This document shows, piece by piece, positions 1 through 40,193 of a stretch of DNA of 40,193 bases. Position numbers and translations under genes: made by a program. Location of the stretch: the UHGV virus genome UHGV-1364435. One strand, 5' to 3'. The notes under the pieces are model-generated. The model saw only the letters and a program-made list of their open reading frames with translations, did not search any database and was not told the DNA's origin. Source of the DNA: a virus. How positions within the stretch are numbered: position 1 is the first letter of the stretch; each line of letters starts with the position of its first letter.

Positions 1-216
1 CTCCGGCTGTTCGGCGGATTTGTTGCGGCGCGCTTTACGTGCCGGTTTGTCGGTATCGCCCTGTAGGGTGACAGTTCGCTCCACGCCGTCGGCATGGGTT
101 TCGATAACCGCATCGGCAGGCGCAAAACGCGCGTCAATAACGCGAAAGCCCTGGCGATGATATTCTTTCTTTTGCTCGACCGTGATCGGCATTGCAACGT
201 ATTTCACTTCTAACAT
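1..216 (-). CDS. hypothetical protein, 5' part only (gene runs off left edge of window)
   Basis: ATG at 216-214 preceded by GAGG (GAGGCCACCATG). The frame stays open for 72 codons to position 1 (MLEVKYVAMPITVEQKKEYHRQGF...). It lies downstream of the capsid gene on the same strand. It is not in the ORF track because no stop falls inside the window. Confidence 0.4.
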   Translation of the reverse strand, partial: MLEVKYVAMPITVEQKKEYHRQGFRVIDARFAPADAVIETHADGVERTVTLQGDTDKPARKARRNKSAEQPE

Positions 217-228
217 GGTGGCCTCGGG

Positions 229-255
229 TGAAAAAAGGGGGCCAAAGCCCCCGAG
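229..255 (-). terminator. intrinsic terminator after major capsid gene
   Basis: Stem GGGGGC (237-242), loop caaa, stem GCCCCC (247-252) on the plus strand. On the minus strand the hairpin is followed by TTTTTT (complement of A6 at 231-236). It sits about 8 nt after the capsid stop at 260. Confidence 0.7.
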
Positions 256-259
256 TTTA

Positions 260-1228
260 TTACAGGTCTGCGTCGACGATCGCCAGCGTACCCAGGGTAT
301 GCTTGTTCTCTGCAACGGCTTTATCCCAGTTGGACGCGGTAGCCAGTTCGGCGTCGGTCGGAGACTTGCCGCCGTTGGCGACGTCCCAGGAATAACCTTT
401 CAGTTTCAGCCCGAAGGAGTAATCAGCCTGCCAGGTCGTTTCGATACGGGTTTTACCGTTCGACGTCTCCATGTTGGTGATGATGTCGCTGGTATTGTCT
501 ACGACGATACCCTGCGCCACGACCGACAGCACTTTAGACTTATTCGGCGTGCCCGCTTCATAAAGTGCCGGGGAGTCGGTGACCACGTAACGCTTGCCTA
601 GGATATCTACAACCAGCACGTTGCTGGAAACAAACAGCTGGTTAGCGTTGGTGATCGCCTGGCCGATCAGCTTGTGATATACCGCGCCGGTCATGACGTC
701 AGTCACCAGCAGCTGGGATTGATCGCCGAATTTGGCATGGCTGTTATTCAGTGCACCCAGGCTGATACCCGCAGTCGCAGAGACATCGTTAACCAGAGCG
801 GCCTGGCCGGATACCGCGGCAACCGCTGCCGACAGTGCAGTGTTAAGCTGGTCCGCCAGCAGGGCGTCGGCGAAACCTTCGGAGATCGCCATAACCGCTT
901 CGGTCGGATTGCGCTGCAGCCAGGTAAGCTGGGACGGCTCGAACACGATCGGGCCAAAACCGCCGGCCACTTTAACACCAACGTTTTCACCCTGGGTTAA
1001 GTTGGTGCCGGTCTGCGCAGCGATAGCAGCATAGCGGTCGACGCGGCGCTGCGCGGACGCGATCTGGTTGTAGAAAGATTCCTTAGTGAAATCACCTTCC
1101 CACGCCTGGGAGGACAGCACGATCGCGCCGCCGGAGTTCGCATTAAACTGTTCGGTTTTCTGGCCCAGCAGTTCAATAGTAGCGCCGTAAATCTGGCGGT
1201 CGTAAACCTTCATGTTCGAGAGAGACAT
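260..1228 (-). CDS. major capsid protein
   Basis: 322-aa ORF directly downstream of the scaffold gene on the same strand, with an HK97-like capsid flavour (gly/ala-rich, no cysteines). Synteny is terminase-portal-head morphogenesis-scaffold-capsid. A strong terminator follows. Confidence 0.8.
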   Translation of the reverse strand: MSLSNMKVYDRQIYGATIELLGQKTEQFNANSGGAIVLSSQAWEGDFTKESFYNQIASAQRRVDRYAAIAAQTGTNLTQGENVGVKVAGGFGPIVFEPSQLTWLQRNPTEAVMAISEGFADALLADQLNTALSAAVAAVSGQAALVNDVSATAGISLGALNNSHAKFGDQSQLLVTDVMTGAVYHKLIGQAITNANQLFVSSNVLVVDILGKRYVVTDSPALYEAGTPNKSKVLSVVAQGIVVDNTSDIITNMETSNGKTRIETTWQADYSFGLKLKGYSWDVANGGKSPTDAELATASNWDKAVAENKHTLGTLAIVDADL

Positions 1229-1231
1229 ATT

Positions 1232-1924
1232 TTAACCCTTATTTTCTGCGTCAAGACGCTTACGGAGATCGGCCCGAGTTTTTTCGATGCCTGTCAAGTG
1301 CTCGCCACCGGCCCCGCCAGTAGGATTTTTGTTCCCGGCAGCCCCGCCGCCGTTCGCTGTGTCAGCCTGCATAAGATGAGAGATGACCTTATGCTTTTTG
1401 CAGTAGTCGATAAATTTATCGACATCTGTCGTAATAACTGCGCCGTCGGCGCCGACAAACTTGGTTACCAGGTCATCGCCGTCGAATTCGACTTTGATGA
1501 AAGGTGCGATCAAGTCCGCGGCGTCAGCATCGATGAATTTGCCTTTAGCAATCACGGCGCCCATAACAGCTTTGCGCTCGCTGCCGAGGATACGCTCGGC
1601 CAGCTTGGTGATCTTGCCGTCTTTCTCGGCGATCACCGGGTCATACTGACCACGAATCGATTTTTCGAACTCTTCCATTTGCCCGGACTGCTTCGCCGCT
1701 TCCTGCTGAGCGCGAACGCGTTCGGCTTCGGCGTCCTTTGCACGTTGTGCGGCTTTCTTCTTCTCGTCGAGAAGTGCGGTATTCTGGTTTTTCAGGCCAT
1801 TAACCAGCTCGTCGACTTCTTCCTGGGTGTAGGTCTTTGGCGCGTCGCCACCGCCACCGCCCTGGGTTCCGTCGTCATGTTCTTCTTGATACGCGAAAAG
1901 GAAAGACTGTAAAAAACGATTCAT
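1232..1924 (-). CDS. capsid scaffolding protein
   Basis: ATG at 1924 (MNRFLQSF...). The 230-aa product is highly charged, lys/glu/ala-rich and predicted coiled-coil (EEVDELVNGLKNQNTALLDEKKKAAQRAKDAEAERVRAQQEAAK), typical of scaffold proteins. It sits immediately upstream of the capsid gene. The track ORF extends further upstream only through a TTG alternative start. Confidence 0.7.
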   Translation of the reverse strand: MNRFLQSFLFAYQEEHDDGTQGGGGGDAPKTYTQEEVDELVNGLKNQNTALLDEKKKAAQRAKDAEAERVRAQQEAAKQSGQMEEFEKSIRGQYDPVIAEKDGKITKLAERILGSERKAVMGAVIAKGKFIDADAADLIAPFIKVEFDGDDLVTKFVGADGAVITTDVDKFIDYCKKHKVISHLMQADTANGGGAAGNKNPTGGAGGEHLTGIEKTRADLRKRLDAENKG

Positions 1925-1949
1925 AGTACGTAGACCCCTGGTCTTTATG

Positions 1950-1968
1950 AATCCGGGCCACCCGGATT
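1950..1968 (-). other. perfect 8-bp hairpin in 5' leader of scaffold/capsid operon
   Basis: AATCCGGG cca CCCGGATT. A second small palindrome GACCcctGGTC lies just before the scaffold ATG. Confidence 0.4.
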
Positions 1969-1979
1969 TACATACGCTA

Positions 1980-2008
1980 AATATACAGGGCAGCGCAAGT
2001 ATTAACAA
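1980..2008 (-). promoter_or_regulatory. candidate sigma70-type promoter for scaffold/capsid operon
   Basis: Minus-strand reading TTGTTA-N17-TATATT (-35 at 2008-2003, -10 at 1985-1980). The -35 is weak, so the call is tentative. Confidence 0.3.
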
Positions 2009-2026
2009 TATATCTGCAAATGTTGG

Positions 2027-2055
2027 TTGCAATATGTGTGGAGTAATATTATAGT
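2027..2055 (+). promoter_or_regulatory. strong sigma70-like promoter P1 (TTGCAA-N17-TATAGT) with upstream GTTGGTTGC motif
   Basis: -35 TTGCAA at 2027-2032, 17-nt spacer, -10 TATAGT at 2050-2055. It is immediately preceded by AAATGTTGGTTGCAAT. It is nearly identical to the cassette at 25911-25950. Confidence 0.55.
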
Positions 2056-2086
2056 TAGGAAACCAACAACGTGAGGTTACATCGAT

Positions 2087-2257
2087 ATGCAAAAATTATG
2101 GCAAAACACAGCGCAAAGAATCAACGCAAGCATAATGATGGAAAAAATAGTTACGGAGATGATTAAAAACGCTGAAAGTCAGGGACTAAAGGTTGAGATT
2201 TTCCATGATGAATTGCTAATTACCGAGGTAGATGATGAAACCAATGGCAAAGCGTAA
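2087..2257 (+). CDS. small hypothetical protein (56 aa), first gene of opposite-strand moron
   Basis: ATG at 2087 with GTGAGGT 9 nt upstream: MQKLWQNTAQRINASIMMEKIVTEMIKNAESQGLKVEIFHDELLITEVDDETNGKA. It lies downstream of P1 and is below the 60-aa track cutoff. Confidence 0.35.
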   Translation: MQKLWQNTAQRINASIMMEKIVTEMIKNAESQGLKVEIFHDELLITEVDDETNGKA

Positions 2258-2375
2258 TCCGACGAAGTACCAGCAACGGCGCCGGGTTTTCCTGGTCTAT
2301 CTTCCGGCAGCGTGGGTGGCTATAGCCTTCGTCTTCTGGGGTCTGGCCTGGCTGATAAAAAACGCCCCGTTATAG
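2232..2375 (+). CDS. small single-pass membrane protein (47 aa)
   Basis: ATGATG at 2232 with GAGG upstream. MMKPMAKRNPTKYQQRRRVFLVYLPAAWVAIAFVFWGLAWLIKNAPL has a basic N-terminus followed by one hydrophobic helix. It overlaps the preceding small ORF by 26 nt. Confidence 0.35.
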   Translation: MMKPMAKRNPTKYQQRRRVFLVYLPAAWVAIAFVFWGLAWLIKNAPL

Positions 2376-2382
2376 GGGCGTT
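2353..2382 (-). terminator. intrinsic terminator after Rz1 (minus strand); weak on plus strand
   Basis: AACGCCCC gttata GGGGCGTT (2361-2382). On the minus strand it is followed by TTTTTTAT. On the plus strand there is no U-tract (GTTACATT). The Rz1 stop (2370-2372) and the plus-strand small ORF stop (2373-2375) both lie in the loop. Confidence 0.6.
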
Positions 2383-2618
2383 GTTACATTCCAGATCCAG
2401 TCCTGCAGCTGGTACACCTGCAGCCTTAACTTTCTTCCGCAATCCATGTTCTGCACGTCAGCATTCAGATCCGCGTCACTGTCCTTTTCCGCCGGCTGAA
2501 ACTGGCACGGCTTCGTCATCATAGCCGGGGATGGCGTTGGCGTTGTCGATGGCGCGTTGTTTAATCCGCACCCGCTCATCGTCAAAAGTACAGCGCACAC
2601 GATCAGGATTTTGCACAT
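2370..2618 (-). CDS. Rz1: o-spanin (Rz1-like outer-membrane lipoprotein)
   Basis: MCKILIVCAVLLTMSGC is a signal peptide with a lipobox cysteine. The product is pro/thr-rich. The gene starts inside the Rz gene in another frame and extends past its stop. Confidence 0.6.
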   Translation of the reverse strand: MCKILIVCAVLLTMSGCGLNNAPSTTPTPSPAMMTKPCQFQPAEKDSDADLNADVQNMDCGRKLRLQVYQLQDWIWNVTTPL

Positions 2619-2862
2619 ATTTAACCACCTCTCGGGTTATCATTACGGTTTTCGCGGCGCCGGCCTGTTCGGCTTCGGCGGCCTTCGTGTCGTTTACCTG
2701 CTGCGCGGTTACCCGTTTCGCCAGTGTCGCCCGGGCCTTTTCTTCCTGCTGTGCTACCAGCTTCGCGCGACCTTCATTCCAGCCGGCATTGTATTGATAA
2801 TGGCCGAAACTCCACAGCAACGCCACGCATGATACAGCAACCAACGCATATAATTTCCACAT
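2476..2862 (-). CDS. Rz: i-spanin (Rz-like)
   Basis: ATG at 2862 (MWKLYALVAVSCVALLW...) with AAGGTGG 5 nt upstream. It has an N-terminal TM helix followed by a charged coiled-coil region (AQQEEKARATLAKRVTAQQ...). The Rz1 gene is embedded in it. Confidence 0.65.
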   Translation of the reverse strand: MWKLYALVAVSCVALLWSFGHYQYNAGWNEGRAKLVAQQEEKARATLAKRVTAQQVNDTKAAEAEQAGAAKTVMITREVVKYVQNPDRVRCTFDDERVRIKQRAIDNANAIPGYDDEAVPVSAGGKGQ

Positions 2863-3065
2863 ATCGCCACCTTTACAATTGCTGCCGTTGATTTCTCGCA
2901 AAATAAATGATACGATCAGCTTCGCTTTTGTGCGACGCCTCGCAAAGGCAGGCGCGCAACAAGCAATTGAAGTGATCGATTCAGCCTACCACACCATAAA
3001 TCCTTGATTTTACTCACTTAATTTCGCCACTCGCAAACTAAAACGGCAGCAACCAACGAAATCAG

Positions 3066-3152
3066 CCTAAGTCCTTGATATCTATACTCGCAATTTGACT
3101 CGCAAGATTTTGCGAGTCTTGCGAGTCGTCGCTACACGTAATAAATTACGAG
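3066..3152. repeat. about 90-bp repeat element A (CTAAGTCCTTGA ... ACTCGCAA ... GACTCGCAAgattTTGCGAGTC TTGCGAGTC ... ACACGTAATAAATTACGAGTT)
   Basis: About 75% identical to 12546-12640. It contains a perfect 9-bp/4-nt-spacer dyad at 3097-3118 plus further direct copies of ACTCGCAA. It abuts the 3' end of the head morphogenesis gene. Confidence 0.6.
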
Positions 3153-4195
3153 TTCCCGGACAGGAATTTTGCAACGCGTTTATCGTTCTCCGCCATCTCG
3201 CGCAGGGTCAACGGCCTGCCGAAACCGTCGACCGACGCAGCCCGGAATTCCTCGGCCGTCATACCGCTGTTACGGAAAATGTTGCCCCGAACCGGGCCGA
3301 GCGCTTCATCCTGGAACCATGCCGGCTGCATCTGCAGGAATTCGTAGTATGACGTATCAGCGTCTACCTGCGTGCCTCCGTCGGCCCCTCGCGCCGCCCG
3401 CTTCCCGCCGACGTCAAGGAAATCGAACTCGCTGCTGATCACCGGCGCCGTGGTCGTCCTGCAGTTCGGATGTAACGGCGGCAGCGGCCCCTTTCCGATA
3501 TCGTAAACCCTACCATGCGGCAGGTTACGGCAAATCGACGAGGTGCGCTTGTCCAGGGTCACCACCAGCTCGTAACCTTCCACGATATCGTCGTTTTTCT
3601 GGTATACGAGGTTTTTCGCTTCGGTCGATACATGGTTGATCGCTGTTCTAACCACCGTTGCCGCATTACGGTTTGACACGTCCGCAAGGCCGCCCGGGCC
3701 GACTACCTGGCGCACTATGTCGCGCGTCGTCATGCCCTGCACGAAACCAGACTTAACGCCAGTCACCAGGCGGTTAATCTCGGTATCCTGCCAGCTGGTC
3801 AGCATGTCCTGGAAGTCTACCGGCTTACCTTCCAGCTGCAGCGGATTGAACTTAATGGCGGACCAGACTTGCTCAGGCGACGGGGCGGTGAAACTGGCGT
3901 TGACGTTTCCGGACAGCGTGTCGGTCGTCCAGTCGGTTTCGTATTCGGCCAGCTTCTGCAGGTCCTGCTGCAAGCGCTCCTCCCAGCCGCTGGAGATGGC
4001 GTAAAGGATATCCTCCATGTCCTTTAACATAGCCTGGAGGCGCCCGCGGGTGCGGCTCTCGTCCCCGAAAGCCAGCACCCGCGTTTTCACCTCGTCGCGC
4101 ATCTGCTGGATGAACGGCCCCAGCTCGTTCACCTCATGCGAGGCGTTACGCTGGAGCCAGATCTGGTGACTGATAAAGGCCGTTAAGATACTCAT
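3146..4195 (-). CDS. head morphogenesis protein (SPP1 gp7 / Mu gpF-like minor head protein)
   Basis: 349 aa, positioned directly after the portal gene, with ATGA stop/start overlap. The sequence flavour matches minor-head/F-like proteins. Confidence 0.7.
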   Translation of the reverse strand: MSILTAFISHQIWLQRNASHEVNELGPFIQQMRDEVKTRVLAFGDESRTRGRLQAMLKDMEDILYAISSGWEERLQQDLQKLAEYETDWTTDTLSGNVNASFTAPSPEQVWSAIKFNPLQLEGKPVDFQDMLTSWQDTEINRLVTGVKSGFVQGMTTRDIVRQVVGPGGLADVSNRNAATVVRTAINHVSTEAKNLVYQKNDDIVEGYELVVTLDKRTSSICRNLPHGRVYDIGKGPLPPLHPNCRTTTAPVISSEFDFLDVGGKRAARGADGGTQVDADTSYYEFLQMQPAWFQDEALGPVRGNIFRNSGMTAEEFRAASVDGFGRPLTLREMAENDKRVAKFLSGNS

Positions 4196-5679
4196 ACCGC
4201 GGCCTGCTGGGTATTAGCTGCCGATGGAATATCGCTGGTAACCATCGTCGCCGTTCCGCGCGACGCGATCGGCTGGTCCGCGATAGCGTCCTGGATCTGT
4301 TCGTTAGTCCAGTTGGTAACCCCAGCCTCGCGCAGTGCTTCGTAGTACGCCGTAGCAGGCAGATAACCGGCGTTGATATCGGCGATCCATGCGGCGCGGT
4401 CCTGCGCGGTCATCGACTTAAGGAAGAATTCCATATTCAGCTTAAATTCAACATCCGTAGCGTCGACGTTAAGCATACCGGCAACCCACTTAAGCGCATC
4501 GGTGTACGCCTGGCTCACGTTACGGGCAATCGTAGCCATAACGGAGGTATCCGCCCCGCGCTGGATGCGCGCCGCTTCGGCGGTGACCTGCACGGTCGGC
4601 GTGATCAGCTGCGCGCCAATCTGCACGGCCTGCTGCTCTTTATCCAGCATGTTCTGTTTAGCCAGGTTATTTTCTGCAGCCTGCACCAGAAAAGCGTTGC
4701 CGCCGCTGCCGATATTATGACCCGTGCGCGACCCCATCTTAACGCCGTTCGGGTTAGCTTCTTTGAATTGCTCCAGGCTCATGTTTTCGCCCGGGCTCAT
4801 AAACAGCGTAGGCTGGCCGACAACGAAACTCGACTCCTCATTGTCAGCGCTATTACGGAAATGACCGATATTCAATTCAGCAAGCGGCAGGATCGGCGGG
4901 TCGTCCGGCGTATGGTCGTTATTGGTGGCGCCGATAAACGTAAACGGAATGATCCCCACCGGCACGCCGGCCAGGTCCGGGAAAATCTCCTGCACGCCGC
5001 CACGCAATTCGCCCTTCTGGTTAAACTGGTAAAGGCGCTGCCGGTATTTACCGTCTAAAAGGTCCAGCACGCGATATTGCTCGCCGTAATAGGTCGCGAA
5101 TTCGTCTTGCCCGTCGTTGTACTCGTAGGACTCGCGCAGCACGATAAGCGATACGCGGTTAACCGACCCGACGCGGGTAAGACGCCAGTTAACGATATTC
5201 TCGGCGGTGTAGAATACGATGACCGGGTTTAATAATCCCTCATTCTGCTCCGCCATGGTAGCGGCAGCGGTAACCGGGGCGTCCACCAGCAGGCCGCCGC
5301 GGCCAATCGAATCAATCTCGGTCAGAGTGTCCTGCGCGTGCTGCCATAACCCGACGCCGGAGCCGTCGCAGTTGGTTAACAGGTAGTCGAGTTGCGCCGG
5401 GATCGTCTGCTCCGGGTCTTTGCGCATCACGCTCCCGACCATGCCGGAAAGCGTGCGCTTAGTGAAGTTGTAGCAGATCGCCCCGTCTTCATATTCACGC
5501 TGCCGCTGTTTACCGTATTCGGGGTCGCGCTCGTTCTTGCCTACGTTGCGCAGGTATTCCTTTAGCTCGCCCGCGATAGCGTTGCGGACCTTCTGCCACT
5601 TAGGCGCATATTTCTCATATTCGCAATGCAGGGTCTTAACGTTCGCCCCCGCACCGGCGTTAATGTTGGCGGTTGTCAT
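4192..5679 (-). CDS. portal protein
   Basis: 495 aa, positioned between terminase large subunit and head morphogenesis protein. Size and synteny are typical of portal proteins. Confidence 0.75.
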   Translation of the reverse strand: MTTANINAGAGANVKTLHCEYEKYAPKWQKVRNAIAGELKEYLRNVGKNERDPEYGKQRQREYEDGAICYNFTKRTLSGMVGSVMRKDPEQTIPAQLDYLLTNCDGSGVGLWQHAQDTLTEIDSIGRGGLLVDAPVTAAATMAEQNEGLLNPVIVFYTAENIVNWRLTRVGSVNRVSLIVLRESYEYNDGQDEFATYYGEQYRVLDLLDGKYRQRLYQFNQKGELRGGVQEIFPDLAGVPVGIIPFTFIGATNNDHTPDDPPILPLAELNIGHFRNSADNEESSFVVGQPTLFMSPGENMSLEQFKEANPNGVKMGSRTGHNIGSGGNAFLVQAAENNLAKQNMLDKEQQAVQIGAQLITPTVQVTAEAARIQRGADTSVMATIARNVSQAYTDALKWVAGMLNVDATDVEFKLNMEFFLKSMTAQDRAAWIADINAGYLPATAYYEALREAGVTNWTNEQIQDAIADQPIASRGTATMVTSDIPSAANTQQAAV

Positions 5680-5691
5680 AGTGTCCTCATC

Positions 5692-7011
5692 TTAAAGCGG
5701 GAAAGATACCGGGATCTGTACCGGCGCATCATAACTTACAGGATACAGGTAATCGATAAAATATCCGATTGCTGTTGTGATGTGCTGGTACTGGTTCTTT
5801 TGGTCTTCCTGGAATGCCGATCCCTGCTGCAGCTGTACCGTCGCCAGGCCTTTATGGCTCCACGGTGCCGTTTGTGTGTTAACATACAGGCTAACATGGT
5901 CGTCGGCGGTGCGGATCTTGGCGCGTACCGCGTTTTGGCGGTCCTTGATCGCCGGGTGTGCCGCCTTAACCCGGCGGGTGTACGTCCAGCCGTTCGCCGA
6001 TAGCACATCCTCGATGTCGTTATAGTCCGACTTGTGGCCGTGCTTTTCGCCCGCGCGGCCGGCGGGGTCGCCGTAAATGAAAACGTGCTTGTTCTGATGG
6101 TCTTTGAACTTCTCCACGAACTCTTTGGCAGACTGCTTCGACACCGCGCTAATCAGCACTATCTCGTCGAGGATGTAGACATCATCACCGCGGATAACGG
6201 CAACCGATGACGAAAGCGGCGTAAAGTTCTGGTCGTGCATCCAGTGCAATGACTCATGCGGGAAAATGGTCGCGTTCGTGTAGTTGTCCTTGGAATAGTC
6301 CTCGTAAATTTTACCATTCGCCGTCTCGAATGAAGCCCGGAATTCCTGGTTATATTGCTTCTTCGACATTATTTTGCGCGCTTCGGCGGCCATTTCCGGG
6401 AAAATTTCCTCGGTCATCCAGTGAAAAACCGCATAATCCGACGAAACTCCGCTCTCGGCTGCCGTACATAGGTCGTAATAATGGTTCAGGCCGTCAGGCA
6501 CGCCGAGAAGCCAACACCAGGCGCGATAATCTGGCCGGGTCGGGTTTACGGTGTTGAGCGCCGGGTATATGTTCGCCTCCCACGACTCAGGCTTTATGTC
6601 GGCGAATTCGTCAATGCCGCCGCCGGTCCAGGGGATACCCTCGATACGCTGCGGCTTGTCCAGGCCGATAACGTGGATCTCCGATCCGTTCGGCAGGTAA
6701 ATAATCAGGTCCGATTCAGACGGGCGCCGCGGGTGCGCGCAGGACAGGGTGAAAGCTTTCAGGTCGTCCCAAAATATCTTTTTGGCCTGGGCGTGGGTCG
6801 GCGCCGCTGCAAAATACATTCCCGGGATCTTGAATGCCTGTTTCACCAGGAAGCGCTTAAACCGCTCGGTCTTTCCGGAACGGCGGCCGGCGGGCACCAG
6901 CGGAAACCGGATGCCGTCGGACACGGCGCTAATCAGTTTCAGCTGTACCGGGTGATCTTTCAGCTCATACCATCGGGCGCGCTGGCGCTCCAGCAGGGCA
7001 TTCACGCTCAT
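5692..7011 (-). CDS. terL: terminase large subunit
   Basis: 439 aa. There is a Walker A-like motif PAGRRSGKT near the N-terminus and acidic nuclease-domain motifs at the C-terminus. It overlaps the upstream small subunit gene. Confidence 0.85.
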   Translation of the reverse strand: MSVNALLERQRARWYELKDHPVQLKLISAVSDGIRFPLVPAGRRSGKTERFKRFLVKQAFKIPGMYFAAAPTHAQAKKIFWDDLKAFTLSCAHPRRPSESDLIIYLPNGSEIHVIGLDKPQRIEGIPWTGGGIDEFADIKPESWEANIYPALNTVNPTRPDYRAWCWLLGVPDGLNHYYDLCTAAESGVSSDYAVFHWMTEEIFPEMAAEARKIMSKKQYNQEFRASFETANGKIYEDYSKDNYTNATIFPHESLHWMHDQNFTPLSSSVAVIRGDDVYILDEIVLISAVSKQSAKEFVEKFKDHQNKHVFIYGDPAGRAGEKHGHKSDYNDIEDVLSANGWTYTRRVKAAHPAIKDRQNAVRAKIRTADDHVSLYVNTQTAPWSHKGLATVQLQQGSAFQEDQKNQYQHITTAIGYFIDYLYPVSYDAPVQIPVSFPL

Positions 7012-7499
7012 GATGGCATTTTCCCGATCAGCTCGGCCAGCTGTTCGCCGATATCAGCCTTATCTTTGCCCGGGTCTACCGGCTCGCGCATACCATGGTT
7101 GCATTTCAGGATGAAGGCCGCGCCGTTACCGCCTACACCGGCGGCGGATAACTCCATGAGGAACGCTTTCTGCAGCGATTCGGCGTCGGCGTATGCGCGA
7201 TCCCATTCCGGCCAGTGCTCGCGCCAGTTGCGCAGCGTGTCGCGGTTGACGCCGATCGACGCGGCGAAGCGCTCGAACGTCGGCAGCTTGTTCTGCGGGA
7301 TCACCTGCGCGGTGCCTTTATCGGAGAAATGGACATACCAGGACGCCGGCTCGGAGAAATAGCGCAGCAGCGCGCCGCAGTATTCCGGGCGGTAGTCGGT
7401 CGGTTTATCGTTGCTGCCGATGTCGTGCGGGAAGCGCTCGCCTTTCTTCCGTTTCGGCGGGACGCCCCTTAGATGTTTCGGCTTCGGCTTTAGATTCAT
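7008..7499 (-). CDS. terS: terminase small subunit (putative)
   Basis: ATG at 7499 with GGGGG 5 nt upstream (MNLKPKPKHLRG...). The N-terminus is basic, and the gene lies immediately upstream of and overlapping terL. The track ORF starts 9 codons earlier without an RBS. Confidence 0.55.
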   Translation of the reverse strand: MNLKPKPKHLRGVPPKRKKGERFPHDIGSNDKPTDYRPEYCGALLRYFSEPASWYVHFSDKGTAQVIPQNKLPTFERFAASIGVNRDTLRNWREHWPEWDRAYADAESLQKAFLMELSAAGVGGNGAAFILKCNHGMREPVDPGKDKADIGEQLAELIGKMPS

Positions 7500-7564
7500 A
7501 TAACCCCCATTATGCTTGCGTACCATACGCGCGCACCAGCGGCCCCCAGGGCCACTTTAAGGGG

Positions 7565-7593
7565 ATTATATAGCGGTGATGGGGATTAGGCAA
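7565..7593 (-). promoter_or_regulatory. candidate sigma70 promoter for terminase/head operon (TTGCCT-N17-TATAAT)
   Basis: Minus-strand -35 at 7593-7588, 17-nt spacer, consensus -10 TATAAT at 7570-7565. The leader contains the palindrome GGCCCtggGGGCC. Confidence 0.45.
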
Positions 7594-7616
7594 AAGAAGC
7601 CCGCACGGAGGCGGGC
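7589..7616 (-). terminator. intrinsic terminator after DUF551 gene
   Basis: GCCCGC acggag GCGGGC (7599-7616). On the minus strand it is followed by TTCTTTTGCC. Confidence 0.55.
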
Positions 7617-7623
7617 AGGTAGG

Positions 7624-8109
7624 CTATTTTGCGGGGCCAGCGGGCAGCGGCATCCAGTGGGTTACATGCTCCCCGTAATAGTTCCAGAAGGGGGTAAACG
7701 CATCATCACCTTTATCTGGCACATTCCAGTAGTCGTGATTAACCCGGTTGTTGAGCGTTTCGAATACCAGGTATTCATAGCACCCCGGCTTATTTTCAGG
7801 CATCCGCTCGCTTACCGGAATCCACCCCGGCATCTGCTCGCTTACCGGCTGCTGTGTTTCGCGCGCTGAATCCCAGATGTACTGAGCCTTTTCACGAAAA
7901 TCAGTGTGGCAAAGCGTGACCTGCAAAGCGCATTTGCGTGACCACTCGTCAAAACTAACGGGCTCCTTCTGGACCACCGGCTCGGCCTCCATCGTCGCCA
8001 GGAGCATTTTATACGCGGCGAGGGTGTAATCCTCTTTCAGCGACCGCGGGCCAGATTCCAGCTCGGCGATACGGGCGGCGAGTGATTCTTTAGTAACGGT
8101 AGTTGTCAT
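7624..8109 (-). CDS. DUF551-like phage protein
   Basis: 161 aa with a W-I-P-V-S-E-R-M-P-E signature. It contains an internal in-frame 10-codon tandem repeat (PVSEQMPGWI / PVSERMPENK) encoded by the direct repeat CATC(C/T)GCTCGCTTACCGG at 7801-7818 and 7831-7848. Confidence 0.6.
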   Translation of the reverse strand: MTTTVTKESLAARIAELESGPRSLKEDYTLAAYKMLLATMEAEPVVQKEPVSFDEWSRKCALQVTLCHTDFREKAQYIWDSARETQQPVSEQMPGWIPVSERMPENKPGCYEYLVFETLNNRVNHDYWNVPDKGDDAFTPFWNYYGEHVTHWMPLPAGPAK

Positions 8110-8282
8110 AATTTAGCCCCTAACCACTCTATGCAACGGCGTTTGTCGCCCTCATACATGGCCTGTTTATTCAGGTTGCCCCGGTTCACCAGCTCGCGGC
8201 GGTGCTCCTGGGCTACGATTAGCGCCGCCTCCAGTTCTGCGATCTTGGCGTCGGCTTTCTCGATTTGCTCGTCGATTGTCAT
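8106..8282 (-). CDS. small coiled-coil protein (58 aa)
   Basis: MTIDEQIEKADAKIAELEAALIVAQEHRRELVNRGNLNKQAMYEGDKRRCIEWLGAKL. It has ATGA overlap with the downstream DUF551 gene and a TGA/ATG junction with the upstream gene. It is below the track size cutoff. Confidence 0.4.
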   Translation of the reverse strand: MTIDEQIEKADAKIAELEAALIVAQEHRRELVNRGNLNKQAMYEGDKRRCIEWLGAKL

Positions 8283-8680
8283 TGTGATTGCTCCTCTGCG
8301 AAATAGGCCAGCGCCAGGAGAAAGGCACGCTGGTGAGAATTACTACCAGCCATTTTACGATACACTTTGCGTAATTTAGCTAAGTGCATGTCAAACGACG
8401 CCCGGCACCCCTCCTCGTCGGCCATCTGCACAACGGCAGCGAGTAAAGCTTCGTGCTGGACTTGCTCGGACGGTGGTGCATCATCTGCTACCGTTACTGG
8501 CTCATAGTACTGCGCGACGGAAAACTCGGCGTCTTCCAGGTTCTCGGTGCGATACCGGTTACGGTAATGCTCAACACACCACCGCACTCCATCATTGTCT
8601 TCCAATCGCCAATAGTCCATTTCGTACTCCCGGCCGACGGTGAACCAGGATACCTTTGACGCGGTGCAAATTAGTTTCAT
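8279..8680 (-). CDS. hypothetical protein (133 aa), paralogous N-terminus with next gene
   Basis: MKLICTASKVSWFTVG... It overlaps the upstream gene by 4 nt. The C-terminal half is acidic. Confidence 0.55.
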   Translation of the reverse strand: MKLICTASKVSWFTVGREYEMDYWRLEDNDGVRWCVEHYRNRYRTENLEDAEFSVAQYYEPVTVADDAPPSEQVQHEALLAAVVQMADEEGCRASFDMHLAKLRKVYRKMAGSNSHQRAFLLALAYFAEEQSQ

Positions 8681-8868
8681 GCTGGCACCTCTTCGAAAGT
8701 GGCGTCATCGAGACCCATAATGCTGGAATTGGTCTTGTCAAGTATCCAGGCCTTCTCTTCCTCGTTATCGTCTACTCGGATTATGTCTGGCCTTTCACCC
8801 GGCGCCGCGTCGCAAATAGCGCCCTCGGTAAACCACGTTACATTAGATGTTACGCACTTTAGTTTCAT
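8677..8868 (-). CDS. hypothetical protein (63 aa)
   Basis: MKLKCVTSNVTWFTEG... is the first gene after the promoter at 8901-8930. AGGAGCAAA lies in its leader. Confidence 0.5.
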   Translation of the reverse strand: MKLKCVTSNVTWFTEGAICDAAPGERPDIIRVDDNEEEKAWILDKTNSSIMGLDDATFEEVPA

Positions 8869-8900
8869 ATGTCGTTTGCTCCTGTGTAGTTGACGATATT

Positions 8901-8930
8901 AGTATAATCATATTGCAACCAACATTGCAA
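8901..8930 (-). promoter_or_regulatory. candidate promoter TTGCAA-N18-TATACT with GTTGGTTGCAAT in spacer
   Basis: Minus strand -35 at 8930-8925 and -10 at 8906-8901. The leader AGGAGCAAA is also present after the 12055-12084 promoter. Confidence 0.45.
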
Positions 8931-8948
8931 GTAGCGCGCAAAGAAAAA

Positions 8949-8973
8949 GCCCCAGCTGTTAAGCCAGGGCTTT
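8949..8973 (-). terminator. weak bidirectional terminator-like hairpin after endolysin
   Basis: The imperfect stem GCCCCAGC/GCCAGGGC is flanked by A5 on one side and TTT on the other. Confidence 0.3.
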
Positions 8974-9018
8974 CGGACCGTCAGGAGCAAATCAATCGTG
9001 TGCAATGAGACTATAGCA

Positions 9019-9513
9019 CTACTTCACGGCCCTGCCAATAGCCTCGGCCTCGGCTGCCGATTTGCCGTTGAACAGCGCAAGACGCCCGGTTGCGCGCCGG
9101 CGCAGGCCCAGCATCACCTTACCACCCTGATAGATAAACTGCGGCAGCTTGGTGCACAGCGTCGCGATGTCGCCACGGCGCAGCGCCTGGCCGGTGCCTG
9201 TAGCGGCGCCGATCACTTTCGGCCCGGCGTTGAATACCAGGTCTACCATAGCGTCGAAGTATGGGCCGGTAATCAGCGGATGCGCCACCGCGTCGACCTG
9301 GCGCTCGGCCTCCGCCATATCCTGGCGCAGTAACGCCAGTGCATCCGGTTCGGTGATGCTCGCCGGCGCCTGGGCGCGCGTCCCGGTGTGGCCGTAGCCC
9401 CAGGTCAGGATCCCCCGCTTCTTCTCTTTGGCCGTAGCATAATACGGCACAGGCTTAAACGTCTCCCAGCGGCGGGCGAATTCAACCCCGTTATCGCTGA
9501 CTGTTCTTTGCAT
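9019..9513 (-). CDS. endolysin, GH24 phage lysozyme family
   Basis: 164 aa. The N-terminal pattern S..G.......E...PYY......RGILTWGYGHTG resembles T4/P22 gp19-type lysozymes. There is no signal peptide. The gene follows two holin-like genes. Confidence 0.8.
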   Translation of the reverse strand: MQRTVSDNGVEFARRWETFKPVPYYATAKEKKRGILTWGYGHTGTRAQAPASITEPDALALLRQDMAEAERQVDAVAHPLITGPYFDAMVDLVFNAGPKVIGAATGTGQALRRGDIATLCTKLPQFIYQGGKVMLGLRRRATGRLALFNGKSAAEAEAIGRAVK

Positions 9514-9775
9514 GAATTAATCTCCGATACTTGATATAGCGCACCGACTTAACACAGGCGCTGCGCAGAAATGACAATGTGACCAGCACAAGGAGTGTCG
9601 ACCAGATGAATAACGGCGCGCTGCCGTCTTTGTAGATGTGGATCAGCCCGGCGCCGCAGGTGAGAAACAGGCCCATGAATACCAGGCGGCCCAGCAGGCC
9701 GTCGTCGACCCAGTGGGCGTAAATGTTAAACAGCGCGGTTGCGGCGATAACGGAAAGGCAGAAGGCACTAAGCAT
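9491..9775 (-). CDS. holin/antiholin-like membrane protein (3 predicted TM)
   Basis: 94 aa with three hydrophobic segments. The start overlaps the stop of the upstream holin-like gene by 4 nt, and the end overlaps the endolysin start by 23 nt. Confidence 0.55.
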   Translation of the reverse strand: MLSAFCLSVIAATALFNIYAHWVDDGLLGRLVFMGLFLTCGAGLIHIYKDGSAPLFIWSTLLVLVTLSFLRSACVKSVRYIKYRRLIHAKNSQR

Positions 9776-9777
9776 GG

Positions 9778-10056
9778 CTATTTACCCCACGGTAGTTTAA
9801 AGCTGCCCGCCGCCACTTCCAGGGACTCAAAGAATTTCCACCAGAAGGCACCGATCACAAAAGGCACCAGGTATTGCCCGTCGGAATCCGCCAGCTCGAA
9901 ATAGCGGATCCCAAACGGTGAGAAGTAAACGGCACAAGCGGCACCGGCGGCCAGGTGAGCGCAGCGCTTCCACAACGGTAGCTGCTCTGCTTTTTTCACC
10001 TGGGCCACGATGCCGCCGCATACGGCAGCGACGACAAGCCAGAAATATCTGTCCAT
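9778..10056 (-). CDS. holin-like membrane protein (class I-like, 3 TM)
   Basis: ATG at 10056 (MDRYFWLVVAAVCGGIVAQV...) with three hydrophobic helices. It is the first gene of the lysis cassette. The track ORF begins one codon earlier at an alternative TTG. Confidence 0.55.
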   Translation of the reverse strand: MDRYFWLVVAAVCGGIVAQVKKAEQLPLWKRCAHLAAGAACAVYFSPFGIRYFELADSDGQYLVPFVIGAFWWKFFESLEVAAGSFKLPWGK

Positions 10057-10090
10057 CAAAAAGGACCCCCGAATGAATAGTATTCGGGGG
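10057..10090 (-). terminator. intrinsic terminator / attenuator hairpin abutting holin start
   Basis: On the minus strand, CCCCCGAAT actattc ATTCGGGGG (10090-10066) is followed by TCCTTTTTG and then the holin ATG. The GGGGG arm is the only SD-like sequence available for holin. Confidence 0.55.
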
Positions 10091-10091
10091 C

Positions 10092-10121
10092 AGTATATGG
10101 CGATTTAGGATTAATCTGCAA
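10092..10121 (-). promoter_or_regulatory. candidate lysis-cassette promoter TTGCAG-N18-TATACT
   Basis: -35 at 10121-10116 and -10 at 10097-10092. It lies directly between the AP2-like gene stop and the hairpin. The predicted TSS falls inside or just before the hairpin. Confidence 0.4.
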
Positions 10122-10122
10122 A

Positions 10123-10470
10123 TTAGCAACGCTCAAAGTTATACCGGAGTATCTCTCCTGGGCGTATTTCCGGCTTATTTGGGATCGAATCTTCCGGATA
10201 CTCTTTCGCCCAATGGCGCCAAAGCCGGTAGGCTATCGCGGCGCGGGCAACTGATTTGAACGACCCAAGATTTACGTTTCGACCACGCGACCACACCATA
10301 GCCCGCCACTCGCAATAACCCCCGCGGTTCAGTCGGCTAACACCTTTAATTCCAGATGGTTCCGATTGTACTCGCCGCTTGACTGGTTTAACCGGCGCTT
10401 TACAGGTGATCTTGCGCTTCGCCGCCGGGAGTTCGCCTGCGCGTTTCAGAATATCGGTTGCAAGGCTCAT
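10123..10470 (-). CDS. AP2-like DNA-binding domain protein (standalone)
   Basis: Start at 10470 (ATGA overlap with upstream gene), 115 aa. The segment GVSRLNRGGYCEWRAMVWSRGRNVNLGSFKSVARAAIAYRLW resembles the AP2 domain seen at the C-termini of the two HNH endonucleases in this window. Confidence 0.45.
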   Translation of the reverse strand: MSLATDILKRAGELPAAKRKITCKAPVKPVKRRVQSEPSGIKGVSRLNRGGYCEWRAMVWSRGRNVNLGSFKSVARAAIAYRLWRHWAKEYPEDSIPNKPEIRPGEILRYNFERC

Positions 10471-10829
10471 ATTCCCACCCCCGAACGCTCGCGGCGCCCA
10501 CATAGACGGCATCGGCGAAGAGTCGCAAGACACCCGGTCCCTTTATCCTTAGACATTCCATACGCGACCCACTCATGCTTACATTCTTCCGGCTCCGGAG
10601 TAACGGCGACCTTGCCTTCCAGTTCGGCGATCAGCCGGTTGATGTACCATTGCGCCTTTTTCACGTCCTCCAGGCCGTTCTTCGCCTCGTAGCGCCAGAG
10701 GTATTTGATGACGTTGGCGGTACATACGGCTTCGATCCCGGTCTTGTTTACGGTTGCTGCCGTTATCGCATCGATGCACTCGACGCCGCCCTGGGTGTAG
10801 TGCGACGGGTGGTTTACGTTGTCGGTCAT
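10467..10829 (-). CDS. DUF3310-family phage protein
   Basis: The N-terminal NHPSHYTQGGVECIDAI signature suggests DUF3310. The C-terminal tail is cys/his-rich. Confidence 0.55.
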   Translation of the reverse strand: MTDNVNHPSHYTQGGVECIDAITAATVNKTGIEAVCTANVIKYLWRYEAKNGLEDVKKAQWYINRLIAELEGKVAVTPEPEECKHEWVAYGMSKDKGTGCLATLRRCRLCGRRERSGVGI

Positions 10830-11062
10830 TGGTCAACCTCCAGGCCGAGGCTTTCCAGTTCGTCCATGATCTCGTCGATACGGCGGTTAAGTTCGGCCAG
10901 AACAGCGGAGCGAACCGCCTCGACCATAGCGGCATCCTGATATGCGCTGGCGATAGTGATCCCTAATCCGGTACCTCGTACAGATGCCAGCTGCTGGCGC
11001 AATTCGGCGATGCGCTGATACTTGGCATACGCCATAGACAGATTTCCGATTTTCATGGTCAT
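10826..11062 (-). CDS. hypothetical protein (78 aa)
   Basis: Helical/coiled-coil-like sequence. It has 4-nt overlaps with both neighbours, consistent with translational coupling. Confidence 0.45.
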   Translation of the reverse strand: MTMKIGNLSMAYAKYQRIAELRQQLASVRGTGLGITIASAYQDAAMVEAVRSAVLAELNRRIDEIMDELESLGLEVDQ

Positions 11063-11256
11063 TTATCCTTACTAATTCGTTTCGGTGAGCAGTACGCGCG
11101 GATCTGCGCGTCGGGACGCTGGCCTTCGAACAGCACCAGCGAGTTTTCTGCTTTACGGGCGGCCGCCTGGCACGCCTCCAGCGTATAGAACGTCTCGGTA
11201 GTGGGCGGCGCCAGCACGCCCTGCGCCAGCACCCAGATAAACAGGACCGATGTCAT
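11059..11256 (-). CDS. small secreted/membrane protein (65 aa) with N-terminal signal-like helix
   Basis: MTSVLFIWVLAQGVLAPPTTETFYTLEACQAAARK... It overlaps its neighbours by 4 nt. Confidence 0.45.
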   Translation of the reverse strand: MTSVLFIWVLAQGVLAPPTTETFYTLEACQAAARKAENSLVLFEGQRPDAQIRAYCSPKRISKDK

Positions 11257-11780
11257 TCATACCCCCTGTACAAATTACATTTCAGGCACCGGCGATACGT
11301 CTTGCCGAAATACCAGATATGATCGCATTCCTCGGGCCGGGTGTCGCCGCATTTTGAGCAAATATCGTCGTAGCCTACCCCATTGAATTCGGACTGGTAA
11401 TCATGATCGCACCCGTGGTGCGCGGCTGCCGCTGTGCGCTCCTCGACCGCCTGAATAACGGAAATGCGAACGCGGTCAGACGGCAGCGCCTGCACGTGGC
11501 CGTTTGCGTTGACCCGGATAAACGCCAGGCCGGTAGTCTGCGCCGCGGCCAGCGCTTCGGTAACCGCCGGGCCATAACTATCCTGATACGCCGCGAGGTC
11601 CTCAGTAAGTTTTGTCACCTGCGCGAGCAAATCTGACACCTGGGACGCTAATACCGTCTTAATCGCCAGATTGGTCGCCAGATTGGTCTGCTGCAGGGCC
11701 GCGTAGTCTTCGTACGTAACGAACTCCCCGTCATCATCCTCGTAATAATCGTTATATGAAGCCATGTATCGAGTAACCAT
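11253..11780 (-). CDS. hypothetical protein with C-terminal Cys/His zinc-ribbon-like cluster
   Basis: 175 aa. The N-terminus is acidic. The C-terminus carries HHGCDHD...CSKCGDTRPEECDHIWYFGKTYRRCLKCNLY, i.e. CxxC-N19-CxxC. AAGAGGA lies 9 nt upstream of the ATG. Confidence 0.55.
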   Translation of the reverse strand: MVTRYMASYNDYYEDDDGEFVTYEDYAALQQTNLATNLAIKTVLASQVSDLLAQVTKLTEDLAAYQDSYGPAVTEALAAAQTTGLAFIRVNANGHVQALPSDRVRISVIQAVEERTAAAAHHGCDHDYQSEFNGVGYDDICSKCGDTRPEECDHIWYFGKTYRRCLKCNLYRGYE

Positions 11781-11781
11781 A

Positions 11782-12024
11782 TTAACAATCCTCTTTGCGG
11801 CAGCCGCGTTGCTCGGGCAGCGCTTTGCGTGTCGGGCGCTCCTGGTAGTTGTTGCCGATTAGCGTGTAGCTAGCGCGCGCGGCCGAAGAACCTAAACCAC
11901 CCCCATTCATAAGGTAAGATCCCGCGATACATATCACATCGCAGAGATGCTTTTTAGGCGTTCTGACAACCAGATACAGGTTACCGCTGAAATTATTGCG
12001 CCACACCTGGCCTTTCTTAAACAT
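11782..12024 (-). CDS. hypothetical protein (80 aa), first gene after promoter
   Basis: MFKKGQVWRNNFSGNLYLVV... is preceded by GAGAGGAGCAAATATC and by a TTGCAA-N18-TATACT promoter. Confidence 0.45.
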   Translation of the reverse strand: MFKKGQVWRNNFSGNLYLVVRTPKKHLCDVICIAGSYLMNGGGLGSSAARASYTLIGNNYQERPTRKALPEQRGCRKEDC

Positions 12025-12054
12025 GATATTTGCTCCTCTCGTTTCGGTCCTCTG

Positions 12055-12084
12055 AGTATATGTCTAAACCAATGTTGGTTGCAA
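12055..12084 (-). promoter_or_regulatory. candidate promoter TTGCAA-N18-TATACT overlapping GTTGGTTGCAAT motif
   Basis: Minus strand -35 at 12084-12079 and -10 at 12060-12055. It shares the leader AGGAGCAAA with the promoter at 8901-8930. Confidence 0.4.
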
Positions 12085-12391
12085 TACTGAATAACAAAAA
12101 TAAGGGCCGCGGTAACTGGTATGGTAGTCTACTAGCCTACTTGCGTGCGTGAAGTGCGGAATTCGCTAGGACTAATCTTAATAGCGACCACCACCCCAAG
12201 ACCCAGCAAATGCGGTATGCAAGACGCAAATTGACGAGATAGCCCACCACCTATTCCCGACTCTAAAATCTACGTAACTCGCTGCCAGAATCACCGCAAC
12301 CAACCAGAAAAATTATCCTGTCTCCTCGCACCAGATACTTGCTGCCGTGATATTTACATTCTGGCTATTGCAACCTCGCAATTAAAATGAT

Positions 12392-12458
12392 ATGCTCACT
12401 GCGTTCGCTTGGCAAAGCCCGCCAAGGCGACTTGCCTGCGACGCAAGAACGTGAGCAT
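12392..12458. repeat. 67-nt three-stem palindromic element
   Basis: The outer stem ATGCTCAC/GTGAGCAT encloses two inner hairpins: CGCTTGGC aaagccc GCCAAGgCG, and CTTGC ctgcgac GCAAG. On the minus strand it is followed by a U-rich tract (ATCATTTTAATT). Confidence 0.5.
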
Positions 12459-12545
12459 TTCAGGTTTTGCGAATAAAATCCCTCCATAAATCAATCACTT
12501 ACCTACCGACTCGCAATCCATTTTTGCGAAAACCAACAAAAACAC

Positions 12546-12640
12546 CCTAAGTCATTGAAAACGTTACTCGCAATTTCATTCGCAAAATTTTGCGAGTCTT
12601 GCGAGTCGATTCGCATTACTCGCAACACGTATTATTTTAC
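12546..12640. repeat. about 90-bp repeat element B (CTAAGTCATTGA ... ACTCGCAA ... TCGCAAAATTTTGCGA ... ACACGTATTATTTTACGAGTT)
   Basis: Second copy of the element at 3066-3152. It contains a perfect 16-bp palindrome at 12580-12595. It abuts the 3' end of the primase-helicase gene. Confidence 0.6.
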
Positions 12641-14937
12641 GAGTTTAAGTCCTCATCACTTGCAACCAATTCCGGAGGGTCAAAGTCGTTTACGCCAGTC
12701 GGCAGCCTGTATTGTTGGTTGTAAACTTCACCCGTATCCGGGTTACGGCCGTGCACTAAAACCCGTCGTCGCACCAGTTCTTCCAGCACTTTTTTATAGT
12801 TGCCGCTGGTGAACTTGTTTCCGCCTGCCGTGCCGATGGCATAGGGTGAATAGCCTTCCGGTTTATCCTCCAGCAGTTCGAGCTGGGCGACCATCACCTC
12901 TTCGGCCTTGTTCTTGGGCCCTGCGCCGCCGGAGGCTTTCACGGCCTCGCGGGCTACTTCGGAAGCTGGTGATTCGAATGGCGCCAGGGCGACCGGTACC
13001 AGGTACAGCGTTTCGTCACGCGGCGACATCTCCAGCGGTTTCGGCGTCCAGCCTGACAGCTGATCGGAAAAGTCCGGGCCCGCGGCGGTGGACAGATACG
13101 CGTCAACGCGGTCGGCGTGCGCCTGGGGGACGTCGATTTTACATTTCAGAAGGACGAAGCCGCGCGGCGACTGTTTGATGCCGTTACGCGCTTTTTCGTG
13201 ATAGAGGTTGATCTGGTGAGGCTTGGCCTCGTCCGGCTGCTCGATGAAGAATGCGTAATCCACAGCCCCATGCAGCGCGCCAGAGCCGCGGGCGGTACGC
13301 TGGCCCGAGGAGAACTTCGCCGGGTGGTGGATAACGCCAGCGCTGCCGCCGGTGGTCTCGGATATCTGTTTCAGCGCGCGGACGATTTCCCCCATATCGG
13401 TCGGGGAGTTTTCATCGAACGGCTTTTTAGCGGTACTGCGCATGGCGACTGTCTGGTTGAGCGAGTCGAAGGCCACCAGGCCGACGGGTGAATCGCCAGC
13501 TGCATCACGGATAATCTTGCATACCTCTTTCACGCCGCGCGCGTCGGTGATGTCGATCCCCTTATCCTGCAGGTCGATGATATGCAGCCAGTTAAGGTCG
13601 TCCTGGTACATCTTCTGCAGCGCCTGCTTACGATGCAGGCTGGTTTCGCCGCCTTCCGCATCGAAATAAAAGTTGTGGGCGCGCACGACACGCCGTCCGC
13701 CGAACGGGATCCCGGAGGATACGGCGGCCATCTCGCCGAGGACGAAGAACGATTTACCGATGTTTGACTCGCCGGCGGCGTACCACGTGGATTTGAAATT
13801 AATCAGGCCCTCAATGATGGGGTCACGCTTGGTGAACAGGGTAACAGGGTCGTCGTCCAAATCCTCGTCGGTACACTGGCCGGCGGCGGGACCATCTAGC
13901 GCGGCCATTACCTCAGCCTCGTAGACGTGGGTTATCTCCTCTTCCGGTAAATCCGGCAGCAGTTCGGCGATCTGCTTTTTGCTGATATTGTGCGCTTCCG
14001 GCAAATACTGGTCCGGCACGCCGCAAAGGCGCAGCAGCATGTGCTGGTGTGTATTGTGCTTCCTGCAGTGGTCGTGCTGGCACGCGAAGCGCACCTCGGG
14101 GTGAAGGGCGTCGGGCATCATGATCGCCGTGCTGCCGTCTGTCCCGTCGTTATCGCTGTGCTGGAAGTGGTTGGGGCACTGTATGGCGAAGCCACGGCCA
14201 GAGGATAACGGTTCGAGTCCCATTTCCCAGCACCACGCGGCGATCGCCTGGCTATTCTCGCTGGCGTTTTCCAGCGCTTCGTCGGTCCAGTTAGTCGACC
14301 CTGATTCGTCCGGCACGTCGAACCGGTGGCGCAGGATGCGGCGGACGCTGGCCGGCGCTGCGCGGTGGTCGATGGTCTCGGCCTCAATGTGCGGGGCGAA
14401 CATAAGGCGGGCGCGCTGGAATGCTGTTTCGTCCATCCCTTTCGCGCCGGTGAGCCCGAGCATATCGATGAATTTGTGCTGGCATGGCCAGATCTCATCA
14501 GCCAGCATCGGCCGGTCTGTCGGGATGAGGAAACGCCAGGAGCGCGATTTAACGCCGCCTTTCAGGTCGTGCCGGTCGCCGCAGGTGGAGTAAGCAAAGA
14601 AAGTGTATCCGCCATCCTCCAGCGCACGACGCACACGGCGGATCTCTTTGCTGGATACTTTGTCGATGTCGATAAACAGCAGGGACCGGGAAATGACGTT
14701 GTTGTTATTGCGCTTGTTGCGCTCAAACTCCGCAGCAACATACGGCAACCGGCCTTTCTTTTCTTCGTAACGATCTTCGGTCTCGCTGCCGTCGATGGAA
14801 ACCCCCAGCACGGGGTCGGCGCCGATCTCCAGCAGGTCGTCGATAAACTCATCCCAGGAGGATTCGAAAGCCTTCGGGCGATTGTCGGTTTTATGCCGGC
14901 CGAGAGAATAGGATATTTTTGATTTTAACCGTGGCAT
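12637..14937 (-). CDS. DNA primase / replicative helicase fusion (primase N-terminal region with Cys/His zinc motif, plus DnaB/RepA-like P-loop helicase)
   Basis: 766 aa. Zinc-binding-like CPNHFQHSDNDGTDG...CQHDHC. Walker A AAGESNIGKS followed by RecA/DnaB-like motifs. GGAG RBS. Confidence 0.8.
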   Translation of the reverse strand: MPRLKSKISYSLGRHKTDNRPKAFESSWDEFIDDLLEIGADPVLGVSIDGSETEDRYEEKKGRLPYVAAEFERNKRNNNNVISRSLLFIDIDKVSSKEIRRVRRALEDGGYTFFAYSTCGDRHDLKGGVKSRSWRFLIPTDRPMLADEIWPCQHKFIDMLGLTGAKGMDETAFQRARLMFAPHIEAETIDHRAAPASVRRILRHRFDVPDESGSTNWTDEALENASENSQAIAAWCWEMGLEPLSSGRGFAIQCPNHFQHSDNDGTDGSTAIMMPDALHPEVRFACQHDHCRKHNTHQHMLLRLCGVPDQYLPEAHNISKKQIAELLPDLPEEEITHVYEAEVMAALDGPAAGQCTDEDLDDDPVTLFTKRDPIIEGLINFKSTWYAAGESNIGKSFFVLGEMAAVSSGIPFGGRRVVRAHNFYFDAEGGETSLHRKQALQKMYQDDLNWLHIIDLQDKGIDITDARGVKEVCKIIRDAAGDSPVGLVAFDSLNQTVAMRSTAKKPFDENSPTDMGEIVRALKQISETTGGSAGVIHHPAKFSSGQRTARGSGALHGAVDYAFFIEQPDEAKPHQINLYHEKARNGIKQSPRGFVLLKCKIDVPQAHADRVDAYLSTAAGPDFSDQLSGWTPKPLEMSPRDETLYLVPVALAPFESPASEVAREAVKASGGAGPKNKAEEVMVAQLELLEDKPEGYSPYAIGTAGGNKFTSGNYKKVLEELVRRRVLVHGRNPDTGEVYNQQYRLPTGVNDFDPPELVASDEDLNS

Positions 14938-15002
14938 TGTTTATATTTACTCCTGGTATTTATGACGCGCTTCTGGTAAAGCCTCTCCGTTTTGGGTGAG
15001 GC

Positions 15003-15239
15003 TTATTTTTTATCCGGGGTGCCTTCCCCAAGCGCCAGCCAGCGAGCATCGCACTCCAGCGCATCCGCCAGGCGAAAGATACGCTCCATATTCAGGCTTT
15101 TAGTCCGCCCGTTCTGCACAAATGATAAAGCGGACTGCGAGAGACCCCCGCGCATTACGACATCTTGCTGGCGCAGGCCAAGCTGCTTCATCCGCGCATT
15201 AACGCGGAGCTGGAAAGGGTTACGGCGTGCTGTTGCCAT
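15003..15239 (-). CDS. XRE-family helix-turn-helix transcriptional regulator (Cro/CI-like, 78 aa)
   Basis: ATG at 15239 with AAGAGGA 8 nt upstream. The HTH motif is LRQQDVVMRGGLSQSALSFVQNGRT. It lies in the divergent promoter region opposite the plus-strand early operon. Confidence 0.7.
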   Translation of the reverse strand: MATARRNPFQLRVNARMKQLGLRQQDVVMRGGLSQSALSFVQNGRTKSLNMERIFRLADALECDARWLALGEGTPDKK

Positions 15240-15278
15240 TATAGGAATCCTCTTAATAGATAGGTTGACGTCTGCAAT

Positions 15279-15306
15279 ACTATAGTATCTAACCACACAT
15301 AATCAA
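15279..15306 (-). promoter_or_regulatory. candidate promoter for HTH gene (TTGATT-N16-TATAGT)
   Basis: Minus strand -35 at 15306-15301 and -10 at 15284-15279, within the palindrome TACTATAGTA. The CTAAGTCATTGA motif lies about 20 bp upstream. Confidence 0.4.
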
Positions 15307-15373
15307 GCATTCTCTGGTGATTACCACTAAGTCATTGATTCTAACGGTGCTGCAATTTAATTTGAAAAATCGC

Positions 15374-15403
15374 TTGCAATCCCGATTTATCTGGACATAT
15401 TAT
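15374..15403 (+). promoter_or_regulatory. candidate early rightward promoter TTGCAA-N18-TATTAT
   Basis: -35 at 15374-15379 and -10 at 15398-15403. It lies 45 nt upstream of the first plus-strand gene. GCAACCAAC occurs in the leader. Confidence 0.45.
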
Positions 15404-15447
15404 TACATCGCCGAAACGCAACCAACTTAACTAAACGAGGATTTACC

Positions 15448-15927
15448 ATGATTGAGAAATTTTACGCACTGCTCGAGCGCTTTGTTATTGCCCATGAGCT
15501 GATCGCCGCTGCGGCCTCAAAAACCGGAAACGGTGCAACCGCAGACAAGCCGGCAGCGGATAAAGAAGACGCCCCAGCAAAAACCACCCGCGGCCGCAAG
15601 CCGGCAGCGAAGAAAGAAGAACCGGAAGACGACGAGCCGGAAGAGAAGACTACCACCAAAAAACGCGGCGGCAAAACCGAAGCGCCGGCCAAAACCACCC
15701 GCGGTAAGAAAGGCACCGACAAGCGCGCTGCGATCGGCGAAATGGCAAAAGCTGCCGTAGAAGGCGACGGCCTGGACGATGACGACGCCGACGCACTGGT
15801 GGATAAGTTCGACGACCTGCTGGAAGACTTTGAAGTTAAGAACGTCAAAGAGCTGGACGACGACCAGGTGGACGAATTCCACGACGCGCTTAAAGAGCTG
15901 ATCGAAGAATTCTACGACGCTGAATAA
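15448..15927 (+). CDS. low-complexity basic/acidic protein (159 aa): histone-H1-like basic repeats plus strongly acidic C-terminal domain
   Basis: GAGGA RBS. The repeats APAKTTRGRKPAAKK / APAKTTRGKKG lie in the middle. The last 60 residues are rich in D/E (GDGLDDDDADALVDKFDDLLEDFE...EEFYDAE). It is the first gene of the early operon. Confidence 0.65.
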   Translation: MIEKFYALLERFVIAHELIAAAASKTGNGATADKPAADKEDAPAKTTRGRKPAAKKEEPEDDEPEEKTTTKKRGGKTEAPAKTTRGKKGTDKRAAIGEMAKAAVEGDGLDDDDADALVDKFDDLLEDFEVKNVKELDDDQVDEFHDALKELIEEFYDAE

Positions 15928-15934
15928 CTGACCC

Positions 15935-15958
15935 GCCCCGGCGCTCCGGGGCTTTTAA
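15935..15958 (+). terminator. short intrinsic terminator / attenuator
   Basis: GCCCCGG cgct CCGGGGC followed by TTTT. It lies between the first and second early genes. Confidence 0.45.
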
Positions 15959-15974
15959 CCAGGAGTAAACCGTT

Positions 15975-16673
15975 ATGCGCCTTACCAAAGACGTTAAAGA
16001 AGTGCTGATCACCAATTTGCTTAAACAATCGCCACTCGGACTGCGAGCCATTGCGTGCATGGAAGAGCGCCGCGACATTGTGAATACCGTGCGCCTGCTG
16101 TGCCTGGCCGCCGAGAAGACGAGCGATTTAGCAATCCGCGATTTCCGTAACAAGATTGAAAACCTGAGCGACGTCTTGGGTAACAAGTTTATGTCCGCGA
16201 GAGTTGCCGCGGTCGAAGTCGTTGAAACGAAGTATCACTCGCTCGAGCTATCTTTCGCTGTCGGCGGCGAGCAACACATCCGCCATATTGACGGGCACGA
16301 TCGGGAGTATGTCAACGGCCACGGCTCCAGCTATCTGTGGGAAACGCCTTTCTTTGGTCACTGGCTGCGCAGCGACTACCCCTTCGAGGGTACTGGGTAC
16401 TTCATCCCCTATACCCAAGTTCTGCTACCGGCTGACCCGGCATTGCAGGCGCGCATCGCCCACAATGCCGCCGAATACAGCAAATTATTCGACGAGGTCC
16501 TCGCCTGGCGCGCAACCATGCGGGCCAACCTGGCGGCGGTTAATACCTCCGAGAAGCTGCGCGAGCAATGGCCGGAAGCATTCCCATTCTTACCGGCGCA
16601 GGCAAAAACGCAGACGGCAGCGATCGCGCTGTCACCTGAAACCCTTAACGCTTTATGTGGGCTGCCGAAATGA
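15975..16673 (+). CDS. hypothetical protein (232 aa)
   Basis: Strong RBS AGGAGTAAACCGTT ATG. No recognisable motif. Confidence 0.65.
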   Translation: MRLTKDVKEVLITNLLKQSPLGLRAIACMEERRDIVNTVRLLCLAAEKTSDLAIRDFRNKIENLSDVLGNKFMSARVAAVEVVETKYHSLELSFAVGGEQHIRHIDGHDREYVNGHGSSYLWETPFFGHWLRSDYPFEGTGYFIPYTQVLLPADPALQARIAHNAAEYSKLFDEVLAWRATMRANLAAVNTSEKLREQWPEAFPFLPAQAKTQTAAIALSPETLNALCGLPK

Positions 16674-16930
16674 AATATACCCTTATGAAAGGCCGCGACT
16701 CCCGCGACAACGTGATCGCCTTCTGGCTCCTGCGCACCGACGGCGAAACGAAAGAATGCGCATATCTTGGCAAATGCCCGCCGCCGGGTAACCGTGGCGC
16801 GCAGGCCGCCCGCATTAAGCAGGTGACCATGGTTAAGCCTGATTTTTATGTCTTTGAGGACCAGTCGATGTTTGCGCGTCACTGCGACTATGCGTCGGCG
16901 TCACTGGTCGCAACCTGGGAGGCTCTATGA
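16670..16930 (+). CDS. hypothetical protein (86 aa)
   Basis: ATGA overlap with the upstream gene (MKYTLMKGRDS...). The track ORF uses an upstream alternative start. Confidence 0.5.
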   Translation: MKYTLMKGRDSRDNVIAFWLLRTDGETKECAYLGKCPPPGNRGAQAARIKQVTMVKPDFYVFEDQSMFARHCDYASASLVATWEAL

Positions 16931-16961
16931 GTGACTTAACGGCAGCACAAGGGGTCGACAA

Positions 16962-17165
16962 ATGCTGAAGCCTAATCACGTTTATATTGAGGTATCACAT
17001 AACCAGAGTGGCGGGCTATCTCTTTGTGTCAGCAATGACGACTATGGCTCTCGTATTTCAGGCGACAAAGTTGGCGGGTGCAAAACCCTGGCGCGCTTTG
17101 AGGTCGACGCCGGCGAGCTTATCGAACAAATCCGCGAGCATGCGAACACAGAGGGGGCCAAATGA
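16962..17165 (+). CDS. hypothetical protein (67 aa)
   Basis: RBS AAGGGG. The stop overlaps the next gene's start (ATGA). Confidence 0.45.
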   Translation: MLKPNHVYIEVSHNQSGGLSLCVSNDDYGSRISGDKVGGCKTLARFEVDAGELIEQIREHANTEGAK

Positions 17166-18481
17166 TCAATGCAAGCGGCAGCAATCATGAGCACGCCTTG
17201 CTGTCTCCGTCCGGGTCTAAAAAATGGCTGGGGTGCTCTGCATCCCTGCTGTGCGAGAAGGACATCCAGAACGAAAGCGGCCAGGCGGCCATTAACGGGA
17301 CCGCGATGCACGCGGTATCCGAGGACCTTTTAAACCGGCACATTAAAGGCGAGACCACGGTAACAGCGGCGCATTACAAGGGCGTTTACGTCCTGAATGA
17401 AGGCAAAGGCCCTATTAAGGCGGTGGCCGGCAAGCCGCCCGCCGGCGCGGTACTCATCAACGATGAATTCGTGACGATGGTCGAGCGCTACACCGATTAT
17501 GCGCTCGGGGTCATCTCATCCGCTGAGTACGTAAAAATTGAAATGCGGGCCGAGCTGACTAAGTTACTCCACCCGGGCTATCTGGCTAATTTTGCTGACG
17601 AGCGCACCGGAGAGATCCAAGTTAAGACCTTCGGCACTGCGGACCTGGTTGCCGTAATCCCGCGCACCGACGGGTCGTTTATGCTGCTGGTCGGTGACCT
17701 GAAAACCGGCCGGCATGCGGTCGACGCGAAAGAGAACAAGCAGCTGATGCTGTACGCGCTGGCTATCCTGGCGAAGCTGCAGCGCTTGTATAACATCACG
17801 CTGGTGCGCCTGGCGATATTCCAGCCTTATTGCGGGGGCCCGTCAGAATGGGACATCACGCCTGAGGGACTGGACATCTTCCGCAAGTTCGCCAGCAAGC
17901 GCGCGATCGAGGCGCTCGACGTCTACTACGGCGGTAAGAAAAATCTTAAGGCCAGCCATTTCAAGCCGTCGGCAGACGCATGCCAGTGGTGCCGGTTCAA
18001 CGAGAAATGCAACGCCCGGACGAAGGCCGCTATCCAAACGGGCGGCACTACGGCGACGGATGCTGACCTGGGCGACGACAATCACGAAATGACGCCGGAG
18101 GAGCTGAAAGCGGCCTATGAAAAGCTGCCGGAGTTGCGCCAGCACATCGCCACGATCGAAAAGGCTATGCATGCGGCGCTGCTGTCCGGCGTTGCAGTGC
18201 CCGGCTATAAGCTGGTTACAGGTAACGAGGGCAATCGTAAATGGTCCGACGCCGCGAAGGTCACCGAAATGCTGGAGGGCGCCCGCATCAAGCGCGATAT
18301 GATGTTTAAAGAATCGCTGATCTCGCCTACCGACGCGGAGAAAGTCTTTAAGACCGAGAAGCCGCGGATCTGGCGACGTCTTGAAAAGCTGATCGAGCGC
18401 GCCCCTGGCAAGCCAACAATTGCGGCAGCGGACGACCCGCGCGCCGAGTGGAAACAGGCATCCGATGAGGATTTATCATGA
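17162..18481 (+). CDS. DUF2800-family PD-(D/E)XK (Cas4/RecB-like) nuclease
   Basis: The N-terminal HALLSPSGS..W..C signature suggests DUF2800. The C-terminal cysteine cluster is CQWCRF..C. In the classic arrangement it sits upstream of DUF2815 and a family-A DNA polymerase. Confidence 0.75.
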   Translation: MINASGSNHEHALLSPSGSKKWLGCSASLLCEKDIQNESGQAAINGTAMHAVSEDLLNRHIKGETTVTAAHYKGVYVLNEGKGPIKAVAGKPPAGAVLINDEFVTMVERYTDYALGVISSAEYVKIEMRAELTKLLHPGYLANFADERTGEIQVKTFGTADLVAVIPRTDGSFMLLVGDLKTGRHAVDAKENKQLMLYALAILAKLQRLYNITLVRLAIFQPYCGGPSEWDITPEGLDIFRKFASKRAIEALDVYYGGKKNLKASHFKPSADACQWCRFNEKCNARTKAAIQTGGTTATDADLGDDNHEMTPEELKAAYEKLPELRQHIATIEKAMHAALLSGVAVPGYKLVTGNEGNRKWSDAAKVTEMLEGARIKRDMMFKESLISPTDAEKVFKTEKPRIWRRLEKLIERAPGKPTIAAADDPRAEWKQASDEDLS

Positions 18482-18684
18482 TTATTAAACTGTTTGAGTT
18501 TGTCGGCCTTGTGCTCGCATGGGCGTTCCATTGTCTGGCAATAAGCCCCGTCGTTTTGCTGGCGCTGGTCATCATGCTAATTCAGCCTTTGATTAGCGAT
18601 GAACGCCTGGACGCTATCGGCGAATGGGGCTGGCCGGATAAATACGAGGCCTTTATTACGAAAATAACTGGCGTAAAAGTTTGA
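18478..18684 (+). CDS. small membrane protein (68 aa, two hydrophobic helices)
   Basis: ATGA overlap with the DUF2800 gene. MIIKLFEFVGLVLAWAFHCLAISPVVLLALVIMLIQPLI. Confidence 0.45.
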   Translation: MIIKLFEFVGLVLAWAFHCLAISPVVLLALVIMLIQPLISDERLDAIGEWGWPDKYEAFITKITGVKV

Positions 18685-18709
18685 CATCTGCAACCAACTA
18701 AATTAACGT
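18681..18709 (+). promoter_or_regulatory. possible internal promoter TTGACA-N17-TAACGT containing GCAACCAAC
   Basis: Consensus -35 and a weak -10. It lies upstream of the DUF2815 gene. Confidence 0.25.
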
Positions 18710-18763
18710 ATTCATACCGGCCCGGCGGTTTCCGGGAGAAACGCAGAAAGTGAGAAACGAAAA

Positions 18764-19522
18764 ATGGGAATCAAGGTAAATCTGAAAAATGTACGCATCG
18801 CATGGTTCTACGGCACCGAGAAAGCGAAAGCGCAGAATGACGGCGAAAAGGATGCTTATCGCGTCGAAATTCTGGTAGATAAGGACGATCACAAAAATAT
18901 CGCCAAGCTGGACGAAGCGGCTTTAGCGGTAATGACGGAAGCGCTTAAATCGGAAAAGGCTGCCGAAAAGTGGCTTAAACGTGAAAGCGGCCTCGAAGGC
19001 AATATCTCCAAAGATTGCGCCATCAAAGACGGCGACGAGCGCGACACGGAAGATGAAAACTACGAGCACAAAATCTGGATCCGTGCCAAGTCGTATAAGC
19101 AGCCCCGCATCTTGACTGACCTGGGCGAAGAAACACGCGATGGTGAAGAAGACCTCGAAGGGAACGACCTGGAAGGTAAAGTCCCATACGGCGGCTGCTT
19201 CGCCAACGTATCGATCGAATTGTGGGGCCAGAATAACGACAAAGGCAAAGGTCTGCGCTGTAACTGGCTCGGCGTGAAATTCGTCGAAGATGGTGAAGCG
19301 TTCGGCGGCGGTGGCTCCAGCGAGCGCGCCAACGACGACGACCTGGATGACGAGGATGAAGACGACGCACCGCGTCGCGGCAAGTCCAAGCCGAAACCGT
19401 CCCGCCGCTCACGTGACGAGGATGAAGACGAAGAGGACGAAAAACCTCGCCGTCGACGTTCTCGCGATGAGGACGACGAAGACGAGGAAGAAGAAGAGCG
19501 ACCGCGCCGCCGTCGCCGCTAA
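18764..19522 (+). CDS. DUF2815-family protein (putative ssDNA-binding protein) with acidic/arginine-rich C-terminal tail
   Basis: The N-terminus MGIKVNLKNVRIAWFYGTEK is typical of DUF2815. The C-terminal tail is D/E-rich with RRRR runs. It lies between the DUF2800 and DNA polymerase genes. Confidence 0.7.
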   Translation: MGIKVNLKNVRIAWFYGTEKAKAQNDGEKDAYRVEILVDKDDHKNIAKLDEAALAVMTEALKSEKAAEKWLKRESGLEGNISKDCAIKDGDERDTEDENYEHKIWIRAKSYKQPRILTDLGEETRDGEEDLEGNDLEGKVPYGGCFANVSIELWGQNNDKGKGLRCNWLGVKFVEDGEAFGGGGSSERANDDDLDDEDEDDAPRRGKSKPKPSRRSRDEDEDEEDEKPRRRRSRDEDDEDEEEEERPRRRRR

Positions 19523-19527
19523 AATCA

Positions 19528-19551
19528 AGGCCCGCGAAAGCGGGCTTTTTC
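19528..19551 (+). terminator. intrinsic terminator after DUF2815 gene
   Basis: GGCCCGC gaaa GCGGGCC-like stem (19529-19545) followed by TTTTT. Confidence 0.7.
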
Positions 19552-19569
19552 ATATCCGGAGCGTGAACC

Positions 19570-19758
19570 ATGTATAAACATAACCGAAACCGCCCCCATG
19601 AGACGCGGATCCCCGTCGGGCTGCCGCTGGACGTCGAGGACGCCGGCGAGTATTTAACCCTTCGTCTCGGACGCAAAATGTACCTGCGAATTGTGGATAC
19701 CGAGGAACAAGCCCGCCGGCGCAAAGCAATGACGGCAACCGACGAGGACCTGGAATGA
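19570..19758 (+). CDS. hypothetical protein (62 aa)
   Basis: GGAG RBS. ATGA overlap with the DNA polymerase start. Confidence 0.4.
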   Translation: MYKHNRNRPHETRIPVGLPLDVEDAGEYLTLRLGRKMYLRIVDTEEQARRRKAMTATDEDLE

Positions 19759-21941
19759 AGTTCGATAACCTTTTTCTCGACACTGAAACATTCAGCGCCT
19801 GCGACCTGAAAAAATGCGGGTCTTATGCCTATGCTGAACACCCGTCCACTGAAATCATGATAACCACCTTCGCTATTGACGACGGCCCGGTTATGGAGTG
19901 GGATGCAACGGCAGATCCTCGGATGCCGCGGGTATTGCGCCGGGCGCTGCGCGAGGTATGCAAGAAGAATACGAAGAGCCGGATTGTTATGCAAAACGGC
20001 CTTTTGTTCGATCGCCTGCTCATGCGTCACTGCTGGGGGATTGAGATCCCGGTAAAAAATATCATCGACACGATGATCTGCGCCTACCGGCTATCACTCC
20101 CAGGCTCCCTGGACGCGCTGTGCCGCGTTCTGGAGATATCCGAGGACTTAGCCAAGGATAAAGCCGGTAAAGCGCTGATACAGCGATTCTGTAAGCCTAC
20201 GCCGAAAAATTACAAGATCCGCCGCTACACCCGTGAAACGCATCCGGAAGAGTGGCGCCGTTTTCTGAAATACGCCCGCAGCGACATATCGTCAATGCGT
20301 GAGGTGTTTTACACGCTGCCGACGTGGGGCGACACCGAGAAAGAAAACGAGATACTCGCCATTGACCAGGCGATCAATGACCGCGGCTTTTACGTCGACA
20401 TAGCCCTGGCCGAGTCCGCCGTCGCCGCGGTGAAACAGCACAAGCTGGACCTGCAGCGCGAGGCGATGGCGAAATACGGCGGCAGCTTAACCGGAAAGGA
20501 CTTCCTGCCTATCCTGCGAGACCTGGCGCCGGCGTTCGAGATACCCAACGCGCAGAAGGCGACCCTGGGCGATTTACTCGAGGATGAAGACCTGCCCGAC
20601 GCCGCCCGGGCACTTATCGAGATGCGCCTCGGCGCTGCGTCTACCGCCTCCACCAAGTACGACCCGCTGCTGCGCGGCTTATCCAGCGACGGCCGGCGCC
20701 GCGGCTGTTTGCAATATGGCGGCGCGAAAAGGACGCTGCGATGGGCGGGTAAAGGCTTCCAGCCGCAGAACCTGGCGCGCGGGCACTACGAAGGCGAAGA
20801 CCTCGATTACGGGATCCGTTGTCTTAAGCGCAACCGCATTACTAAGGCTTTCGACATCGCCAAGCTAACGGCAACCACCGTGCGCGGGTGCATTATTGCG
20901 GCGCCCGGATGCAAGCTGGTTGTTGCCGACTACTCGAACGTCGAAGGGCGCGGCCTGGCGTGGATATCCGGCGAAGAGGCGACGCTTAACGTTTTCCGGG
21001 CAGGTACGGACCTGTATAAGACGCTCGCAGCTACCGTGTTCTGCGTGTCGTATGACGATGTGTCGAAGGACCAGCGCCAGATTGCAAAGGCTATGATCCT
21101 CGGGCTGGGTTACGGCGGCGGCGTGGCGGCATTCCTGACATTTGCCAAAAATCTCGGGCTCGATCTCGACCGGCTGGCGCATGACCTGGCCGGAACTTTC
21201 CCCGACCATATCTGGAAGGCGGCGCGCCGCGGCTGGGAGTTCGCCCGCATCCAGGAGAAGAACAAGCGCGCGCCGAAGGGCAAGAAGGCCGAGCGGCCGT
21301 CGTATGACCTGCCGAAAAAAGTGTGGCTGACCTGCGATGCATTGAAACGCATGTACCGCGAGGCTAACCCGAACATCGTTAATTTCTGGGCCGAGCTGGA
21401 AGCGGCAGCATTGAGCGCGATCCGTAATCCGGGCCGTTCGTTTTGGGCCGGCGCCCGGGTGCGTGAGAATGGCGACAAGGCCGTTAAGTTCACCCGCACC
21501 GTGAAAAATGGTAACCCAGGCTGGTGGCTTAAGGTTGAGCTGCCGTCTGGTCGTATCCTGTCATATCCGGGGATCGGCCTGTCGATCGAGAAAGAGGAAG
21601 ACGAGGATACCGGCGAGATCCGCACGCGTACCCGTATCAAATACCAGGGGGAGAACCAGACGACGCGCCAGTGGGGCTGGCAATATACCTATGGAGGCAA
21701 GCTGGCGGAAAACATCGTACAGGCCCTTTGTCGTGACCTGCTGGCCTGGTCAATGCCCGGCGTCGAGGCCGCCGGGTATAAGATTATTCTGTCTGTGCAT
21801 GATGAACTTTTAACCGAAGTTCCCGACACGCCGGAGTATACCGTTAAGGACCTGGAGCGCCTTATGTGCGTGCTGCCGGCATGGGCTAAAGACTTCCCAT
21901 TGAGCGCTGAGGGTTGGGAAGGAAAAAGGTATAAAAAATAA
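19755..21941 (+). CDS. DNA polymerase, family A (Pol I-like) with N-terminal 3'-5' exonuclease domain
   Basis: Exo I motif FLDTETFS. Polymerase motif B RQIAKAMILGLGYGGG and motif C ILSVHDELLTEV. Confidence 0.9.
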   Translation: MKFDNLFLDTETFSACDLKKCGSYAYAEHPSTEIMITTFAIDDGPVMEWDATADPRMPRVLRRALREVCKKNTKSRIVMQNGLLFDRLLMRHCWGIEIPVKNIIDTMICAYRLSLPGSLDALCRVLEISEDLAKDKAGKALIQRFCKPTPKNYKIRRYTRETHPEEWRRFLKYARSDISSMREVFYTLPTWGDTEKENEILAIDQAINDRGFYVDIALAESAVAAVKQHKLDLQREAMAKYGGSLTGKDFLPILRDLAPAFEIPNAQKATLGDLLEDEDLPDAARALIEMRLGAASTASTKYDPLLRGLSSDGRRRGCLQYGGAKRTLRWAGKGFQPQNLARGHYEGEDLDYGIRCLKRNRITKAFDIAKLTATTVRGCIIAAPGCKLVVADYSNVEGRGLAWISGEEATLNVFRAGTDLYKTLAATVFCVSYDDVSKDQRQIAKAMILGLGYGGGVAAFLTFAKNLGLDLDRLAHDLAGTFPDHIWKAARRGWEFARIQEKNKRAPKGKKAERPSYDLPKKVWLTCDALKRMYREANPNIVNFWAELEAAALSAIRNPGRSFWAGARVRENGDKAVKFTRTVKNGNPGWWLKVELPSGRILSYPGIGLSIEKEEDEDTGEIRTRTRIKYQGENQTTRQWGWQYTYGGKLAENIVQALCRDLLAWSMPGVEAAGYKIILSVHDELLTEVPDTPEYTVKDLERLMCVLPAWAKDFPLSAEGWEGKRYKK

Positions 21942-22303
21942 TGACTTATAAAAAGATTCGAGTTGACGTATATAACGCGGACGTTTGGGTGGTTACCGAT
22001 CGTGAAAATGCTGAAAATATCGCCTGGCGTAAGCTGGGCCTCAGTGTCGCGGATGCCGATTTTGAAAGTAACGGATTCTGCGCATACAGTAAGGCCGGGG
22101 ATATGATCTGGCTCCCTCCGGGCGCATCATACGGCACTATAGCCCACGAATGCGCTCACGCCGCTATGAATATTTGTCACCGCCGCGGGATAATAATCGA
22201 TACCGGTAACCAGGAGCCTTTCACCTATTTAATCGGCTTTCTGGTTAATCGCGTAACAGATGCCGCTTTTGTTTTGTGGGGCGACCATGACGCCAGAGGG
22301 TAA
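21941..22303 (+). CDS. HExxH-motif protein (putative zinc metallopeptidase-like), 120 aa
   Basis: IAHECAHAAMNICHRRG. The start shares one base with the polymerase stop (TAATG). Confidence 0.55.
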   Translation: MTYKKIRVDVYNADVWVVTDRENAENIAWRKLGLSVADADFESNGFCAYSKAGDMIWLPPGASYGTIAHECAHAAMNICHRRGIIIDTGNQEPFTYLIGFLVNRVTDAAFVLWGDHDARG

Positions 22304-22577
22304 AGTACAGACTTATGCAATGGCCGAGTTTAAAAAACTCGGCGGCCTGGTAAGAAAAATCCGATACGAGGGGCGAAACGGGTGCCCCGATCTGCTGGTC
22401 ATACTGCCCGGTGGCCTGGTGGTGTTCGTGGAGGTGAAGAAAGACGAGCGCACGAGCCCCGACCCACACCAGGCGCGCGAGCATGAGCGAATGCGCAAGC
22501 GCGGCGCGATAGTCCGCACAATCGGCAGCATAGAACAGGTAAACGAATTGGTTGCAGAATTGCGCTATAGTGTTTAG
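22287..22577 (+). CDS. VRR-NUC domain nuclease
   Basis: ATG at 22287 (MTPEGKVQTYAMAEFKKLGG...). The PD-(D/E)XK signature is GCPDLLVILPGGLVVFVEVK. It overlaps the upstream gene by 17 nt. Confidence 0.65.
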   Translation: MTPEGKVQTYAMAEFKKLGGLVRKIRYEGRNGCPDLLVILPGGLVVFVEVKKDERTSPDPHQAREHERMRKRGAIVRTIGSIEQVNELVAELRYSV

Positions 22578-22604
22578 TATGTTGGTTGCTAAGGAGGATA
22601 TACC

Positions 22605-22868
22605 ATGCCTAAACCTAAATTGAGAAAGGCCGGCCGGGAGCTGGTAGAAAAATACGGGTCGCTGTCCGCGGCCCCGGATGAGGCGCTTGTTGCCGTCACC
22701 AAGCGCTGCAACGGCCCGTGCCGTAAGCGCAAGCCGTTAAGCGAGTTTCACCGTTACAGCGGACGCAGCGTGGACGGTTTCCGCGCAGTCTGCAAACAAT
22801 GCCGTCGGGAAGCCGAACGCGAGCGCCAGCGGATCAAGAGAAATCCGGTACAGGAAGAAACAGAATGA
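22605..22868 (+). CDS. zinc-ribbon-like protein (87 aa, CxxxC...CxxC)
   Basis: Strong RBS AAGGAGGATATACC ATG, immediately preceded by TATGTTGGTTGCTA. Cysteine pairs are CNGPC and CKQC. Basic. Confidence 0.55.
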   Translation: MPKPKLRKAGRELVEKYGSLSAAPDEALVAVTKRCNGPCRKRKPLSEFHRYSGRSVDGFRAVCKQCRREAERERQRIKRNPVQEETE

Positions 22869-23044
22869 GAGTTTTAGCGGGAGCAATCAAACGTGGCGAC
22901 GTGCTACAGGTTGGTGATGTTCTGGAAACTGTTTTCGATGCCTTCCGGTCACTTGACGCGCAGAAACAGGAGATCCGCGTTATCCAGTTCGAAAGCGGGA
23001 CAGTTATGATCCTGGAATATTCCGATATCGTGGAGCGCGTATGA
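22865..23044 (+). CDS. hypothetical protein (59 aa)
   Basis: ATGA overlaps at both ends (MRVLAGAIKRGDV...). Confidence 0.4.
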   Translation: MRVLAGAIKRGDVLQVGDVLETVFDAFRSLDAQKQEIRVIQFESGTVMILEYSDIVERV

Positions 23045-23538
23045 AAAAACAGATAAATCTGGATCGCATAAAGAGACTGCTTACGTACGACCCGGGAACA
23101 GGTATTTTTACCCGGCTGGTCTCTGTCAAAGGCCGAAACGCTGGCGACATTGCCGGGTGTCTGTCAGACCGCGGATATGTAAATATCGTTGTTGATGGCG
23201 TGCGATTGAAAGGTCATCGTCTCGCGTGGGCTTTTGTCCACGGATTCTATCCAGAATTCGAGATCGACCACAAAGACCGCAATCGGTCTAATAACGCCAT
23301 TGACAATTTAAGACCTGCGACTCGAAGTCAGCAGATAGTAAATCGCGATACTTCCGCCAGGAATACGAGTGGGGCGAAGGGTGTCTATATGTTGCCGTCT
23401 GGACGCTGGCGAGCTCGAATTTGTAAGGGCCGGAATTATATCCATCTTGGTTATTTCGACTCCATGGCAGAGGCTGAATCAGTTTACAAAAAAGCCGCTT
23501 CTGAATTGTTCGGGGAGTTCGCCGATGTCACGATTTAA
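23041..23538 (+). CDS. HNH homing endonuclease with C-terminal AP2-like domain
   Basis: HNH_3-type motifs GYV.I...G....HRLAW...G......IDHKDRNRSNNAIDNLR, then an AP2-like GVYMLPSGRWRARICKGRNYIHLGYFDSMAEAESVYKKAA. Confidence 0.8.
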   Translation: MKKQINLDRIKRLLTYDPGTGIFTRLVSVKGRNAGDIAGCLSDRGYVNIVVDGVRLKGHRLAWAFVHGFYPEFEIDHKDRNRSNNAIDNLRPATRSQQIVNRDTSARNTSGAKGVYMLPSGRWRARICKGRNYIHLGYFDSMAEAESVYKKAASELFGEFADVTI

Positions 23539-24952
23539 GCGACGCCCTTACCAGCGGCAGATTACCCAATTCATGCTCTCGCATCCGCGTTGCAATATTT
23601 ACGCGACTATGGGATCAGGGAAAACGAGCGCGACAATGTGGACCCTGGACCGCCTGTTTCAGACTGGTGATCTCGTAGATGGTGAAGACCGCGTGCTTAT
23701 CCTGGCGCCGCTGCGCGTCGCGTCCGGCACATGGCCGGCCGAACAGGAGAAATGGCAATTCCCTAACCTGCGCGTCGGTGACGCCACGGGCCCAGCCGCG
23801 CACCGCGTCGCCACGCTGGAAGAAGATTTCAACGTCATATGCCTGAATTACGAGTGCATAGAGTGGCTGACCGGGCTTTATGGCCAGGACGACTGGCCGT
23901 TTACCGTTATCGTCGCCGATGAGTCAACCAAGCTGAAATCGTACCGGTCGAAGAGTGGCGGCAGCAAACGTGCGAAGGCGCTAAGCCGGGTAGCATGGGG
24001 CCGTGTTAAGCGCTTCATCAATCTTACCGGTACGCCGTCACCTAACGGGTTAAAGGATCTGTGGGGGCAAAACTGGTTCGTTGATGCTGGCGAGCGCCTC
24101 GGGACGTCCTACGCGGCGTTTACCGATCGCTGGTTCATCACCGAGTCAAAAGGCGACCACCACGCGGCGAAGGGATACCGTCCGCGCAAAGGCGCCGATG
24201 GTGAGATCCACCGGGCAATGAAAGATATTTCGTTGACAGTTGACGCTGCCGAGTTCTTTGGCTGCGAAGAACCGGTACTGGTCCCGGTGCTGGTAGACCT
24301 GCCGCGCAAGGCCCGCAAAATCTACGACCAGATGGAAAAGGAGCTTTTCGCGGAGCTGGAGAACGGCGAGGTAGAAGCGGCGAATGCGGCAGCACGCACG
24401 TCTAAATGCCTGCAGATCGCCAGCGGCGCGGTATACGTCACCAATGAAGACGGCGAGCGGTCTACCGAGTGGGAGAAAATCCACGACGCGAAACTGGATG
24501 CGCTGGATTCCATTATCGACGAGCTGGCGGGCGCCCCGCTTCTGGTGGCCTACCAGTACCGGCACGACCTGGCGCGCATCAAAAAGCGGTTCCCGTTCGC
24601 CGAGGACCTGAAAAAAGGCGCTGCCGGTAATAAGCAGATCGATCGCTGGAACGCCGGCAAAATCGACGTGTTGCTGGTCCACCCGGCATCAGCCGGTCAC
24701 GGGCTTAACCTGCAGGACGGCGGCTGTCATTTGGCCTTCTTTAGCCCAACCTGGAATTTTGAGCATCACGCCCAGGTTATAGAACGTATAGGCCCAGTCC
24801 GCCAGATGCAATCCGGCCACCCGCGCCCGGTGTTTATCTATCTCATCCAGGCAAAGGGTACGCTCGACGAGGCCGTCGTTTCTCGCACCAGCGATAAAAA
24901 ATCCGTTCAGGACGTGCTTATGGAGTATATGAAACGCAAAGGTGGCGCATGA
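23525..24952 (+). CDS. SNF2/DEAD-like superfamily 2 helicase
   Basis: ATG at 23525 (MSRFKRRPYQRQ...). Walker A ATMGSGKT, motif II VIVADESTKLK, and C-terminal helicase motifs. The track ORF starts upstream inside the HNH gene. Confidence 0.8.
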   Translation: MSRFKRRPYQRQITQFMLSHPRCNIYATMGSGKTSATMWTLDRLFQTGDLVDGEDRVLILAPLRVASGTWPAEQEKWQFPNLRVGDATGPAAHRVATLEEDFNVICLNYECIEWLTGLYGQDDWPFTVIVADESTKLKSYRSKSGGSKRAKALSRVAWGRVKRFINLTGTPSPNGLKDLWGQNWFVDAGERLGTSYAAFTDRWFITESKGDHHAAKGYRPRKGADGEIHRAMKDISLTVDAAEFFGCEEPVLVPVLVDLPRKARKIYDQMEKELFAELENGEVEAANAAARTSKCLQIASGAVYVTNEDGERSTEWEKIHDAKLDALDSIIDELAGAPLLVAYQYRHDLARIKKRFPFAEDLKKGAAGNKQIDRWNAGKIDVLLVHPASAGHGLNLQDGGCHLAFFSPTWNFEHHAQVIERIGPVRQMQSGHPRPVFIYLIQAKGTLDEAVVSRTSDKKSVQDVLMEYMKRKGGA

Positions 24953-25428
24953 TGTTTGATTTTATTGACTATAACCCTGATACCGGGGTCTTTACCTGGA
25001 TTAAACCACGCGGGAGATATTCCGCTATCGTAGGCAAACGCGCGGGCGCACTCCGGGAAGATGGATATCGGCAGATAAAAATAAATGGCAAATACGTCAA
25101 AGAGCACAGGCTTGCCTGGTTTATGACCTTCGGGGAGTGGCCGGATTGCGAAATAGATCATATTGACGGTAACCGCAGCAACAATGCGATCGCCAATTTG
25201 AGGCCGGCGACTAAATCAAACAATGCTCACAACCGGCGGCTTAACGCTAACAGTAGTACGCGGGTTAAAGGTGTGTCTTTCCATAAAGCAACCGGAAAAT
25301 TTCAGGCCACGATTATGCATGGCCGGTCCTCGCTGTATCTTGGCGTTTACCCGACGCTGGAGGAAGCCGAGAAAGTAGTTAAATCCGAGCGTGAAAGGCT
25401 CCATAGGGAGTTTCATAACCATGGCTGA
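24949..25428 (+). CDS. HNH homing endonuclease with C-terminal AP2-like domain (paralog of 23041-23538)
   Basis: HRLAWFMTFGEWPDCEIDHIDGNRSNNAIANLR, then AP2-like GVSFHKATGKFQATIMHGRSSLYLGVYPTLEEAEKV. Confidence 0.8.
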   Translation: MMFDFIDYNPDTGVFTWIKPRGRYSAIVGKRAGALREDGYRQIKINGKYVKEHRLAWFMTFGEWPDCEIDHIDGNRSNNAIANLRPATKSNNAHNRRLNANSSTRVKGVSFHKATGKFQATIMHGRSSLYLGVYPTLEEAEKVVKSERERLHREFHNHG

Positions 25429-25912
25429 TAAATCAAACACGGCGCCGGAAGATAAAGACTGCTGGCGCACGCCTCCGGAGATATTCGAGCCGCTCAACGA
25501 GCGGTTTAATTTCCGCTATGACATGGCGGCAGCTGATCACAACGCCCTTTGCGCACGGTACTACACCGAACAGAATAGCGCCCTGGGTATCGAGTGGCCT
25601 GCGGCATGGAAATGGTGTAACCCGCCTTACTCGAAGCCGCTGCCGTGGTTCCAGCACGCCGCGCAGTACAGGAAAACGGTGTTGCTCCTGCACCTGGCCG
25701 TCGCTACGCAGTGGATGGATATAGCGCGCCAGGAGGCTAACACCATCATTCAGCTGACCGAGCGCATCCAGTTTATTCACGCCAGGACCGGCGAGCGCGC
25801 GGCGACGAAGAATAACCGCGACTCGCAGATCATCATCTTTGGCCGTCGGCCTAACCCAGACGGCGCGCGCATCGTCCAGTGCTCGATCGCGGATATCGCA
25901 AAATATCTATAA
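25421..25912 (+). CDS. DNA N6-adenine methyltransferase (phage Dam-like, pfam05869-type)
   Basis: ATG at 25421 (MADKSNTAPEDKDCWRTPPEIFEPLNERFNF..DMAAADHNA...). Catalytic motif NPPY (WCNPPYS). Confidence 0.75.
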   Translation: MADKSNTAPEDKDCWRTPPEIFEPLNERFNFRYDMAAADHNALCARYYTEQNSALGIEWPAAWKWCNPPYSKPLPWFQHAAQYRKTVLLLHLAVATQWMDIARQEANTIIQLTERIQFIHARTGERAATKNNRDSQIIIFGRRPNPDGARIVQCSIADIAKYL

Positions 25913-25919
25913 ATGTTGG

Positions 25920-25948
25920 TTGCAATATTAGCGGAGTCATATTATAGT
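25920..25948 (+). promoter_or_regulatory. strong sigma70-like promoter P2 (TTGCAA-N17-TATAGT), near-identical to P1
   Basis: AAATGTTGGTTGCAATATTAGCGGAGTCATATTATAGTTAG matches AAATGTTGGTTGCAATATGTGTGGAGTAATATTATAGTTAG at 2018-2058. Confidence 0.55.
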
Positions 25949-25993
25949 TAGTTCATAGGCGGCGCGGTGCCGCAAATGAATGAGGATTCAATT

Positions 25994-26197
25994 ATGGCGC
26001 ACATGATGAGAAAGGCCGATTTTCTGGTACTGGCAAGAAAGCTGGATAGCCCCCGGGTCAAGTCACATCGTCACGGCGTTCTCTTGATGGATGGTAACAA
26101 GGTGCTGGAAGAAATTTACGTTGCATCATCCTTTAATGAAGCGGGTATTATTTCGGCTATGAATCAAGCCACTAAATTCAAAGGATGGCTGGCATGA
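25994..26197 (+). CDS. hypothetical protein (67 aa)
   Basis: GAGGA 8 nt upstream of the ATG at 25994 (MAHMMRKADFLVLARKLDSPRV...). Confidence 0.4.
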   Translation: MAHMMRKADFLVLARKLDSPRVKSHRHGVLLMDGNKVLEEIYVASSFNEAGIISAMNQATKFKGWLA

Positions 26198-26370
26198 AAG
26201 TTAATGTAGTATTTGAGCACCGCGTCAACGGGTATCAGTGGCGTAAATCGTCGGATGGTCGGATATGGGTACGGGAGCCTTCTTGCATGAAATGGCGATA
26301 TTCAAGCACCACCGAGCGCAATATAGATACAGCTTTAACCGATGGCCTACTATTTGAGGTGAAAAAATGA
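26194..26370 (+). CDS. hypothetical protein (58 aa)
   Basis: ATGA overlaps with both neighbours (MKVNVVFEHRVNGYQWRKSSDGRIW...). Confidence 0.4.
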   Translation: MKVNVVFEHRVNGYQWRKSSDGRIWVREPSCMKWRYSSTTERNIDTALTDGLLFEVKK

Positions 26371-26687
26371 AACGTATTACCGCAATCGCAATCACTCTGG
26401 CCGCCGTTCTGGGCTGCTCGTATGCAGGATCCGCCGCTGCCGTCACTCCGGTAGAAATGTGCCAGGAGCTGGCCGAAATGGGTGGTGTTATTGTCGACGC
26501 CAGGAACCGCGGCGACTCGCTGGAAAACGTAACCAGCATTATCAACGGCAGCGATATGACCCCGAGCCTTAAAGCCGGCATGACGCGCATCGCCGTTACG
26601 ATTTATGGCAATCCGTCGTTGAAACGCGCCGACGTCGTGGCCTATGGTTTTAAAGGGTGTATCGATGGGCTGTCAGAGGATATGTGA
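26367..26687 (+). CDS. small lipoprotein (106 aa), candidate receptor-blocking superinfection-exclusion protein
   Basis: Signal peptide MKRITAIAITLAAVLGC with a lipobox-like VLGC. It is encoded convergent to and immediately beside the tailspike gene, and is followed by a strong terminator. Confidence 0.55.
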   Translation: MKRITAIAITLAAVLGCSYAGSAAAVTPVEMCQELAEMGGVIVDARNRGDSLENVTSIINGSDMTPSLKAGMTRIAVTIYGNPSLKRADVVAYGFKGCIDGLSEDM

Positions 26688-26688
26688 G

Positions 26689-26716
26689 AAAAGGGCCGCA
26701 AGGCCCTTTTTTTTTG
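26689..26716. terminator. bidirectional intrinsic terminator
   Basis: AAGGGCC gcaa GGCCCTT (26690-26708) with A-run upstream and T9 downstream. It serves the plus-strand lipoprotein cassette and the minus-strand tail operon end. Confidence 0.75.
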
Positions 26717-26721
26717 TCATA

Positions 26722-26901
26722 TTAAAACGCCCGGCTTACAAAAAATGCGCCATCAGATAGTCCATTAGATATTATATGATTTGTTGCCGTTTCAACTTCA
26801 TTTTCCCCTTCTTGTTCCCGGACATAGAAGCCATCCTCAGATTCGTGGTCAACGATTATAAACCCATCATAATTATCGTGTTTCGTTTTTATCAGGTACA
26901 T
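26722..26901 (-). CDS. small hypothetical protein (59 aa) translationally coupled downstream of tailspike
   Basis: ATG at 26901, 7 nt after the tailspike stop. GAGG overlaps that stop. MYLIKTKHDNYDGFIIVDHESEDGFYVREQEGENEVETATNHIISNGLSDGAFFVSRAF. AT-rich. Confidence 0.35.
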   Translation of the reverse strand: MYLIKTKHDNYDGFIIVDHESEDGFYVREQEGENEVETATNHIISNGLSDGAFFVSRAF

Positions 26902-26908
26902 AAAAACC

Positions 26909-29191
26909 TCATATCTCTTTTACTGACCAAAAAACAGGAATTTTTACTTTAATTGTTCCAACAAAACCGGTCAATCTCAACGCCAACTGCGCAGAATCAG
27001 CGTATTGTGCCTGCGGTACGCTTTGCGAAACGCCAACGTATGATGTTGGGGCAAGAGGGCTACCAGACCTTGTGAAAAGTTCCGTTACATTGATAACATC
27101 ACTCAGATAAACGGCAATGGTCCCCCTACTTGTCGTTATAGTAGATGTTCCTGAGTTAAATGTTAACACTGGTTCTTCAAATGTCCTTGCCAACATATAC
27201 ATATTCACATTACCAGAAGATATCCCACCTGCGCATATGGATAGCCCGCCGCACCATGTCGGCCTTTCTTTTGCTGGATAATATGGGGTGTGTACTAGCT
27301 CAAATACATCAGAGCTATTGACAGCAGTAATTTCTATTGTTCTTGATCCATCCGCGGTATTCGCGCCATATACAGCGGAAACCCCAGAGTTAGATGAACT
27401 AACTGTAATTTTTGTGTTGGCATCAGTTGTGTTTAGCACTGAGTTACCTTGGGTTCCAGAGAAATTAAACCGCCACCCCATCAGGCCATTATTATACCTC
27501 GGCAATATACGGTTTGATCTAAGCCCGGTACTGCGTGGGTTTTTATTGGTGATAACACACCTGTTATTATTTTCTGTACCATCGCCATACCCGCTAAGAG
27601 ATAGATATTCATAAGTTTCGTAGTATTGCGTAAATGTCCAATCACATTCCTCGAAAGAAACAGCACAACCACCACCAGGAGCGTGGATGAGTTGCCGTAT
27701 TGTGTTGGACGCCCCGTTCATATAAAGCTGAACATCTCGGAACTGAACTTTAACCGGTATTCCTGGCGCGGAAGGGCAATTCACCAGATAACCCGGAACC
27801 CCTTCGATATGTCCGCCCTGAACCAGGATCCTTGATACGGATGCCAGATTGCCAACGAGAAGAACATCAGCATCAGTATAATCCAGTGAACAGTTATTGA
27901 TGTAATACCACATTGGCGCCTGAAACCAGAAATGTGCAACCGAGTTATTACCGATCGTACAATTCTCGAAAATCATTTTCTCCCCAGCGTTTAAGGAAGA
28001 GCCGCCAGATACATAGACACCATATTGGTTTAGCATTGAAATAATGCCATTGAAGGTATTAATGAAATTGTTTCTTGCGGTTATTTGTATACCATATTTA
28101 AACTTCATTATGGTTAAGTCGCCGACCATTAAATCTCTGACAGCGAAATATGAAGTACTTGGGTCCCCAACATATAATCCCGTGCCAGTTGATACCGCAC
28201 CGCCTGGGCCAGTAAGAATGAACCTTCCGCCATTTGCGTTAAAGATCTTACAGCCCTGAACATCGGCCGGGTTAGACGGCATGCCGCCCGAAGAGATAGC
28301 CAGCGAAGCGTTATTGATGCTGAACGCACTGTCTGTCACGGATGGGTAATTCAAATAAACATAACCATCAGTAATCAGACACATAAATGACGGGATGAAT
28401 ACCGGAGTATCAATCGTGTAAACCTTTCTGGATGCAGGAATAAAGAAATTCGTGATTGCGCCTTTGATGGTGCCAGCCGCTTTTATCTTGTTAACCTCGC
28501 CAGTAATGATGGTATTCAAAACTGTACCAAGGTTAGAGTTATCAGAGAGAAGCCCAGCAAGACGTACATCAAGCCCTTTGGAAACATCAGCCTTCCAACG
28601 AGCGCCTCCAGCCGTAACAAATACAGAATAACCATCATCAGCCGTAGTCAAATCATCGGCATCGTACCAAAGTTGGCAATTTATCTCATGACCACCAGAC
28701 ACAGCACGCCGCAGGGTAATAGATTGCCCCGCGTATGAGGGCTCAACTGTGCGCAGTGCGGAGATGGTTGAGCATTTGCCAATAAGTTTTAAACCATCTA
28801 ATGCCGCGAGATTTTGCCTCAATAACTGGTCCGTGCGGGGTTTCCAGTTAGAGTCTAGTAATGGATTTGTACCAGGCGCTACAACATGCGGCAGCGTACC
28901 CGCCCACGAATACCAGTTGTTATCCGCCGGGTTATATACCACGGTATCGCGTGCGGTAACGGTGCCGCCAGTGGTGAAATCGAACGCCGCCGGGTCAAAG
29001 CCCATGTCACGCAAGATTGCCGGAAGAGTCTTTTGCACTTGCCCGGTGACCGGGTTAGTGGCAAAGTCAATCTCCGCGCCGGAAGATACCCCACCCGCAT
29101 GCCCTGTAATAACTTCGGCCTCAAAGGTCTGGTGCTTCTTGGCCGTTTTCAGATCTTCCAGCGATAAGACGTCGCCGCATCCGCTTGACAT
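26909..29191 (-). CDS. tailspike / side tail fibre with beta-helix (pectate-lyase-like) domain, probable polysaccharide depolymerase
   Basis: 760 aa. The N-terminal roughly 130 aa look like a conserved adaptor domain. The central/C-terminal region has repetitive G/N/S/T-rich beta-helix-like composition. The C-terminal coding DNA has visibly lower GC, about 42%. Confidence 0.7.
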   Translation of the reverse strand: MSSGCGDVLSLEDLKTAKKHQTFEAEVITGHAGGVSSGAEIDFATNPVTGQVQKTLPAILRDMGFDPAAFDFTTGGTVTARDTVVYNPADNNWYSWAGTLPHVVAPGTNPLLDSNWKPRTDQLLRQNLAALDGLKLIGKCSTISALRTVEPSYAGQSITLRRAVSGGHEINCQLWYDADDLTTADDGYSVFVTAGGARWKADVSKGLDVRLAGLLSDNSNLGTVLNTIITGEVNKIKAAGTIKGAITNFFIPASRKVYTIDTPVFIPSFMCLITDGYVYLNYPSVTDSAFSINNASLAISSGGMPSNPADVQGCKIFNANGGRFILTGPGGAVSTGTGLYVGDPSTSYFAVRDLMVGDLTIMKFKYGIQITARNNFINTFNGIISMLNQYGVYVSGGSSLNAGEKMIFENCTIGNNSVAHFWFQAPMWYYINNCSLDYTDADVLLVGNLASVSRILVQGGHIEGVPGYLVNCPSAPGIPVKVQFRDVQLYMNGASNTIRQLIHAPGGGCAVSFEECDWTFTQYYETYEYLSLSGYGDGTENNNRCVITNKNPRSTGLRSNRILPRYNNGLMGWRFNFSGTQGNSVLNTTDANTKITVSSSNSGVSAVYGANTADGSRTIEITAVNSSDVFELVHTPYYPAKERPTWCGGLSICAGGISSGNVNMYMLARTFEEPVLTFNSGTSTITTSRGTIAVYLSDVINVTELFTRSGSPLAPTSYVGVSQSVPQAQYADSAQLALRLTGFVGTIKVKIPVFWSVKEI

Positions 29192-29203
29192 ATCAGAATC
29201 CTC

Positions 29204-31795
29204 TTATGAAAAACCAGTATCAAAACCGGTGCTAAACGCCCGCCCGAACGGCGACACGCCATCTTTTTCGTAGTATCCGTCGGAGTAATTGTATCCGGTA
29301 ATCACCACGGTGCGATTATTACCCGGCGTCACGGTACTAACCAGCATCATCTGCGCGGAATGCCGCGCATCGCTGCCGAATGAAAACTCAGTCTTTAATG
29401 CGTCGTTACCAGTATAAATGGATTCAGCGGGCGCGGAAAGCATAACTACCTGTTGCGCGTTAGCCCCTGGTGTAACGCCGACGCTCTGCACGGACCCGTC
29501 GCGCTTTTTGAGTATGATCGAATGGTCTTCACCCGGCGTAAATTCCACCGGCTGCGACAGCGTAAGCGTAAGGCCGTTTACCGCAATAACGTATCCATCG
29601 AACGGCGCAACGCGCGACCCCTTAACCACACTTATCGGCCGTCCTGGTACGGCGAGAGCTCCTTCCTCCAGCGCGGTGAACTCAACGGCAACACGGTTAA
29701 GTCTATTTCGCTGATACCGACGCCAGGCGTGCCAGTAGGCTTGCTGGTAGTTGCGGACACCCTTCGAGTCGTAGGTGTCGGTTTTAACGCCGCCGGTCTC
29801 CGGAATCTGGATGGTTTCTTTGATGTTGGTATCCGGGTCAATATAGCTGAATTTAAGCGAGTCGTAGGCCGTGCGGTCGTTAAACTGCCGTGTCCACTTC
29901 TCGCCGGACGGCGCTTTACTGCGATGCGTGAATACCATTTCAGGGCCCGCGCGTGGGCGTTCCAGGTCCAGATAAATGTTATGCCCACGGCGAGACGCCG
30001 AACAGAAAATGGCCTCGGCTATCGTGGTGATGATGTCCTGTGCCGTCGCCTCGTAGGAGTCGAACGTGTAACAGAATTGCCCGGCAAGCGGCGTACCGAA
30101 ATACTCCTCGACCTCTGCTTGCGTGGCGATCAGTTTATCCATGTTTGCCGCGGTGAGATTCAGGTTGCCAACTACCGGGTCGCGCATCAACCGGATCAGA
30201 GATTGCACGGCCTGGGTGTTTTCGGTTAGCACCGTATCAAATACCCCGCCGCCGAGATATTTGTAAAGTTTCTCGGTAACGATGAGCGCTAGTTTCGGCG
30301 ATTTAACGGAGGTGGCACGCGGCGTCTGTTTACGCGCGGTGTGTACAGTTGTTCGGTTGCCGTAATCATGGGTGCGCTCGTAAACCTGCCCGTAAAGCGC
30401 ATCGTATTTTATTTCGTCAACAACCTGGCCCTCGAAGTCGAAATCAGCATCCGTCACCCGGCGCGCCCGGACGCGTACGCGGGAGGCAAACGGCAGATCA
30501 GCGATAATGCTAACGCCTGTTGAGTTTGACGACCTGCCTGATACGGTTCCCTGCACAGCGTAAACATTGCCATATGGCGTGTTGTTCTGGTCGAGCAGCT
30601 GGTACTGTACCTCGGCGGTTACGCTGGCCGGCTTTTTGCTACTGCTGCCGTTGTCCTTGTACATGCCGTTATCCGCGCTGATATTCACCAGGACGCGTTC
30701 GCATTCCAGGCTGGTGATAGACACCCAGTCGGTCAAACTCTTCTCTACGGTGTTAACAGGGCCGATCTCGGCGGCGTTCCCGGCGGGGTCGGCTGCATTC
30801 ACCTGATTAACCGTCGGGCTAATCACCTGCCAGGCGGACAGATTACTGGACACGTCCAGGACGATGTCGACCTCGCTGACCGAAATAACCGGGTAATAAC
30901 CGTCCAGATATGGATCCGGGCCGCCCGGATCATTCAGCGTGACGTTAGCCAGTCTTGCCGTATCTCCTGCCTCCAGGTACGCGTTAAAGGCCGCGTCACC
31001 CGAGGCGTCGGTGATAGTCCCCGTGGTCCCCGAAAGAGATGCTATCGTGCCGCCGTCGCCGGTAATGCTGGCGTTAAGGTCGTTGGGTGCCTTTAACGTC
31101 TGGCCGTCGATCTCATTCGATGCGTAGGTGATGAATAGCGGTTCGGTAATCGGGTCGCCTACCAGCGTTTGCGGAGCGTCGCCGCTGTTCGGCGAAGTGT
31201 ATGGCGCGTATACGGCAGCCGAGGACCCGGTAATTTCCGATAACAGGGTGTCACCGTCCGTGATACCGCTCGCCGGCGTCGACATAGGCCCGCGGCCGAC
31301 GTCGTAATAACCGAACTCGATAACCTGGCCGGCGCTGTTATAGAGTTGGTAGCTGTTCATAAGGATCGCCGGAATGCTCTGCACCGTGCCGCAAATATCG
31401 TAAGTGCGTTCGTAAGGGCGGGCCTTGTTCGTACGATCCGTTAAGCTGTTATTCGGACTCTCGGCCTGCTGGTTGGACAGCCCCGCCGACACGGACGTTT
31501 TTTGCGAGGGCATTAACAATTTCAGAATGGGATTAAGAATTTTCCCAACGAAACTGAAAACGGCGCCGACCGCGCCGCCGCCCGGCGATTCGACGACGTA
31601 ATACTCGGCGTTAAGTTCGAGGCGGTCGAAATCCTCGGTCACATCGTTATCTTCGCCTATGCTGCTGATGTATACCCGGAACGGGACGCCGTCCGGGATG
31701 TGCTGTAACACGATCCGCATCGGCGAGGCCCAAAAACTTTTCGTCTGAAATTCGCCGTTTTCATCGCGCGTGATTAAGTGTGTTTTCATCGCCAA
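29204..31795 (-). CDS. central tail fibre / host specificity protein (gpJ-like, with gpI-like N-terminal segment)
   Basis: 863 aa, immediately downstream of gpM/L/K-like genes. Size and synteny match J. An N-terminal stretch resembles the lambda gpI C-terminus. Confidence 0.7.
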   Translation of the reverse strand: MAMKTHLITRDENGEFQTKSFWASPMRIVLQHIPDGVPFRVYISSIGEDNDVTEDFDRLELNAEYYVVESPGGGAVGAVFSFVGKILNPILKLLMPSQKTSVSAGLSNQQAESPNNSLTDRTNKARPYERTYDICGTVQSIPAILMNSYQLYNSAGQVIEFGYYDVGRGPMSTPASGITDGDTLLSEITGSSAAVYAPYTSPNSGDAPQTLVGDPITEPLFITYASNEIDGQTLKAPNDLNASITGDGGTIASLSGTTGTITDASGDAAFNAYLEAGDTARLANVTLNDPGGPDPYLDGYYPVISVSEVDIVLDVSSNLSAWQVISPTVNQVNAADPAGNAAEIGPVNTVEKSLTDWVSITSLECERVLVNISADNGMYKDNGSSSKKPASVTAEVQYQLLDQNNTPYGNVYAVQGTVSGRSSNSTGVSIIADLPFASRVRVRARRVTDADFDFEGQVVDEIKYDALYGQVYERTHDYGNRTTVHTARKQTPRATSVKSPKLALIVTEKLYKYLGGGVFDTVLTENTQAVQSLIRLMRDPVVGNLNLTAANMDKLIATQAEVEEYFGTPLAGQFCYTFDSYEATAQDIITTIAEAIFCSASRRGHNIYLDLERPRAGPEMVFTHRSKAPSGEKWTRQFNDRTAYDSLKFSYIDPDTNIKETIQIPETGGVKTDTYDSKGVRNYQQAYWHAWRRYQRNRLNRVAVEFTALEEGALAVPGRPISVVKGSRVAPFDGYVIAVNGLTLTLSQPVEFTPGEDHSIILKKRDGSVQSVGVTPGANAQQVVMLSAPAESIYTGNDALKTEFSFGSDARHSAQMMLVSTVTPGNNRTVVITGYNYSDGYYEKDGVSPFGRAFSTGFDTGFS

Positions 31796-32151
31796 AACTC
31801 AATTTCCTGGTAACGGTCCCGAATATCCGCCAGCGCTTCTAAGCGCACCTGGCGGGCCGCAAGTTCGCAATGGCTAACCATACCGTCGAAGTATACCCCA
31901 GCATGCCACACAATGCGCGACCCAACACGGCAGCCCATTAACACAGCATCGAAATTCTGCGGCACGTCTACCCGGGAAAGCCCGGACGGGTCACGGTGGC
32001 CAGCGTCAAAAGCCGCGTCTATCTTGGTAGGGGAAATCACGTCGAAGATCGGCGTATCGAGCCCAGCCGCCGCACGCACGCGGCGAACGTGATGCCAGCA
32101 ATGGTACGTCCTGAAATTGTATGGCGTGCCGGTGTAGTCGTTTATGTTCAC
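31786..32151 (-). CDS. tail assembly protein, NlpC/P60-like (gpK C-terminal-domain-like)
   Basis: 121 aa with Cys/His motifs (YHCWHHV). It lies between the gpL-like and gpJ-like genes. Overlapping starts and stops. Confidence 0.5.
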   Translation of the reverse strand: MNINDYTGTPYNFRTYHCWHHVRRVRAAAGLDTPIFDVISPTKIDAAFDAGHRDPSGLSRVDVPQNFDAVLMGCRVGSRIVWHAGVYFDGMVSHCELAARQVRLEALADIRDRYQEIEFWR

Positions 32152-32663
32152 GATGCGAGGACCCCGCGCAATAATGGGATCTCTGTCGGCGTCGCCAAAA
32201 GGCCGGTGCCGCGCTCGTTGAGCCGTGGCACGCCGACGTCGGCGGTAAAAATACCCTTTTCCTGTGATAGCGACTGCAGGTCATAAGTAACCGGCCCGTC
32301 GCAGGGATAGGATAAATCTGTGCTGATAAACCGGCGATATGTGAAAACAGGCCACTCCTGGTTATCCAGCGGAATATTCTGCATTTCGTCATCAAGCTGG
32401 TTACCGACATCCGGCAGCGTGAAAGATGCCTGCTGGTCGAGGTTGTTGCTGTTCGCCGCATTATTCGCGTTCATCGGCGACGGTTCAAACGTCACCGTCT
32501 CCCCTGTCTCCAGCGTTGCCGTTAATGGGGATGTCCCTTTGACGACCAGATACCGCTTCGAAAGCAGCGGGTGCGTTATCTCTACGGTTTCATAGTCGAT
32601 CTGGCCTTCCGGGTTAGAGGCCAGTTTGCGCTTGTAGGCTTCGATTACCGATTCTTCGCTCAT
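32148..32663 (-). CDS. minor tail protein (gpL-like position)
   Basis: Start at 32663 with ATGA overlap with the upstream gene. Assigned by synteny, between gpM-like and gpK-like genes. Confidence 0.5.
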   Translation of the reverse strand: MSEESVIEAYKRKLASNPEGQIDYETVEITHPLLSKRYLVVKGTSPLTATLETGETVTFEPSPMNANNAANSNNLDQQASFTLPDVGNQLDDEMQNIPLDNQEWPVFTYRRFISTDLSYPCDGPVTYDLQSLSQEKGIFTADVGVPRLNERGTGLLATPTEIPLLRGVLAS

Positions 32664-33154
32664 TGCATCGGGTCCCATATCCGTGGAAAGTGGGTCTGGT
32701 CGTAGGCATATTGCGCCAGGAAGCGGTTAAGGCTATCACCATAGCAGCCGAACAGTTCCGGCAGATTGGCGGTAAGACAATCGCTATCCTGGTTGGGTGT
32801 GCGCTCTGCGGTCAGCGTGAACGAGATCACCCAATTCTTTCCGTCCTGCGTGGTGTCGCTGATTGTGCTGGTGATCCAGACCTGGTGATCCTGCAGGCCC
32901 AGGCCACTGTCCAGCGTCATTACGAACGAATTGGCGCCGCCGTCTATCTGGTTCAGGAATGCATAGAACGCCTGCCGGCCGAGGGATGAAACAACCAGCA
33001 CGACGCTAAACGGCACCGCGTCGTAAAAGGTGTCGCGCCCCTGCCGCGGTGCACCGCCTTGCACGTCGTTACGGTAGATGTTGTTACCGCGGGTCAACGA
33101 GTAACCCTGGTTCACTATCGGCCGCAGAGAGGCCGGAAATCGTAAGTCACTCAT
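32660..33154 (-). CDS. minor tail protein (gpM-like / distal tail protein)
   Basis: 164 aa, immediately after the tape measure gene. There is weak pattern similarity to lambda gpM (...G.APRQGRDTFYDAVPFSVVL...). Confidence 0.5.
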   Translation of the reverse strand: MSDLRFPASLRPIVNQGYSLTRGNNIYRNDVQGGAPRQGRDTFYDAVPFSVVLVVSSLGRQAFYAFLNQIDGGANSFVMTLDSGLGLQDHQVWITSTISDTTQDGKNWVISFTLTAERTPNQDSDCLTANLPELFGCYGDSLNRFLAQYAYDQTHFPRIWDPMQ

Positions 33155-33156
33155 CG

Positions 33157-35469
33157 TTAGAATCCTGGCTGATTGCGCGTGTTACGGCGGGATAGCGAGA
33201 TCTGCGAGTTGCTATCCTGCAGATCCCCGGATACCGTTTCGCGGATTATCACCCGCAAACGCCCTTCATCATCGCGTTCTGTGCTGGCCTGGTCAATACG
33301 CCCGGTAGTCTGGTTGACGATTACCACACTGTCGCTACTGTTCTGCTTGCTGCCGTTCTCACCCATAATCTGGCGCATCTGCTGCGCGGTGCGCACGCGC
33401 GACGCCGAGGCCGGCATAATCACTTCCGGCTTGCCACGCTCGGCGATAGTCGACGCCTGACCGGCTGACAGCGTACCACCCTGTTCACGCGCTGACCGGA
33501 TTTTCGCGACGTTTGCCGCACCCGCAGCGACGGCGGCAGCGGCAGCGGCAACGCCCAGCGCCGGGCCGATGATAGGGATAGGGGCAAGAGCGGAATAGGC
33601 CGCGGTAGCCGCTTTGTATGTGTTGATCACCGTTTCGGTGATGGCGGCGGCTTTATACAGCGCGTTACCTTCGCCGAGGGCGGATTTAAGCGACGACGTG
33701 GTGTCGCTTAACGTTTTCGAGTAGGAGTCCAGGCGCTTCTCGTCGGCCTGCTGCGCGATCTGCAAAAGCGCGTTTTGATACTCCTGCTCACTTATGATCC
33801 CTCGATCGTAAAACTCTTTGGCTTTGTCCTCTTTCGCTTTCTGCTGTACGTCGATGAGTTCCAGCTCTGTCGCGTTAAGCGCCTGGATGTCGGCGATATA
33901 TTGATCATGCTGGCCTTGTTTCCTGGCGGCTTCCTGCTGCCGCCTGTCCAGCTCTTTCTGGCGGGCTGCGCCGGCCTCGAGCACTATCGCGGTTTTCGCG
34001 TCTTCATACTCTTTTTGAGTAATGTTTCCCGCTTCCAGATATTGTTTAGCCTTTTCTAATTTTTGCTGTTCCTTTGCATCTATCTCCTTTATCTCGTCCG
34101 AATTAGTGCGAGCTATCTGGTCTAAAAAAGATTGGGCGTTTTTGTCCTGTGTAGCTTTCGCGTTAGCTTCACGTTTAGCTGCAGCCGCGGCACGGGTGGC
34201 AGCAGCTTTTTCCTGCGCCGCTGTTTTTTTAGCCTCTCTTTCATCGAACTTTTTCAGTTCATAGGCCGCCTCGGCGTCACGGGCTTTGTTAAATTCAGCG
34301 ATCTGGTCTTTCGTGACACCTTGTCTTTTTGCGAAAGCGTCTTTTTCGAGTTTAGCTTGGGCCGCAAATCGGTCTCTCTCAGCCATACCCTGTATTTTAG
34401 TCGCGGCGATTATCGCGTCGTTCTGGTCCCGTATTTGTCGTGTGGCTTCGTTAGTTGCAGCTCCCATCTTTTTCTGGGATTCGGTAACAAGATCCTGCTG
34501 TTTTTGTGCGGTCGCCAGCGCGTTAGCGTTCTGCTGCGCGGCCGTGGCCTGGTCCAGCAGTTCTTTCTTATTCTCGGTGGCGGCTACCGCCGCGGCTGCC
34601 GTTGCGTCAGCGACCTTCTGCGCGTTTTCGGCCGACGGCTCGGCGTTAAACAGGCGCTGGGCCACCAGCATGTCGGAAATTTCTTTTGTGCCTACGCCAT
34701 ATGTCGCGGCCAGCTCATTCACAGCCGCGGCGAGGTTACCGTATTTCGCGCTGTTCGCATCGGCGAGCACGTTGATATTGGACAGCGTATCGCCGACGTT
34801 CATGTTACGCGCGATCATATCGTCCAGGGTGGCGATATTGGTCTGCGCGGCTACGCTGTTACCGAGCAACTCTTTACCTTGCTCGCGGATCGCCGTCGTG
34901 GCCCGCTCGATTTGCTGCGCCGCCTGCAGGCCGATCAGCTTAACCATGCTGCCGTATGCGGCGTCGCCGTTCTGGCTAAGTTGCACCAGCGCGTCGGAAA
35001 ACTCGATCGTGCCATCTTTGGCGGTCTGGAACGACTTGGAAAGCTCGCTCGCGCCTTTCTCCAGGTCTTTAGCGCTGGCGCCGGTGTCGGTGAATGCCTT
35101 ATACAGTACACCACCAACAGCAGAAGCCAGGGCGATAACGGCACCCAGCACCGCGCCGCCCGGGCCGAATGCGCCGGCAAGCTGGCTACCCTGCTGGCCG
35201 ATGGCAACGAAGGCCGACGTGCCGCTCTGCAGCTGCACAACCATATCCTGGACCTGGAAACCGACCTGCCCGGCGGCGTTGCGGAACTTGGCAAAGCCAT
35301 CGTTAGCCGCTTTTTGGGTGGCGGTGTTAACCTTGTTGACGTCCGGCGTTAGCCGGTTAACCGACGCGTCGGCACGGTCGGCGGAGGAAGCAAACTGATC
35401 AAGCTGTTTCGCCCCGGCGTCGGCACCTTCGGTCTTCACCCTTGCAACTAGTGACGCTGTGTCAGCCAT
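33157..35469 (-). CDS. tail tape measure protein
   Basis: ATG at 35469 with GAGGG upstream. 770 aa, very ala/gln/lys-rich coiled-coil, with a glycine-rich hydrophobic segment. The track start is an alternative TTG. Confidence 0.85.
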   Translation of the reverse strand: MADTASLVARVKTEGADAGAKQLDQFASSADRADASVNRLTPDVNKVNTATQKAANDGFAKFRNAAGQVGFQVQDMVVQLQSGTSAFVAIGQQGSQLAGAFGPGGAVLGAVIALASAVGGVLYKAFTDTGASAKDLEKGASELSKSFQTAKDGTIEFSDALVQLSQNGDAAYGSMVKLIGLQAAQQIERATTAIREQGKELLGNSVAAQTNIATLDDMIARNMNVGDTLSNINVLADANSAKYGNLAAAVNELAATYGVGTKEISDMLVAQRLFNAEPSAENAQKVADATAAAAVAATENKKELLDQATAAQQNANALATAQKQQDLVTESQKKMGAATNEATRQIRDQNDAIIAATKIQGMAERDRFAAQAKLEKDAFAKRQGVTKDQIAEFNKARDAEAAYELKKFDEREAKKTAAQEKAAATRAAAAAKREANAKATQDKNAQSFLDQIARTNSDEIKEIDAKEQQKLEKAKQYLEAGNITQKEYEDAKTAIVLEAGAARQKELDRRQQEAARKQGQHDQYIADIQALNATELELIDVQQKAKEDKAKEFYDRGIISEQEYQNALLQIAQQADEKRLDSYSKTLSDTTSSLKSALGEGNALYKAAAITETVINTYKAATAAYSALAPIPIIGPALGVAAAAAAVAAGAANVAKIRSAREQGGTLSAGQASTIAERGKPEVIMPASASRVRTAQQMRQIMGENGSKQNSSDSVVIVNQTTGRIDQASTERDDEGRLRVIIRETVSGDLQDSNSQISLSRRNTRNQPGF

Positions 35470-35833
35470 CGTGTCTGCCCTCGAAAATGGCGTCAATACG
35501 CATAATCAAATCCGCTTCCATAATGCTGATCCGCTGCCCGGTTACCGCCTTGTAATCGACGATATCGGACCACTTAAGCATTTCTCGCGGGTATATCATC
35601 ATAGTATCATTAGTTTCGCGCTGTATGAATTTTAGTTCCCTGTATTTCTCGAACACACCAGCAAAAATTAAGGGGCACTCTGGCCCCTTTAATTCTTCGC
35701 GCTGCGCGCCGGATATGACCCCCATCGAGATCAGCGCGGCCTCATGCCCCGCCGATATCTGGTCGAACTCCTGCCGGCGCTGCCGTGTTACGAATTGCCA
35801 GGTAGCGAAATCACACAGCGCTTTTACTTTGCG
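35462..35833 (-). CDS. gpT-like -1 frame extension of tail assembly chaperone (candidate programmed frameshift product G-T)
   Basis: The -1 frame opens 4 codons before the chaperone stop and runs to 35462, overlapping the tape-measure start. The first in-frame ATG is at 35725. Ordinary initiation at that ATG lacks an RBS. Confidence 0.45.
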   Translation of the reverse strand, partial: RKVKALCDFATWQFVTRQRRQEFDQISAGHEAALISMGVISGAQREELKGPECPLIFAGVFEKYRELKFIQRETNDTMMIYPREMLKWSDIVDYKAVTGQRISIMEADLIMRIDAIFEGRHDG

Positions 35834-36240
35834 TTAAGTTCTTCCCGGATCTTGGTGTGGAAGGTAGCGACCTGCAGCGCGAGACCGCGATACTGGCGCA
35901 GCAATTCCGCGAAACCTTCACGGCTAAACTCTTCATCGAACGACCAGCCGGTAACCAGTTCAACCGCGAGATCACGATTAAGGCTCTCCACCTGGATATT
36001 TCGCTTCTCGTTCCATTCGGTGTAGTTGTCTTTCGCTTTACAGGCTGCTTCCAGCTCTTCCAGCGAGGCGTCGACGGCCCGCACAGCTGCCGTGTATGCG
36101 CGCCCGGCTTCGATCGAGACGTCGCAATCTGGCCCGCGCACCTGCAGCCATTCGCCGGAGTCTTCACCATTCGGCAGCATGATTGGCATACGCGATCCGG
36201 CTTCGTGTTTGTCGGCAAAGTAGAAATCTTTCAGCTTCAT
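35824..36240 (-). CDS. tail assembly chaperone (gpG-like)
   Basis: 138 aa acidic protein between the major tail and tape measure genes. It ends ...GCA AAG TAA. Confidence 0.55.
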   Translation of the reverse strand: MKLKDFYFADKHEAGSRMPIMLPNGEDSGEWLQVRGPDCDVSIEAGRAYTAAVRAVDASLEELEAACKAKDNYTEWNEKRNIQVESLNRDLAVELVTGWSFDEEFSREGFAELLRQYRGLALQVATFHTKIREELNAK

Positions 36241-36268
36241 TTTTAACCCGCTATGGTTGATTTGTTGG

Positions 36269-36297
36269 TTGCGATATGTTTAGATACATGTAGAACT
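36269..36297 (+). promoter_or_regulatory. variant of the GTTGGTTGC promoter module (TTGCGA -35)
   Basis: TTTGTTGGTTGCGATATG... lies upstream of the small plus-strand membrane-protein gene. The -10 is weak (TAGAAC). Confidence 0.3.
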
Positions 36298-36315
36298 TTC
36301 AAAGAGGAATATACC

Positions 36316-36564
36316 ATGACGCAATTCATTATAGCAATTCTGGCGATGGGCCTAAACCTGGCCGTGCTGTTCTTCGTTGTGCGCTACGCCACGCGGTCGA
36401 GCGAACAGGTCGAATTGTTGCGCCAGATTCTGGCGACGGCGAAACCGGAAGTAAAAAGCGAAATCGTTAAACTGACAGAAGAGCGGATCGCGAGACGACG
36501 GGAGGCGTTTGAGGATGACATGAGAAAGGGGTCTAGAACGACCGATCATAGATTCAGAATATAA
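36316..36564 (+). CDS. small membrane protein (82 aa) encoded antisense to the tail operon
   Basis: RBS AAAGAGGAATATACC ATG. The N-terminal TM helix is FIIAILAMGLNLAVLFFVV, followed by a charged helical tail. It has its own promoter motif and terminator. Confidence 0.55.
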   Translation: MTQFIIAILAMGLNLAVLFFVVRYATRSSEQVELLRQILATAKPEVKSEIVKLTEERIARRREAFEDDMRKGSRTTDHRFRI

Positions 36565-36594
36565 TAAAGGCCCCGAAAGGGGCCTTTATTTTAT
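36565..36594. terminator. bidirectional intrinsic terminator
   Basis: AAGGCCCC gaaa GGGGCCTT with A-run before and TTTATTTTA after. It is shared by the plus-strand small gene and the minus-strand major tail gene. Confidence 0.75.
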
Positions 36595-37757
36595 GCGTAC
36601 ACAAGGCGCTGAATGACGATAGACGATTGCAGGCTATTGCCCGTCGCCTGGCCTTCAATGCTCTGCGTCACCGACTCTGCGCCACCAATCTCCGGCGTTA
36701 CTGCCGTTAGTTCTGCCCGCTTCATCGAGATAGACATTGCGCCCTTCACACCAGACAGAATCGAATTAATTTCGACCTGCGTCTCGTTAATGAATTTCTG
36801 GATCATCTCCATGTCGTAAAGTTTACCGGCGATGGAGAAAGTGTTGACCGCGCGGCCGCGCTCGACAAAGGCCACGCTATTATTCCCCAGCTCGAATTGC
36901 GCCGATGCGCCGTTGTCGTTGGTGAAGGTCAGCGTATCGCACTTAAGCGGCTGAATTCCATCGAACACGGATACATCAACCGACGAGAACGGCTCCGCGT
37001 CAAAGGTGATCTGTGAGAAGTCCGAACCGGCCGGCGGCGCGGTTAGAATTTCCTGCGTCATGCCGATGAACGGGAAAGACCCGGTAACCATGGCGTTTAC
37101 CGCCTGCTCAATAGTGAAGCCGGAAATCTCAACGCCGCGGGTGATAACGTAGCTGTCCGGATTACCGCACTGGCCTTTGAACCAGGTAAGGATCGAGAAG
37201 GTCTTACATAGGTTACCGGTTTCCAGCTTGTCGCCGGTGGCGTAATCGGTCTCCGCTGCGGCTGCAGTGGCCAGCGGGTACTGGATAGCCGCGCCGGTTA
37301 CTACGGTAGACGTTACCGCGGTGACAATGAACGGCAGCCCATTATTACCTGGCAGGTCTGCGAAGCGAATGAGATCGCCGACTTCTACGCCATCGGTGAG
37401 AAAGTCCCCCGCCGAACGAGTAAAAGTCTTAGCCCCAGCGTCTACAGCTACGTCTACGGCGGTGCCAGTTACGCCGGCCACCCAGGAAGACGTCATCGCG
37501 CCCGCGAGAAAATCATCCTGGCTGCGGGAACTCAGTTCGATCGCGTATTCGCCGGAGACCTGTTTATTCCCGGTGCGGATGAAGGATGTTTCCCGGCTGC
37601 CGTCAAGCTCGTTGGACGTCAGCGCATCGCGGGTTACCGCGGGCACACCGCCGGTGTTGCGCAGCGGCGACCATACCGGGCTGGTCGGTGTAGTTCCTGG
37701 CGTTGTCTCCGCAACGTAAAACTGTGCGGTAAGCGCGCCCTTATATGGCTGTACCAT
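36591..37757 (-). CDS. major tail (tube) protein with extended C-terminal (Ig-like?) region
   Basis: 388 aa. The N-terminal pattern YKGALTAQFYV...W.PLRNTGG is reminiscent of gpV-type tube proteins. It sits upstream of the chaperone/tape measure genes. Confidence 0.65.
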   Translation of the reverse strand: MVQPYKGALTAQFYVAETTPGTTPTSPVWSPLRNTGGVPAVTRDALTSNELDGSRETSFIRTGNKQVSGEYAIELSSRSQDDFLAGAMTSSWVAGVTGTAVDVAVDAGAKTFTRSAGDFLTDGVEVGDLIRFADLPGNNGLPFIVTAVTSTVVTGAAIQYPLATAAAAETDYATGDKLETGNLCKTFSILTWFKGQCGNPDSYVITRGVEISGFTIEQAVNAMVTGSFPFIGMTQEILTAPPAGSDFSQITFDAEPFSSVDVSVFDGIQPLKCDTLTFTNDNGASAQFELGNNSVAFVERGRAVNTFSIAGKLYDMEMIQKFINETQVEINSILSGVKGAMSISMKRAELTAVTPEIGGAESVTQSIEGQATGNSLQSSIVIQRLVYA

Positions 37758-37759
37758 TT

Positions 37760-38173
37760 TTATAACCTCGCAGTAAATGCTATGAAATTAATGGATAAAG
37801 GGCGAGTGGCCCATCCGTTTTGCACTATCAGAGGCCCCAGGCTCACCGATTGCACCTCGGCGCAAATTGCGTTGCGCGACACCGCAGATCCCGCTTTAAA
37901 CGCCGCATTCAATAAGTCTGCCATTTTATTGATCGGCGCGCTACCTTTCGCCTGCGCGTAGTTAATATCGACCTGATACACGCCAGCACGCTGCTCTGTC
38001 CAGAACAGGTCCGCCTGCTCCGTATCGGCCAGCAGCATGTAGCTTGCCAGATACGGCGTATCGGTGGACGTCGGCGCGTCGATATTCTCCAGTGCAACGG
38101 CGATATTGTTAGCCGTGCCGAAGGCCTTCAATGCGATGTCGAACGCTTTCGTTAAATCCTCAAAGTAACCCAT
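37760..38173 (-). CDS. tail component (tail terminator / tube initiator-like position)
   Basis: 137 aa. Assigned by synteny, between the HK97 gp10-like and major tail genes. Confidence 0.5.
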   Translation of the reverse strand: MGYFEDLTKAFDIALKAFGTANNIAVALENIDAPTSTDTPYLASYMLLADTEQADLFWTEQRAGVYQVDINYAQAKGSAPINKMADLLNAAFKAGSAVSRNAICAEVQSVSLGPLIVQNGWATRPLSINFIAFTARL

Positions 38174-38700
38174 TATCGCACCTTCGCGGCTTCTTGTTCG
38201 AGTAGCGCATTAAACCGTGCTACGTTAATTCTAACAACGCCTTGCGGCGCCTGCTTAGAATAACCGTTAATAGTTTTCTGTTCTCTTTGTCTTTTTGGCC
38301 CTACAAACTTAGATAACTTCATCGGGCCCTGGAATGATACTAAACTACTTGCCTCCGGCCTGGCGGGCCCCATAAACCCGGTTGGGTAGCCACCGTATTC
38401 TATAATCTCGGCATAAGGCAGGTTATTAGTTAACGTAAACTCTTCCCAATATTGCGCTTTTTCGATGAAAGATTGGACTCGCGATATCGCGGTATCCCCT
38501 GTTTTATCTTCACCGGGTATCTCACCAGAGGCAGGCAAACCGCCCGCGGCTTGCCAGTTCATACGGAACCGACCAGTATCTACCGGGCTTGCTTTAATAA
38601 TGGCTGAAAATAATTTAAAAGTGACCTGACGCATAACTTTTTCATTATTTTGTTTCGTCTTCTCGACGAATGCCCGGACGTCAAGCGCGAAGGTTCCCAT
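38173..38700 (-). CDS. HK97 gp10-family tail completion protein
   Basis: ATG at 38700. The SPVDTGRFRMNW motif is typical of the HK97 gp10 family. Confidence 0.6.
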   Translation of the reverse strand: MGTFALDVRAFVEKTKQNNEKVMRQVTFKLFSAIIKASPVDTGRFRMNWQAAGGLPASGEIPGEDKTGDTAISRVQSFIEKAQYWEEFTLTNNLPYAEIIEYGGYPTGFMGPARPEASSLVSFQGPMKLSKFVGPKRQREQKTINGYSKQAPQGVVRINVARFNALLEQEAAKVR

Positions 38701-39059
38701 TATTTGCGCACCTGGATAAACCACGCGATCACGTCGTCATTTACCATCTTCGTTTCAATGGCTACGATGGACCACTCGGCCCCGTTAAACGACACCTTAT
38801 CTTCCATCTTCGGCAGCACGCTGTGATCGGCCTTCACGATCATATCGCCAGCTTGTATGGTAGTTCCGTTCACCAGCGCCACGTTAACCGGTACAGGGAC
38901 CGAGGTTAGCGGGATCGTGGTCGGCGGCGATTCAACATATTCGCCTTCATCCGGGTCCCACACTTTAGACCCGGCGCGAATCAGATTAACGGCGCTGCCG
39001 TACTTACCTAAAAGGCGCGTCGCGGTTTTCTGCATGCGCTTGCTGAATGCACTGGACAT
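38700..39059 (-). CDS. head-tail joining / head closure-like protein
   Basis: ATG at 39059 (MSSAFSKRMQKTATRLLGKYGSAVNL...). 119 aa. Assigned by synteny. Confidence 0.5.
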   Translation of the reverse strand: MSSAFSKRMQKTATRLLGKYGSAVNLIRAGSKVWDPDEGEYVESPPTTIPLTSVPVPVNVALVNGTTIQAGDMIVKADHSVLPKMEDKVSFNGAEWSIVAIETKMVNDDVIAWFIQVRK

Positions 39060-39673
39060 TATACCGGCTCCAGACGAGAAATAACGAGAAGGCCCGACGG
39101 CGCCGTGCCCCACGCTGTAACCGTGGCCGCCTGTGGGTAAATCCCGCCGAAGTTAGTTCCGGCGCTGTCGCGCATGATTTGCACTGCAAAAGTCTGCCCG
39201 GCGGTGGCATTGATAACGACACGCGACTCAATGGGGATCGTCACGTCGGCGCTAACCAGCTTAGTCGCAGCAGGAGAGCCATATTGCGCGCCGGCAAGCA
39301 GGATCCGCGACAGCAAAATGGAAACGCCACTTGCGCCGGTGCGCCCGGCCTGCAGCTTGACGCGGACCGCATAATTGCCCGCAACGTTGAACGTAACCAG
39401 CCCTGCGGCCGAGATTGACACCGGGTCAGTCGGCGCGCCCTGCGCGGCCCCGAAAGACACCTGCAGCGGGGTATCGACCGCCGTGGGCGCCTGGGCCACC
39501 AGGGACGGTGCGCGCAATACTTCAACCTCTTTCACACCGGAGGCCGCATACAGCATTGAGTCGGCGATCTGGGTATTAACTTCGCGCAATTTCTCCGGCG
39601 TAATCGCGCCGGTCGTATTATCGGGAAGGTTGTTCGCAATGAGGGTGAAAATTTGTGTTTTTGTCTGCGCCAT
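39059..39673 (-). CDS. virion structural protein (204 aa, ala/thr/val-rich)
   Basis: ATG at 39673 (MAQTKTQIFTLIANNLPDNTTGAITPEKLREV...). It lies between the connector and head-tail joining genes. Confidence 0.5.
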   Translation of the reverse strand: MAQTKTQIFTLIANNLPDNTTGAITPEKLREVNTQIADSMLYAASGVKEVEVLRAPSLVAQAPTAVDTPLQVSFGAAQGAPTDPVSISAAGLVTFNVAGNYAVRVKLQAGRTGASGVSILLSRILLAGAQYGSPAATKLVSADVTIPIESRVVINATAGQTFAVQIMRDSAGTNFGGIYPQAATVTAWGTAPSGLLVISRLEPV

Positions 39674-39674
39674 A

Positions 39675-40184
39675 TCAGCCCCGGAATACGTTGAACGAAT
39701 ACCCGTTATTAGCGCCGCACAGCAGAGGCGCCAGCGCATCAAGAGCCGCGGTAATTTCGACGGTGGACCCGTTGTTGCCGTTATTGAAATATTCGACTGT
39801 CACCGCGCCTTCTACGCGCTCCATAGATACCGCCCGGCCGTCACTGGCCCCGCGAACGTCTGTCCCGGCTCCGTACTCAACGGCAGCGGCCACTTGTGCG
39901 CGGATAACCTGGGACGGAATGCTGCCGATGGCGATGGGGAAACCATAGAGCGTTACGTTTTTGCGGGGGTAGGCCAGCTCCTGCGCCGCGGATATACGGC
40001 TACCACACATTGCGGGCTCCTGCAGGCCAACATATCCAGCGCCGTTGCGTAACGCCTGCTCTGCTTCCGTATCGTCGGCGGGCAACTCCCAGCCATATTT
40101 AGCCGCGAGTGCGCGGGCGTCCGATAAGCTGATATAACTATCGGCCCCGGCTACGATGCTGCCATCCTCGACGATCAGCGACAT
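39675..40184 (-). CDS. head-tail connector (gp6-like adaptor) protein
   Basis: The N-terminus MSLIVEDGSIVAGADSYISLSDARALAA is typical of gp6-like head-tail adaptor proteins. It is the first gene of the tail block. Confidence 0.55.
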   Translation of the reverse strand: MSLIVEDGSIVAGADSYISLSDARALAAKYGWELPADDTEAEQALRNGAGYVGLQEPAMCGSRISAAQELAYPRKNVTLYGFPIAIGSIPSQVIRAQVAAAVEYGAGTDVRGASDGRAVSMERVEGAVTVEYFNNGNNGSTVEITAALDALAPLLCGANNGYSFNVFRG

Positions 40185-40193
40185 TGGTTATTC

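Follow-up and report, generated by a model that had tools for sequence, protein, structure and literature searches.

A probable accessory-gene cassette oriented against the late genes in a Klebsiella Guernseyvirinae phage

The window, i.e. the whole stretch of DNA that was analysed (40,193 nucleotides, UHGV virus genome UHGV-1364435), belongs to a Klebsiella siphophage of the Guernseyvirinae that is most closely related to Klebsiella phages 37P2 and VLCpiS11a. VLCpiS11a, the genome of which is complete, carries no annotated integrase, repressor or lysogeny genes, and lysogeny genes are likewise reported to be absent from Golestan, another Guernseyvirinae phage (PMC7203180). Between the scaffold gene (1232–1924) and the spanin genes Rz1 and Rz (2370–2862), all of them on the minus strand, lies a short plus-strand array of a putative promoter, two small open reading frames (ORFs) and a hairpin. 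A preliminary description of this DNA had listed these elements, and each of them was found at the coordinates given there; the neighbouring genes are confirmed as those of the head scaffolding protein, Rz1 and Rz. The features of the locus are as follows:

1232–1924, minus strand: head scaffolding protein gene (identity confirmed), flank of the cassette
1925–1979, minus strand: 5′ leader of the scaffold gene, context outside the cassette, about 88% identical across about 450 Guernseyvirinae records
1980–2008, minus strand: candidate divergent promoter TTGTTA-N17-TATATT for the scaffold and major capsid genes, found by scan
2006–2058, plus strand: putative promoter module of the cassette, assigned from conservation pattern, motif enrichment, synteny in VLCpiS11a and a 53-nt repeat
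2087–2257, plus strand: ORF1, 56 amino acids, acidic, soluble, with Shine-Dalgarno sequence GAGG at 2073–2076
2235–2375, plus strand: ORF2, 46 amino acids (47 if the start is 2232), predicted inner-membrane protein, with Shine-Dalgarno sequence GAGG at 2225–2228
2361–2382, both strands: hairpin at the convergent 3′ ends of ORF2 and Rz1, found by folding
2370–2618, minus strand: Rz1, embedded in and extending past Rz (2476–2862), both matching families of Rz-like spanins in PHROG (E=1.8e-19 and 2.2e-47)

The leader of the scaffold gene folds into a hairpin, AAUCCGGG-UGG-CCCGGAUU, followed by a second small hairpin ahead of the Shine-Dalgarno sequence. The candidate minus-strand promoter (2008–1980) sits back to back with the plus-strand promoter; its two hexamers are invariant, with a variable spacer in the relatives L002 and L023, and it may restart late transcription into the scaffold and capsid genes. 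A scan of 1800–3300 against Rfam gave no match. The 286-aa minus-strand ORF at 1232–2092 was rejected as an upstream extension of the scaffold gene, the real start of which is the ATG at 1924.

The plus-strand site consists of the core motif ATGTTGGTTGCAA (2020–2032), which includes the −35 hexamer TTGCAA (2027–2032), a 17-nt spacer, and the −10 hexamer TATAGT (2050–2055). It had been termed a near-consensus promoter; the site is present as described, but the term is generous, as TTGCAA-N17-TATAGT agrees with the consensus at only 9 of 12 positions. Judged by its hexamers alone it does not exceed chance, with 4 sites in 1200–3400 against 2.1 ± 1.5 in shuffled sequence. What raises the putative promoter above chance is the combination of conserved hexamers around a variable spacer, the 53-nt repeat and the enrichment of the core motif. 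Alignment of 12 related genomes displays an invariant −35 hexamer together with the 7 nt preceding it, a −10 element kept as TA(T/C)A(G/T)T, and a spacer of variable sequence and a fixed length of 17 nt. The block 2006–2058 is repeated at 25899–25951 with 87% identity, which makes it the second-longest direct repeat in the genome. The core motif occurs in 4 exact copies and in 4 more with one or two mismatches (0.8 expected), and it is found at syntenic places in VLCpiS11a. Cornellvirus relatives carry TTGACA/TTGGCA-N17-TAATAT at the same place, ahead of plus-strand genes of their own. This data suggests that the site is probably a sigma-70-type promoter inside a 53-nt phage-specific module that is reused elsewhere in the genome.

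The putative cassette promoter is no orphan, being part of a phage regulatory module that is present more than once. Further copies of ATGTTGGTTGCAA at 8913–8925 and 12072–12084 stand in other registers or orientations relative to predicted promoters; hence, the motif may serve as the operator of a phage regulator and not belong to a constitutive promoter. PHIRE motifs as reported for Golestan differ from it. A 35-aa plus-strand ORF (1947–2054) was rejected, as it spans the promoter itself and lacks a Shine-Dalgarno sequence; its conservation follows solely from that of the underlying regulatory DNA.

One could argue that the region holds nothing except a promoter and leader for the scaffold and capsid operon, with the small ORFs being chance frames. 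The conservation of 1909–1973 across the whole subfamily would agree with this, as would the plausible promoter at 2008–1980 and the chance-level count of plus-strand hexamers. We consider it extremely improbable nevertheless, as both ORFs possess a Shine-Dalgarno sequence and are under frame-specific purifying selection (see below), alternative cargo ORFs of relatives belong to recurrent PHROG families, and the module recurs at 25899–25951, where there is no divergent gene.

ORF1 (2087–2257) encodes the 56-aa soluble protein that the preliminary description had proposed, and purifying selection confirms it as a real gene. Its pN/pS is 0.26 overall and 0.06 in the C-terminal part, and its variable sites are wobble-biased (12/13/26 by codon position). 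With 36.6% GC it differs from the genome (55.1%). Homologs were confined to four related contigs, where they occupy the same slot, and a tblastn search against 50,697 phage records returned no match. The AlphaFold (AF2) model, with a pLDDT of 78.6, comprises a helix at residues 2–31 and a beta hairpin, and it displays no fold match in PDB or BFVD at E ≤ 0.001. For ORF1 and ORF2 alike, searches of Pfam, PHROGs, NCBIfam and PADLOC yielded nothing meaningful, the weak SepX/GlpR and cyclase matches being far below cut-offs, and a PDB sequence search yielded no matches. A 31-aa ORF at 2071–2166 was rejected as an alternative frame within ORF1.

ORF2 overlaps ORF1 by 23 nt. It had been described as a 47-aa protein with a single transmembrane (TM) segment; the single segment and the status as a real gene stand, while a length of 46 amino acids is likelier, since relatives have only the second ATG (2235) and the Shine-Dalgarno sequence lies 6 nt before it. 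The pN/pS of 0.17 compares with 1.2–2.7 in four of the remaining five frames and with 0.28 in the last one, an antisense frame sharing its wobble positions; among 10 distinct sequences, the variable sites are distributed 8/7/22 over the codon positions. Hydropathy and charge indicate an N-terminal tail of charge +7 and a single hydrophobic helix at residues 18–41. The basic tail MKPMAKRNPTKYQQRRR is invariant and the C-terminal end reads KNAPL. By the positive-inside rule, the protein would adopt an N-in topology, with the invariant basic tail in the cytoplasm. ORF2 is the last gene of the cassette and is present in every slot-bearing Klebsiella-clade genome examined, including three (L016, L017, L023) that lack ORF1 and have a solitary ORF2 equipped with a Shine-Dalgarno sequence of its own. 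An exhaustive HMMER search with an ORF2 profile retrieved only this clade and one divergent 42-aa homolog (P0013), two further hits being rejected as low-complexity repeats. In P0013 the basic tail and the C-terminal end are kept and the TM sequence is replaced, which argues against a sequence-specific TM–TM interaction with a membrane partner. By sequence comparison, ORF2 encodes a small predicted membrane protein that is resident in, and specific to, this clade. In one of the three deposited relatives, neither ORF1 nor ORF2 is annotated.

A protein of 46 amino acids in which a strongly basic tail precedes a single hydrophobic helix could also be toxin-like. ORF2 would then depolarise or permeabilise the membrane like type I toxins or single-gene lysis proteins, and ORF1 or the overlapping frame would control its translation, as mok controls translation of hok. 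A replaceable TM sequence fits a generic membrane-active helix, and the 23-nt overlap may be taken in the same sense, as may that of the equivalent cassette genes in phage 37P2, which overlap as ATGA. This option appears very unlikely to us, given the solitary ORF2 of the three relatives above, the lack of a match to Hok or other toxin families in Pfam, and the lack of an antisense RNA partner in the Rfam scan of 1800–3300.

The first gene position of the cassette is occupied by at least six unrelated cargo genes, or by none, across relatives. An 83-aa cargo type has homologs in T1-like phages, and a 75-aa type has homologs in Escherichia, Klebsiella and Providencia phages of about 108–118 kb and in Pseudomonas phages; the phages sharing these types are virulent and unrelated to this one. 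The slot measures 24–69 nt in four relatives (L011–L014) and is absent in the Kagunavirus Golestan, a more distant member of the Guernseyvirinae. In Salmonella relatives it is filled by other plus-strand genes, which encode unrelated soluble proteins, without ORF2. By this pattern only ORF1 behaves as mobile cargo, with ORF2 as a clade-conserved resident. The earlier notion of moron-style cargo thus holds for ORF1, which is swapped and of foreign GC content, but not for ORF2, which is resident and genome-like in GC content (54.6%). Sequence comparison marks ORF1 as horizontally acquired and exchanged between relatives, and it places the recombination joints directly behind the −10 element and at the start of ORF2.

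Based on this dataset, we read the region, with a probability of about 0.6, as a self-contained cassette of accessory genes that a virulent Klebsiella phage of the Guernseyvirinae carries opposite in strand to its late genes. Comparison of related phages, a check that the preliminary description had itself proposed, supports this reading, and a conserved untranslated leader with disrupted ORFs was not seen: both ORFs are intact in relatives and under purifying selection. The cassette is a real but fairly ordinary phage accessory ("moron-like") unit. Host RNA polymerase would transcribe it independently of the late operons, probably early, and its products would target the host envelope or host defences and not virion assembly. 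In the literature we found no account of this cassette, nor of transcription units near the spanins of Guernseyvirinae, and the vB_Eco_K1B4 transcriptome paper offers no gene-level mapping usable here.

The exchange of cargo at the first position may also be explained by anti-defence or host takeover, with ORF1, and perhaps ORF2, neutralising either host immunity or a host process, for example cell division or membrane-based abortive infection. In that case, an arms race with Klebsiella defences would account for the variability of the position. Small, fast-swapping and compositionally foreign genes behind a conserved putative promoter are consistent with this, as are cargo types common to unrelated virulent phages (T1-like phages included), a Tad2-like gene near the capsid genes in one related contig, and the confident compact fold predicted for the small acidic ORF1 protein. 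On the other hand, neither a known family nor a known fold was matched, and the explanation suits ORF1 better than the conserved ORF2; as an account of the cassette we judge it unlikely. It is compatible with the accessory-cassette reading and does not exclude it. For ORF1 itself, a host-takeover or anti-defence factor is the most likely role.

The cassette and the spanin unit converge tail to tail at the hairpin 2361–2382. Its 8-bp GC-rich stem gives about −23 kcal/mol in a 56-nt context on either strand, and it contains the stop codons of ORF2 (2373–2375) and Rz1 (2370–2372). The hairpin is conserved in relatives, which display changes only in the loop. It is followed by UUUUUU on the minus strand and by GUUACAUU on the plus strand. 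As the plus strand reads AAAAAA-hairpin-GUUACAUU, only a minus-strand transcript acquires a U-tract, which falls short of a bidirectional terminator. By its sequence, 2361–2382 is a canonical intrinsic terminator on the minus strand only, and the plus-strand hairpin does lack a U-tract, as had been noted. Read-through from the cassette, which is plausible, would be antisense to Rz1 and Rz.

Such read-through might damp the spanins until the late promoters dominate, and/or ORF2 might bind a holin or the i-spanin in the inner membrane, so that the cassette would serve lysis timing. This would be in line with the tail-to-tail arrangement, with the U-tract on the minus strand only, and with the predicted single-pass inner-membrane protein adjoining the lysis genes. 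The spanins moreover seem to form a transcription unit of their own: a 100-nt region of CTCGCAA repeats that lies upstream of Rz (3029–3128) is duplicated at 12509–12608, upstream of a minus-strand block running toward the holin and endolysin genes. However, the annotation of a close relative places two holins beside the endolysin in a separate lysis cassette, slot-less relatives carry the same spanins, and the Salmonella relatives fill the slot without ORF2. An antisense role would leave the purifying selection on the ORF2 peptide unexplained, and no holin or antiholin family was matched in PHROG or Pfam. Hence, we regard a function in lysis timing as quite unlikely. The two holins of the close relative and the missing PHROG and Pfam holin matches also led to rejection of ORF2 as a phage holin.

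Two further plus-strand cassettes in the same genome bear on the function of the accessory cassette:

25899–25951, plus strand: copy of the promoter module (53-nt repeat), preceding the second cassette
25994–26687, plus strand: second cassette, the last gene of which encodes a lipoprotein (lipobox VLGC)
36262–36564, plus strand: third cassette, in the tail block, with a degenerate motif TTGTTGGTTGCGA followed by the gene of an 82-aa HK97 gp15/YebO-like membrane protein (36316–36564)

The second cassette is laid out like the focal one, with proximal genes that vary and a distal envelope gene that is conserved: VLCpiS11a shares the lipoprotein but not the ORFs upstream of it. The lipoprotein gene converges with a minus-strand tail gene encoding 760 amino acids (26909–29191). 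The product of 36316–36564 matches Pfam YebO (PF13974) with E=1.3e-5 and 25.7 bits at a cut-off of 27, and is 41% identical to HK97 Gp15 over 34 amino acids. HK97 gp15 is a moron-encoded exclusion protein of the inner membrane (PMC3594210). Of the sister cassettes sharing the motif, one closes with a lipoprotein beside the tailspike gene and the other with an exclusion protein resembling HK97 gp15; on these grounds the most likely, though tentative, role of ORF2 is that of a superinfection-exclusion protein or DNA-entry blocker at the inner membrane. The envelope theme across the cassettes is guilt by association. ORF2 itself gave no BLASTP alignment with HK97 Gp15 and no Pfam match, PF13974 included. 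Exclusion proteins are best documented in temperate phages, and T4 Imm and Sp and T5 Llp are precedents from virulent phages. With low confidence, we hypothesize that the cassette serves to produce accessory proteins directed at the envelope, with superinfection exclusion as their most likely purpose.

A wider reading, which we find rather doubtful, takes the 53-nt module with ATGTTGGTTGCAA as a portable driver of an opposite-strand regulon of three cassettes. Each would consist of promoter, swappable cargo, conserved envelope protein and terminator, and the module and the conserved distal gene would serve as recombination anchors for the shuffling of cargo. ORF2 would represent an unrecognised inner-membrane family of tail plus helix that blocks the entry of superinfecting DNA or times lysis via the spanin unit.

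Guernseyvirinae phages of this type are candidate therapeutic agents against Klebsiella. The three cassettes, which are putatively directed at the envelope and include a gp15-like one, may provide functions that bear on cocktail design (mutual exclusion), lysis timing and host range. The layout of promoter, variable cargo and conserved membrane gene offers a defined place to seek new anti-defence or exclusion genes. Current understanding is not overturned by these findings.

The HK97 gene 15 moron is also a short extra transcription unit within a block of virion genes, encoding a small single-pass inner-membrane protein. The focal cassette, too, is absent from some relatives, and the same genome has a true gp15 homolog (36316–36564) behind a degenerate copy of the motif. 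In contrast to HK97 gene 15, the cassette lies on the opposite strand and has two genes, one of them swappable; gp15 and ORF2 share no sequence similarity, and gp15 has an N-terminal helix where ORF2 is predicted to have a basic N-terminal tail before its helix. Morons are understood here in the sense of PMC3594210, where Juhala et al. 2000 is cited. The cassette does represent additional DNA at a syntenic position, which relatives lack. Deviant base composition is found for ORF1 only, since ORF2 does not differ from the genome in GC content. A moron, as in HK97, benefits the lysogen by being expressed from a repressed prophage; this does not apply here, since a close relative has no annotated lysogeny genes, and the term moron in its strict sense is inapplicable for the same reason.

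T5 llp and T4 imm and sp are comparable as genes for small envelope-targeted proteins of virulent phages. They have host-type promoters and stand outside the late programme; their products include a lipoprotein, Llp, and a protein with two TM segments, Imm. The analogy is one of mechanism only, as there is no homology to the cassette. The hok/mok/sok system resembles it in a peptide of less than 50 amino acids with one hydrophobic helix and an upstream frame overlapping its start, but differs in that no Hok-family match was found, ORF2 is solitary in some relatives, and the context is a phage late region. Finally, accessory hotspots of virulent phages likewise have conserved flanks around interchangeable small genes that are shared by unrelated phages. 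Unlike these, the cassette described here occupies the opposite strand within the block of head and lysis genes, and its boundaries are formed by a reused 53-nt promoter module and a conserved membrane-protein gene.

Comparison of positions 1900-2900 with the phage collection returned three matching records, namely Klebsiella phage 37P2 (94.8%) and VLCpiS11a (two records, 85.4%), all of them Guernseyvirinae siphophages of about 39-40 kb. The cassette under study is embedded between late genes of the opposite strand:

Features of the focal region
260-1228, minus: major capsid protein
1232-1924, minus: head scaffolding protein (PHROG 206, E=1.2e-35)
2008-1980, minus: candidate promoter TTGTTA-N17-TATATT, back to back with the plus-strand promoter
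2027-2055, plus: promoter-like site TTGCAA-N17-TATAGT
2087-2257, plus: ORF1, 56 aa (GAGG at 2073-2076)
2232-2375, plus: ORF2, 47 aa from 2232 or 46 aa from 2235 (GAGG at 2225-2228)
2361-2382, both strands: hairpin with an 8-bp GC-rich stem (about -23 kcal/mol in a 56-nt context, either strand)
2370-2618, minus: Rz1, lipoprotein o-spanin (E=1.8e-19)
2476-2862, minus: Rz (E=2.2e-47)
3146-4195, minus: Mu F-like head protein
4192-5679, minus: portal

The two small ORFs of 56 and 47 aa named in the preliminary description are both present, although ORF2 more likely starts at 2235 (46 aa), since relatives possess that ATG only and the GAGG at 2225-2228 sits 6 nt 5′ of it. Ten distinct nucleotide versions of ORF2 yield a pN/pS of 0.17 in the coding frame, against 1.2-2.7 for four of the five alternative frames; the fifth, an antisense frame whose wobble positions coincide with those of ORF2, gives 0.28. 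Variable sites fall 8/7/22 on the three codon positions. Homologs of ORF1 (95%, 80% and 73% identity) occupy the same slot each time, always followed by ORF2, with a pN/pS of 0.26 overall, 0.06 at codons 31-48 (5′ of the overlap with ORF2), and variable sites distributed 12/13/26. Judged from these substitution patterns, ORF1 and ORF2 are genes. The region is thus not an untranslated leader with disrupted ORFs in the relatives, and the idea that there is no cassette at all, contradicted by the pN/pS and codon-position results of both ORFs, is extremely improbable.

Neither protein has a meaningful match in Pfam, PHROG, NCBIfam, PADLOC or PDB. ORF1 is acidic (net charge -4), and its AlphaFold model (mean pLDDT 78.6) packs a long helix (2-31) against a beta hairpin (34-39, 42-47), for which a fold search of PDB and BFVD gave no match at E <= 0.001. 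ORF2 begins with a tail, MKPMAKRNPTKYQQRRR, containing seven basic residues, followed by one hydrophobic helix (Kyte-Doolittle maximum 2.07, residues 18-36) and the end KNAPL; by the positive-inside rule its orientation would be N-in. When 1.84 billion representatives were searched exhaustively with HMMER, the ORF2 family was confined to this clade and one divergent 42-aa homolog (P0013), the sole occupant of the same slot in a more distant phage. In P0013 the tail (with synonymous changes) and the terminal KNAPL are retained around an unrelated hydrophobic core; selection therefore acts on the tail at the peptide level, and the helix appears to be replaceable. The short single-helix protein and the overlapping ORFs would accord with a toxin-like membrane peptide under hok/mok-like coupling; ORF2 lies outside the Hok, holin and YebO/gp15 families, and we consider this role highly unlikely.

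The plus-strand promoter-like site is where it had been proposed, and it is conserved and repeated, but the term near-consensus was an overstatement, as 9 of 12 consensus positions are matched. Taken as hexamers alone, promoter-like pairs are not enriched (4 seen versus 2.1 ± 1.5 expected). Across 12 related genomes, ATGTTGGTTGCAATATG, which includes the -35 element, is invariant, the approximately 9 spacer bases after it vary at a fixed spacer length of 17, and the -10 element reads TATAGT, TATATT, TACAGT or TACATT, a pattern that promoters typically show. A copy of block 2006-2058, 87% identical, lies at 25899-25951 (the second-longest direct repeat of the 40-kb genome), there without a divergent gene and followed by a plus-strand gene set. 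The core of the block, ATGTTGGTTGCAA, has four exact copies and four with 1-2 mismatches (0.8 ± 0.9 expected), and VLCpiS11a carries copies at syntenic positions. On account of the conservation pattern, the paralogous copy and the motif enrichment, the predicted promoter is judged to stand above chance. In Salmonella Cornellvirus relatives, TTGACA/TTGGCA-N17-TAATAT occupies the corresponding position, ahead of their own plus-strand genes.

Because the copies at 8913-8925 (minus) and 12072-12084 (plus) stand in a different register or orientation to the predicted promoters, the motif may serve a phage regulator as its operator instead of belonging to a simple constitutive promoter. Further plus-strand copies, exact or with 1-2 mismatches, at 22579-22591, 10451-10463 and 12712-12724 likewise stand in other registers. 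The one at 22579 immediately precedes a Shine-Dalgarno sequence and start codon, and its syntenic counterpart in VLCpiS11a lies ahead of a Lar-like restriction-alleviation gene. Synteny of these further copies in VLCpiS11a suggests a phage regulator site, not just -35 context.

The cassette ends in the hairpin of the Rz1 terminator, which, as had been noted, lacks a U-tract on the plus strand: UUUUUU follows on the minus-strand transcript only, GUUACAUU on the plus-strand transcript. The stop codons of ORF2 (2373-2375) and Rz1 (2370-2372) both lie within it. A function in lysis timing, by antisense read-through into Rz1/Rz or by contact with holins or Rz, could be pictured from this arrangement; in the complete genome of VLCpiS11a, the endolysin and two holins are located elsewhere than the cassette region, and we regard such a function as rather unlikely. 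Since Rz1 ends in a canonical minus-strand terminator, the candidate promoter at 2008-1980, whose hexamers are invariant and whose spacer is variable in VLCpiS11a (L002) and the cargo-free locus L023, may restart transcription into the scaffold and capsid genes. The 5′ leader and start of the scaffold gene (1909-1973) are about 88% identical across some 450 Guernseyvirinae records (Salmonella, Escherichia, Klebsiella). This region folds as an 8-bp hairpin (AAUCCGGG-UGG-CCCGGAUU) and a second, small one ahead of the Shine-Dalgarno sequence; it has no Rfam match and could be an element that acts in RNA processing or stability or that controls translation.

The intergenic region 2863-3145, located upstream of Rz, contains seven CTCGCAA/TTGCGAG copies, including the palindrome GACTCGCAAGATTTTGCGAGTCTTGCGAGTC. 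A second copy of its 100-nt core (3029-3128) is present at 12509-12608 (79% identity), upstream of a minus-strand block heading to the holins and endolysin; no other repeat in the genome is as long. The window holds 15 copies versus 7.6 expected, six of them clustered at 12375-12625. As one array precedes Rz and the other the block leading to holins and endolysin, both may form a shared regulator-binding array for lysis genes. The spanins hence look like a separately controlled unit, on which the cassette converges tail to tail.

The DNA from scaffold start to Rz1 stop was compared across the collected loci. ORF2 is the last gene in every slot-bearing Klebsiella-clade genome examined, preceded by variable cargo:

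Cargo before ORF2 in related loci
56-aa ORF1 family: window, L005/L006, L007, L020
50-aa arginine-rich protein: 37P2, VLCpiS11a, L010
83-aa protein: L008
88-aa protein: L009
75-aa protein: L010, L015
65-aa protein: L021, L022
None: L016, L017, L023

The joints are sharp and lie immediately 3′ of the -10 element on one side and at the start codon of ORF2 on the other. Recurrent PHROG families without an assigned function include the 83-aa and 75-aa cargo and a 49-aa cargo of Cornellvirus; homologs of the 83-aa protein occur in T1-like phages (at about 1.5 kb from the left end of T1), those of the 75-aa protein in Escherichia, Klebsiella and Providencia phages of about 108-118 kb and in Pseudomonas phages. 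Salmonella relatives fill the slot with other plus-strand genes (49 to 169 aa) without ORF2, four Guernseyvirinae contigs have an Rz1-scaffold gap of merely 24-69 nt, and Kagunavirus Golestan has no gene between Rz1 and scaffold. GC content is 36.6% in ORF1, 54.6% in ORF2 and 55.1% in the genome. From the survey, the cargo swaps and the composition, the slot is best described as an old opposite-strand hotspot, with ORF1 as recent cargo and ORF2 as a clade-specific resident. The proposed presence/absence comparison bears out a first position that is variable or empty and a slot absent from more distant relatives. The preliminary interpretation as an accessory cassette is supported, with the qualification that only ORF1 behaves as mobile cargo, ORF2 being a resident with genome-like GC.

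The 50-aa cargo (L001, i.e. 37P2, 796-948; L002 4187-4339; L010 reverse-complement 4103-4255) contains …GLRRLRRCARRLKAAY… and resembles arginine-rich RNA-binding peptides; its stop overlaps the ORF2 start as ATGA in 37P2 and VLCpiS11a. In Cornellvirus/Kagunavirus relatives a second opposite-strand cassette, with a RusA-like resolvase or hypothetical genes, separates Rz from the head morphogenesis gene on the far side of the spanins (L003 4235-4744, L004 4042-5315, L019 3471-3913); the window has only the CTCGCAA array there.

Two sister cassettes carry the motif elsewhere in the genome:

Features of the sister cassettes
25994-26197, 26194-26370 and 26367-26687, plus: cassette 2 ORFs, after the promoter copy 25899-25951
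36262-36274, plus: degenerate motif TTGTTGGTTGCGA of cassette 3
36316-36564, plus: cassette 3 protein, 82 aa, N-terminal TM helix

The last ORF of cassette 2 encodes a 106-aa lipoprotein (MKRITAIAITLAAVLGC..., lipobox VLGC), followed by a strong terminator (GGGCC-GCAA-GGCCC hairpin and nine T, 26693-26715), and the cassette converges on a 760-aa minus-strand tail gene (26909-29191). In VLCpiS11a the lipoprotein is 96% conserved and the two upstream ORFs are replaced, so that the layout, by gene comparison, is that of the focal cassette: variable upstream ORFs and a conserved last gene. Cassette 3 (36262-36594), which lies within the tail-gene block, closes with the hairpin GGCCCC-GAAA-GGGGCC, bordered by runs of A and of T. 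It is flanked by the next tail gene and by a 138-aa minus-strand ORF (35824-36240); the VLCpiS11a ORF that corresponds to the latter in size and gene order bears the annotation tail assembly chaperone. The cassette 3 protein scores just below the 27-bit cut-off of Pfam YebO-like (E=1.3e-5, 25.7 bits) and shares 41% identity over 34 residues with HK97 Gp15 (pairwise E=5e-10).

Sequence comparison shows conservation of the promoter module, translation of both genes, exchange of cargo and a terminal hairpin that the cassette has in common with Rz1. Host RNA polymerase would transcribe the cassette independently of the late operons, and its products would target the host, not the virion. Because the last gene of each of the three motif-bearing cassettes encodes an envelope protein (ORF2, the lipoprotein beside the large tail gene, and the gp15 homolog), we tentatively hypothesize that ORF2 acts in superinfection exclusion or blocks DNA entry at the inner membrane, which is the likeliest single role for it (probability about 0.3). 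ORF1 would most likely serve host takeover or anti-defence. That the whole cassette is anti-defence is compatible with exclusion by ORF2, though unlikely; locus L025 carries a Tad2-like (anti-Thoeris, PF11195) gene at 444-710, just 3′ of the major capsid gene, so anti-defence genes do enter the late region in this phage group.

[quoted passage not shown] Cassette 3 resembles a superinfection-exclusion moron of the gp15 type, here in a virulent phage, and the position of the cassette 2 lipoprotein recalls Cor/Llp-type receptor-blocking lipoproteins. The focal cassette shares with morons the extra DNA and a part with foreign composition, and it has a candidate promoter of its own. Its plus-strand terminator is doubtful, and it falls outside the strict definition by prophage expression, because a close relative lacks annotated lysogeny genes (no integrase and no repressor in the complete VLCpiS11a annotation). 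The focal cassette appears to work like a moron; it is mildly new only in its reusable promoter module and in an arrangement, repeated in three cassettes, of variable cargo followed by a conserved envelope gene.
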